Assembly: GCA_014874305.1 (NCBI GenBank)
Contig: JACWAO010000028.1
Location: forward strand, 1-28,716
Origin: Candidatus Colwellbacteria bacterium
GTDB lineage: Bacteria > Patescibacteriota > Minisyncoccia > UBA6257 > Colwellbacteraceae
Reading direction: 5' to 3'
Length of the DNA: 28,716 nt
Shown here: positions 1-28,716 of the stretch, one piece after another
How positions within the stretch are numbered: the first letter of the stretch is position 1
Layout of the letters: the number at the start of each line of letters is the position of its first letter
Made by a program: the position numbers and the translations under genes
The notes under the pieces: model-generated
What the model saw: only the letters and a program-made list of their open reading frames with translations
What the model was told of the DNA's origin: nothing
Databases searched by the model: none

Positions 1-230
1 AGGAGGGTTATGCCGTTCCTTAAGAGTCTCAGGTCATAAAGCCCGACAACGAAGAAGGCGAGAAGCCACAGGAGGAAAAGGATGGAAAACGGCAAAAAAT
101 GCTCCTTAACTATAGGGTTGTGCAGGTCGGCGTGGTAGCGGAAAAAAAGCATTAAAAACAGCGATAAATAGAGGATAGCCACGTCGCTTATGAGCAAAAA
201 GAAGGATTTTGCCCGATGTTCTGAACGCAT
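1..230 (-). CDS. Partial (runs off the window edge): N-terminal membrane region, probably of a polyprenyl glycosylphosphotransferase/sugar transferase (WcaJ/WbaP-like)
   Basis: Not in the ORF track. Manual translation from ATG at 230: MRSEHRAKSFFLLISDVAILYLSLFLMLFFRYHADLHNPIVKEHFLPFSILFLLWLLAFFVVGLYDLRLLRNGITL. Two TM helices with a D in helix 1 and GLY after helix 2 are typical of this family's N-terminus. The catalytic domain is outside the window. Confidence 0.6.
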   Translation of the reverse strand, partial: MRSEHRAKSFFLLISDVAILYLSLFLMLFFRYHADLHNPIVKEHFLPFSILFLLWLLAFFVVGLYDLRLLRNGITL

Positions 231-301
231 AAGGCTATATTAGCAGGTTTAAGGCGGGGCTTCCAATGATTTGGATTAACGGACCTATAAAGGGCGTACG
301 G

Positions 302-329
302 TTGACTTTTGCCGTTTTATCCCTATACT
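302..329 (+). promoter_or_regulatory. sigma70-type promoter for the small zinc-ribbon gene
   Basis: TTGACT (302-307), 16-nt spacer, TATACT (324-329). Confidence 0.55.
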
Positions 330-430
330 TAAAGCAGTTTAGCGCAGGGACAGGTGGAGCTTATTACTTGAAATCCTTAAGCCATTTTGCCCGGAAGCTA
401 ATAAGTAGTCGAAAGTAGTACGAAAGCAAA

Positions 431-607
431 ATGGCTTATAACGATAACGGTGACCGCGGAGATCGCAAGATGTACGAGGGCGACTGGAAGTGCGCGGAGT
501 GCGGGGCGGCAATAACCTCCCTTCCCTTCGAGCCTGATCCAGCGAGACTTGATCAGCTTCTCTGCCGTGATTGTCACCAGAAGAGGCGCCGCAGTTTTAG
601 GCGGTAG
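431..607 (+). CDS. 58-aa zinc-ribbon protein, CxxC-x17-CxxC-like family (here CxxC-x20-CxxC)
   Basis: Below the ORF-track length cutoff. Manual translation: MAYNDNGDRGDRKMYEGDWKCAECGAAITSLPFEPDPARLDQLLCRDCHQKRRRSFRR*. It has CAEC...PFEP...CRDC, a promoter upstream and a terminator downstream. Confidence 0.85.
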   Translation: MAYNDNGDRGDRKMYEGDWKCAECGAAITSLPFEPDPARLDQLLCRDCHQKRRRSFRR

Positions 608-616
608 CTCTTATAA

Positions 617-647
617 AAAACCCCGCGCCGAATTGGCGCGGGGTTTT
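617..647. terminator. Intrinsic terminator hairpin, possibly bidirectional
   Basis: AAAACCCCGCGCC-GAATT-GGCGCGGGGTTTT, 10 nt after the 607 stop. Confidence 0.85.
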
Positions 648-662
648 AATTAGAATTATCAT

Positions 663-869
663 ATGAACAATCTTCAGAAAACTCATTTCTCGGCAATCTT
701 TTTGAATTTAATAGCCGGCGTCTGGATAGTTCTCTCTCCCTGGCTTATTAATTTTCTGGGAATCAACTCGACGTGGGGCGTAATGGCCGCCGGAGTGGTA
801 GTGGTTGTGGCCAGCGTGTGGTTTCTTTTCAAGACGGGTGTATTTAGGTTTAAGAAAAGGATGAGTTAA
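663..869 (+). CDS. SPW-repeat small membrane protein
   Basis: Two hydrophobic helices with NLIAGVWIVLSPW motif; basic C-tail. Confidence 0.7.
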   Translation: MNNLQKTHFSAIFLNLIAGVWIVLSPWLINFLGINSTWGVMAAGVVVVVASVWFLFKTGVFRFKKRMS

Positions 870-920
870 GGGCGACAAATACTTAATATCACCTCTTTTA
901 CCAAAGTTCCAGCCTGACGC

Positions 921-994
921 TGTCGTCCTGAGTCCGCCGTCTGGCGGATGAAGGATCTAAATTACGCGGATTCTTCACCGCGTTCAGAATGACG
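921..994. repeat. REP-like palindromic doublet (GTCRTYCTGAG...GAAGRATC family)
   Basis: GTCGTCCTGAG-TCCGCC GTCT GGCGGA-TGAAGGATCT followed by an inverted unit GGATTCTTC...TTCAGAATGAC. 922-958 matches the reverse complement of 14243-14279 at 30/37 nt. Confidence 0.75.
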
Positions 995-1010
995 AGGCTC
1001 CTTTAAAAAG

Positions 1011-1040
1011 TTGACACCCCTTGTTTCGCGGGGATACAAT
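1011..1040 (+). promoter_or_regulatory. sigma70 promoter giving a probable leaderless redoxin-trxB transcript
   Basis: TTGACA (1011-1016), 18 nt, TACAAT (1035-1040); ATG follows 6 nt later at 1047. Confidence 0.7.
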
Positions 1041-1046
1041 TTTATT

Positions 1047-1289
1047 ATGACGATAAAAATATACACCACTCCGACGTGCGTCTACTGCAAGATGGCCAAG
1101 GAGTATTTTAAAAATCACAACCTGCAGTACGAGGAGTACGACGTGACCCAGGACAAGAGCAAGTTGGACGAGATGGTGGCCAAGTCGCACCAGATGGGTG
1201 TTCCGGTTATAGATATTGATGGCACTATAATGGTCGGATTCGACCGCGATTACATAGAACAGGCCGTAAACTCAGCTGGCGCCAAGTAA
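1047..1289 (+). CDS. Glutaredoxin-like/NrdH-type redoxin
   Basis: MTIKIYTTPTCVYCKMAK...GVPVIDIDG..VGFD: CxxC plus cis-Pro VP motif. Start moved from TTG 1011 (which is the -35 box) to ATG 1047. Confidence 0.9.
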   Translation: MTIKIYTTPTCVYCKMAKEYFKNHNLQYEEYDVTQDKSKLDEMVAKSHQMGVPVIDIDGTIMVGFDRDYIEQAVNSAGAK

Positions 1290-2206
1290 TGTACGATTTA
1301 ATAATCATAGGCGGCGGGCCAGGAGGAGTGGCCGCGGGCGTTTATGCCGACCGTAAAAAGTTAAAGACTCTCCTTATAACCGACGAGTTCGGCGGCCAGT
1401 CCAAGGTTTCGGACGAGGTGCAAAACTGGATAGGCGTTAAGTCAATCTCCGGTTTTGATTTATCCAAGGCTCTCGAGGAGCATCTTCGTGCGCAAAAGGA
1501 AATAGAGATAAGCGATAACGATCTGGTTTCGGGAATCGCGAAGATCGACGGGGGATTCGAGGTCTCAACCCAAAAAGGGAAAAAATATCAGACCAAAACC
1601 GTTCTTATCGTGTCCGGGAGCCATCATAAAAAGCTTGGCGTTACGGGGGAGGATAAGTTTAATGGTCGCGGCGTGGCATACTGCTCAACCTGCGACGCGC
1701 CGCTTTTTGGAGGAAAGGAGGTTGCTGTGGCTGGCGGGGGAAACTCGGCCTTGGAAGCGGTCGTCGATCTTCTGCCTTACGCTACTAAGGTATATTTGCT
1801 TGTCCGATCCGATAAGCTCAAAGGAGATCCGGTAACGCAGGACAAGATAAAAAACTCCGGCAAAGCGCAGATTATGTTCAACTCGGAGGTTCAGGAGGTT
1901 TCGGGAGACCAGTTTGTTTCGGGTGTGAAGTACCTGGATAAAGCCTCCAATTCCGTAAAGGAATTGCCGGTCGGCGGTGTTTTTGTGGAGGTGGGTTCGG
2001 CTCCGAACAGCGACTTTATTAAAGGCATGGTGGATTTGAACGAGTACGGATATATAGTCACTGATCCTAAAAACCAAAGAACGTCGACTCCGGGCATCTG
2101 GGCCGCGGGCGACGTTACCGATCTGCCTTTCCGCCAGAACAATATCTCTGCCGGCGATTCCGTGAAAGCTTTGCTGGATTTGTATAATTATTTGAACGGC
2201 CGCTAG
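1289..2206 (+). CDS. trxB: Thioredoxin reductase (FAD-dependent)
   Basis: GGGPGG FAD motif, CSTCD redox pair, GGGNSA NAD(P)H motif, GIWAAGDVT; TAATG overlap with the redoxin. Confidence 0.92.
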   Translation: MYDLIIIGGGPGGVAAGVYADRKKLKTLLITDEFGGQSKVSDEVQNWIGVKSISGFDLSKALEEHLRAQKEIEISDNDLVSGIAKIDGGFEVSTQKGKKYQTKTVLIVSGSHHKKLGVTGEDKFNGRGVAYCSTCDAPLFGGKEVAVAGGGNSALEAVVDLLPYATKVYLLVRSDKLKGDPVTQDKIKNSGKAQIMFNSEVQEVSGDQFVSGVKYLDKASNSVKELPVGGVFVEVGSAPNSDFIKGMVDLNEYGYIVTDPKNQRTSTPGIWAAGDVTDLPFRQNNISAGDSVKALLDLYNYLNGR

Positions 2207-2234
2207 AACGGGGCCGTTAGGCGCTTTCTACAAA

Positions 2235-2822
2235 ATGGAGGAAGGTAAAACGAGGGAGATTTTACGCAGACTTGCCGATTATGGAGATCGCGGCGATCGG
2301 CTTTCTTTTGGGAAACGCGTTGCTGGTGAAAACGGTACGCAAACCGTCTACAGTCTTGTAAACAGGCTGAAGCGGCAGGGATACGTAAGAAAAAAGAAAG
2401 AGAACGGAAAAAGCAGGTCCAACTGGGTTCTTACGAGGCTTGGGTTAAAGAAGCTGAGATTGCTTGAGGATGAGAGCCGTGTATCGGTTGGCGTGAATCC
2501 GGACGAGTTTTTAGGAGACAGCAAGCCGAACGTAATAATTTTCGACGTACCGGAGAGGTATTGCGATAGGCGAAGGAAGTTGCGTGCTCTTTTGATATCA
2601 TTGGAATATTCGATGATACAGAAAAGCGTCTGGTTCGGCTCGCGCCGGCCATCGTGGAAGTTTTATGAAAAACTGAACGAGTTATCATTAACGCCATTCG
2701 TAAAAGTGCTGGAAGTAAGCGGCAAACTTGTCAAAAAACTGCTTAACACCTCAGCTATGTTGTTCGTGCTTATTTACGGATTAAGAATGGTAAGTGTCAT
2801 GAGCTGTGAGGCAGTGAGTTAA
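2235..2822 (+). CDS. Winged-helix + PaaX-central/Cas2-VapD-like ferredoxin-fold protein
   Basis: N-terminal TVYSLVNRLKRQGYV...WVLTRLG wHTH pattern; C-terminal VIIFDVPE...RRKLRALL..LEYSMIQKSVW is the PaaX/Cas2-like signature. No CRISPR array or other cas gene in the window. Confidence 0.75.
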   Translation: MEEGKTREILRRLADYGDRGDRLSFGKRVAGENGTQTVYSLVNRLKRQGYVRKKKENGKSRSNWVLTRLGLKKLRLLEDESRVSVGVNPDEFLGDSKPNVIIFDVPERYCDRRRKLRALLISLEYSMIQKSVWFGSRRPSWKFYEKLNELSLTPFVKVLEVSGKLVKKLLNTSAMLFVLIYGLRMVSVMSCEAVS

Positions 2823-2863
2823 TCAGCGCCCTCAAATTTGTTGCGAATACCAATCCGCCCTCG

Positions 2864-2897
2864 CTAAACACCCTGTCCGATCGGACAGGGTGTTTAG
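2864..2897. repeat. Perfect 34-bp palindrome, copy 1
   Basis: CTAAACACCCTGTCCGA|TCGGACAGGGTGTTTAG, no spacer, no U-tract, 41 nt after the 2822 stop. Confidence 0.95.
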
Positions 2898-3125
2898 TAA
2901 AAGTTGATAAGAGTGCTTGATAGGTTCTGGAATAGGGTCTTACATTAGAAATGTGGAGCCTCACAGGCCTCATCAGGCGACATCCTTCCGAAGCGTATCC
3001 TTATTCGACAAGGCTAAGAAGAATGCACTCGTTCTACCTTTACGGATGGAGTTTTCTCTGTTGCGCGAAGGAGGGTAGAGCCTCATTTTTTAGCGTTAAC
3101 TTTTTACGTACCTGATTAAACTAAT

Positions 3126-3653
3126 ATGATTATCTCTTACAGGGCTTGGCCCAAGTGGGTGAAGTACTCGGCCGTTCTTATGGGCGTCGTGTTTATCTCG
3201 TCCTCGGCTTTTTTCGCGTGGTCAGGATATCTGAGTCCCGCCGCTAAAGAGAACCGCGCCCAGCAAAAAGCGGTTGAGGAGATAAAGATGTACCAGAGAA
3301 ATTACGAGACGGCGATGAGCGCGGACACGTATGGCGGTAAAACCCCGGAGGAGACGCTTAAGATGTTCGCCCAAGCTATTCAAAGTGATGATATCGATTC
3401 GGCTGTTAAGTATTTAGAGTTTGAGTATGACGGCAAACCAAAAAAAGAGCTGGAGGATGGCTTAAGAAAGGCTATCCAGGACGGTAAAAAGAGCCTGATT
3501 TTGGAGATTATAGATAAAGCGGAGTTTGATCCCCAGTCGTCTGATAAAGATGTTGCGTGGTTCTCCGTTAATAATGAAAACGGTATGGCTGAGTACAGTA
3601 TTATGTTGTCCTATAACAGATATGCAAATATATGGAAAGTAGAAGATATGTAG
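3126..3653 (+). CDS. Hypothetical single-TM-anchored extracytoplasmic protein
   Basis: N-terminal TM helix then soluble domain with DTYGGKTPEETL motif; ends ...IWKVEDM; overlaps the next gene by 22 nt. Confidence 0.75.
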   Translation: MIISYRAWPKWVKYSAVLMGVVFISSSAFFAWSGYLSPAAKENRAQQKAVEEIKMYQRNYETAMSADTYGGKTPEETLKMFAQAIQSDDIDSAVKYLEFEYDGKPKKELEDGLRKAIQDGKKSLILEIIDKAEFDPQSSDKDVAWFSVNNENGMAEYSIMLSYNRYANIWKVEDM

Positions 3654-6600
3654 TTTTAGTTTTCTTACTCGCCGGGATTGTTTTTATAAGCAATAAAGCT
3701 TTGGCGTATGGTTATAACACACATGCTTATTTAACGCGGGAAACGATTAATTTTTATAACAAGAACTTTCCAGCGAAGCAGATATCGCAGGATGGCGCGA
3801 GTTTCCTGATAGACGGATCGAGGCGGGAGGATGATATACCGCGCTCGATGGATCATTTTTACGATCCGGTAAACAATAGAGGGATAACGTATGATCCTGT
3901 TATCAAAGCGACTATACCGATTCCGGGGAGCTGGCTGAACGCCAAGGAGTGGTCGCAGAACCCGGCGGCGCAGAACGAACTGACGTACAAGGTGCCGGAA
4001 ACTATAGGATCGGTACTTACCGCGATCCAGCAGAGGGACATCTCCAAGATCTCGAGCGAGACGAACTTTACCTGGCAGAAGGCGATTAACCTCTACCTTA
4101 ATGGTGATAAGAACGGCGCGATGTTCGCGCTTGGGCATGTTCTGCACTTGTTGGAGGATATGTCCGTACCGGCTCACACGCGGAACGATCCGCATCCTGG
4201 GGGAGATTCTTATGAATTTTATACTGACAGGTTTCAGTTATCGACTCCAGACAAAAACTTGTCCGCGAAAGTTGATAAATTACAGCCGGTCGGCCTAGGA
4301 GACATAAACTCCTATTTTCAATCACTAGCGACTTATACTAATAATAATTTTTATAGCGACAGCACTATTGGATTAAACAGGGGATACGCCAACCCAGAAG
4401 CAGACTTGACCAATATAGAGCCAAATGAGAATCACTTTTATATATTGGGTAACACGGACAACCAAAAATATTATTTAGCTGTTAAGAGAAGTATGTCGGC
4501 TGGAGTTTTAAGTGCTCCATCAGATATAAAAATAGATGACGATGTTGTAAAAAATTCTTACTGGAACGTGCTTTCGGCAAAATCCGTCCAGTATTCGGCG
4601 GGGGTTATTGATTTGTTTTTTAAAGAAGTATCGAAGGCGCAGAGCGATCCGGTGTACGCTAAGAATTTTAATGTCGAGCCAAAATCGTTTATAGGCCAGA
4701 TAGTTAGTTCCGTCGCCTCGTTTACCGGAACAATAAAAGATACCGCAGTCCAGGCGTTACGCCAGTTGGTCGGCGGGAATAGCGGAAACCTGGTTCAGGT
4801 GGTTGATCTTACTTCCACGAGCAGTGTGGAACACGCGGTAAGTTCAACGCCGGTGGTGCAGGGGAATGTTAAATACAAACTGCAGATTACCGAGATAATG
4901 TACAACCCCGAGGGGAGCGATGCCGGAAAGGAGTGGGTTGAGATTGAAAATCTGGATCAAGTTCCTATCGACTTAACCAGGCTAACCCTGCGAGTTGATG
5001 GGTCAAATCATAAAATTAATAAATCATCCGGCTCTTCTTTACTGCCGCCTGGCGGGTATGCGGTTATAGCCGACGACCAGGCGACGTTTCAATCCTTATT
5101 TCCATCTTATTCGGGTATTTTGGCAGACAGCGCAGTATCGCTCAAGAATTCCAGCGGTAAAATAGAGACGCTGAACGGGGACGTTTTATTGGATGGCGTC
5201 ACTTATTATTCGGATTGGGGAGGAAACGGAGATGGCAACTCCCTCCAGCTTATAGGCGGCCAATGGCTTGCCAGTACACCGACCCCGGGCGCGGCTAACA
5301 AGATCGCGTTTGTACCTTCAAAGCTCAAAATCCCGCCCGGGGAAGGCGAGACTACGGCGGTTCCCGCTATGGAGGCGACGTCGACAAAACCCGCGTCTAC
5401 ATCAACCGGCGATTCGGAGAATAAACGAAAACAACAGACAACTTCTACTTCCCCGGTTGCGCAAATTTGCTCTTTTGCGGATTCCGGCGCATCGGGCTAT
5501 CATAGTGTCATCTTTAATGAGGTCGCGTGGATGGGGAGCGTTAATAGTGCCAATGACGAGTGGATAGAACTTAAAAACATCTCTAATTCCGCGGTCGATA
5601 TTTCCGGATGGCATGTTTTAAGCGGAGACGGGCATATCAAGGCAATCCTGCCGGAGAGGGCCGTTATTTCTCCGTCTGGTTTTTACTTACTGGAGAGGAC
5701 GAACACAAATTCGATTCCAGGCGTGACCGCCGATTTTGCCTATACCGGAAGCCTGGTAAATACCGGAACTGATCTGAAGCTTTTTGATAATAACTGTGCG
5801 TTAGTCGATAGCGTGAGTGGAGCGAACGGATGGCTGGCGGGAGATTCTTCCTTAAGGAGAACTATGGAGCGCGATCTTAACGGGAACGGGTGGCACACAT
5901 CAAATGCTGTGGGCGGTACTCCGAGGAGAGAGAATGATTCGGCGTTCCTCTCTCAATCCGGAGGCGGGGGAGGCGTGGTTATTTCTCAATCGCCAGCTCT
6001 TAATAACCAAGATACTCAGGAGACGAGCACGCCGGTTGTTTATCTGAAACTATTGATAACGGAGGTTCAACTGGCCTCGTCGAGCAGTACGAAGGATGAG
6101 TTCGTGGAGATTTATAACCCGAACGATACGGAACTGGACCTGACCGGCTGGTCAGTGATGAAGAAAACAAAAACCGCCGACTCGTTTTCTACGTTCGCCA
6201 AGGCGGACCTGTTCGATGGGAAGTTGATCAAGTCAAAAAGTTTTTTAGTTATCGCCAATTCAGAGGGCGGCGTTAGTGGAGACATTTTTACGACTTATGG
6301 CGTATCGGAGGACAACTCCATGGCGATCAAGAACCCGAACCACGAGGTTGTCGATAAAGTTGGTTGGGGAGAGGCGGGGGATTGCGAGGGAATGTGCGCG
6401 CCTCAGCCTACAGACGATAAAAGCATTGAAAGGAAGGTGGAAAACGGCGAGTTTACGGATAGCGGAGATAATTTTTCAGACTTCGAAGTTGGCGAGTGTC
6501 CGCACCCGGGCGCTTACTCGTTGACTTGCGCGGGCACAACGTCGACCGCCACCTCGACCGATATGACGACAGCGTCTTTGCCGTTAATGAGCGGCTTCTC

Positions 6601-8344
6601 CGCGAGCTACAACCCCAATGATTTAAAAATATCCCTGAGTTGGGAGCCGTTTGTTCCCGCCTCTACGGCGAGCACTGGTACGGAGGAAACGGCGACCAGT
6701 ACGGTTGAACCGCGGGTTTTTTACACGGTTCAGCTTTCCACGTCGACCTCCTTGGATGAAGTGGCGTGGGAGAGCGATTATATAAGTAACGCGTTAGTTA
6801 CGCCAACCTCTTCTACGAGCACCAGCTTGCGGATAGACGAGGTCGGCAGGGGTTATGGGTTTAGAGTCGCGGCCTTGGATGAAAACGGGACGGCGCTGGC
6901 CGAGGCGACTTCCAGTGTTAATGTGCCGAGCCTTTTATCCAGTTTGAACTTTTATCCTGATCCGAGAAGCGGGAACGACGCGTATTTGATTGATGTGTTT
7001 TACCAGGGGATACCGTTTATTCCTCCCTTGTGGAGCGGAACGTCCGGAACCCAAACCAACTGGAGGCTTATGGCTTTCTATCTGGATACCGAAGCTAATA
7101 AGCCAGAGTATTTTAACGTATCAACAAGCAGTTTTAGTGTTAAATACCAGAGTTGCGGCGGTGCTCAGGTATCCGCTCCGTCTATTGTTTTTCCTAGCGG
7201 ATTATGCGAGTACGGACCGTACTCCCAGGATGTTTCTCTGGCAATGCTTGAGGACCCGACCCACATCCTGCTTTCCTCGGCGCTCTCGGTTTCCGGCCTC
7301 AACCTCTCTACCAGTAGTTTTATTACGGTTGCTTATTACGATCGCGACCCCGACGTCTTTGGCGACAGGAGGTTTAAGCTGGTGGCCGTAGACCGCGATC
7401 GTTATTATCTTCAGGATTTGAGTCTGGAAGAGGTACAAAATCTTCATTCCGCCCCGGAGTTTTCGTCCGCGTTTACAGCCCAGTTCAAGCCGGACAGTTC
7501 CGCGCTGGTCGTGAGTTGGGATCCGGCTCATGACACCGACAGTTGGGACGGCTCTATTAGTTACGAGATAAACATTTCTCCCGCGGCTGGTATTGACGAT
7601 TCGCTTTGGCAGGCTCTCGTTCCGGAGCCGAGGGCGGACTTCTCCGATCCCCAGCACATGAGTTACAGATATTCCAGATTCGCGAATATCGGCGATGATT
7701 TTGCGATCGCCCTCAGAGCCAAAGATGAGTTTGGCAAGTCTAGCGCGGTAACGACCTCGACTTGGCAGTATCCGGCGACGGACATTGCAGTATCTCAGGA
7801 GCAGTGGAACGGTGAGTGGGGAAGCGGGTTTGGAAGCATCGATTCGCACCTGAACTTTTCCGCTCCGGACTCCGCGAGCTTAGAGAAGATATCGTCATCA
7901 AGCGCGGTGTTGTTTGATAAGTTTACCGTTAAGGTAAGGCAGAATGGAATCGGGGGATACGCGCCGAGCGATTTGAGGTTATCCATATACGCGGACGCGA
8001 GCGGAACTCCTGATTTTTCTAGCCCGCTTGGGGAGAGCGTAATCAGGAACTTGGATCCGCTTTCTGATCCGCAGGATATAACTTTTAGTTTTGCCTCTCC
8101 CGTAACTCTGCTGGCTGAGAGCGGCGGTTGGGCGGTGCTGGATGTCGCTGGTTATGGCGGACTGCAGGGATACTTCAATAATTCTTGGCAGAACGCGGTT
8201 ACGAGCGGCGACTTGTATTCCGGCGGAGATTCGGGATTCGGATCGGGACGAGGCACCAACAGTGATTGCAGTCAGTGCGCGTTTGGCGGATACGCTCCTA
8301 GCGGGGTAGACTGGTATATGAAACTTGGTCTGACTAAGCTATAA
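3632..8344 (+). CDS. Large secreted protein: Zn-dependent phospholipase C/S1-P1 nuclease domain, three lamin-tail domains, S/T-rich linkers, C-terminal beta-sandwich (Fn3-like) region
   Basis: Signal peptide ending ALA|YGYNTH; HFYDP; LGHVLHLLEDMSVPAH (H-x3-D-x5-H). LTD motifs: ITEIMYNP..EWVEIEN, IFNEVAW..DEWIELKN, LITEVQ..DEFVEIYNP. Confidence 0.8.
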   Translation: MESRRYVVLVFLLAGIVFISNKALAYGYNTHAYLTRETINFYNKNFPAKQISQDGASFLIDGSRREDDIPRSMDHFYDPVNNRGITYDPVIKATIPIPGSWLNAKEWSQNPAAQNELTYKVPETIGSVLTAIQQRDISKISSETNFTWQKAINLYLNGDKNGAMFALGHVLHLLEDMSVPAHTRNDPHPGGDSYEFYTDRFQLSTPDKNLSAKVDKLQPVGLGDINSYFQSLATYTNNNFYSDSTIGLNRGYANPEADLTNIEPNENHFYILGNTDNQKYYLAVKRSMSAGVLSAPSDIKIDDDVVKNSYWNVLSAKSVQYSAGVIDLFFKEVSKAQSDPVYAKNFNVEPKSFIGQIVSSVASFTGTIKDTAVQALRQLVGGNSGNLVQVVDLTSTSSVEHAVSSTPVVQGNVKYKLQITEIMYNPEGSDAGKEWVEIENLDQVPIDLTRLTLRVDGSNHKINKSSGSSLLPPGGYAVIADDQATFQSLFPSYSGILADSAVSLKNSSGKIETLNGDVLLDGVTYYSDWGGNGDGNSLQLIGGQWLASTPTPGAANKIAFVPSKLKIPPGEGETTAVPAMEATSTKPASTSTGDSENKRKQQTTSTSPVAQICSFADSGASGYHSVIFNEVAWMGSVNSANDEWIELKNISNSAVDISGWHVLSGDGHIKAILPERAVISPSGFYLLERTNTNSIPGVTADFAYTGSLVNTGTDLKLFDNNCALVDSVSGANGWLAGDSSLRRTMERDLNGNGWHTSNAVGGTPRRENDSAFLSQSGGGGGVVISQSPALNNQDTQETSTPVVYLKLLITEVQLASSSSTKDEFVEIYNPNDTELDLTGWSVMKKTKTADSFSTFAKADLFDGKLIKSKSFLVIANSEGGVSGDIFTTYGVSEDNSMAIKNPNHEVVDKVGWGEAGDCEGMCAPQPTDDKSIERKVENGEFTDSGDNFSDFEVGECPHPGAYSLTCAGTTSTATSTDMTTASLPLMSGFSASYNPNDLKISLSWEPFVPASTASTGTEETATSTVEPRVFYTVQLSTSTSLDEVAWESDYISNALVTPTSSTSTSLRIDEVGRGYGFRVAALDENGTALAEATSSVNVPSLLSSLNFYPDPRSGNDAYLIDVFYQGIPFIPPLWSGTSGTQTNWRLMAFYLDTEANKPEYFNVSTSSFSVKYQSCGGAQVSAPSIVFPSGLCEYGPYSQDVSLAMLEDPTHILLSSALSVSGLNLSTSSFITVAYYDRDPDVFGDRRFKLVAVDRDRYYLQDLSLEEVQNLHSAPEFSSAFTAQFKPDSSALVVSWDPAHDTDSWDGSISYEINISPAAGIDDSLWQALVPEPRADFSDPQHMSYRYSRFANIGDDFAIALRAKDEFGKSSAVTTSTWQYPATDIAVSQEQWNGEWGSGFGSIDSHLNFSAPDSASLEKISSSSAVLFDKFTVKVRQNGIGGYAPSDLRLSIYADASGTPDFSSPLGESVIRNLDPLSDPQDITFSFASPVTLLAESGGWAVLDVAGYGGLQGYFNNSWQNAVTSGDLYSGGDSGFGSGRGTNSDCSQCAFGGYAPSGVDWYMKLGLTKL

Positions 8345-8351
8345 ACAAATC

Positions 8352-8849
8352 ATGGTCGCTTTGTTATACAACATCCGGAGCCTGCATAATGTCGGCTCGG
8401 TTTTCAGGACTTCCGACGCCGCCGGTGTCGAGAAGGTGTATTTGTGCGGTTACACGCCCGCGCCTGTCGATAAGCACAACAGGCCGGAGTCGCGCCTTGT
8501 TAAAACCGCTCTCGGGGCGGAAAAATATATTTCTTGGGAGAAAGTTCCGGGAAGGGCGGTCGGGACTGTGAAACTTATCAAGAAGTTGCAAGATGACGGG
8601 TACAAGGTGCTGGCGGTGGAGCAAAGCAAGACCTCCGTTCCTTTCCATAAGATAAATTATGGGAAAAAGGAGTTTCAAAAACTCGCCCTGGTTATGGGGA
8701 ACGAGGTTAAGGGCCTGCCGCCGTCAATACTGCGGGCCGTGGATAAGACCATAGAGATACCGATGTTCGGCAGGAAGGAATCGTTAAACGTTTCCGTGGC
8801 TTACGGCATCGCGGTTTATGAGATAGTTATAAGCAAGATTAAGAAGTAG
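8352..8849 (+). CDS. SpoU/TrmH-family (SPOUT) RNA methyltransferase
   Basis: NIRSLHNVGSVFRT, GNEVKG, IPMFGRKESLNVSVAYGIAVYE. Confidence 0.9.
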   Translation: MVALLYNIRSLHNVGSVFRTSDAAGVEKVYLCGYTPAPVDKHNRPESRLVKTALGAEKYISWEKVPGRAVGTVKLIKKLQDDGYKVLAVEQSKTSVPFHKINYGKKEFQKLALVMGNEVKGLPPSILRAVDKTIEIPMFGRKESLNVSVAYGIAVYEIVISKIKK

Positions 8850-8876
8850 AAAATAAGCTCTCATTGTTTTTGGTTT

Positions 8877-8912
8877 ACTAAACGCCCTGTCTGATCGGAT
8901 GGAGTGTTTAGT
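8877..8912. repeat. Degenerate copy 2 of the 34-bp palindrome
   Basis: A-CTAAACGCCCTGTCTGA|TCGGATGGAGTGTTTAG-T; 29/34 identical to 2864-2897. Confidence 0.9.
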
Positions 8913-8946
8913 TGTGAGATCGCTATGTCAGACGTACTATTCTTAT

Positions 8947-9318
8947 ATGAAGATGCAAAGGAAGAAGATCATACTCGGCAAAAACGAATTGAATGTTTGG
9001 ATTGCTGGAACGACGCGGGAGAAACGCGTCGGTGTTTCATTGCTGGACAAGCTGGAGAAGGAAGAGGGGATGATTTTTACGTTTAAGATTCCTATGCGGT
9101 ACGGATTTTGGATGAGAGGAGTCGGTTTTCCCATAGATATAATCTGGATAAGGAGAGGGAAGGTTATAGGCGTTACTGATAATATTCCCGCTGGTAAAGG
9201 GTTATCGTTGTTTTCCTTGAAGGCGTACTATCCTCCAGCGTCCGTCGATTGCGTTATAGAGGTTGCCGGAGGAGAAACAGCGAGGCTTGGTATAAAAGAA
9301 GAGGACATTTTAAAATAG
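8947..9318 (+). CDS. DUF192 family protein
   Basis: EGMIFTF...FWMRGVGFPIDIIWI...VIEVAGG. Start moved to ATG 8947 because ATG 8899 lies inside the palindrome. Confidence 0.85.
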   Translation: MKMQRKKIILGKNELNVWIAGTTREKRVGVSLLDKLEKEEGMIFTFKIPMRYGFWMRGVGFPIDIIWIRRGKVIGVTDNIPAGKGLSLFSLKAYYPPASVDCVIEVAGGETARLGIKEEDILK

Positions 9319-9326
9319 CAGAAGAT

Positions 9327-9842
9327 ATGACGCTCGGAATAATCATCATCGTTTTAGTACTGCTTATCCTCTTGCCTACGGCGTACGCTTCATTAATTGG
9401 CGCGCCGTTCGTTCCGGCTTCCCCCTCGCTGGTGGAAATGATAGTAGATGCCGCTGATGTTAAAGAAGGAGACGTGATATATGAACTTGGAGCGGGAAAC
9501 GGGCAGGTGATGATCGCTTTCGCGAAGAGGAAAGGGGTAAAAGTTTTGGGGTTTGAATTGTCGCCGGTCTTGTATCTTGTCGCTTGGCTTAACTTAAAAC
9601 TCAAAAGACTGCGCAACTGTCATCTGTATCTTAAAAATTTTTATTCGTATCCATTGGCGGAAGCCGATGTTGTTTATTTTTTTCTTGTTCCGAGAACGGT
9701 AAATAAGCTGGCCGTTAAACTTGTCTCGGAATTAAAGCCCGGATCCAGGGTGATTTCTTACGCTTTTCCGATAGACGGCTGGGAACCGTCCCGCGTTATT
9801 AAAGAGAACGGGAAGCCGGGAATCTTTATTTATACGGTATAG
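9327..9842 (+). CDS. Class I SAM-dependent methyltransferase with N-terminal TM anchor
   Basis: GAPFVPA, YELGAGNG (motif I), GFELSP, ADVVYFFL, ELKPGSRVISYAF. Start moved to ATG 9327. Confidence 0.85.
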   Translation: MTLGIIIIVLVLLILLPTAYASLIGAPFVPASPSLVEMIVDAADVKEGDVIYELGAGNGQVMIAFAKRKGVKVLGFELSPVLYLVAWLNLKLKRLRNCHLYLKNFYSYPLAEADVVYFFLVPRTVNKLAVKLVSELKPGSRVISYAFPIDGWEPSRVIKENGKPGIFIYTV

Positions 9843-9929
9843 GCATAGGCGGGCGAGGCGTCGCTTGTCTCGGTTTTATCAAATATTGTATACTACAAAA
9901 AGTCGAATACTTGAATAAAAATTGCGTAA

Positions 9930-10952
9930 ATGCCTAAAAAGAAAGTAGCGATAAACGGGTTTGGAAGAATCGGCCGGCTGTTTTTCCGGCAGATGTTTGG
10001 CGATCCGGAAATAGAGATCGTAGCCATAAATGATTTGGGAGATATTAATAATCTGGCCTACCTCCTTAAGCACGACACGGTCTATCGAAGTTTTGGCAAA
10101 AGCGTCGAAGTAAGCGGCGGCAACCTGGTTGTTGACGGACAGACGATAAAGATACTGCAGGTAAAAGATCCGGCGCAGTTGCCGTGGAAGGATCTAGGAA
10201 TAGATGTCGCGGTGGAATCAACCGGTTTTTTCGAGGAGTTCGAGAAAGCCAAGGCTCATCTTACGGCCGGAGCTAAAAGAGTTGTGATAACGGCGCCGGC
10301 CAAGGACGCGGACGGCGTGGAGGGAAAAACCGTGCTCATGGGCGTTAACGAGGGGGAACTGCAGACGGTTCTTCTTACATCAAACGGCTCGTGCACGACA
10401 AACGCCTCCTCTCCGGTAATACAAGTCATGGCCGAGAATCCCGGGATACTCAAGGCGGTGTTGGGGACGGTGCACGGATACACATCCACTCAGTCTATAG
10501 TCGACAGTCCCGCGAAGGGGCACGACTATCGCAGGGGACGCGCGGCGGCGCAAAACATAACTCCTTCAACGACAGGCGCGGCGGTTGCCGTTACTAGAGC
10601 GATAAAAGAATTGGAGGGCAAGTTTGACGGTTTGGCTTTCCGCGTTCCGGTCATTACCGGATCAATCGCGTCGGTAACTTTTGTTGCCAAGAGAAAAACA
10701 TCGGTTGACGAGATAAACGACATCTTCCGCAAGGCTTCGGAGGAGCCGCGCTGGCACGGGATTTTGAAGGTTACCGAGGAACAGCTGGTTTCGACGGATA
10801 TAATAGGCGAGCCGTACGGAGCTATCGTCGACCTTGGTTTCACCAAAGTGGTGGACGGCGATCTGGTTAACGTTCTTTCCTGGTATGACAACGAGTGGGG
10901 ATACGTCTCGACTTTGGTTAAACACGTTAAAAGCGTCGCGGCTTTGGTATAG
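9930..10952 (+). CDS. gap: Glyceraldehyde-3-phosphate dehydrogenase, type I
   Basis: INGFGRIGR, catalytic SCTTN, WYDNEWGY. Confidence 0.97.
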   Translation: MPKKKVAINGFGRIGRLFFRQMFGDPEIEIVAINDLGDINNLAYLLKHDTVYRSFGKSVEVSGGNLVVDGQTIKILQVKDPAQLPWKDLGIDVAVESTGFFEEFEKAKAHLTAGAKRVVITAPAKDADGVEGKTVLMGVNEGELQTVLLTSNGSCTTNASSPVIQVMAENPGILKAVLGTVHGYTSTQSIVDSPAKGHDYRRGRAAAQNITPSTTGAAVAVTRAIKELEGKFDGLAFRVPVITGSIASVTFVAKRKTSVDEINDIFRKASEEPRWHGILKVTEEQLVSTDIIGEPYGAIVDLGFTKVVDGDLVNVLSWYDNEWGYVSTLVKHVKSVAALV

Positions 10953-10957
10953 AAAAT

Positions 10958-12016
10958 ATGGCGGAGATACACAGATCACTTGAAGAAAGAGTATCCGCCC
11001 TGAAGAACAAAGGCGTCGCGGATGAGGAGATTGTAAAACTGCTCATATCCGCCGGATACCACGAGGGGGAAATACGCGCCGCTTTGGCTGAGTATGTTCC
11101 GGGGAGCGAGTACGTGATCAGTCTTCCCGCGCCGGATGGAGAAAAAGAAGAATACGCGCCGACCAGCGTGGCTGTGCGAAGACAGGCACAGCAAGCGCGG
11201 GCGCCACTGCCCAAACTTCCTGGTTTTATCGAGATGTTCCTGGACGCTTTCGCCTTATACAAGGCAAGGGTTATCGTGTTAACGGAAGTCTTCGTTATAC
11301 CGGTAATAGCTATGGCTCTTTCTGCGCTGTTTTTGGGAGCGTCGCGTTCTAACTACGCGGCGTCGCGTCTTTTTTGGAGCGGTCTTTCCGTGTTAGGGTA
11401 TCTGGTGTCGGTCGTATTATTGCTGGTTAGCGCCTTAGCGATGATTTTGGCACTGCGGAATGAAAAGATGGGTACGGAAGAGGCGTACTGGAAGTCCTTG
11501 CAGAATATAGGGGGGTATGTTTGGGTCGCGCTCCTTGCCGCTCTCGCCGTATTTGGGGGATTTTTACTGGGAGTAATTCCCGCTTTTATCTTCGGCATCT
11601 GGTTTGCTTTTTACGCGTATATTTTCGTTGACCAGAAACAGACGGGCATGGACGCCCTGCTTAGGAGCAAGGAGTATGTAACCGGATATTTTTGGGACGT
11701 GCTTTGGAGAGTTCTGCTATTACTGCTTGCCGCCTCTATCGCCGACGCCCTGGTCGGAGGAGTGTCCTTGATATTCGGCACCGGAGTCAATTATATTGCG
11801 AGCCTTCTTCTTCAGATACTTATTGTGCCGTTTATCCTGGCGTTTTTCTATTCTCTCTATTCTTCTCTAAAGAAGAACAAGCCTGATCTCGCGGATCAGC
11901 CGGTCAAGGGGGACAGATCGTTTTTTATTTTCGTTATTCTTCTTGGGGCCATCCTGCCGTTTATCATGCTGTATCTTAAGGGGTCCGCGGTTCAATCCGT
12001 CCCGTTACAACATTAG
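10958..12016 (+). CDS. Multi-pass membrane protein, paralog 1
   Basis: Short N-terminal helical domain, linker, about 7 TM helices; shares LLRSKEY.TGY.W.V and KP.L...PV.G..FF with 12074-13537. Confidence 0.75.
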   Translation: MAEIHRSLEERVSALKNKGVADEEIVKLLISAGYHEGEIRAALAEYVPGSEYVISLPAPDGEKEEYAPTSVAVRRQAQQARAPLPKLPGFIEMFLDAFALYKARVIVLTEVFVIPVIAMALSALFLGASRSNYAASRLFWSGLSVLGYLVSVVLLLVSALAMILALRNEKMGTEEAYWKSLQNIGGYVWVALLAALAVFGGFLLGVIPAFIFGIWFAFYAYIFVDQKQTGMDALLRSKEYVTGYFWDVLWRVLLLLLAASIADALVGGVSLIFGTGVNYIASLLLQILIVPFILAFFYSLYSSLKKNKPDLADQPVKGDRSFFIFVILLGAILPFIMLYLKGSAVQSVPLQH

Positions 12017-12073
12017 GATGTTTTTGGTATAATTAGGGTAATAAAGTCGCAAGGTGATTAGAGATGTAAATAA

Positions 12074-13537
12074 ATGGATAACCAGCAGTTGCGCGATTTA
12101 ATAAACGATTTCAAGAAACAGGGTCAAGGCGACGAGTCGATAGTCCACCTTCTTACCGTAGCGGGGTACAAAGAAGAGGATATACGGTCTGCTTTGGCTT
12201 CGGAAAATAATGCCGCGGTTTCCGTTGCGCCAGAAAACGATCCGGCGACGCCGGCGGGACAAGCTCCGCAGGCCGATCCGGCAGTTGCGCCCAACGGGCA
12301 GGCGCCGACAACTGAAAAGTTAACGGGATTCAGCCAGCTTTTCTCGGACACGGTTTCTCTATTTAAGAGAAAAATAGGCGTGCTTCTCGGTATTTATATC
12401 ATTCCTATGCTTGGAACACTGCTATTGCTGTTTATTCCCCGATCTTCGGGCGGCGATATCGCCATTATGATTGTTTCTTTGCTGGATATTATTTTGTCCA
12501 TAGCCGGAGGAACAGCGCTTATATATGCCGTAAGCAGTGATAGCGGGGTTATCGAATCGTACGGAAAGGCATTCGGCATTTTCTGGAAGTACTTATGGGT
12601 TTCCGTGCTGGCGACTTTTGTTATTTTAGGCGGTTTTGTTATGGGGGTAGTTCCAGGAATTATATTTAGCGGTTGGTTTATACTAGGATTTTATGTTCTT
12701 GTCCTGGAAGATAAAAGAGGAATAAACGCTTTGTTGCGCAGTAAGGAGTATATAACTGGCTACTGGTGGAATGTGTTTTTCAAATTTCTTCTGTTCGTTC
12801 TAGTTATATTTGGCGCCGGAATCATTGTTGGCCTGTTTAAATTAATAAACGCTGACTTCGAACTCATCCTGGCTTTTATATTCGAACTGGTAATCGCCCC
12901 TTTATTTTTCACGTTCACCTTCCTTATCTATAAGGGCTTGGCTGGAATAAAGCCGCAATTGATGTCAGCGCCGGTTTCGGGAAACAAAAGATTCTTCGAG
13001 TTTTCCGGCTGGCTGGGATTGTTCGCGCCGGCGTTAATAGCTGTTGCCGTAGTGATTGTGCTTAATCCTTCTCAGTTAATACAGCAGGCGCAAGACAGTC
13101 AAAGAGTACAAGACGCTTCAACTCTTAATATGGCTGTTACCGATTGGTTAGCTGATGTTTCAACCAGCGCTTGGAAAGCCGGCTTGTACTGCAGCGGGGG
13201 TAATGGTTCCTTCCCTGGTGGAGGAACGTGCCTGGTTTCCGGGTCGACTTCTACTGACGGTACGGGGTGGGCGCCTATAAACTTTGACGCCATGACTACC
13301 GGTTCTCCTATGCCGTCCCTGCCTATGGATCCCGAAAACAATCTGAATAAATGTCTCTCTTCCGGCGGCACCTGTTTTTACGCCATTAGACTCGATCCAA
13401 CTTTCGGCCAGTACAGGATTTATGTCCCATTAGAAACACGCGAATACCAAAATAATCAGGGCGCGAAAGACGGCGTGAATCTGCCTGGATGGTATGTGGT
13501 GGGAAGCGATATTCCTTCGCCTGGTACAACGCAATGA
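12074..13537 (+). CDS. Multi-pass membrane protein, paralog 2, with C-terminal type IV pilin-like head domain
   Basis: Same membrane core as paralog 1, plus VVIVLNPSQLIQQAQDSQRVQD...DGTGWAPINF...GSPMPSLPMDP...WYVVGSDI, which I recognise as a Parcubacteria pilin-type head. Confidence 0.7.
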   Translation: MDNQQLRDLINDFKKQGQGDESIVHLLTVAGYKEEDIRSALASENNAAVSVAPENDPATPAGQAPQADPAVAPNGQAPTTEKLTGFSQLFSDTVSLFKRKIGVLLGIYIIPMLGTLLLLFIPRSSGGDIAIMIVSLLDIILSIAGGTALIYAVSSDSGVIESYGKAFGIFWKYLWVSVLATFVILGGFVMGVVPGIIFSGWFILGFYVLVLEDKRGINALLRSKEYITGYWWNVFFKFLLFVLVIFGAGIIVGLFKLINADFELILAFIFELVIAPLFFTFTFLIYKGLAGIKPQLMSAPVSGNKRFFEFSGWLGLFAPALIAVAVVIVLNPSQLIQQAQDSQRVQDASTLNMAVTDWLADVSTSAWKAGLYCSGGNGSFPGGGTCLVSGSTSTDGTGWAPINFDAMTTGSPMPSLPMDPENNLNKCLSSGGTCFYAIRLDPTFGQYRIYVPLETREYQNNQGAKDGVNLPGWYVVGSDIPSPGTTQ

Positions 13538-13983
13538 TTATCTATTTAGGGGCGGACCATAGAGGGTTCGGTTTAAAAGAGGGGATTAAGAATTATCTAA
13601 AGCAGAGCGGATACCAAGTTAGCGATTTGGGGGCCGCGACTCTGGTCCAGGATGATGACTATACTGATTACGCGGCGGCCACGGCCAAGAAGGTCGGTTC
13701 GGATTTCTTGGGAAGCCGCGGGATACTTATCTGCGGTTCCGGAGTCGGAATGGACGTTACGGCCAACAGGTTTCCCTTGATAAGATCGGTTCTGGCTTTT
13801 TCTCCCGATCAGGCGATGGCTTCGCGCACGGATGACGACACTAATATCCTGTCTCTTCCCGCAGATTATCTGGATTTGGAAACCGCGAAGAAGATAGTGA
13901 GCGTTTGGCTGCAGACGGACTTTGATGAGAAGGAGGGGCATAAACGGAGACTGGACAAGATACGGAACTTACGGGTAGATTAG
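13534..13983 (+). CDS. rpiB: Ribose-5-phosphate isomerase B (RpiB/LacA/LacB family)
   Basis: IYLGADHRG, GILICGSGVG, HKRRLDKI. Start moved to ATG 13534 (ATGA overlap with the previous stop). Confidence 0.88.
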   Translation: MIIYLGADHRGFGLKEGIKNYLKQSGYQVSDLGAATLVQDDDYTDYAAATAKKVGSDFLGSRGILICGSGVGMDVTANRFPLIRSVLAFSPDQAMASRTDDDTNILSLPADYLDLETAKKIVSVWLQTDFDEKEGHKRRLDKIRNLRVD

Positions 13984-14001
13984 TGGTTGGAGAACACGAA
14001 A

Positions 14002-14084
14002 GCCCGGGTGGCGGAATGGTATACGCGGAGGACTTAAAATCCTCTGTCTTCACAGACTTGTGGGTTCGAGTCCCACCCCGGGCA
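14002..14084 (+). tRNA. tRNA-Leu(TAA), CCA not encoded
   Basis: Acceptor GCCCGGG/CCCGGGC, anticodon arm GAGGA-CTTAAAA-TCCTC, long variable arm, TTCGAGT T-loop, discriminator A. Confidence 0.95.
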
Positions 14085-14086
14085 CA

Positions 14087-14280
14087 CTTCGACTTGCTTG
14101 ATCCGTCGTAGTCTACTACGCAGACGTAAGTGACCTTCGCTCACTCAGCGCAGGCACGCCTCAATTTAGCCTACCGAAGCTCGCAAGCGAAAGCGGCCAG
14201 GCTCAGTGTAAACACTTCGATAAACCAGTGTTAAACCACATAAGATTCTTCGTCCGCCGGTTGGCGGACTCAGAATGACG
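14087..14280. repeat. Cluster of nested short palindromic repeats 3' of tRNA-Leu
   Basis: Hairpins CGTAGT-CT-ACTACG, AGTGA...TCACT and GTCCGCC-GGTT-GGCGGAC; degenerate CTTCGA...CAGTGT(T)AAAC units; terminal AGATTCTTCG-[hairpin]-TCAGAATGAC unit shared with 921-994. Confidence 0.7.
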
Positions 14281-14309
14281 AACGAAAAAGAAACTCAGGA
14301 TACCTTACT

Positions 14310-15563
14310 TCAATGAAGTGAGAGATCCTTTAAAATCTGTCTTATCAAGTACTTTGTGTCCTCGGCGTTTTCAACAGCAACCGTATCAATTCCTGTTTTT
14401 ACAGCCGCGTAATCATTTCCTCCTTCAAATAAGGCGTCGCCGACATAAGCCATCTTATCCACTGGCACTTTTAATATTTTTGATAATTGATGTATACCGT
14501 ACGCTTTGTCTATACCTTTTTGGGTTATATCGATAGATGTTCCGCCTCCGATTCTTACTTCAAACTCCGGCAAGTATTTTTCAAGGGCTTTTTTAATTCG
14601 CTGACGGAGGCCGTTTTCCATCTCTTTCCACTTATTTTTTTCTTCAAGCGGGGCCTTCTGTCCCAAAGGAGAAAAAGTAATCTGGCTGCCGCGGTCCTCC
14701 AGCACCACGCCATAAGTTTTTTTAGGGCGGATATATTTAACGTCTTTTAGGACTTTGGAAAACGAGCTTAAAATCTTCTTTTTTTCACTTGCCGTCAAAT
14801 TGTTTTTGTATACCGCACCCCATTTTCCCTTTGATAGTTTATACAGCTCGGCTCCGGAGGTTGGCTGTGCGTAGAGATTGCGGAATGATTTCTTGGACGC
14901 TTTCTTTAATTTGTCCAGGAATTGGGTCTTAAACTGAGGAAATCCTCCGCCTCCTATAACCGAAATTGTTTTTTTATCCAGGAGCTTATGCAATATACCA
15001 GCCATTTCTTCGTCCAAGTCGCACTTGCTTAACGTTAGAGTGCCGTCCAGGTCGAATAATATTACTGATTTAGACGCGAGCAATTCGGCTTTTTCATCCA
15101 GCCGCGCGATTTTTTTGTAGTTATTAAGAAGCCAGGAGCTGGACTGAACCTTTCCGCCGTCGCCTACGTTAAAAACCATCTTGCATCCGATGCGGTTGCA
15201 GACCTCCACCTCCGGTATGTTGTCCTTGAATCTGTCTCCTCCGTTGGCAAAAACGTCGGGCTTTAGTTCTTCTAGTTCGCGGCAGACGCTCCTGTCTTCC
15301 GGATTTGGCCCGTGTTTGGTTATTATCACTTCATCTACGGAATAAATTGACTCTATTATTTCTTTTCTTTCTTTTTCATTTATGAAGGCGTACCCCTTTT
15401 TGTGTTTTAGCCAGTAGTCGTTGTTTAGGATGACTACTAGCTTGTCCCCGAGTTTTTTAGCTTCATTAAAAAGGCGGACGTGACCCATGTGAATAGGGTC
15501 GAAACCGCCGCTTACCGCGACAACAATGGGCCTGTTTTTTTTAGATTTATTTAACCCTGCCAT
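14310..15563 (-). CDS. Fusion: HIGH-type cytidylyl/adenylyltransferase domain + HAD-IIB eukaryotic-type phosphomannomutase domain
   Basis: N-terminal SGGFDPIHMGH, LVVILNND, FANGGDR. C-terminal LFDLDGT, EDRGSQITFSPLGQKAP, GGGTSIDITQKGIDKAYG, GDALFEGGNDY. Start likely ATG 15563 rather than 15620. Confidence 0.85.
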   Translation of the reverse strand: MAGLNKSKKNRPIVVAVSGGFDPIHMGHVRLFNEAKKLGDKLVVILNNDYWLKHKKGYAFINEKERKEIIESIYSVDEVIITKHGPNPEDRSVCRELEELKPDVFANGGDRFKDNIPEVEVCNRIGCKMVFNVGDGGKVQSSSWLLNNYKKIARLDEKAELLASKSVILFDLDGTLTLSKCDLDEEMAGILHKLLDKKTISVIGGGGFPQFKTQFLDKLKKASKKSFRNLYAQPTSGAELYKLSKGKWGAVYKNNLTASEKKKILSSFSKVLKDVKYIRPKKTYGVVLEDRGSQITFSPLGQKAPLEEKNKWKEMENGLRQRIKKALEKYLPEFEVRIGGGTSIDITQKGIDKAYGIHQLSKILKVPVDKMAYVGDALFEGGNDYAAVKTGIDTVAVENAEDTKYLIRQILKDLSLH

Positions 15564-15897
15564 ACTTATCTTCGTAGCGAATGATATCTTTTTCTTCAGG
15601 TTTACCGAACGCCGCTTCAAGCACCAGGGAGTCGGCGACGCCCATCATCCTGTGTTTCTCTTTCTTGTTTATTTTTACGGAATCTCCCTTACGCAAAGTA
15701 TAAAACTTCTTGCCTTTTTGCGCGCGTATCGTTCCCTTTAATACCACCCACACTTCCGATCTGTTTTTGTGGCTTTGCAGGCTCAGCTTCTCCCCCTTTC
15801 TTACGAATATCTCCTTTATCCAATAGGTCGGAAGCGTTTCTATTACGGCGTACCACCCCCAGGGTTTTAACGCTAACTTACTCTTTGCTTTTGCCAT
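15547..15897 (-). CDS. Stand-alone cupin of the type II phosphomannose isomerase C-terminal family
   Basis: KPWGWY, LSLQSHKNRSEVWVV, KHRM, EDIIRYEDKYGR-like tail (EKDIIRYEDKYGR). Confidence 0.85.
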   Translation of the reverse strand: MAKAKSKLALKPWGWYAVIETLPTYWIKEIFVRKGEKLSLQSHKNRSEVWVVLKGTIRAQKGKKFYTLRKGDSVKINKKEKHRMMGVADSLVLEAAFGKPEEKDIIRYEDKYGRVK

Positions 15898-15913
15898 GAA
15901 AGTGCGTTGGTTA

Positions 15914-17830
15914 TCAGCGCTTAACAGCGTTTAGTATGTCTTTAAGTTTTATACTGGCAACTCCGATCGTCTGATCCGCTTCGCCGTAATAGAGAAATAT
16001 TTTTTCTCCGATTAATACCGCTCCGCATGGGAAAACAACGTTAGGCGTTAACCCCTGTTTCTCATAATTTTCCTTCGGTTCGAGGAGGGGATAGTCCGTC
16101 CGGCCCAATACCACGGTTGGGTCTTGCAGATCGGTTAGTACGGCCCCGACTCTATAGGTTCCATCCTCTTCTCCAACCCCGTGGTAAATGATAAGCCACC
16201 CATCTTTTGTTTTTATAGGAGGCGCGGCCACCCCGACTTTTTTGGAATCCCACCAGCCCGGTCGAGGTCTCAGCCACCTGTACTCCTCAAGCCAGGTTGT
16301 TCCGTCAAAATCCAAAGACTTGTGGAAAGAAAGATCGATATCATCGCCACTCCGGTGAATAATGGCATACTTGCCCTTGATTTTTTCCGGGAAGACGCAT
16401 GAGTCCTTGTCGTCTATCCCGGGAGGGGAGATTAGAACCGGTTTCGACCAGTTCCATTCTTGTCTTAGGAAATCACTGTCTCTTATCCAGGTTAAGGCGA
16501 CGCGGGGAGGGTTTTTCCCGTCGAACGCGGTGTAGAACATGTATATTTTCGAGCCGATTTTTACGAGGCGCGGGTCTTCGGTTCCGGAATTTCCGCCCTG
16601 CTGGAGTTTTTGTTCAAACGGTTCGCGCGGGGTATAAACCGGATCCCTAGACCTGTAACTTATATGAACCCCATCATCGCTTTGCGCGTAGCCAAGCACC
16701 GAGGTGTTGCTTGGGGACATCGCTCTATAAACAAGGTGGACTTTGCCGTCTAGGTATATCGCGCCGGGATTAAAAACCGCTTTTGTTTCCCATGACGAGT
16801 CTTTATTGGGCGTTAAGATCGGATTTTCTTTCGCGCGAGAAAATCCGATGGAGGCGGTATCTTTCTTGAGCATGTCGCTCGTAAGCGAAGAGAGGGGTAG
16901 AAACGCTACCGAACACGTGGTGTCGGCAGAGCCGTAATATAGATAAATAAGGTCTTTTTTAAGAATGGCTCCTGACGGGAAAACTATATTGGGAACGAAT
17001 CCGTATTTCTCATAGTATTCTTCCGGCTGGAGAATAGGGAAGTTTGTTCTGCCTATGATTTTCGCTGGATTTTTTAAGTCAAGAAGAACGGCCTCTATTC
17101 CGAATACTTTTTGCGGGGAGAAGTAGTTTCTTATATAGGAATAGACAAGCAACCACCCCTCTTTCGTTTTTATTGGCGGGGCGCCGACTTCTACGTGGTC
17201 CTGCGGGCGGCGCTCCAGAGGAAGAAGGTGTTTATCGATGTTTTTGTACCAGTTTTGCCAGTACGATTCGTCCCACATTTCCTCTTCTTTATCGAAGGAG
17301 GCGAGAGATATTTTGGCGGGAGGGCGATCGGTGTTGGCGGTAAGCACGGCCCACATCTTACCGTTTATCTTTTCCGGGAATAGGGCCATCGCCTTGGCGT
17401 TAAATGGCGTTACCAAGTGTTTCTCGCTGACTTTTTTTAAGTCCTTGCTTATCGCGAGCCCGACTCTTATGCCCTCCGCCTTGGGCGGCCAGCTCGAAAG
17501 GGCGGTATAAAAAATGAAGTATTTATTGTTAAGCTTGGTAACACGCGGGTCTTCGCATCCAAACTTCTCCCAATCGTATTCTGGGATGATAAATCTTCTG
17601 CGATTGTAAAAAGAGAGGCCGTTCTTGCTTTCCGCTATCCCAATGTCGGAGACCCTAAGCCTGGACTGGGCGGAGGTATGGTAATGGGGCAGAGAGACGG
17701 CGCGATATAAGAGAAAGATTTTTTCTTCCTTGGCGATGGGGCACCCATTAAAAACCGCTTCCGCTTCCCATGATTGATCCGGATTTGGTTTTAGTATGGG
17801 ATTCGTCTCGAATCGTTTAGCGAGCATCAC
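15914..17830 (-). CDS. Tandem two-domain GH130-family (beta-mannoside phosphorylase-like) protein
   Basis: Two repeats of NPIL.P...WE..AVFN, EDPR, FPEKI.G, APPIKTK.GW, P...YE..G..PNVVFP.GA, YYG.AD. Confidence 0.88.
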   Translation of the reverse strand: MMLAKRFETNPILKPNPDQSWEAEAVFNGCPIAKEEKIFLLYRAVSLPHYHTSAQSRLRVSDIGIAESKNGLSFYNRRRFIIPEYDWEKFGCEDPRVTKLNNKYFIFYTALSSWPPKAEGIRVGLAISKDLKKVSEKHLVTPFNAKAMALFPEKINGKMWAVLTANTDRPPAKISLASFDKEEEMWDESYWQNWYKNIDKHLLPLERRPQDHVEVGAPPIKTKEGWLLVYSYIRNYFSPQKVFGIEAVLLDLKNPAKIIGRTNFPILQPEEYYEKYGFVPNIVFPSGAILKKDLIYLYYGSADTTCSVAFLPLSSLTSDMLKKDTASIGFSRAKENPILTPNKDSSWETKAVFNPGAIYLDGKVHLVYRAMSPSNTSVLGYAQSDDGVHISYRSRDPVYTPREPFEQKLQQGGNSGTEDPRLVKIGSKIYMFYTAFDGKNPPRVALTWIRDSDFLRQEWNWSKPVLISPPGIDDKDSCVFPEKIKGKYAIIHRSGDDIDLSFHKSLDFDGTTWLEEYRWLRPRPGWWDSKKVGVAAPPIKTKDGWLIIYHGVGEEDGTYRVGAVLTDLQDPTVVLGRTDYPLLEPKENYEKQGLTPNVVFPCGAVLIGEKIFLYYGEADQTIGVASIKLKDILNAVKR

Positions 17831-18945
17831 TTTTTCTTCGCCTTTCCGGTTTTAAACGCCGGCTTTTCTCCTTTCATCAGTTCCGAGAGAAAAGTTTCTA
17901 AGTTCGCATAAGCAACACTAACATAATTATCGGCCGCGCCATAGTAGACGAAGAGCTTTCCGTCTTTGATGACCGCGCCCGACACGTAAACTATTCCGGC
18001 TTTGAACCCGTTGTTTTCGTACTCTTTTTCTGGTTCGAGAACGGGCTCTGGAGAGCGATAAAGGATTTTAGACGGGTCGTTTAAATCTAAGAGTATCGCG
18101 CCAACCTTGTATTTTCCCGGGTCGTTCTTATCCATTGCGTGGTAGAATAACAGCCACCCCTCTTTCGTTTTTATTGGCGGGGCGCCGGCTCCTCTTATCC
18201 AACTTTCCCAGCGCTTTTTTTCTCCATTCGTGCCGTCGTGACGGCTTCTGATATAATCATCGTCTTTAAACTCTAAAGTATCTCTGTACTCGATAAGTAT
18301 TTTGGGAGTTATGCTGTGCAGTATAGCGTACCGGCCGTTTATTTTTTCCGGAAAAATTACCCAGTTTTTATGCGTTTCCCCCGGAGGGGAGATTAAGACC
18401 GGAGGACTCCATCTCCAGCGCTTGTTAAGCATGTCCTCCTCGCTTATATGCGTGAGCGCGACTCCCAGTCCATCATCGCAGGCGGTATAGGTTACGTATA
18501 GAATCCCCTCGTTTTCCATATTGGTTATGCGCGGATCCTCACTGCCGCCGAAGCTTCCCCCCGAGGCAAAAGAATATGGATTAAAAACACGTTTATTAGT
18601 AAGTATGTGTTCGTAAACAGGATAATGGAGCCTTTCACTTATTACTAGGCCGTTCTCTGAAGAGGCGTATCCAAAGCGGGAGATTCCGTCGTCTCCTATG
18701 GCGCGGTATAAAAAGTGTACCTTATCTTTAATGAGAGCCGCGCCAGGATTGAATGTTTGCCACGCTTCCCACGAGTTTTCCGCGGACGGAGAAATAATCG
18801 GGTTCGCTTCCGGCTTGGATAACTTGATCGGGCTTATCTTTTTTTCGCTTCTGACAACTATCTTAGATCTTGTCCTTACAGTCTTTCTTGGGGCGGTTTT
18901 TCTGGAGGTATTCCCTTCTTGTTTTTTTACGGACTGCCTGGGCAT
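17827..18945 (-). CDS. Single-domain GH130-family protein with basic N- and C-terminal tails
   Basis: TFNPGA, GSEDPRIT, HKNWVIFPEKINGRYAILH, GAGAPPIKTKEGWLLFYH, YYGAAD; ATGA coupling to the next gene. Confidence 0.88.
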   Translation of the reverse strand: MPRQSVKKQEGNTSRKTAPRKTVRTRSKIVVRSEKKISPIKLSKPEANPIISPSAENSWEAWQTFNPGAALIKDKVHFLYRAIGDDGISRFGYASSENGLVISERLHYPVYEHILTNKRVFNPYSFASGGSFGGSEDPRITNMENEGILYVTYTACDDGLGVALTHISEEDMLNKRWRWSPPVLISPPGETHKNWVIFPEKINGRYAILHSITPKILIEYRDTLEFKDDDYIRSRHDGTNGEKKRWESWIRGAGAPPIKTKEGWLLFYHAMDKNDPGKYKVGAILLDLNDPSKILYRSPEPVLEPEKEYENNGFKAGIVYVSGAVIKDGKLFVYYGAADNYVSVAYANLETFLSELMKGEKPAFKTGKAKKK

Positions 18946-19173
18946 TTACTTATATTATTAACTACGTGTTCCGTGGAGCGGGTGTATTTTATGTGCAAAC
19001 CACGACTGTTTTGTTCGTTACCGGCGGTTTCTAATCTGGAGGTTCTTTCATAAGAATAATACTACTTGCCGCGCATTAAACAAGAACAGCATCTGTTAAT
19101 AACTTTAGGGGATAGAGCCTAAGAATAACCGCAGACTTTTCTTTATTATAAGCTTCTGGTAAAAGGTATGTAG

Positions 19174-20202
19174 ATGATAATCTGGTCCATTGAGACATCG
19201 TGCGACGAGACGGCAATCGCGGTTGTTAAAGCAAGCGGGGGATTGAGTAAACCGAAATTCGAGGTGCTGACAAGCGTTGTCTCCTCGCAGATTGCGGTTC
19301 ACCGGCCGTTTGGCGGAGTCGTGCCGAATTTGGCCAAAAGGGAGCATCTTAAAAATCTTCCGATCTTGCTCCAAAAACTTGCCAAGGAGGGCTTTGATAT
19401 TAAAAAAGCGGACACTCTCGCTGTTACCGTCGGGCCGGGCCTGGAACCGGCGCTTTGGACCGGCGTTAATTTCGCCAAGGAGCTGGCTAAGAAGTATAAG
19501 AAACCGTTAACCGGGGTAAACCACTTGGAGGGGCATATCTACAGCTTTCTTCTTTCAAAGAGCGCGGGGCGCCTAGAGTTAAAGGATATTTTTCCGGCGG
19601 TTGCGCTTCTTGTAAGCGGAGGACACACCTTAATTTTAAAGATGGACTCTTTAACGAAGTGGAAGAAGATGGGTGAGACGAGGGATGACGCGGTGGGGGA
19701 GGCGTACGACAAGGTTGCCCGTCTTTTGGATCTCCCATACCCGGGAGGTCCGGAGATAGAAAAAGCGTCGAGTTTGGGAAACGGGGAGGCCGTATCCTTT
19801 CCGAGGCCGATGATCGATCAGAAAAATTACGACTTCAGCTTTTCGGGATTAAAGACGGCGGTTCTTTATTATCTCCGCGACCACCCCGTTAAAACGGAAA
19901 AAGACCGGGCCGATGCGGCGGCATCTTTTGAAGAAGCGGCGGTAGAGGTTTTAGTCAAAAAAACAATACGCGCCGCTATGGACGTGAAAGCCAAGGCGGT
20001 TATTATTTCCGGAGGCGTTGCGGCCAACAAGCGCTTGCGCGAGGAACTTAAAAGCGCCGCTAAAAAGAATAAAATAAAATTTTTCGCTCCGGAGATGAAG
20101 TTCAATACCGATAACGCGGCGATGGTCGCGGCCGCGGCCTATCTTGCCAACTTGCGCGGGAGGAGAAGAAGGATAACGGCGCAAGCCAATCTGACTGTCT
20201 AG
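19174..20202 (+). CDS. tsaD: tRNA threonylcarbamoyladenosine (t6A) synthesis protein TsaD
   Basis: IETSCDETA, VNHLEGH, LLVSGGHT, TRDDAVGEAYDKVAR, DFSFSGLKT, TDNAAMVA. Confidence 0.95.
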   Translation: MIIWSIETSCDETAIAVVKASGGLSKPKFEVLTSVVSSQIAVHRPFGGVVPNLAKREHLKNLPILLQKLAKEGFDIKKADTLAVTVGPGLEPALWTGVNFAKELAKKYKKPLTGVNHLEGHIYSFLLSKSAGRLELKDIFPAVALLVSGGHTLILKMDSLTKWKKMGETRDDAVGEAYDKVARLLDLPYPGGPEIEKASSLGNGEAVSFPRPMIDQKNYDFSFSGLKTAVLYYLRDHPVKTEKDRADAAASFEEAAVEVLVKKTIRAAMDVKAKAVIISGGVAANKRLREELKSAAKKNKIKFFAPEMKFNTDNAAMVAAAAYLANLRGRRRRITAQANLTV

Positions 20203-20214
20203 TAGATTAGTAAC

Positions 20215-20254
20215 AATGTTAAAGATCAAGACGATCGTCAGTATCTTTAACATT
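20215..20254. repeat. AT-rich interrupted palindrome between tsaD and valS (terminator- or operator-like)
   Basis: AATGTTAAAGAT-caa-GACGATCGTC-agt-ATCTTTAACATT: 12-bp outer arms and a self-complementary core. Confidence 0.7.
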
Positions 20255-20321
20255 TGAAAAAAAGGCGATAAAACATGTTTTGCGCTTTTACCTGCTTTTC
20301 CCTTAATATAATTACTATAAT

Positions 20322-22487
20322 ATGGATACTCGGTACGATTATCAGGCGCTGGAGGATAAGATTTATAAACGGTGGGAGGAGTCCGGATTTTTTAATCCGG
20401 ATGTTTGCGTTAAAAAAGGCGTAACCAAGAAAGACGCCAAAAAGTTTTCCATAGTTTTGCCGCCGCCCAACGTTACCGGGAACCTGCACATCGGGCACGC
20501 GGCGATGCTGGCCATAGAGGATATCATGGTGAGGTACGCGCGGATGAATGGCAAGAAAACCCTGTGGCTTCCGGGCACGGACCACGCGGCTATCGCCACG
20601 CAGGCCAAGGTGGAAAGCCTTATATACAAGAAGGAAGGGAAAAATAGGCACGACCTCGGACGCGATGAATTTTTGAGGCGCGTCGAGGAGTTTGCCAAGG
20701 AGAGCCATGACAATATCGTGCGGCAGGTTAAGAAGATGGGATCGTCGGTTGATTGGAGCAGGGAGGCGTACACCTTAGATGAGAAAAGAAGCCTCGCGGT
20801 GCGTACGGCCTTTAAGAGAATGCATGACGAGGGACTGATTTACAAAGGAGCCAGAATCGTGAACTGGGATCCGAAGATGCAGACGACCGTCTCGGACGAT
20901 GAGCTGGAGTATGTTGAGGAGAAAGCGCCGTTTTATTACCTGAAGTTCGGGCCGTTTGTAATCGGGACCGCGAGGCCGGAAACAAAGTTCGGCGACAAGT
21001 ACGTGGTTATGCATCCGGATGACGCGAGATACAAAAAACACAAGGATGGAGAAAAACTCGAGGTGGAGTGGATTAACGGGCCGATTACCGTGACCGTTAT
21101 TAAGGATAAGGCGATTGATATGAAATTCGGCACCGGAGTTATGACAATAACTCCATGGCATGACGCGACCGACTTCGATATTGCCGAAAGGCACGGGTTG
21201 GATAAGGAGCAGGTTATAGATTCTTACGGGAAACTTCTGCCCATAGCCGGGGAGTTCGCTGGAATGCACATAAGCAAAGCGCGGCCGCTCATAGCCGAGA
21301 AGCTTAAAGCCAAGGGGTTACTCAAAAAAACAGAAGAAGACTATGTGCATAACGTGGCTGTAAACCAGCGCGGCGGAGGAAAAATAGAGCCACAGATTAA
21401 GGAGCAGTGGTTTATTGGTGTTAATAAGGAATTCGTTTTACCTAAGTCTAAAATAAAGGGAGTAAAAAGCGGAGAAAAAACGACGCTCAAGAAAATGATG
21501 AAAGCCGCGGTTAAGGGCAATCAGATTAAGATTTTACCCAAGAGGTTTGAGAAGGTTTACTTCCACTGGATAGATAATTTGCGCGACTGGTGTATCTCGA
21601 GGCAAATTTGGTACGGGCACCGGATTCCCGTTTGGTACAAAGGTGGAAAAACTTACTGCGGCATCAATCCGCCAAAAGGAGAGGGGTGGATACAGGATTC
21701 TGACACGTTGGATACCTGGTTTTCTTCGGGCTTATGGACGTTTTCCACGCTCGGCTGGCCGAAGGAAACTAAAGATTTTTTAGAGTTCCATCCGACGAGC
21801 GTTCTCGAGACCGGATATGATATTTTATTCTTTTGGGTTGCCAGGATGATTCTTATGAGCGGATACCTGCTTTGCGATATACCGTTTGAAAAAGTTTATC
21901 TTCACGGGCTGGTGCGCGACGCGCAGGGGAGGAAGATGAGCAAGTCCTTGGGGAACACGATCGATCCGCTGGAGATGAGCGAGAAGTACGGAGCGGACGC
22001 TGTGAGGCTGTCGCTTATTATCGGATCCGCGCCCGGGAACGACATAAAAATCTCCGAGGATAAGATTCGCGGCTACCGCAATTTCGCCACCAAGGTTTGG
22101 AACGCCAGCAGATTCGCTTTACTAAATTATTCTGAGATAAAAGCTAAACCTCAGTTTACAGCGGACGATAAAAAACGATTAGCGGAGGTCTCCGCCTTGA
22201 AAAAGAAGGTGTCGGAGCATATTGAGAAGTTCGATTTTAACAGGGCGGGAGATGAGCTTTATCACTATTTTTGGGACGTGTTTGCCGACAAGGTTATAGA
22301 GTTGCTTAAGATACGGCTTAATTCCGATAACCTGAGAGACCGCGCGGCGGCTCAGGAGACATTGATAAAAATGCTCAAAGAGCAGATAAAAATGCTTCAC
22401 CCTTTTATGCCGTTTGTTACCGAGGAGATTTGGGGATTACTGCCAGGCAATAAAGGAAAACTTTTGATGGTTGAAAAATGGACATAG
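20322..22487 (+). CDS. valS: Valine-tRNA ligase, compact form lacking the C-terminal coiled-coil arm
   Basis: PPPNVTGNLHIGH, PGTDHAAIATQ, DWCISRQIWYGHRIP, DTLDTWFSS, KMSKS; 721 aa, ends after HPFMPFVTEEIW. Confidence 0.96.
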   Translation: MDTRYDYQALEDKIYKRWEESGFFNPDVCVKKGVTKKDAKKFSIVLPPPNVTGNLHIGHAAMLAIEDIMVRYARMNGKKTLWLPGTDHAAIATQAKVESLIYKKEGKNRHDLGRDEFLRRVEEFAKESHDNIVRQVKKMGSSVDWSREAYTLDEKRSLAVRTAFKRMHDEGLIYKGARIVNWDPKMQTTVSDDELEYVEEKAPFYYLKFGPFVIGTARPETKFGDKYVVMHPDDARYKKHKDGEKLEVEWINGPITVTVIKDKAIDMKFGTGVMTITPWHDATDFDIAERHGLDKEQVIDSYGKLLPIAGEFAGMHISKARPLIAEKLKAKGLLKKTEEDYVHNVAVNQRGGGKIEPQIKEQWFIGVNKEFVLPKSKIKGVKSGEKTTLKKMMKAAVKGNQIKILPKRFEKVYFHWIDNLRDWCISRQIWYGHRIPVWYKGGKTYCGINPPKGEGWIQDSDTLDTWFSSGLWTFSTLGWPKETKDFLEFHPTSVLETGYDILFFWVARMILMSGYLLCDIPFEKVYLHGLVRDAQGRKMSKSLGNTIDPLEMSEKYGADAVRLSLIIGSAPGNDIKISEDKIRGYRNFATKVWNASRFALLNYSEIKAKPQFTADDKKRLAEVSALKKKVSEHIEKFDFNRAGDELYHYFWDVFADKVIELLKIRLNSDNLRDRAAAQETLIKMLKEQIKMLHPFMPFVTEEIWGLLPGNKGKLLMVEKWT

Positions 22488-23146
22488 CCAAACTTGCTGT
22501 CGCGGCCGCTTTCGGACTTTTGCCGACATTGATTTGGCTTCTTTTCTTTCTGCGTGAGGACGCGGGGAGACCGGAGCCCGGGAAGGAGATATTAAAATTC
22601 TTCCTGATCGGCGGTTTTATGGCCGCCGCCTCGGCGATACTCGTGGAATTTTGGCTCAAAGGGGTATTTGCCGATTACAAGATAGCTTACTTTTCCGTAC
22701 TTGGTCTTTTGGTTTTCGCTTTCGTGGAGGAGACCGCGAAATTTTTATCAGCCAGGATTCTTTTAAGAAAGGATCCTTATTTTGACGAGCCGATTGACGC
22801 GATGATCTATCTCATAACCGTTGGCTTGGGGTTTGCCGCCATAGAAAACTTTTTCGAGCTTGCCGGAAGCGCTTTTTCCGCGATTCCCGAACTTGTCATA
22901 CTGCGGTTTATAGGGGCGACCCTGCTTCACGCGCTTTCATCGGGATTTGTCGGATACTACTGGGCGCGAGGCCGGACGATGAGGGGATTGCTTGTGGCTA
23001 CGCTTTTACATACCGCTTTCAACTGGATGGTTTTAGGGTTCCCGGGTCTTCCTGTCTACCCTAGCATCATCCTGGTAATTGCCGCTATTTTCCTTCTCAG
23101 GGATTTTGATATAATTAAAACAATAAAAGAAAAAGTGATAGCTTAA
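22478..23146 (+). CDS. PrsW-family intramembrane glutamic/metallo-protease
   Basis: FVEETAKF, GLGFAAIEN, LLHALSSG, LLHTAFN; multiple TM helices. Confidence 0.88.
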   Translation: MDIAKLAVAAAFGLLPTLIWLLFFLREDAGRPEPGKEILKFFLIGGFMAAASAILVEFWLKGVFADYKIAYFSVLGLLVFAFVEETAKFLSARILLRKDPYFDEPIDAMIYLITVGLGFAAIENFFELAGSAFSAIPELVILRFIGATLLHALSSGFVGYYWARGRTMRGLLVATLLHTAFNWMVLGFPGLPVYPSIILVIAAIFLLRDFDIIKTIKEKVIA

Positions 23147-23147
23147 A

Positions 23148-23528
23148 ATGGGAAATATAAACATAGAAAAGACTGGCGAGAGCATTGCCGACGAGGAGGA
23201 GGGACAGTTGACTGTCGATGTGTGCGAAACACCGACGGAGTTCATTATCGAGTCGACGATAGCCGGCGTTGATCCGAGCGATATCGATTTGGATGTGTCG
23301 GGGGAGTCCGTGACTATCCGCGGCGAACGGCATAAGAAAAAAGCGTCGGAGGACGGCAACTATCTTTTTCAAGAATGTTTCTGGGGCAAGTTCTCCCGTT
23401 CGATAATTCTTCCGCAGGAAATTGACGCGGATAAAGCGGAATCATCCTTAAAGAATGGAGTTCTTACCATACGTCTTCCCAAACTGCACCGCGAAAAAAA
23501 CAAGAAGGTTCATATAAGGGTGGACTAA
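23148..23528 (+). CDS. Small heat-shock protein (Hsp20/alpha-crystallin family)
   Basis: VDVCET...IAGVDPSDIDL...TIRGER...GKFSRSIILP...LKNGVLTIRLPK. Confidence 0.93.
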   Translation: MGNINIEKTGESIADEEEGQLTVDVCETPTEFIIESTIAGVDPSDIDLDVSGESVTIRGERHKKKASEDGNYLFQECFWGKFSRSIILPQEIDADKAESSLKNGVLTIRLPKLHREKNKKVHIRVD

Positions 23529-23767
23529 TCGTGAACCGCGTACCGTGAATCGTGACGCCGAACGTAGATGCTTCGCTTTCTTTGCCTTGCGGCAGGCAGG
23601 GCTCAGCATGACGAATATAAAATTATCGAAGTTCAACTTCGATAATTCGTAGAGGCGAAGGATGACAACACGTGTGGATCGCGAATCGTAAAACTTGAAA
23701 CACATTTCGCTATTCGCGTTTCATAGTCCATGATACGTGGTCCACGGTACGGGGTTCACGATTCGCG
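23524..23767. repeat. Inverted heptamer-array element with nested palindromes, between hsp20 and tRNA-Glu
   Basis: 21-bp inverted arms 23527-23547 and 23743-23763 (20/21 match). Nine consecutive 7-mers on the minus strand (23701-23763). Internal 13-1-13 palindrome at 23621-23647 and a REP-like unit at 23566-23612. Confidence 0.8.
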
Positions 23768-23771
23768 TTTG

Positions 23772-23843
23772 CGCCCCCAACCGGAGTCGAACCGGTGTTT
23801 ACGCCTTGAAAGAGCGCTGTCCTAACCGCTAGACGATGGGGGC
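23772..23843 (-). tRNA. tRNA-Glu(TTC), CCA not encoded
   Basis: Reverse complement: GCCCCCATCGTCTAGCGGTTAGGACAGCGCT-CTTTCAA-GGCGTAAACACCGGTTCGACTCCGGTTGGGGGCG. Confidence 0.95.
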
Positions 23844-23906
23844 GGGTATCTGTCCTAATCGAGCTACCATTGTAATATACTTAATTTAATTGTAAATTCC
23901 AATTCT

Positions 23907-25415
23907 ATGAGATGGAATCGCGTTTTTGAGGCTATTCCGGCCTCATTCTCTCTGACTACGATACTAGCTTTTATATCCGCTTCTATCTTTTTGCCGTTTT
24001 ACACTGCGATTTTTGTGATACTTTTCGACACCTACTGGCTCTTAAAAACCATATACTTTTACTTTCATTTACAGACTACCGAGAGGGAACTGCAGAGGAA
24101 CTTGAAAATCGACTGGATGAAAAAGCTTGAGGAGGACTCTAAAACTTCTCATTTATGGGGGAGCGTGTACCATCTTGTTATTCTTCCTATGTATAAGGAA
24201 CCGCTTCCCGTGGTTAAGGAAAGTTTTGACGGACTTCTTAAGACGAGTTTTCCCAAGAAAAAGATGATAGTTGTTTTAGCGCAGGAGGAACGCGCGGGAG
24301 AAAAAGCGGCCGAGATCGGAAGAGAGATAGAAAAAATCTACGGGAAAAGCTTTTTCAAGTTCCTTGTAACTTCCCATCCGGCGGATATCCCCGGAGAGAT
24401 TCCCGGAAAGGGATCTAACGAAACCTGGGCGGCCAGGGAGGCTAAGGAGAAGATAATTGATCCGTTGAGCATCGATTATGAGAAGGTAATGGTTTCGGTT
24501 TTTGATGTTGATACCCAGGTCTCCCCGGAGTATTTCGCGATTCTTACATACGCGTTTTTAACGTCCCCTCATCCGCAGAGATCGAGTTACCAGCCGATCC
24601 CGTTTTTCAATAATAATATTTTTGATTCTCCGGCGCTGGCAAGAGTGATGGCGTACTCCACCACTTTCTGGGGAATGATGGAACAGTCGAGACCCGAGCA
24701 CCTGGTTACGTTTTCTTCCCACTCCACCCCGTTTAAGCCCTTGGCGGAGATGGGCTTTTGGGATACTAATGTGGTTTCCGAGGATTCGCATATCTTCTGG
24801 CAGCTTCTTACGCATTACCACGGTGATTGGCGGGTCGTTCCCTTGAAGTATCCGGTATCGATGGATGTTAACGTCGGTTCGAACTTCCGGCAGACGATCG
24901 GAAACCTTTACAAACAGCAAAGGCGCTGGGCCTGGGGAGTGGAGAATTTTCCGTATATAGTAACGAGATTTTTTTTCAACAAGAGCGTCATACCGTTAAG
25001 GAGCAAGCTTTACCGCGCCTACAGCGAGTTTAGCGGGACCTACTCATGGGCGATAAGCGCGATAATAGTTTCCCTGGGGTGGTTGCCCGTAGCCTTGGGG
25101 GGAAAGACGTTTAACAATACCGTTTTGTCTTACAACTTGCCGCACATCACGACCTATCTTATGTGGGTAGGATCTTTCGGAATAATAATGTCGGGAGTGA
25201 TTACTTTCTCTCTTTTACCTCCCAAGCCGGAATGGTTTAAGGCCCGCCATTATGTTTTTTACTTCGCTCAATGGTTTCTTATGCCGGTCAGCATGATCGT
25301 TCTAGGCGCTGCGCCGGCAATAGAGGCGCAAATCCGCCTTATGCTTGGGGGAAGGTTTCGTCTGGGCTTTTGGGTTACGCCGAAGAGCCGAAAAGAGAAG
25401 GTTGGGGTCTCCTGA
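23907..25415 (+). CDS. Processive-type GT2 glycosyltransferase (polytopic membrane protein)
   Basis: LPMYKE, GKGSNE, FDVDT, SEDSH, QQRRWAWG (D,D,D,QxxRW signature) with N- and C-terminal TM helices. Confidence 0.88.
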   Translation: MRWNRVFEAIPASFSLTTILAFISASIFLPFYTAIFVILFDTYWLLKTIYFYFHLQTTERELQRNLKIDWMKKLEEDSKTSHLWGSVYHLVILPMYKEPLPVVKESFDGLLKTSFPKKKMIVVLAQEERAGEKAAEIGREIEKIYGKSFFKFLVTSHPADIPGEIPGKGSNETWAAREAKEKIIDPLSIDYEKVMVSVFDVDTQVSPEYFAILTYAFLTSPHPQRSSYQPIPFFNNNIFDSPALARVMAYSTTFWGMMEQSRPEHLVTFSSHSTPFKPLAEMGFWDTNVVSEDSHIFWQLLTHYHGDWRVVPLKYPVSMDVNVGSNFRQTIGNLYKQQRRWAWGVENFPYIVTRFFFNKSVIPLRSKLYRAYSEFSGTYSWAISAIIVSLGWLPVALGGKTFNNTVLSYNLPHITTYLMWVGSFGIIMSGVITFSLLPPKPEWFKARHYVFYFAQWFLMPVSMIVLGAAPAIEAQIRLMLGGRFRLGFWVTPKSRKEKVGVS

Positions 25416-25449
25416 GCCGCGCCGCGTTTTTTGAGCTATAATAAATGTA

Positions 25450-26478
25450 ATGGAGATTGTGCTGGGGCTGCTTTTGGGGCTAGTCGCCGCCGCTATCGTT
25501 TACGCGGTGTTTTTCCGGCGCAAGGAGCCGCAGGACGGATCTTTGCTTTTAATCCAAAATCAGATAAACGAGATTAACCGGATGATAGACAGCCGCCTCG
25601 GCGATTTTTCCAAGTTTTCCCAAACGCAGATTGGGGAGAATTCGAAAATCGTGCGCGAGGTTACCGAAAAACTTACCAAGCTCGATGAAACCAACAAGCA
25701 GGTTGTTAATTTCGCCGATCAGTTGCGCGGACTGCAGGATATTTTAAAAAATCCGAAACAACGCGGGGTGCTCGGAGAGTATTATCTTGAAACCGTTTTG
25801 GGTAATGTTTTATCGCCGAAGAGTTTTGAGATACAGCACAAGTTCAGCAACGGGGAGATCGTGGACGCGGTTATTTTTTACGGCGACAAGATCATCCCGG
25901 TAGATTCCAAGTTTAGTTTGGAGAACTATAATCGTCTTATCGAGGCTAAGACGCCGGAGGAGAGGAAAAAAATGGAGGATCTGCTGCGTGCTGATTTAAA
26001 AGGCCGTATTGACGAAACCGCCAAATATGTGCGTCCGGCAGAGGGAACGATTGAATTCGCCTTTATGTTTATTCCCTCCGAGGCTCTCTACTACGACCTG
26101 CTGATAAATAAAGTGGGATCGATTACGGCTAGAGATTTAGTTGAGTACGCGGTGTATGAGAAGAGAGTTATTATAGTTTCCCCGACCTCGCTCCTCGCGT
26201 ACCTGCAGACCGTTATTCAGGGATTAAGGCAGATAGAGTTCAACAAGTCCGCGGAGTCGATAAGGAAAAATGTTATCGAACTTGGCCGGCGTTTAACAGA
26301 GTATGAGAAATATATAAGAGACGTCGGCACGCACCTTGGACAGACGGTTGGTTCGTATAACAAGGGGTACGCGAAGCTGAAGATGATAGACAAGGACGTG
26401 GTCAAGATTGGCGGGGAGAGTATGAAGATGGAACCGCCGGTTTTAGAGGCCCCGCACGAGGAGGCGGATGATCTATGA
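25450..26478 (+). CDS. rmuC: DNA recombination protein RmuC
   Basis: N-terminal TM and coiled coil; NPKQRGVLGE, VDAVI...IPVDSKFSL, FAFMFIPSEALY, VSPTSLLAYL. Confidence 0.9.
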   Translation: MEIVLGLLLGLVAAAIVYAVFFRRKEPQDGSLLLIQNQINEINRMIDSRLGDFSKFSQTQIGENSKIVREVTEKLTKLDETNKQVVNFADQLRGLQDILKNPKQRGVLGEYYLETVLGNVLSPKSFEIQHKFSNGEIVDAVIFYGDKIIPVDSKFSLENYNRLIEAKTPEERKKMEDLLRADLKGRIDETAKYVRPAEGTIEFAFMFIPSEALYYDLLINKVGSITARDLVEYAVYEKRVIIVSPTSLLAYLQTVIQGLRQIEFNKSAESIRKNVIELGRRLTEYEKYIRDVGTHLGQTVGSYNKGYAKLKMIDKDVVKIGGESMKMEPPVLEAPHEEADDL

Positions 26479-26614
26479 TTAGCAAATAAAGGAGCTAGCA
26501 AACAGTCCTTAAGCGTGAATCTTGGAATATGGGATCTTGGAGCTTGAAAATGTGGCCTGCGATTTATGATTCAAGTCTTGACAAGAGTACCCTTTCTTAC
26601 GTAAATAATAGACG

Positions 26615-26911
26615 ATGATAAAACTAAAACCGCTTTCGAATCATATCTTCCTTGAGCCGTTGGAAAACGAGAAGACGACCAAGTCGGGAATAGTCATTCC
26701 GGACACCGCCCAAGAAGAAAGGCCGATGAAGGGGAAGGTTTTGGCGACCGGACCGGGGAAGATGAACGAGAAAGGAGAAAGGGTTCCGATGTCCGTGAAA
26801 GTCGGGGACACGGTACTGTTCAAGAAGTACGGACCGGATGAGATAGAGATGGACGGAAAAAAATATCTGGTCGGGGACGAGGACGATGTCCTGGGAATTA
26901 TCGAGGAGTAG
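26615..26911 (+). CDS. groES: Co-chaperonin GroES
   Basis: LKPLSNHI, TTKSGIVIPDTA, PMSVKVGDTVLF.KY. Confidence 0.97.
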   Translation: MIKLKPLSNHIFLEPLENEKTTKSGIVIPDTAQEERPMKGKVLATGPGKMNEKGERVPMSVKVGDTVLFKKYGPDEIEMDGKKYLVGDEDDVLGIIEE

Positions 26912-28604
<1,693 letters not shown>

Positions 28605-28660
28605 AAGACGTAAGGTTCTTCTTATTTGAGTTAAATAGAAAATCTAGTACCATTACTATA

Positions 28661-28716
28661 ATGATCTATTTAATAATAATTATAGCCTTATTGCTTATCT
28701 GGGCCGTCTACAGTTA
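28661..28716 (+). CDS. Partial CDS: N-terminal TM helix, possibly LemA-like
   Basis: ATG 28661 gives MIYLIIIIALLLIWAVYS..., truncated by the window. The LemA guess rests only on the look of the TM start. Confidence 0.4.
   Translation, partial: MIYLIIIIALLLIWAVYS

Follow-up and report, generated by a model that had tools for sequence, protein, structure and literature searches.

The window analysed here, a stretch of 28,716 nt, is one contig (C10) of a Patescibacteria-type genome assembly (607 kb in 106 contigs, 98.6% complete, 48% G+C). On its plus strand, positions 1011–2206 hold a glutaredoxin-like gene (grx, to 1289) and a thioredoxin-reductase-like gene (trxB, 1289–2206), which were identified by the Pfam families Glutaredoxin and Pyr_redox_2 and are preceded by a promoter-like site (TTGACA-18-TACAAT, 1011–1040, 11 of 12 positions) called from its consensus match only. 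Just 28 nt beyond trxB, ORF calling and translation place a gene for a 195-aa protein (2235–2822, plus strand), here termed the regulator, and it is possible that a transcript covering grx, trxB and the regulator gene starts at the predicted promoter. An inverted-repeat scan located a perfect palindrome at 2864–2897 (no strand assigned), 41 nt past the regulator stop codon. Five nucleotides after the palindrome lies a degenerate DnaA-box-like 9-mer (2902–2910, minus strand, two mismatches to TTATCCACA), and between the palindrome and the next operon there is a second promoter-like site (TTGATA-18-TACATT, 2917–2946, plus strand), again recognised by consensus match only. The operon itself (3126–8344, plus strand; ORFs and Pfam) is a candidate for regulation and encodes a 175-aa membrane-anchored protein, for which no Pfam family was found, and a 1570-aa lamin-tail-domain protein. 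Elsewhere in the window, a 40-bp quasi-palindrome of another type ('family B', 20215–20254, no strand) is situated with tsaD on one side and the gene for a class I aminoacyl-tRNA synthetase on the other.

The order grx-trxB-regulator, continued by a membrane-anchored protein of 175–190 aa and a giant protein starting AYGY.TH.YLT, recurs at 12 relatives' loci. At loci L020 and L024 the regulator gene is divergent from the membrane/giant-protein pair, and the palindrome lies between the two units. This synteny across genera shows that the window copy is inherited vertically and has not recently moved, and the proposal of a recently mobile cassette was rejected because the copy is syntenic with trxB across many genera. 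In genus relatives the 9-mer at the corresponding position matches the DnaA box better, with a single mismatch in both L006 and L008, and perfect DnaA boxes adjoin the family gene at 11 other relatives' loci. A role of the site as a replication-origin marker was set aside, given that the cluster of perfect DnaA boxes sits on another contig, C8.

The first-pass annotation of this DNA had described the gene as an orphan in surroundings free of a paa operon and of a CRISPR locus. Consistent with this, there is no match to Cas1, PaaA or PaaC in the 98.6%-complete assembly, and no CRISPR-like array in the genome. The term orphan is apt for cas and paa genes only, however, since the protein belongs to a family with more than 6000 cluster representatives, as described below.

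The regulator protein and its family

A winged helix joined to a ferredoxin-fold domain with an intact FD motif had been proposed for the 195-aa protein, and this architecture is borne out by Pfam, by an AF2 model and by the presence of both characteristic motifs, IIFDVPE (F103-D104) and IQKSVW. In Pfam, residues 99–162 match PaaX_M ('PaaX central Cas2-like domain', PF20803) with 31.3 bits against a cut-off of 24, and two Cas2 models score just below threshold (CRISPR_Cas2, PF09827, 21.9 against 23.8; TIGR01573, 22.8 against 24.5). The N-terminal region gives weak matches to PadR, TrmB and MarR families at residues 35–75, and the PaaX N-terminal Pfam model has no match at E up to 1. Pfam detected neither PaaX_C, the C-terminal helical sensor domain that binds phenylacetyl-CoA, nor any transposase-type domain, HUH/Y1 included.

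The AF2 model (pLDDT 87.5, built on 29 homologs) comprises a winged helix (wHTH) at residues 1–84, a linker helix, a β-α-β-β-α-β arrangement at residues 99–160 and a hydrophobic C-terminal helix at residues 163–194. The winged-helix part, delimited from the model and structural alignment (2235–2486, plus strand), superimposes on MarR, MepR and PadR DNA-binding domains, DNA-bound ones included, with Z scores of 10–11 and an rmsd of ∼2 Å over 75–81 residues. The Cas2-like ferredoxin-fold domain corresponds to residues 95–162 (2517–2720, plus strand), as judged from Pfam, AF2, Foldseek and the family alignment. The C-terminal helix of the AF2 model, taken with the stop codon (residues 163–195; 2721–2822, plus strand), is an extension shared with L005 and L008 of the same genus and with L019; the rest of the family is without it, and the region overlaps a patch (2789–2826) that is highly variable between strains.

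When whole chains were ranked by Foldseek, E. coli PaaX (8a39) came top, followed by PaaX-like 3l09, MarR-type repressors and Cas2 chains (e.g. PDB 5zyf, 6jhz, 2ivy and 3exc; TM 0.54–0.67, normalised to the target). A structural comparison with PaaX and Cas2 had been suggested at the outset, and it places PaaX first, with the Cas2 chains further down. The FD of the regulator lines up with YD, the pair that includes the strand-1 Asp, in a Cas2-like chain, and the second motif lines up with Q.S(V/A)F; a phmmer search of the Cas2-like domain against the PDB gave chance homeodomain matches only. Residues F103, D104, P106, E107, R113, Q129 and S131 of this domain are invariant, and D104, E107, R113, Q129 and S131 are strictly kept among 151 family representatives. 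Such a set of invariant polar residues exceeds the need of plain dimerisation and is at odds with a protein that does no more than hold a duplex operator.

The regulator is not a CRISPR Cas2, as judged from the sub-cut-off Cas2 models and the lack of cas1 and of an array; nor is it a canonical PaaX, as it lacks PaaX_C, is not recognised by the PaaX N-terminal model and is not accompanied by paa genes. By analogy, its closest working likeness would be a PaaX stripped of its sensor, and it is referred to below as 'mini-PaaX'.

A word-indexed protein search returned the query alone, and a full HMMER profile search was needed to recover homologs. With E up to 0.001, the family profile collects 6299 cluster representatives, of which the best 150 have a median length of 196 aa. 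A homolog is present in 31 of 61 genomes of the same order and in 75 of 301 genomes sampled across the phylum, with up to 10 copies per genome. Close family members are named 'CRISPR-associated endonuclease Cas2' by NCBI's pipeline, and full-text literature searches turned up no paper on the family or its palindromes.

The palindrome and its relatives

The palindrome at 2864–2897 has two arms of 17 bp that are 100% complementary with 0 nt between them (34 bp in all), and is the longest perfect palindrome of the window. Repeat and terminator scans thus agree with the first reading of this element as a spacer-less 17+17 palindrome without a U-tract: its 3′ flank is TAAAAGTTGATAAG, and the palindrome is absent from the list produced by the terminator scan of the window. 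The outer boxes are CTAAACAC and GTGTTTAG and the dyad centre is CCGATCGG; the exact 34-bp sequence occurs once in the 607-kb genome. The hairpin predicted from it has a G+C-rich 16-bp stem and a folding energy of −31.1 kcal/mol, which relative to shuffled sequences corresponds to z −6.7. Orthologous sites are present in all four genus members compared. In four strain-variant metagenome assemblies, no difference is listed within the palindrome, while the adjoining gene differs at 36 positions (∼4.5%) in one of the four. The contigs of all four of these assemblies end exactly at the palindrome; de Bruijn assembly is known to be weak at self-complementary words.

If the gene and the palindrome belong together, homologs should carry an adjacent palindrome that co-varies with protein phylogeny, as the first-pass annotation had proposed, and both relationships were observed. 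Palindromes were counted if spacer-less, with arms of at least 14 bp and at most one mismatch, and if located in the ∼200 nt that precede the start codon or the 150 nt that follow the stop codon of the gene. Such long palindromes occur in the flanks of 49 of the 93 family genes fetched across the phylum, at a density of 60 in 38.8 kb (1.55 per kb), compared with 8 in the remaining 198 kb of locus sequence (0.04 per kb), an enrichment of ∼38-fold. By the same criteria about half of the 93 genes have no long palindrome, which counts against a duplex operator. The palindromes of relatives are 32–52 bp long; 11 genes have them on both sides at the arm length of at least 14 bp, and at a looser threshold two copies of one palindrome flank the gene in 9 of the first 30 loci. 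In a complete genome (G083, 699,981 bp) there are five family genes and 10 long palindromes centred on CGGCCG, seven of which lie within 300 nt of family genes, such that none of the five is without one; the remaining 11 long palindromes of this genome are ordinary terminator-like hairpins with A/T tracts. Moreover, at the trxB locus of four same-family genomes in which the protein was not detected, the gene and such a palindrome are both missing. The pairing of gene and palindrome is therefore real and goes beyond chance, and the data support a view of the regulator gene and the palindrome at 2864–2897 as a module of a regulator and its putative cognate site.

Downstream copies in relatives start 0–60 nt after the stop codon. 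Upstream copies end 8–25 nt before a −10 box that is itself 3–8 nt before the ATG. From the position of this −10 box, in promoters that look leaderless, it follows that the upstream copies cover the −35 region and lie outside the gene's own mRNA. Unlike many relatives, the window has no upstream copy before its regulator gene, and if the predicted promoter at 2917–2946 is real the centre of the downstream palindrome falls near −72, i.e. outside the core promoter; at this locus both features sit uneasily with a duplex operator. A similar layout was met outside the family. In G063, a control genome picked as lacking the family, a Trp-repressor-family gene (PF01371) is bracketed by its own perfect palindromes of 32–34 bp, of which the genome has eight further copies. 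This suggests that bracketing by long perfect palindromes is a habit of regulators in these genomes, for which a nuclease-like domain is unnecessary.

Examination of 50 gene–palindrome pairs shows C at ±3 of the dyad in 48, G at ±2 in 42 and A at −1 in 36. The centre, which is common to the whole family, is mostly CGATCG and otherwise CGGCCG, CTATAG and similar. The possibility that the dyad hexamer is specific to a genome, for example through restriction-modification, was rejected, as multi-copy genomes mix CGATCG, CGTACG, CCATGG and CGGCCG. Arm positions 4–16 are variable and alike only between close orthologs. Arm similarity follows protein similarity (Mantel r 0.29, a value reached in 0 of 2000 permutations), which is the co-variation referred to above, and paralogs of one genome carry different palindrome arms. 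The genome of the window encodes two paralogs that are 29% identical, each with its own site type; the second, on contig C104, matches PaaX_M with 58.1 bits.

This genome contains 11 quasi-palindromes centred on CGATCG, against 0.07 expected, and all are intergenic. Five sites form 'family A', in which outer boxes ACTAAACA(C/T), repeated in mirror image on the opposite arm, surround the centre CCGATCGG. They are the window palindrome (C10:2864), a site that precedes a COX2/COX1 quinol-oxidase operon by 136 nt (C6:12479), a site after a transketolase subunit gene (C49:6443) and sites on C50 (about 280–316) and C68 (about 175–211). The extended −10 box TGnTATAAT is found ∼12–15 nt after three of the five. 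In the C50 and C68 sites the outer boxes are kept, with linkers that are asymmetric or a centre that is degenerate. All six sites of family B combine an outer box of 11 bp with a 10-bp centre, GACGATCGTC, and the 3-bp linker between box and centre is free and asymmetric; three of the six are around the C104 paralog gene and one is the window site at 20215–20254. Likewise, outer boxes and centre are kept in the four genus orthologs, where variation falls on the linkers of 5–7 bp, which are no longer symmetric in L005 and L006. The ordinary terminator-like hairpins of the window's genome are built with A and T tracts, and their loops are not conserved. Differences between sites of one genome are mirrored in both arms in 64 cases and unmirrored in 25, a tally in which some counts are inflated by 1-bp shifts; mirrored changes are not required by duplex recognition and in that respect tell against it.

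A putative duplex operator and its alternatives

The interpretation judged the most probable, with odds of roughly two in three, is that the regulator is a 'mini-PaaX' transcription factor without a sensor, for which the palindrome is a duplex operator bound by the protein dimer. The protein would combine a MarR-like winged helix with a Cas2-like domain, which in PaaX is a dimerisation motif, and would dispense with the C-terminal sensor. Its dimer would lie along the 34-bp palindrome in duplex form, with the two winged helices reading the paralog-specific outer boxes (ACTAAACA-type) and the pair of Cas2-like domains placed over the CG-rich dyad centre that is common to the family. The bound protein would then control promoters adjacent to the site, whether by repression or by activation. 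In the window, the predicted targets are the downstream operon for the 175-aa and lamin-tail proteins and perhaps the end of the grx-trxB-regulator transcript; further targets may lie at the four other family-A sites of the genome, one of them before the quinol-oxidase operon.

Several observations favour a duplex operator. The domain architecture with its best structural match to PaaX, the association of gene and palindrome, the paralog-specific arms, the unchanged site of the strain variants and the G063 layout all count in its favour. The boxes and the centre are kept while the linkers vary or lose symmetry, and this is seen in the genus, in family A and in family B. The upstream copies are positioned ahead of a −10 box, and three of the five family-A sites precede TGnTATAAT. 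Finally, E. coli PaaX, which represses its own promoter, has the operator TGATTC-N27-GAATCA, 39 bp long with distant half-sites (PMC9493321), and an operator of this kind suits a Cas2-like dimer that carries a winged helix at either end. The first-pass annotation had left the mode of recognition open between duplex operator, cruciform and RNA hairpin. The duplex operator is the best supported of these, and the emphasis on a Cas2/VapD nuclease or on RNA processing found no support here, although the invariant acidic motif would be compatible with it.

The palindrome could alternatively be an RNA hairpin, either a terminator without a U-tract or an element that stabilises the 3′ end of the grx-trxB-regulator transcript. 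The Cas2-like domain, which is RRM-like, might bind or cut this hairpin and so provide feedback on the RNA level. Its location 41 nt past the stop, like that of the relatives' downstream copies at 0–60 nt, would suit this role, as would the high predicted stability (−31.1 kcal/mol, z −6.7) and the many between-site differences that are compensated in both arms; moreover, some Cas2 and VapD proteins act as ribonucleases. However, there is no U-tract, the terminator scan passed the element over and the usual terminator-like hairpins of the genome look different, whereas the upstream copies, ahead of the −10 box, are outside the mRNA altogether. The stretch that would form the loop is palindromic and conserved in its own right, with C at ±3 in 48 of 50 sites, which an RNA hairpin does not need, and it is the linkers that lose pairing while the boxes stay (family B; L005, L006, C50 and C68). 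Interior mismatches are few and, by eye, show no excess of G·U on the sense strand. An RNA element is thus considered unlikely.

Similar features have to be weighed for a cruciform or single-stranded DNA hairpin that is recognised by its shape and perhaps nicked or cut by the Cas2-like acidic motif, as part of a self-propagating or rearranging cassette akin to REP/RAYT. The palindromes are spacer-less, perfect and 32–52 bp long, with mirrored changes; many genes have the same palindrome on both sides, solo copies occur elsewhere in the genomes, a single genome can have as many as 10 genes of the family, and D104/E107, which are invariant, line up with the strand-1 Asp of Cas2. This reading is nonetheless improbable: the trxB-linked copy holds its position across many genera and is therefore vertically inherited, the paralogs are old (29% identity), and the solo sites are not identical, their boxes being conserved but their linkers different. 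No transposase-type domain is present, and a plain Trp-repressor-family gene in G063 has an equally bracketed layout. The identity of the arms could also be kept without any hairpin function by template-switch correction of quasi-palindromes, an established mutational mechanism. A further role beside that of duplex operator, as a hairpin at the end of the transcript or as a cruciform, is conceivable. Another idea that is given little weight is that D104, E107, R113, Q129 and S131 form an active or metal site which, placed on the dyad, would read or nick the CG-rich centre, possibly as a cruciform. The family would then consist of site- and structure-specific DNA enzymes with genes enclosed by their targets, and the perfect symmetry of the sites would be either a by-product of the reaction or a requirement for it. 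Lastly, the palindrome might be a generic feature of the genome with no relation to the protein, given that similar palindromes adjoin unrelated genes (a transketolase subunit gene, tsaD and the quinol oxidase operon) and that about half of the family genes have none. Coincidence is very improbable indeed, as it is contradicted by the ∼38-fold enrichment in gene flanks, by the pairing of five of five family genes in the complete genome G083, by the joint absence of gene and palindrome at the trxB locus of four relatives, and by the retention of the site at the orthologous position in four genus members.

Implications and comparison with known systems

Patescibacteria have tiny genomes in which few regulators are recognised. 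Given its more than 6000 representatives, its occurrence in roughly one in four sampled genomes and its copy number of up to 10, the mini-PaaX family may be one of their main transcription-factor families. Databases label the family Cas2 or PaaX, and it appears to be undescribed. Although the family is large, mislabelled and apparently undescribed, the most probable mechanism, as far as the sequences indicate, would be a conventional one, namely control of transcription from a duplex operator. Because each member has its own long and easily recognised site, regulons may be readable directly from the genomes of uncultivated organisms; the candidates here are redox- and oxygen-related genes (trxB, quinol oxidase) and a giant surface protein. 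The family also offers natural matched pairs of protein and site for the study of DNA reading by a winged helix combined with a Cas2 fold. Solo 'Cas2' calls in Patescibacteria genomes do not indicate CRISPR.

Several known systems share part of this design. The palindrome resembles an intrinsic (Rho-independent) terminator in its G+C-rich stem-loop but differs from it in having no U-rich tract. REP/RAYT systems (REPINs, REPtrons) are alike in that a gene is flanked by a repeat able to form a hairpin, further copies of which are dispersed at the ends of other genes. The mini-PaaX protein, however, lacks the HUH/Y1 transposase domain, its sites are few per genome (5–8) and have boxes rather than whole sequences in common, and the position of its gene is syntenic across genera. 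Cas2 has the ferredoxin-like fold with the Asp at the end of strand 1 in common with the regulator's domain, whereas in the regulator this domain is fused to a winged helix, and the mini-PaaX family is linked to palindromes and not to CRISPR loci.

Repressors of the MarR/PadR type have the same DNA-binding fold (Z 10–11), and the site over the promoter in relatives has an autoregulatory placement like theirs. Their operators are roughly 16–24 bp, so that the sites here, at 32–52 bp, are about twice as long, and dimerisation of mini-PaaX would use the Cas2-like domain instead of a helical bundle.

The nearest comparison is with PaaX, represented by the phenylacetyl-CoA-responsive repressor of the paa catabolon in E. 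coli W (8a39) and by the PaaX-like protein of Jannaschia (3l09), both of which have the same winged helix followed by a Cas2-like domain. The PaaX operator, an inverted repeat of 39 bp, also falls in the size class of the 34–42-bp sites described here. In mini-PaaX, by contrast, PaaX_C is missing and the chain ends only 33 residues beyond the Cas2-like domain, in a single helix; its gene has grx, trxB and the gene for a lamin-tail-domain protein as neighbours, and not paa genes. The Cas2-type FD..PE / QKSVW motif is strictly kept in the mini-PaaX family, whereas canonical PaaX is not known to carry it. The sites differ as well: in place of the distant half-sites of the PaaX operator, the mini-PaaX site is perfect and spacer-less with a conserved CG-rich centre, and the genes of many mini-PaaX relatives are bracketed by two copies of it.

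Promoters and DnaA boxes beside the regulator gene

Examination of the upstream regions of the mini-PaaX family genes at five homolog loci (L035, L038, L044, L052 and L063) showed a -10 box (TATAAT, TATACT or TAATAAT) lying only 3-8 nt 5' of the ATG, and no Shine-Dalgarno sequence was found upstream of any of these five genes. Together, these features of the sequence suggest that the five regulator genes are transcribed as leaderless mRNAs.

The homolog loci (188 kb) contain 13 perfect DnaA boxes (TTATCCACA), as compared with 1.4 expected. All 13 are intergenic and adjoin the regulator gene, and they are confined to relatives of the same order (L010, L011, L012, L013, L017, L018, L020, L023, L027, L028 and L030). 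At L018, two perfect boxes lie inside the palindrome itself. Further positions recorded with this observation are window 2902-2910 and, elsewhere in the host assembly (G000), contig C47:2208 and contig C50, about 272-280. In addition, TAAAAGTGGATAAG is found immediately 3' of the palindrome and is conserved within the genus. The replication origin of the host is likely to be C8:7301-7471, which carries three perfect DnaA boxes and is located away from the regulator locus.

Strain variation and assembly breaks at the palindrome

In all four metagenome assemblies that hold strain variants of this region (runs X4, X5, X6 and X8), contigs start or end exactly at the palindrome (window 2864-2897), and one contig consists of the 34-mer palindrome alone. 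Perfect palindromes of ∼ 34 bp fragment k-mer assemblies, and such breaks may explain why some sites in the 106-contig host assembly (on C49 and C104) lie near contig ends. The strain variants show a hot spot of divergence at window 2789-2826, where run X6 displays 13 differences in 38 nt as compared with about 4% elsewhere. It spans the final codons of the hydrophobic C-terminal tail of the regulator and extends into the first bases of the intergenic region; such a tail also occurs in L005 and L008 (same genus) and L019, and was not seen in the remainder of the family.

Candidate target genes

Downstream of the regulator gene, window 3632-8344 encodes a 1570-aa secreted or surface protein that carries three lamin-tail domains and whose N-terminus displays the conserved motif AYGY.TH.YLT. 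This protein is always accompanied by a membrane-anchored protein of 175-190 aa that belongs to no known family. In the ultra-small host genome, COX1 and a COX_ARM-bearing COX2 are encoded in a heme-copper quinol/cytochrome oxidase operon (C6:9406-12343, L144), upstream of which are a family-A site, the type represented by the window palindrome, and an extended -10 box.

Other palindromes in the host and in a genome lacking the family

Three host palindromes with the canonical parS core TGTTTCACGTGAAACA cluster inside 280 bp (C84:7407-7432, 7483-7522 and 7654-7681), in what is presumably the ParB loading region. An additional family, AATTATCGAAGTT N AACTTCGATAATT, with arms of 13-14 bp and a 1-nt spacer, is present in four related copies (window 23621-23647, adjoining tRNA-Glu; C48:5124; C61:1508; C62:1135) and may be recognised by a different regulator. 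The palindromes at C47:1919 and C72:14130 share the centre GACGATCGTC of family B, the site type around the second paralog gene on C104, and differ in their arms, with a true family-B site 63-77 bp away in each case. They could point to a third specificity or to binding through the centre alone, although the host assembly contains only two family genes.

In G063, a genome without the mini-PaaX family, a Trp-repressor-family gene (L133:17058-17507) is flanked on both sides by perfect palindromes of its own, 32-34 bp in length (core ACTATCAATACATCGATG...), and eight additional near-identical copies are dispersed across 786 kb, giving ten sites overall (for example, contig positions 697021 and 697568).

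Follow-up and report, generated by a model that had tools for sequence, protein, structure and literature searches.

To what use do minimal genomes of about 0.6 Mb, across many lineages of Patescibacteria, put an operon of about 4.6 kb that joins GH130 enzymes to mannose-phosphate metabolism? The question was raised by one block of minus-strand genes in a window of 28,716 nucleotides, the whole stretch of Candidatus Colwellbacteria DNA analysed here (contig JACWAO010000028.1). The original prediction described the block as a self-contained route with three GH130 phosphorylases, serving either to harvest mannosides or to build and mobilise a beta-mannan store. The coherence of the unit was upheld by our analysis; its description as three phosphorylases was not.

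Organization of the block and its recurrence in Patescibacteria

Open reading frames and Pfam assignments confirmed four genes at 14310-18945. They encode a one-domain GH130 protein, a second GH130 protein with two such domains in tandem, a type II PMI cupin and a nucleotidyltransferase-mutase fusion (Table 1). PF04041 was assigned once in the 372-aa protein and twice in the 638-aa protein, PF01050 in the cupin, and PF01467 together with PF03332/PF08282 in the nucleotidyltransferase-mutase gene. The latter most likely starts with the ATG at position 15563 and then codes for 417 aa, matching the database record P0005; for the double GH130 gene the most likely start is the ATG at position 17827, with a product of 637 aa that matches P0125. 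The genes were joined by a TGATG sharing one base, then a 16-nt gap, then a 17-nt overlap. The remaining minus-strand frames were shadows of plus-strand genes, so the block was the sole real multi-gene unit on that strand of the window, as had been predicted. The GC skew changed sign across 14-19 kb. The promoter-like site was considered weak because seven such consensus sites occurred where shuffling gave an expectation of 5.8. The hairpin past the last stop was not called in the terminator scan; it is possibly a terminator or a REP-like element. Genes for GAPDH and RpiB lay near the block. No transporter, GH5 or GT4 was found within the four genes with Pfam and the reading frames of the window, in agreement with the predicted self-contained mannose-phosphate and beta-mannoside unit with no transporter of its own.

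Table 1. Coordinates of the features of the block within the window.
Feature	Position	Strand	Basis or remarks
Single GH130 reading frame (P0004, 372 aa)	17827-18945	minus	ORF list and Pfam
Double GH130 reading frame (P0003)	15914-17830	minus	ORF list and Pfam
PMI cupin reading frame (116 aa)	15547-15897	minus	ORF list and Pfam
Nucleotidyltransferase-mutase fusion reading frame	14310-15620	minus	ORF list and Pfam
GH130 module s (P0004, 372 aa)	17827..18945	minus	catalytic Asp and beta-1,2 subsite residues present, phosphate Arg replaced
Polybasic N-terminal tail of module s, about 41 residues, Lys/Arg-rich	18823..18945	minus	sequence composition
GH130 module A (N-terminal half of P0003)	16856..17830	minus	catalytic Asp and beta-1,2 subsite present, both phosphate ligands lost
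GH130 module B (C-terminal half of P0003, stop included)	15914..16855	minus	complete beta-1,2-mannoside phosphorylase signature
Stand-alone type II PMI cupin, 116 aa	15547..15897	minus	PF01050; KPWG and SLQSH..RSEVW motifs
HIGH-class (cytidylyltransferase-fold) nucleotidyltransferase domain, HMGH; candidate mannose-1-phosphate nucleotidyltransferase	15084..15563	minus	PF01467
HAD-IIB hexose-phosphate mutase domain, eukaryotic-PMM type, DLDGT, stop included	14310..15083	minus	PF03332
Promoter-like site TCTACA-18-TATAAT, 10/12	19145..19174	minus	about 200 nt upstream of first gene; consensus match only, weak
7-bp GC-rich hairpin GTCCGCC aacc GGCGGAC	14252..14269	minus	about 40 nt past last stop, no T-run; read by eye

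The single GH130 gene is referred to as module s and the two halves of the double gene as modules A and B. Conservation of the operon across CPR had been suggested as a check, and it proved strong: nucleotidyltransferase, HAD mutase, PMI cupin, GH130 s and GH130 A-B occurred together as an operon in some 80 other species of Patescibacteria, so the block is far beyond chance. The window holds a local version of this cytoplasmic operon, which is spread across Patescibacteria; here the gene order is changed and some of the genes are fused. The double A-B gene followed s directly in 65 of 72 loci and was present somewhere at the locus in 71 of 72; the order of s, A and B was orthologue-specific. 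Upstream of GH130 s, the PMI was found in 37/58 loci, the mutase in 33/58 and the nucleotidyltransferase in 24/58, and many genomes with a GH130 array had neither nucleotidyltransferase nor mutase adjoining it. The double GH130 was unusually conserved (66-77% identity across Patescibacteria lineages). Modules s, A and B were fused in one 1110-aa protein, and further fusions (mutase-GH130 s, mutase-nucleotidyltransferase-PMI, PMI-mutase, nucleotidyltransferase-PMI and nucleotidyltransferase-mutase) tie all parts of the operon together. In some genomes the first gene carried an N-terminal extension of about 280 aa with no Pfam match; a mutase was considered and rejected, the extension being a degenerate fourth propeller. 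The genes flanking the 80 related loci included no conserved transporter or glycosyltransferase, only housekeeping genes, and no GH5-type depolymerase or binding protein was conserved in the roughly 80 loci. MFS genes adjoined the GH130 array in two genomes; in one genome (G218), and there only, a gene resembling GH63 mannosylglycerate hydrolase lay next to the array together with an MFS gene. The operon was not found in a search of the CPR literature, where GH130 was mentioned only in passing, and its genes are still annotated as 'hypothetical' or 'GH43/DUF377'.

Residue signatures of the three GH130 modules

PF04041 was matched with 355 bits in two stretches of P0003 and with 139 bits in P0004 (cut-off 26). 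The PDB matches of all three modules were GH130 throughout, the best being 9fj8 and 7fip, and module B was closest to Teth514_1788 (PDB 9fj8, E 2.5e-64). Residue signatures were read over about 77 species against published criteria (PMC7660257, PMC4599007), from which those for the beta-1,2-mannoside +1 subsite were also taken; a phosphorylase is characterized by the UhgbMP proton donor D104 and the phosphate-binding pair R168/H231 (PMC7660257). The proton-donor Asp (in EDPR) was present in all three modules and invariant in 77 s, 75 A and 80 B orthologues. The +1 subsite residues Arg59, Glu (for Tyr103), Lys (for Arg150) and Asp304 were likewise invariant in all three across about 77 species. 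The phosphate pair was intact only in module B, with R in 80/80 and H in 77/80 orthologues. In module s, Ser ('LHS') occupied the R168 position; 70 of 77 orthologues had no Arg there, and 68 of 77 kept the His. A basic residue was displaced by one position ('WESWIRG'), and this Arg may restore phosphate binding. Module A lacked both phosphate ligands in 75/75 orthologues, the Arg being replaced by Thr inside a conserved 'LT.NTD.PP' insert and the His by Ser; in addition, a Tyr was changed to Phe. A new invariant Glu was aligned by HMMER and MAFFT in 'DHVEVG', two residues past the Lys/Arg242 column, which itself held His. Since only module B has the Arg/His pair that marks a phosphorylase (PMC7660257), the three phosphorylases of the original prediction were not supported. 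The L2 loop was short in modules s and B.

No signal peptide was found in the operon proteins, and the polybasic tail of module s is not one; across 65 orthologues this tail measured 57 aa (median), with Lys and Arg making up a fraction of 0.41 and a net charge of +21. With the beta-1,2-mannobiose phosphorylase equivalog NF052550 (cut-off 450), the single modules B, A and s scored 274, 204 and 188 bits, respectively, and whole P0003 scored 471 bits as a sum over two domains. Scores with the BT3780-type model NF058598 were 101-122 bits (cut-off 550). Module A, with 204 bits in the phosphorylase model against 101 bits in the BT3780 model, appears by this measure to derive from a GH130_6-like clade.

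Mutase and nucleotidyltransferase

The PMI cupin scored 71.4 bits with PF01050 (cut-off 23.6) and contained the PWG and QxH...E.W motifs. The mutase domain matched PF03332 with 60.6 bits (cut-off 22.4) over profile positions 2-220 of 221 and carried DLDGT and GD..EGGND motifs. The PMM label given to it earlier agreed with the family match but not with the nearest solved relative, since the best PDB match was the L. lactis alpha-phosphoglucomutase 4bnd (115 bits), ahead of the best PMM, 5ue7 (78 bits). The L. lactis enzyme is reportedly glucose-specific. No other hexose-phosphate mutase, and no PF02878 gene, was found in the genome. From this context, together with the PMI-cupin and GH130 fusions, we infer PMM activity; it would be needed because, with no other mutase, the PMI product and the GH130 product would both be unusable. 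Dual activity on glucose and mannose phosphates is possible and compatible with the main reading.

The original prediction noted a nucleotidyltransferase and gave it no role. The domain matched PF01467 with 51.2 bits (cut-off 21) and had the HMGH motif. It was not an orthologue of heptose-1-P adenylyltransferase (74.6 bits with RfaE domain II, TIGR02199, cut-off 181.5) or of glycerol-3-P cytidylyltransferase (54.1 bits with TagD, TIGR01518, cut-off 165.4). PF00483, which together with PF22640 marks ManC (mannose-1-phosphate guanylyltransferase), had no match anywhere in this genome. Canonical ManC was present in 0/49 genomes with a strong match to the nucleotidyltransferase compared with 225/352 others, counts in which, as in all our phyletic statistics, the relatedness of genomes is ignored; in control genomes with only weak matches, ManC was found in 24/32. 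In one genome (G226) canonical ManC lay directly upstream of GH130 s, the operon position of the nucleotidyltransferase. The complementarity was to ManC-type genes and not to all PF00483, as two genomes (G195 and G101) had PF00483 and no ManC type. This pattern, the position in G226, the nucleotidyltransferase-PMI and mutase-nucleotidyltransferase-PMI fusions and the absence of PF00483 and PF02878 lead us to propose that the nucleotidyltransferase behaves as an analogue of ManC, not a member of its family. By gene content, 51/56 GH130 genomes could make NDP-mannose via ManC or this enzyme. Dedication of the nucleotidyltransferase to the GH130 system was rejected, since most of its orthologues were in genomes without GH130; it is a general supplier of activated sugar. 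It is a candidate for a new class of NDP-mannose-forming enzyme, one missed by annotation pipelines, so that its genomes seem incapable of mannose activation.

Source of the mannoside and parallels in known systems

We tentatively prefer a self-made cytoplasmic cycle, in which a beta-1,2-mannoside is made and broken, to the salvage of outside mannosides, and regard it as plausible rather than probable. The PMI cupin would interconvert fructose-6-P and mannose-6-P, the HAD mutase would interconvert mannose-6-P and alpha-mannose-1-P, and the nucleotidyltransferase would form NDP-mannose, also feeding the GT4 transferases of the genome. Short beta-1,2-manno-oligosaccharides would be built in the cytoplasm from Man-1-P and/or NDP-Man and then dismantled, serving the cell as a buffer of carbon and mannose. 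Module B would carry out reversible phosphorolysis, module s (short L2 loop, one phosphate contact fewer) would be mainly a transferase or primer enzyme, module A (phosphate pocket lost, Glu gained) would be a hydrolase-like trimming module, and the three may act as one complex. An endogenous substrate was favoured because signal peptides were absent, because no transporter or partner was conserved in 80 loci, because 51/56 GH130 genomes can make NDP-mannose, and because a glycogen-phosphorylase-type gene occurred in only 1/56 GH130 genomes compared with 56/345 others. Counting against the cycle, sequence does not reveal the direction of flux, most GH130 phosphorylases serve catabolism and the closest characterised cluster, that of Thermoanaerobacter, was read as salvage; Patescibacteria may also import substrates by other routes. 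The glucose-type nearest relative of the mutase and the many GH130 arrays that neither a nucleotidyltransferase nor a mutase adjoins weigh on the same side. To our knowledge, beta-1,2-mannan has never been reported in Patescibacteria.

For the assignment of module s, published work is informative: R202A lowered phosphorylase activity 16-fold, a transferase is predicted where the L2 loop is short and phosphate has three contacts (PMC12814180), and Arg to His in GT108 abolished phosphorylase activity (PMC10913872). The authors of PMC12814180 considered, however, that GH130 transferase activity may have no physiological role. The fusion of the mutase to s also suggests that this module handles Man-1-P and not NDP-Man alone; a transferase using only NDP-Man was weakened as a candidate, since the mutase fuses specifically to the Arg-less s type, and 'transferase-like' is a reading of its residues. 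The full proposition, that a reserve of beta-1,2-mannan is built up and drawn on inside the cells of Patescibacteria as a bacterial counterpart of Leishmania mannogen, with s as synthase-like transferase, B as phosphorylase and A hydrolase-like, fed by a previously unrecognised HIGH-class mannose-1-phosphate nucleotidyltransferase that displaced ManC, is on the whole unlikely.

Salvage is a serious possibility, held with some doubt. Host or environmental beta-1,2-mannosides would enter by an unlinked route and be degraded by module B on longer chains and s on short ones, with A hydrolysing what resists phosphorolysis; Man-1-P would be turned into fructose-6-P for glycolysis or, via the nucleotidyltransferase, into NDP-mannose for glycans, sparing ATP. 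It has a precedent in a cluster with two GH130_6 phosphorylases and ManC (PMC4264767), and the Thermoanaerobacter enzymes are the closest relatives of all three modules. The mutase-GH130 s fusions suggest Man-1-P as the common metabolite, and the nearby GAPDH and RpiB genes and the MFS genes in two genomes would fit, as would beta-1,2-linked mannose in some bacterial surface polysaccharides (PMC12814180). However, a conserved transporter, GH5-type depolymerase or binding protein was absent from the set of about 80 loci, unlike in the Thermoanaerobacter cluster, and a purely phosphorolytic route leaves unexplained the strongly conserved loss of phosphate ligands in two of three modules. We know of no sources of beta-1,2-mannan in groundwater or sediment habitats, which also counts against salvage.

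That the substrate is not mannan but another mannosylated molecule of the cell or a host (for example a compatible solute, glycolipid or glycoprotein carrying beta-mannose), with modules recognising different aglycones, is improbable. This could account for the GH63-like and MFS neighbours in G218, for a tail on module s that could anchor the protein on nucleic acids or anionic membranes, and for the scores of every single module below the NF052550 cut-off; against this, the Man-beta-1,2-Man +1 residues (Arg, Glu, Lys, Asp) were invariant in three modules over about 77 species and the GH63 neighbour occurred in one genome only. That the nucleotidyltransferase-mutase fusion merely neighbours the GH130 and PMI genes and serves glucose (Glc-6-P to Glc-1-P to NDP-glucose) is very improbable: the better match of the mutase to alpha-phosphoglucomutase, a GT5-type glucan-synthase-like gene in a genome with no second hexose-phosphate mutase and nucleotidyltransferase orthologues chiefly in GH130-free genomes speak for it, but fusions join nucleotidyltransferase and mutase to the PMI cupin and mutase to GH130 s, the strict complementarity was to the ManC type and not to PF00483 overall (G195, G101), and PMI and GH130 products would reach a dead end.

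On the preferred reading, a self-made mannoside would be a storage or buffer carbohydrate in bacteria thought to be nearly reserve-free, and a true mannan reserve would give a physiological role to GH130 transferase activity, so far a possible curiosity. The operon is a natural experiment in which one propeller fold is tuned among phosphorylase, transferase and hydrolase chemistry, a tuning that the GH130/GT108 literature has approached only via mutants and ancestral reconstructions.

The precedents invoked originally, a GDP-mannose-linked Thermoanaerobacter cluster (PMC4264767) and Leishmania GT108 enzymes of the same fold (PMC10913872, PMC12814180), were both found to be real. The cluster Teth514_1785-1796 of Thermoanaerobacter sp. 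X-514 contains Teth514_1788, a beta-1,2-oligomannan phosphorylase, and Teth514_1789, a beta-1,2-mannobiose phosphorylase (both GH130_6), with ManC and GT4 (PMC4264767). As here, cytoplasmic GH130 paralogues of the same clade lie side by side, linked to an enzyme forming nucleotide-mannose. The Patescibacteria operon differs in lacking the ABC transporter, GH5 and GT4, in having three modules instead of two, two of them fused and one with a complete phosphate site, in adding a PMI and a mutase, and in replacing ManC by an unrelated HIGH-class nucleotidyltransferase. The Leishmania mannogen enzymes MTP1-7 are five-bladed propellers of GT108 (PMC10913872 and Sernee et al. as cited there); in that system, a paralogue array acts on beta-1,2-mannan in the cytoplasm with no need of a transporter, as would be the case here. 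Loss of the phosphate-pocket Arg accompanies transferase-only activity in GT108 and also occurred in modules s and A here, but the families differ (GT108, GH130) and the replacement is His there and Ser/Asn/Gly/Thr here, so that the Arg switch is an analogy only.

The bifunctional phosphorylase/transferases Uhgb_MS and Teth514_1788 (PMC12814180) resemble the modules as GH130 enzymes that are specific for the beta-1,2 linkage and carry Glu/Lys as a subsite pair, and share with s and B the short L2 loop that permits a nucleotide-sugar donor. They keep all phosphate contacts and are weak transferases, whereas the conserved paralogues here lost contacts and lie beside NDP-sugar synthesis genes. 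Module A is similar to the GH130_3 beta-1,2-mannosidases BT3780 and BACOVA_03624 (PMC4599007) in lacking the basic phosphate ligands, keeping the beta-1,2 Lys and probably having gained a carboxylate near the phosphate pocket. The BT3780 type has a signal peptide and Glu at the basic-ligand positions (E227/E268); module A, which lacks a signal peptide, carries Thr where Arg168 would align and has its Glu at another sequence position. Bifunctional ManC or type II PMI-GMP (NTP_transferase plus cupin, TIGR01479) and ManB perform the three steps proposed for the operon (PMI, mutase, nucleotidyltransfer). ManC has a PMI domain to which the cupin is homologous, and nucleotidyltransferase-cupin fusions mimic the ManC architecture, but the nucleotidyltransferase fold is PF01467 and not PF00483, and the mutase belongs to the HAD superfamily rather than to that of the alpha-D-phosphohexomutases. 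L. lactis PgmH (PDB 4bnd) and the eukaryotic PMM1/PMM2 share with this mutase the HAD-IIB fold and cap, the DxDxT and GD..(G)GND motifs and a full-length alignment; in contrast to them, the domain here is fused to a nucleotidyltransferase.

Layout and conservation of the operon

The compact mannose-phosphate block of four minus-strand genes named in the original prediction was recovered with its open reading frames, Pfam domains and tight junctions, and it was, as claimed, the only multi-gene block in that orientation; all other sizeable genes of the window lay on the plus strand. GC skew was inverted across 14-19 kb. The gene order was s (the single GH130), A-B (the N- and C-terminal modules of the double GH130), PMI and NT::mutase (NT, HIGH-class nucleotidyltransferase), and the junctions were a TGATG sharing one base, a gap of 16 nt and an overlap of 17 nt. 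From database records taken together with the sequence, the double GH130 most likely starts at the ATG at 17827 (637 aa) and the NT-mutase fusion at the ATG at 15563 (417 aa, P0005). The operon was flanked by tRNA-Leu and RpiB on one side and by divergent TsaD on the other.

Features of the operon and its borders in the window
Feature	Position	Strand	Remarks
GH130 module s, P0004, 372 aa	17827-18945	-	Pfam: one GH130 domain
Polybasic tail at the s N-terminus	18823-18945	-	
Double GH130 A-B, P0003, ORF of 638 aa	15914-17830	-	Pfam: two GH130 domains
Type II PMI cupin, P0002, 116 aa	15547-15897	-	Pfam
NT-mutase fusion, P0001	14310-15620	-	Pfam: cytidylyltransferase-like, then eukaryotic-type PMM / HAD-IIB domain
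Promoter-like site			~200 nt upstream of the s gene
Spacer, tRNA-Leu to operon end, 224 bp	14086-14309		GC-rich hairpin plus more palindromic stretches
GC-rich hairpin without T-run	14252-14269		40 nt past the last stop of the operon
tRNA-Leu	14002-14085		

GH130 was present in 56 of 401 sampled Patescibacteria species, and the three-domain array (a single GH130, then a double of ~640 aa) in at least 13 of the 401. Best reciprocal matches were position-specific: the first gene always matched s, the N-half of the double A and the C-half B. When species genomes were scanned with a mutase-GH130 fusion as the query, 80 named loci were obtained from Nomura-, Zambryski-, Giovannoni- and Harrisonbacteria, Saccharibacteria, Paceibacterota and others, most commonly laid out as NT / mutase / PMI / s / A-B on a single strand. 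Conservation of the operon in CPR, an issue raised by the original prediction, was thus borne out: among loci with enough downstream sequence, A-B directly followed s in 65 of 72 and was present in 71. Over the 58 loci having at least 3 kb upstream, s was preceded by the PMI cupin in 37, by NT in 24 and by a mutase, of either the PMM type or a second HAD type, in 33; the query biases the PMM counts, while those of NT, PMI and A-B are unbiased. For the double GH130 alone, over 120 clusters were found at identities of 66-77%, every one from CPR and annotated as hypothetical, and module A was represented by 212 clusters at E <= 1e-30. In the literature open to searching, GH130 genes of CPR genomes were mentioned no more than in passing. 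The unit is accessory, since a congeneric genome (G363) had no match to either the NT-mutase query or GH130. Six operon-bearing contigs (L058, L062, L069, L073, L076, L094) were recorded as Nitrososphaeria, Gammaproteobacteria or Pseudomonadales, through either mis-binning or operon transfer.

Every part of the operon was linked by fusions. The s-A-B array occurred as a single 1110-aa protein; mutase-GH130s, mutase-NT-PMI and PMI-mutase fusions were seen; the NT-mutase fusion of the window type was found in at least 60 clusters, and an NT-PMI cupin fusion in G143 resembled bifunctional ManC. The window operon is a rearranged, fused variant of the conserved operon, and G195 likewise had the NT::mutase fusion downstream of its array. 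Separately, P0055 (532 aa) carried an HNH endonuclease domain N-terminal to NT-mutase (PF01844/PF14279 + PF01467 + PF03332).

Over 65 orthologues, the polybasic tail of s was 57 aa long in the median, consisted of Lys+Arg to 41% and carried a net charge of +21; across the s genes of L049-L128 its composition was kept and its sequence was not. It may bind membrane, nucleic acid or a polyanion. In other lineages its position was occupied by the mutase domain or by a degenerate (fourth) propeller. At L036-L042 (e.g., L040:4263-6137) the first gene was itself a double of ~625-640 aa, giving four propellers per array, and its N-terminal ~280 aa, in which the catalytic EDPR motif was missing, formed a degenerate propeller resembling GH130.

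Predicted chemistry of the three GH130 modules

All three modules were closest to the Thermoanaerobacter GH130_6 phosphorylases Teth514_1788 and Teth514_1789 (B, 2.5e-64; A, 9e-48; s, 1.5e-46). Each module scored singly missed the NCBIfam equivalog cut-off for beta-1,2-mannobiose phosphorylase; a pass by the whole of P0003 was discounted because its score was the sum of two domains. GH130 phosphorylases are recognized by a proton-donor Asp and a phosphate-binding Arg168/His231 pair, and beta-1,2 linkage by Arg59, Glu, Lys and Asp304 of the +1 subsite (PMC7660257 Table 2; PMC4599007). Residue numbering was anchored on alignment to Uhgb_MS (K184, R202, R242), whose R202 occupies the position of R168 in UhgbMP. 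By spacing from the catalytic Asp, this is also the position of the "switch" residue in Leishmania GT108 enzymes (MTP4 Arg150, MTP2 His161).

Residues were surveyed first in 13 arrays and then in about 77 species, over which the catalytic Asp and the four +1 subsite residues were invariant in s, A and B. Module B retained the Arg in 80 of 80 orthologues and the His in 77. Of 77 s orthologues, 70 had Ser/Asn/Gly/Ala in place of the Arg, 70 had a shifted Arg one position past the Lys/Arg242 column, and 68 retained the His. Module A lacked both residues in all 75 orthologues, with Ser/Thr/Ala in place of the Arg, within a conserved five-residue insert of loop L2; its pocket Tyr was changed to Phe in 74 of 75, and an invariant Glu sat two residues past the Lys/Arg242 column. 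In the GH130 homodimer, the nucleotide site is made up by the L2 loops.

In Uhgb_MS, R202A lowered phosphorylase activity 16-fold, and enzymes that combine a short L2 loop with only three phosphate contacts are transferases whose phosphorylase activity is slight or absent (PMC12814180). Replacement of Arg with His in a GT108 background abolishes phosphorylase activity (PMC10913872), and carboxylates in place of basic ligands convert GH130 phosphorylases to hydrolases (PMC4599007). Read against these precedents, the residue patterns point to B as a beta-1,2-mannoside phosphorylase, to s as a poor phosphorylase that is possibly transferase-like, and to A as a non-phosphorolytic module, most likely hydrolase-like. 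A reading of the three GH130 domains as three phosphorylases is not supported. Module s may still use Man-1-P, since the s type to which the mutase is specifically fused is the one lacking the Arg.

Sugar-phosphate partners and the nucleotidyltransferase

The cupin carried type II PMI motifs. The HAD domain had intact catalytic motifs and matched PF03332 over its whole length. Among solved structures, its best relative was the alpha-phosphoglucomutase of L. lactis (115 bits, vs 78 bits for the best PMM), so that its sugar may be either mannose or glucose. No alpha-D-phosphohexomutase was found in the window's own genome (98.6% complete), and the HAD domain is the genome's only candidate for the connection between Man-6-P and Man-1-P. 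At 9 of the 58 loci with 3 kb or more upstream, the operon position of the PMM-type mutase was occupied by a different HAD protein (Hydrolase_3/Cof-like, ~250 aa; e.g., L034:8279-9028, L088:5684-6448). This protein could act as a mutase of a second type or as a phosphatase.

The NT domain had an HxGH motif and was nearest to RfaE domain II and TagD, with scores far under both cut-offs. A search of the own genome for PF00483 nucleotidyltransferases found none; despite this absence, five GT4 matches were present. Counting full-length matches at E <= 1e-20, 225 of 401 genomes had a ManC-type gene: none of the 49 in which the NT hit was strong (E <= 1e-17) had one, compared with 225 of the other 352. 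The Fisher value for this exclusion (4e-20) makes the evidence look stronger than it is, because relatives are not independent. As a control, ManC was present in 24 of 32 genomes having weak NT-like hits only, which are presumably other HIGH-family paralogues. The complementarity was also seen inside mixed families (f32, f40, f65, f70, f112, f27, f61 and f24). In G226, a canonical ManC (PF00483 + ManC beta-helix) lay immediately upstream of s / A-B, and an FGGY sugar kinase and this ManC occupied the place of NT and mutase (L033, 5027-7616, minus strand). NT is predicted to work as an analogue of ManC. Either ManC or NT was present in 51 of 56 GH130 genomes vs 223 of 345 others.

NT orthologues occurred mostly in genomes without GH130, which rules out NT-mutase as a GH130-specific accessory and indicates that the pair is a general activated-sugar source to which GH130 genes are attached. 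In two genomes that lacked GH130, NUDIX hydrolase genes (L014:1919-2377, L023:684-1202) adjoined NT orthologues of the stand-alone kind; they may be NDP-sugar pyrophosphatase partners.

Possible origin of the predicted beta-1,2-mannoside, and related systems

A cycle in which the cell makes and breaks its own beta-1,2-mannoside is a tentative reading of the operon, and a salvage route for beta-1,2-mannosides is a possible one that ranks only slightly lower. The evidence leans to an endogenous substrate and none of it is decisive. The lack of a transporter in the operon, noted originally, extended to the related loci, whose recurrent flanking genes (Fmt, Def, HisRS, LepB, Pth, MsrA and similar) included no conserved transporter, depolymerase or transferase; MFS genes adjoined the array in two genomes only. 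Signal peptides were absent from all operon proteins. GH130 and a glycogen-phosphorylase-type gene were almost mutually exclusive, the latter occurring in 1 of 56 GH130 genomes vs 56 of 345 others (p ~0.002, kinship ignored). The own genome had one GT5-like gene and no GT35 or GH13 gene. The division of the paralogues by presence or absence of phosphate ligands, comparable to that in Leishmania, also leans this way.

Two observations lie beside this question. A 415-aa GT5-plus-GT4-type, glycogen-synthase-like gene was located in the own genome outside the window (G000:C28:4646-5779), although neither a glycogen phosphorylase nor GH13 nor a canonical sugar nucleotidyltransferase was found in that genome. 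At L040 (G218), the array had as neighbours an MFS transporter gene and a GH63 gene of the mannosylglycerate-hydrolase-like (MGH1-like) type (6130-7350, minus strand; 9320-10675, plus strand), which may hint at a tie to mannosylated compatible solutes.

The unit is a conserved metabolic operon, ordinary in that sense, whose members are known from sequence alone. The analysis adds the strict NT/ManC complementarity, the ManC standing in NT's place in G226, and a mutase nearer phosphoglucomutase than any PMM. The closest characterized system is the Thermoanaerobacter cluster, which comprises an ABC transporter, GH5, two GH130_6 phosphorylases, ManC and GT4 and was interpreted as GDP-mannose salvage (PMC4264767). 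Compared with a system of that type, the operon has no uptake genes, its GH130 modules are three and differentiated, and its PMI, mutase and NT are non-canonical.

Follow-up and report, generated by a model that had tools for sequence, protein, structure and literature searches.

A stand-alone cupin and a fusion of a HIGH-class nucleotidyltransferase (NTase) to a HAD-IIB phosphohexomutase, both encoded in a window of 28,716 nucleotides (the whole stretch of DNA that was analysed), most likely form the mannose-phosphate end of a β-1,2-mannoside operon and jointly do the work of ManA/ManC and ManB. Sequence comparison points to a route in which fructose-6-phosphate (Fru-6-P), mannose-6-phosphate (Man-6-P) and mannose-1-phosphate (Man-1-P) are interconverted and Man-1-P is turned into an NDP-mannose; we consider this route, with the HIGH-class enzyme replacing the GT-A half of ManC, to be probable. 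The cupin would interconvert Fru-6-P and Man-6-P, and the HAD-IIB domain would interconvert Man-6-P and α-Man-1-P, probably acting on glucose phosphates too, like other HAD-type PMMs. The N-terminal NTase would then form NDP-mannose and PPi from Man-1-P and an NTP. The upstream GH130 enzymes would release α-Man-1-P by phosphorolysis of β-1,2-mannosides and may also build β-1,2-mannoside chains from Man-1-P or NDP-Man. We infer the Man-1-P nucleotidylyltransferase activity from the fusions and the gene context described below; mannose as the sugar, the direction of the flux and the action of the transferase on a sugar 1-phosphate are likewise deduced.

Table 1. Features of the operon region; positions are those of the window.
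Feature	Position	Strand	Basis
Fusion gene, 417 aa: HIGH-class nucleotidyltransferase + HAD-IIB phosphohexomutase	14310..15563	-	PF01467, PF03332, AF2
HAD-IIB PMM/α-PGM-like mutase domain	14313..15074	-	DLDGT nucleophile, GQKA, GDxxxxGGND motifs
Long linker helix (predicted), residues 142-163	15075..15140	-	DSSP on AF2 model
NTase domain (fusion residues 1-141, 417-aa form)	15141..15563	-	HxGH, NNDxW..KKG, GGDR, GGKxQSSSW motifs
Stand-alone cupin P0002, 116 aa	15547..15897	-	PF01050, ManC C-terminal / type II PMI family
Protein of 638 aa carrying two GH130 domains	15914..17830	-	PF04041, 355 bits in 2 stretches
372-aa single-domain GH130 protein, first gene of the operon	17827..18945	-	PF04041, 139 bits
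Promoter-like site TCTACA-18-TATAAT (10/12, consensus match only)	19145..19174	-	Upstream of first GH130 gene

The cupin and the fusion gene lie where the earlier note had placed them. The cupin scores 71.4 bits against PF01050, 'Mannose-6-phosphate isomerase C-terminal' (cut-off 23.6), and carries the Q-x-H...E...H metal site of type II PMI domains, the putative ligands Q41, H43, E48 and H82 being invariant in an alignment of free cupins, fused cupins, the ManC-type protein P0243 and E. coli CpsB. Against the GMP_PMI model TIGR01479 it reaches 68.4 bits (cut-off 373), with the match confined to positions 359-467; the cupin therefore represents the C-terminal half of ManC alone and lacks the N-terminal GT-A domain of the bifunctional enzyme, as the earlier note had claimed. 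Its identity is 45% with the C-terminal part of a ManC-type protein of 486 aa and 33% with E. coli CpsB; in the PDB a sequence search found a single marginal cupin match. The substitution of EVW for the usual EHW, also pointed out before, holds up: EHW is found in E. coli CpsB and in P0243, and E[VFLM]W in P0002 and other Patescibacteria cupins. Stand-alone PF01050 cupins are nothing unusual in Patescibacteria but the norm. From its sequence the protein is predicted to be a Fru-6-P/Man-6-P isomerase.

The open frame of the fusion spans 14310-15620 on the minus strand and reaches a TTG at 15620. The likely start is the ATG at 15563, which gives a protein of 417 aa, the same as the gene call P0003 in the database, and overlaps the cupin stop codon, the overlap being 17 nt. 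Numbered along the longer frame, PF01467 covers residues 37-133, including the motif GGFDPIHMGH, and PF03332 (PMM), PF08282 and the HAD-IIB model TIGR01484 cover residues 186-431, including DLDGT; an HxGH transferase is indeed joined to a HAD-IIB PMM-like domain in one ORF. The AF2 model of the whole fusion has a pLDDT of 91 and a pTM of 0.76. The NTase domain scores 51.2 bits against PF01467 (cut-off 21) and is modelled as a Rossmann-like α/β fold (pLDDT 88), with both the HxGH and the C-terminal S(T/S)(T/S) motif of the superfamily. The first histidine of HxGH is invariant in both alignments (A1 and A3); the second is so in A3, while in A1 its conservation is at least 90%. The QSSSW motif, which reads GGKVQSSSW with its surroundings in the fusion, is invariant.

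The same parts have been joined repeatedly in relatives. The domain-architecture search proposed in the earlier note returned, besides the NTase-PMM fusion (this gene and about 60 homologues, 48-66% identity), a PMM-NTase-cupin fusion (P0077), an NTase-cupin fusion (G143/L031), a cupin-PMM fusion (P0091) and a PMM-GH130 fusion (P0109), every one of them checked by Pfam. The NTase-cupin protein, whose flanking genes are an SDR and three GT4 genes, reproduces the architecture of ManC with a different transferase. The NTase portions of the fusion proteins belong to one clade but lie on separate branches, which implies at least three fusion events. The fusion studied here is a rare one, present in 2 of the 301 species genomes, and split forms are common. 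Unfused operons with the order NTase-PMM-cupin-GH130-GH130 and NTase-HAD-cupin-GH130-GH130 occur in G284 and G256, respectively; the orders GH130-GH130-NTase-cupin, in L018, and GH130-GH130-fusion, in G195 and L017, repeat the arrangement of the window with the GH130 genes first. In L014 a bifunctional PGI/PMI (TIGR02128, 215 bits) stands in the place of the cupin, the displacement expected if the cupin acts as a PMI. Other members of the NTase clade are located in surface-polysaccharide clusters, with a flippase, GalE-like SDR, Bac_transf, GT2/GT4 and UDPG/GDP-Man dehydrogenase nearby, and many are found in uninformative housekeeping settings, for example beside RuvB, PAP2 or NUDIX genes, which counts against the mannose route. 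The SDRs adjacent to stand-alone NTases give GalE/RmlB-like matches that are all sub-threshold and do not diagnose the nucleotide. A second-tier paralogue, the 'f31-type' NTase, adjoins NrdD, NrdR and a TrxB-like gene.

The genome, from a Candidatus Colwellbacteria member of the Patescibacteria, is tiny and 98.6% complete, and a genome-wide profile search found no GT-A sugar nucleotidyltransferase, α-D-phosphohexomutase, type I PMI or PGI, with 0 matches to PF00483, PF12804, PF02878, PF20511 and PF00342. The earlier note had raised the question of whether manC and manB are missing, and genes of these types are absent genome-wide. Despite the missing canonical enzymes there are 8 GT2/GT4 genes, whose NCBIfam typing was uninformative on the donor nucleotide. 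Replacement of the GT-A half of ManC by a HIGH-class transferase, the central claim of that note, is supported by comparative evidence in this genome, where GT-A enzymes are missing and the NTase belongs to a clade fused or adjacent to PF01050 cupins, mutases and GH130 enzymes. It does not stand as a general replacement: PF00483 enzymes are kept in 290 of the 301 sampled Patescibacteria, including G195, the only other genome bearing the fusion, so that the displacement is neither obligatory nor general. Moreover, both the GT-A enzyme and the NTase are missing from at least one relative (G241), and the lack of a GT-A enzyme here is thus no proof that the fusion supplies nucleotide sugars.

A bolder version of the proposal, which we hold to be unlikely, is that the HIGH-class enzyme would make a non-GDP mannose nucleotide, such as ADP- or CDP-mannose, as a dedicated donor for the upstream GH130 modules, so that β-1,2-mannan would be made and degraded in a mannogen-like cycle. 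In this version the fusion, being the only sugar nucleotidyltransferase of the genome, might also be broad enough in specificity to provide further nucleotide sugars; MurA-F, MraY and a WecB/Cap5EFG-like set are present, while GlmS, GlmM and GlmU are absent from the genome.

The mutase domain aligns with PF03332 over model positions 2-220 of 221 (60.6 bits, cut-off 22.4) and also exceeds the cut-off of TIGR01484 (64.2 against 41.8 bits). It has the DxDGT pair and the GGND Mg site; D171, D173, D376, N383 and D384 (P0001:20-436 numbering) are invariant, and the catalytic residues are invariant across 59 homologues. The domain had been described as a eukaryotic-type PMM, which is correct at the family level (PF03332) but not for its nearest solved relative, the α-phosphoglucomutase PgmH of L. 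lactis (4bnd). The match to PgmH extends from end to end (query 4-251, chain 2-248) and reaches 115 bits, whereas no eukaryotic PMM exceeds 78 bits; the GQKA motif is common to the domain and PgmH. At the positions of R21, R123, N128, R134 and R141, which we take from PMM1/PMM2 structures to be the substrate/phosphate ligands of PMM2, the arginine at 123 is kept and the others are replaced by K, T, Q and K, respectively, as in PgmH; three of the substrate-binding residues of PMM2 are changed in the PgmH manner. The higher score to an α-PGM together with T, Q and K at the positions of N128, R134 and R141 means that glucose phosphates could be the main substrates of the mutase. On this basis the fusion might be an NDP-glucose or broad NDP-hexose synthase, converting Glc-6-P via Glc-1-P into NDP-glucose for GT4/GT2 enzymes, with the link to mannose secondary, and it would fit that no other phosphoglucomutase or GalU/GlgC-type enzyme was found in the genome and that some GT4 genes give weak glycogen-synthase-like matches. 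However, the same HAD clade also occurs fused to GH130 and to the PMI cupin of PF01050, its members are found in GH130/cupin operons of at least six genomes or contigs, and neither PGI nor another source of Glc-6-P was found in the genome. We regard such a synthase as improbable. HAD-type PMMs are bifunctional PMM/PGM enzymes (PMC8808168) and usually handle both sugars, so that this explanation overlaps with the mannose route and does not exclude it.

The operon that the cupin and fusion genes end opens with three GH130 domains of the β-1,2-mannoside-phosphorylase type, borne by two proteins. The C-terminal GH130 domain of the 638-aa protein is a β-1,2-mannobiose phosphorylase at equivalog level (NF052550, 472.7 bits, cut-off 450), and this protein would be the upstream partner that makes or uses α-Man-1-P. 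Promoter-like sites such as the one in front of the first GH130 gene are not more numerous in the region than expected from shuffled sequence. The earlier note had also tentatively connected the pathway to the GT2-like gene at 23907-25415, but this gene, whose sole match is PF13632, lies 8 kb away on the opposite strand, past housekeeping genes, and no operonic or comparative tie to the pathway was found. The substrate channelling suggested in that note has no support in the analysis either. The operon could instead be purely catabolic, leading from β-mannoside via Man-1-P and Man-6-P to Fru-6-P, with a transferase that serves something other than nucleotide-sugar synthesis, for instance one that is regulatory, cofactor-related or forms a bisphosphate activator. 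Such a route is complete without the transferase, the published GH130 pathways are catabolic, GH130 operons without the NTase exist in the phylum (G101, G226, G298, G083, G136 and G254) and stand-alone NTases are also found away from sugar genes. Against this, the catalytic motifs of the NTase are invariant, its fusions to cupin and mutase arose independently several times, the NTase-cupin fusion that mirrors ManC sits among GT4 genes and several members of the clade lie inside polysaccharide-synthesis clusters, and a purely catabolic operon seems to us quite improbable.

The relationships of the NTase itself bear on its substrate. Foldseek with the NTase model gave 145 PDB matches at E <= 1e-3, the best 20 of the 145 all from the PF01467 superfamily, led by HldC (5xf2, TMq 0.73) and then TagD (1coz); the fold is about equally close to HldC, TagD and ECT/CCT enzymes. 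The domain has 32% identity with domain II of E. coli HldE and reaches the trusted cut-off of no NCBIfam equivalog, TIGR02199 for HldE domain II / HldC included (74.6 bits, cut-off 181.5); together with the even likeness in fold, this counts against the mannose route. The clade is very frequent in Patescibacteria: about 8000 database clusters match the domain at E <= 1e-10, many of them 65-75% identical, and annotation pipelines label the clade 'heptose-1-P adenylyltransferase', 'glycerol-3-P cytidylyltransferase' or 'HAD hydrolase'. In the tree E. coli HldE-II groups with the enzyme of G236 (98/97 support), a real HldE-II orthologue in Patescibacteria that lies within an ADP-heptose-type cluster, and this group falls outside the NTase clade. 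By sequence, then, the clade is conserved in Patescibacteria and distinct from true HldE domain II.

This separation weighs against an NDP-heptose pathway, in which the cupin would isomerise sedoheptulose-7-P, the mutase would shift the phosphate from position 7 (C7) to position 1 (C1), and ADP-heptose would be made by the HldE-II-like domain. HldC and rfaE domain II are the best fold and NCBIfam neighbours of the NTase, a PF01050-like cupin replaces GmhA in the G236 cluster, clade members in L019 and L021 lie beside GmhA-like and HddA-like genes, and rpiB is adjacent. However, beyond the different clade of the G236 enzyme, for which we down-weighted this explanation, tblastn with E. coli HldE matches residues 342-461 only, so that no kinase half was detected in the genome; the cupin resembles the C-terminus of ManC and is swapped for PGI/PMI in L014; the GH130 partners act on mannosides; and the L019 and L021 clusters already own a GT-A (HddC-like) transferase. 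A heptose product is in our view very improbable. Equally poor are the prospects of a TagD-like glycerol-3-P cytidylyltransferase or RibL-like FMN adenylyltransferase fused to a HAD enzyme by chance, an explanation that draws on the likeness in fold and sequence to TagD (1coz), 2b7l and the archaeal 143-aa protein 3glv, on weak FAD_syn and RibF_rel matches and on the fusion being the sole PF01467 protein of the genome, and that we reject as the main one given the score of 54.1 bits against TIGR01518 (TagD, cut-off 165.4), the missing RTEGISTT motif, a genome without CDP-glycerol glycerophosphotransferase (PF04464) or flavokinase (PF01687), and informative settings that consist of sugar-phosphate and glycan genes.

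The route to NDP-mannose, if true, would place a HIGH-class Rossmann-like enzyme at the Man-1-P step, which would clearly be non-orthologous displacement at a core step in providing glycan precursors. To our knowledge, all characterised mannose-1-phosphate nucleotidylyltransferases have the GT-A fold. Given the current labels of the NTase clade, metabolic reconstructions of Patescibacteria probably miss this route to activated mannose. The identity of the nucleotide would also reveal the donor used by the unusual multi-domain GH130 proteins, and the enzymes are small and look soluble, which opens the hypothesis to a direct test in vitro.

A literature search on the fusion, on ADP- or CDP-mannose-forming enzymes and on CPR nucleotide-sugar routes returned nothing specific and no publication describing the fusion; in the literature searched, a HIGH-class NTase-mutase fusion beside a free PMI cupin is undescribed, and a role in making NDP-mannose is the one we favour for it as the likelier. 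In ManC/CpsB/AlgA (TIGR01479) the C-terminal PMI domain is homologous to the cupin, with the Q-x-H...E...H ligands kept, and relatives of the cupin are fused to a nucleotidyltransferase as in ManC. The present system differs in that the GT-A half (PF00483) is missing and a PF01467 HIGH-class enzyme is found instead, joined to the mutase and not to the cupin, and in the change from EHW to EVW.

HldE and HldC are D-glycero-β-D-manno-heptose-1-phosphate adenylyltransferases. The NTase has the HxGH, N(S/N)D...KG and GGD motifs in common with HldE domain II of E. coli and HldC of B. pseudomallei and would likewise act on a manno-configured sugar 1-phosphate, but it has no partner heptokinase, GmhA or GmhB, its partners being a PMM, a PMI cupin and GH130. 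HldE-type enzymes use the β-anomer, whereas PMM and GH130 enzymes handle α-Man-1-P; this counts against the mannose route, in which the NTase would need to accept the α-anomer. With L. lactis PgmH, PMM1/PMM2 and PfHAD5 the mutase has in common the HAD-IIB core and cap, DxDGT, the equivalent of PMM2 R123 and the GGND Mg site. Unlike these enzymes, the domain described here is fused to a nucleotidyltransferase; it matches PgmH and not PMM2 in R134Q/R141K/N128T, and its genomic partners point to mannose, not glucose.

The closest parallel in gene content is the cluster Teth514_1785-1796 of Thermoanaerobacter sp. X-514, where a GT4 enzyme and a Man-1-P guanylyltransferase accompany GH130 β-1,2-mannoside phosphorylases (PMC4264767). 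In both systems GH130 stands beside an enzyme that activates the released α-Man-1-P, an activity that is predicted for the operon described here. GH130 enzymes of the β-1,2 type also accept GDP-Man as donor (PMC12814180), and both findings are precedents for the mannose route. The ABC transporter and GH5 of the Thermoanaerobacter cluster are missing from the operon, and the transferase of that cluster is of the GT-A type, with PMM and PMI encoded elsewhere, whereas here it is of the HIGH class and both the mutase and the isomerase are encoded within the operon.

The cupin and the fusion lie at the end of a minus-strand operon of four closely packed genes, in the order GH130, double GH130, cupin and fusion, and the best-supported reading of the pair, judged by sequence comparison, is that it would probably constitute a rewired ManC function making an NDP-mannose. 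The free cupin and the nucleotidyltransferase (NTase)-mutase fusion, as described in the earlier note, are both confirmed by Pfam and NCBIfam matches. The database protein P0003 (417 aa) is 100% identical to the fusion and begins at the ATG at 15563; since this codon sits 17 nt within the 3' end of the cupin gene, the two genes are probably translationally coupled. Upstream of the first GH130 gene there is a promoter-like site, a match to consensus only, and the GC-rich hairpin directly 3' of the fusion stop resembles a REP-like unit rather than an intrinsic terminator.

Features of the window, of its genome (G000) and of related genomes (G), loci (L), contigs (C) and proteins (P)
Feature	Location	Strand	Remarks
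GH130 protein, 372 aa	17827-18945	-	Pfam/gene call
Protein with two GH130 domains, 638 aa	15914-17830	-	C-terminal domain: beta-1,2-mannobiose phosphorylase equivalog, 472.7 bits (cut-off 450)
Cupin, 116 aa	15547-15897	-	PF01050
Fusion gene	stop at 14310; database start ATG 15563; open frame up to TTG 15620	-	
Hairpin GTCCGCC-AACC-GGCGGAC	14245-14300	-	without T-tract
MurA	G000, C17:12315-13604		
MurC-F/MraY	G000, C89, C8, C58, C101		
WecB/RmlD/RmlC/SDR set	G000, C91:6694-10276 (L013)		Cap5EFG-like
PMM-NTase-cupin fusion	P0077, 560 aa		Pfam
Cupin-PMM fusion	P0091		Pfam
PMM-GH130 fusion	P0109		Pfam
NTase-cupin fusion, 290 aa	G143		Pfam; three GT4 genes and an SDR at its flanks
NTase-PMM-cupin-GH130-GH130	G284		unfused operon
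NTase-HAD-cupin-GH130-GH130	G256		unfused operon
GH130-GH130-NTase-cupin	L018		unfused operon
GH130-GH130-fusion	G195 and L017		operon with fusion
Flippase-NTase	L019, L021		beside SDR-Bac_transf-GT2-GT4
NTase+PMM pairs	G186, G109		within Bac_transf/SDR clusters
Fusion homologue cluster	L016 (JGI contig Ga0209515_10000167), 477-12809		GH26, polysaccharide deacetylase, UDPG/GDP-mannose dehydrogenase, large GT2, NosD/beta-helix and alginate-lyase-2 domain proteins
ADP-heptose-type cluster	L059 (G236:C1:267500-273500), ORFs 2949-4268 and 1952-3130	-	flanked by GT4 genes and SDR
NUDIX hydrolase beside NTase	L025:6437-6895; L029:5301-5819	-	two unrelated genomes
Second NTase paralogue	L036-L050, ~5960-6480 of each locus		family f31 genomes
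Cupin and sister-clade NTase	L045 (G169:C64), 5977-8862		

The cupin scores 71.4 bits against PF01050 and aligns with the model of bifunctional GMP/PMI over its final ~110 positions only; it shares 45% identity with the C-terminal end of a ManC-type protein of 486 aa and 33% with E. coli CpsB. In an alignment with these two proteins, the cupin of the triple fusion and two further Patescibacteria cupins, free or fused, Q41, H43, E48 and H82 are invariant, and we take them to be the Gln/His/Glu/His metal set expected for PMI-type cupins. The same alignment bears out the EVW which had been read in place of EHW; each of the four aligned Patescibacteria cupins has V, F, L or M where the histidine would stand, so the change is characteristic of the subfamily and does not mark a lesion. 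In Patescibacteria a PF01050 cupin normally stands free: 50 of the 301 sampled genomes have a match, and only three of those 50 have it in a frame of ManC length (this tally and that of PF00483 take in one unpublished genome, G154, on which no individual claim depends).

A long helix predicted at residues 142-163 of the fusion runs into the HAD-IIB domain, which matches PF03332 end to end and in which the motif I Asp pair and the GGND site are invariant. The closest solved relative of this mutase half is the alpha-phosphoglucomutase of L. lactis (4bnd, 115 bits), with eukaryotic PMMs at 46-78 bits, and among the human PMM2 residues R21, R123, N128, R134 and R141, which bind substrate and phosphate in that enzyme, R123 is retained and the other four are K, T, Q and K, identical to 4bnd. 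The label 'eukaryotic-type PMM' given in the earlier note thus holds at the family level (PF03332), but sequence alone does not fix the sugar. This PgmH-like mutase makes an NDP-glucose role the most serious rival, although it overlaps with the making of NDP-mannose if the enzymes are promiscuous; HAD-type PMMs are active on mannose and glucose phosphates alike (PMC8808168).

The strongest evidence for mannose is the network of gene fusions, each of them checked with Pfam. Besides the NTase-PMM fusions, represented by the window gene and about 60 homologues, other combinations of the same domains were found, among them an NTase-cupin protein having the architecture of ManC with the transferase exchanged. 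Unfused operons present the same genes side by side, and in locus L014 a bifunctional PGI/PMI, above its equivalog cut-off, occupies the position of the cupin, the swap expected if the cupin carries out Fru-6-P/Man-6-P isomerisation. A purely catabolic operon does not explain the fusions, leaving unaccounted for the repeated joining of an intact transferase to isomerase and mutase. One NCBI metagenome protein (P0053, 532 aa) carries an HNH endonuclease domain (residues 85-131) N-terminal to its NTase-PMM body.

In the transferase half (residues 1-141, PF01467), HxGH, N47/D49/W51/K55/K56 and G108-G109-D110-R111 are invariant among 59 stand-alone and fused homologues, together with G137-K138-x-Q140-S141-S142-S143-W144. 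Foldseek placed its AF2 model (pLDDT 88) nearest to B. pseudomallei HldC, a heptose-1-P adenylyltransferase (TMq 0.73), with TagD, 3glv, ECT, Fom1 and CCT close behind; rfaE domain II ranked first in NCBIfam at 74.6 bits, far under the cut-off of 181.5, and the half is 32% identical to domain II of E. coli HldE. A heptose pathway at this locus is argued against by the distinct heptose enzyme of the phylum, found in genome G236, where genes for a PfkB kinase, a GmhB-like HAD and an SDR accompany it in an ADP-heptose-type cluster; it groups with E. coli HldE-II at 98/97 support, outside the fusion's NTase clade, in a maximum-likelihood tree from which only this coarse split was taken because the bootstrap was not fully converged and branches are long. 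In that G236 cluster the domains are reshuffled, the kinase being fused to a PF01050-like cupin, which appears to substitute for the GmhA isomerase, and the HldE-II-like NTase to the GmhB-like HAD-IIIA phosphatase. A TagD-like or RibL-like role is disfavoured by sub-threshold scores (TagD second in NCBIfam at 54 bits, cut-off 165), by the lack of an RTEGISTT motif and by a genome in which neither CDP-glycerol glycerophosphotransferase nor flavokinase was found.

Stand-alone NTases of 150-170 aa are very abundant, with about 8000 database clusters at E <= 1e-10, the best 120 clusters listed being 66-75% identical to the fusion's NTase domain. BLAST and the tree unite in one clade the NTases linked to mannose phosphate (fused or adjacent), those of polysaccharide clusters and those of uninformative context; the mannose-linked members are dispersed through it, the tree requiring about six changes of that label, and each of the three fusion types sits on a branch apart from the others. 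The contexts at L019 and L021, in G186 and G109 and at L016 fit an enzyme providing activated sugar for surface glycans, and the L016 cluster suggests a mannuronan-like surface polymer supplied by the same enzyme. At L025 and L029 a NUDIX hydrolase gene directly adjoins a stand-alone NTase of the clade and could encode a nucleotide-sugar pyrophosphatase partner. The family f31 genomes hold a more distant second NTase paralogue, about 37% identical, in a conserved neighbourhood of NrdD, NrdR, NTase and a convergent TrxB-like flavoprotein. At L045 a short PF01050-like cupin and a sister-clade NTase stand adjacent, divergent from GlmS and near GT-A transferase, SDR and RmlC-like genes, as another Fru-6-P-centred module.

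The fusion is the sole PF01467 protein of the window's genome (607 kb in 106 contigs, Patescibacteria, estimated completeness 98.6%), in which PF00483, PF12804, PF02878, PF20511 and PF00342 found no match. Neither did tblastn searches with the ManB, GlmS, GlmM, GlmU and Gmd proteins of E. coli and with the kinase half of its HldE, and those with E. coli ManC and HldE reached nothing beyond the cupin and the NTase domain, so that the lack of manC and manB, a point raised in the earlier note, is upheld by profiles and tblastn alike. Such a state is unusual, PF00483 enzymes being present in 290 of the 301 relatives sampled; one of the 290 is G195, the single further genome of the sample in which the full fusion occurs. 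The presumed GT-A replacement is thus complete in this genome and is not general to the clade. Both types of transferase are absent from G241, so nucleotide sugars may be imported. The window's genome nevertheless has eight GT genes, three of GT2 and five of GT4, and a WecB/RmlC/RmlD/SDR set headed by a WecB-type UDP-GlcNAc 2-epimerase, and it encodes MurA, MurC-F and MraY; with GlmS, GlmM, GlmU and any GT-A nucleotidyltransferase undetected genome-wide, its UDP-GlcNAc may come from import or an unrecognised route.

Neither a HIGH-class nucleotidylyltransferase for Man-1-P nor an NTase-PMM fusion is described in any paper that our literature search returned. For beta-1,2-specific GH130 enzymes GDP-Man can serve as a donor, though a weak one (PMC12814180). 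Among described systems the nearest is a Thermoanaerobacter cluster of two GH130 beta-1,2-mannoside phosphorylases, a Man-1-P guanylyltransferase and a GT4, for which a GDP-mannose salvage route fed by the phosphorylases has been proposed (PMC4264767); there, however, the guanylyltransferase is canonical.
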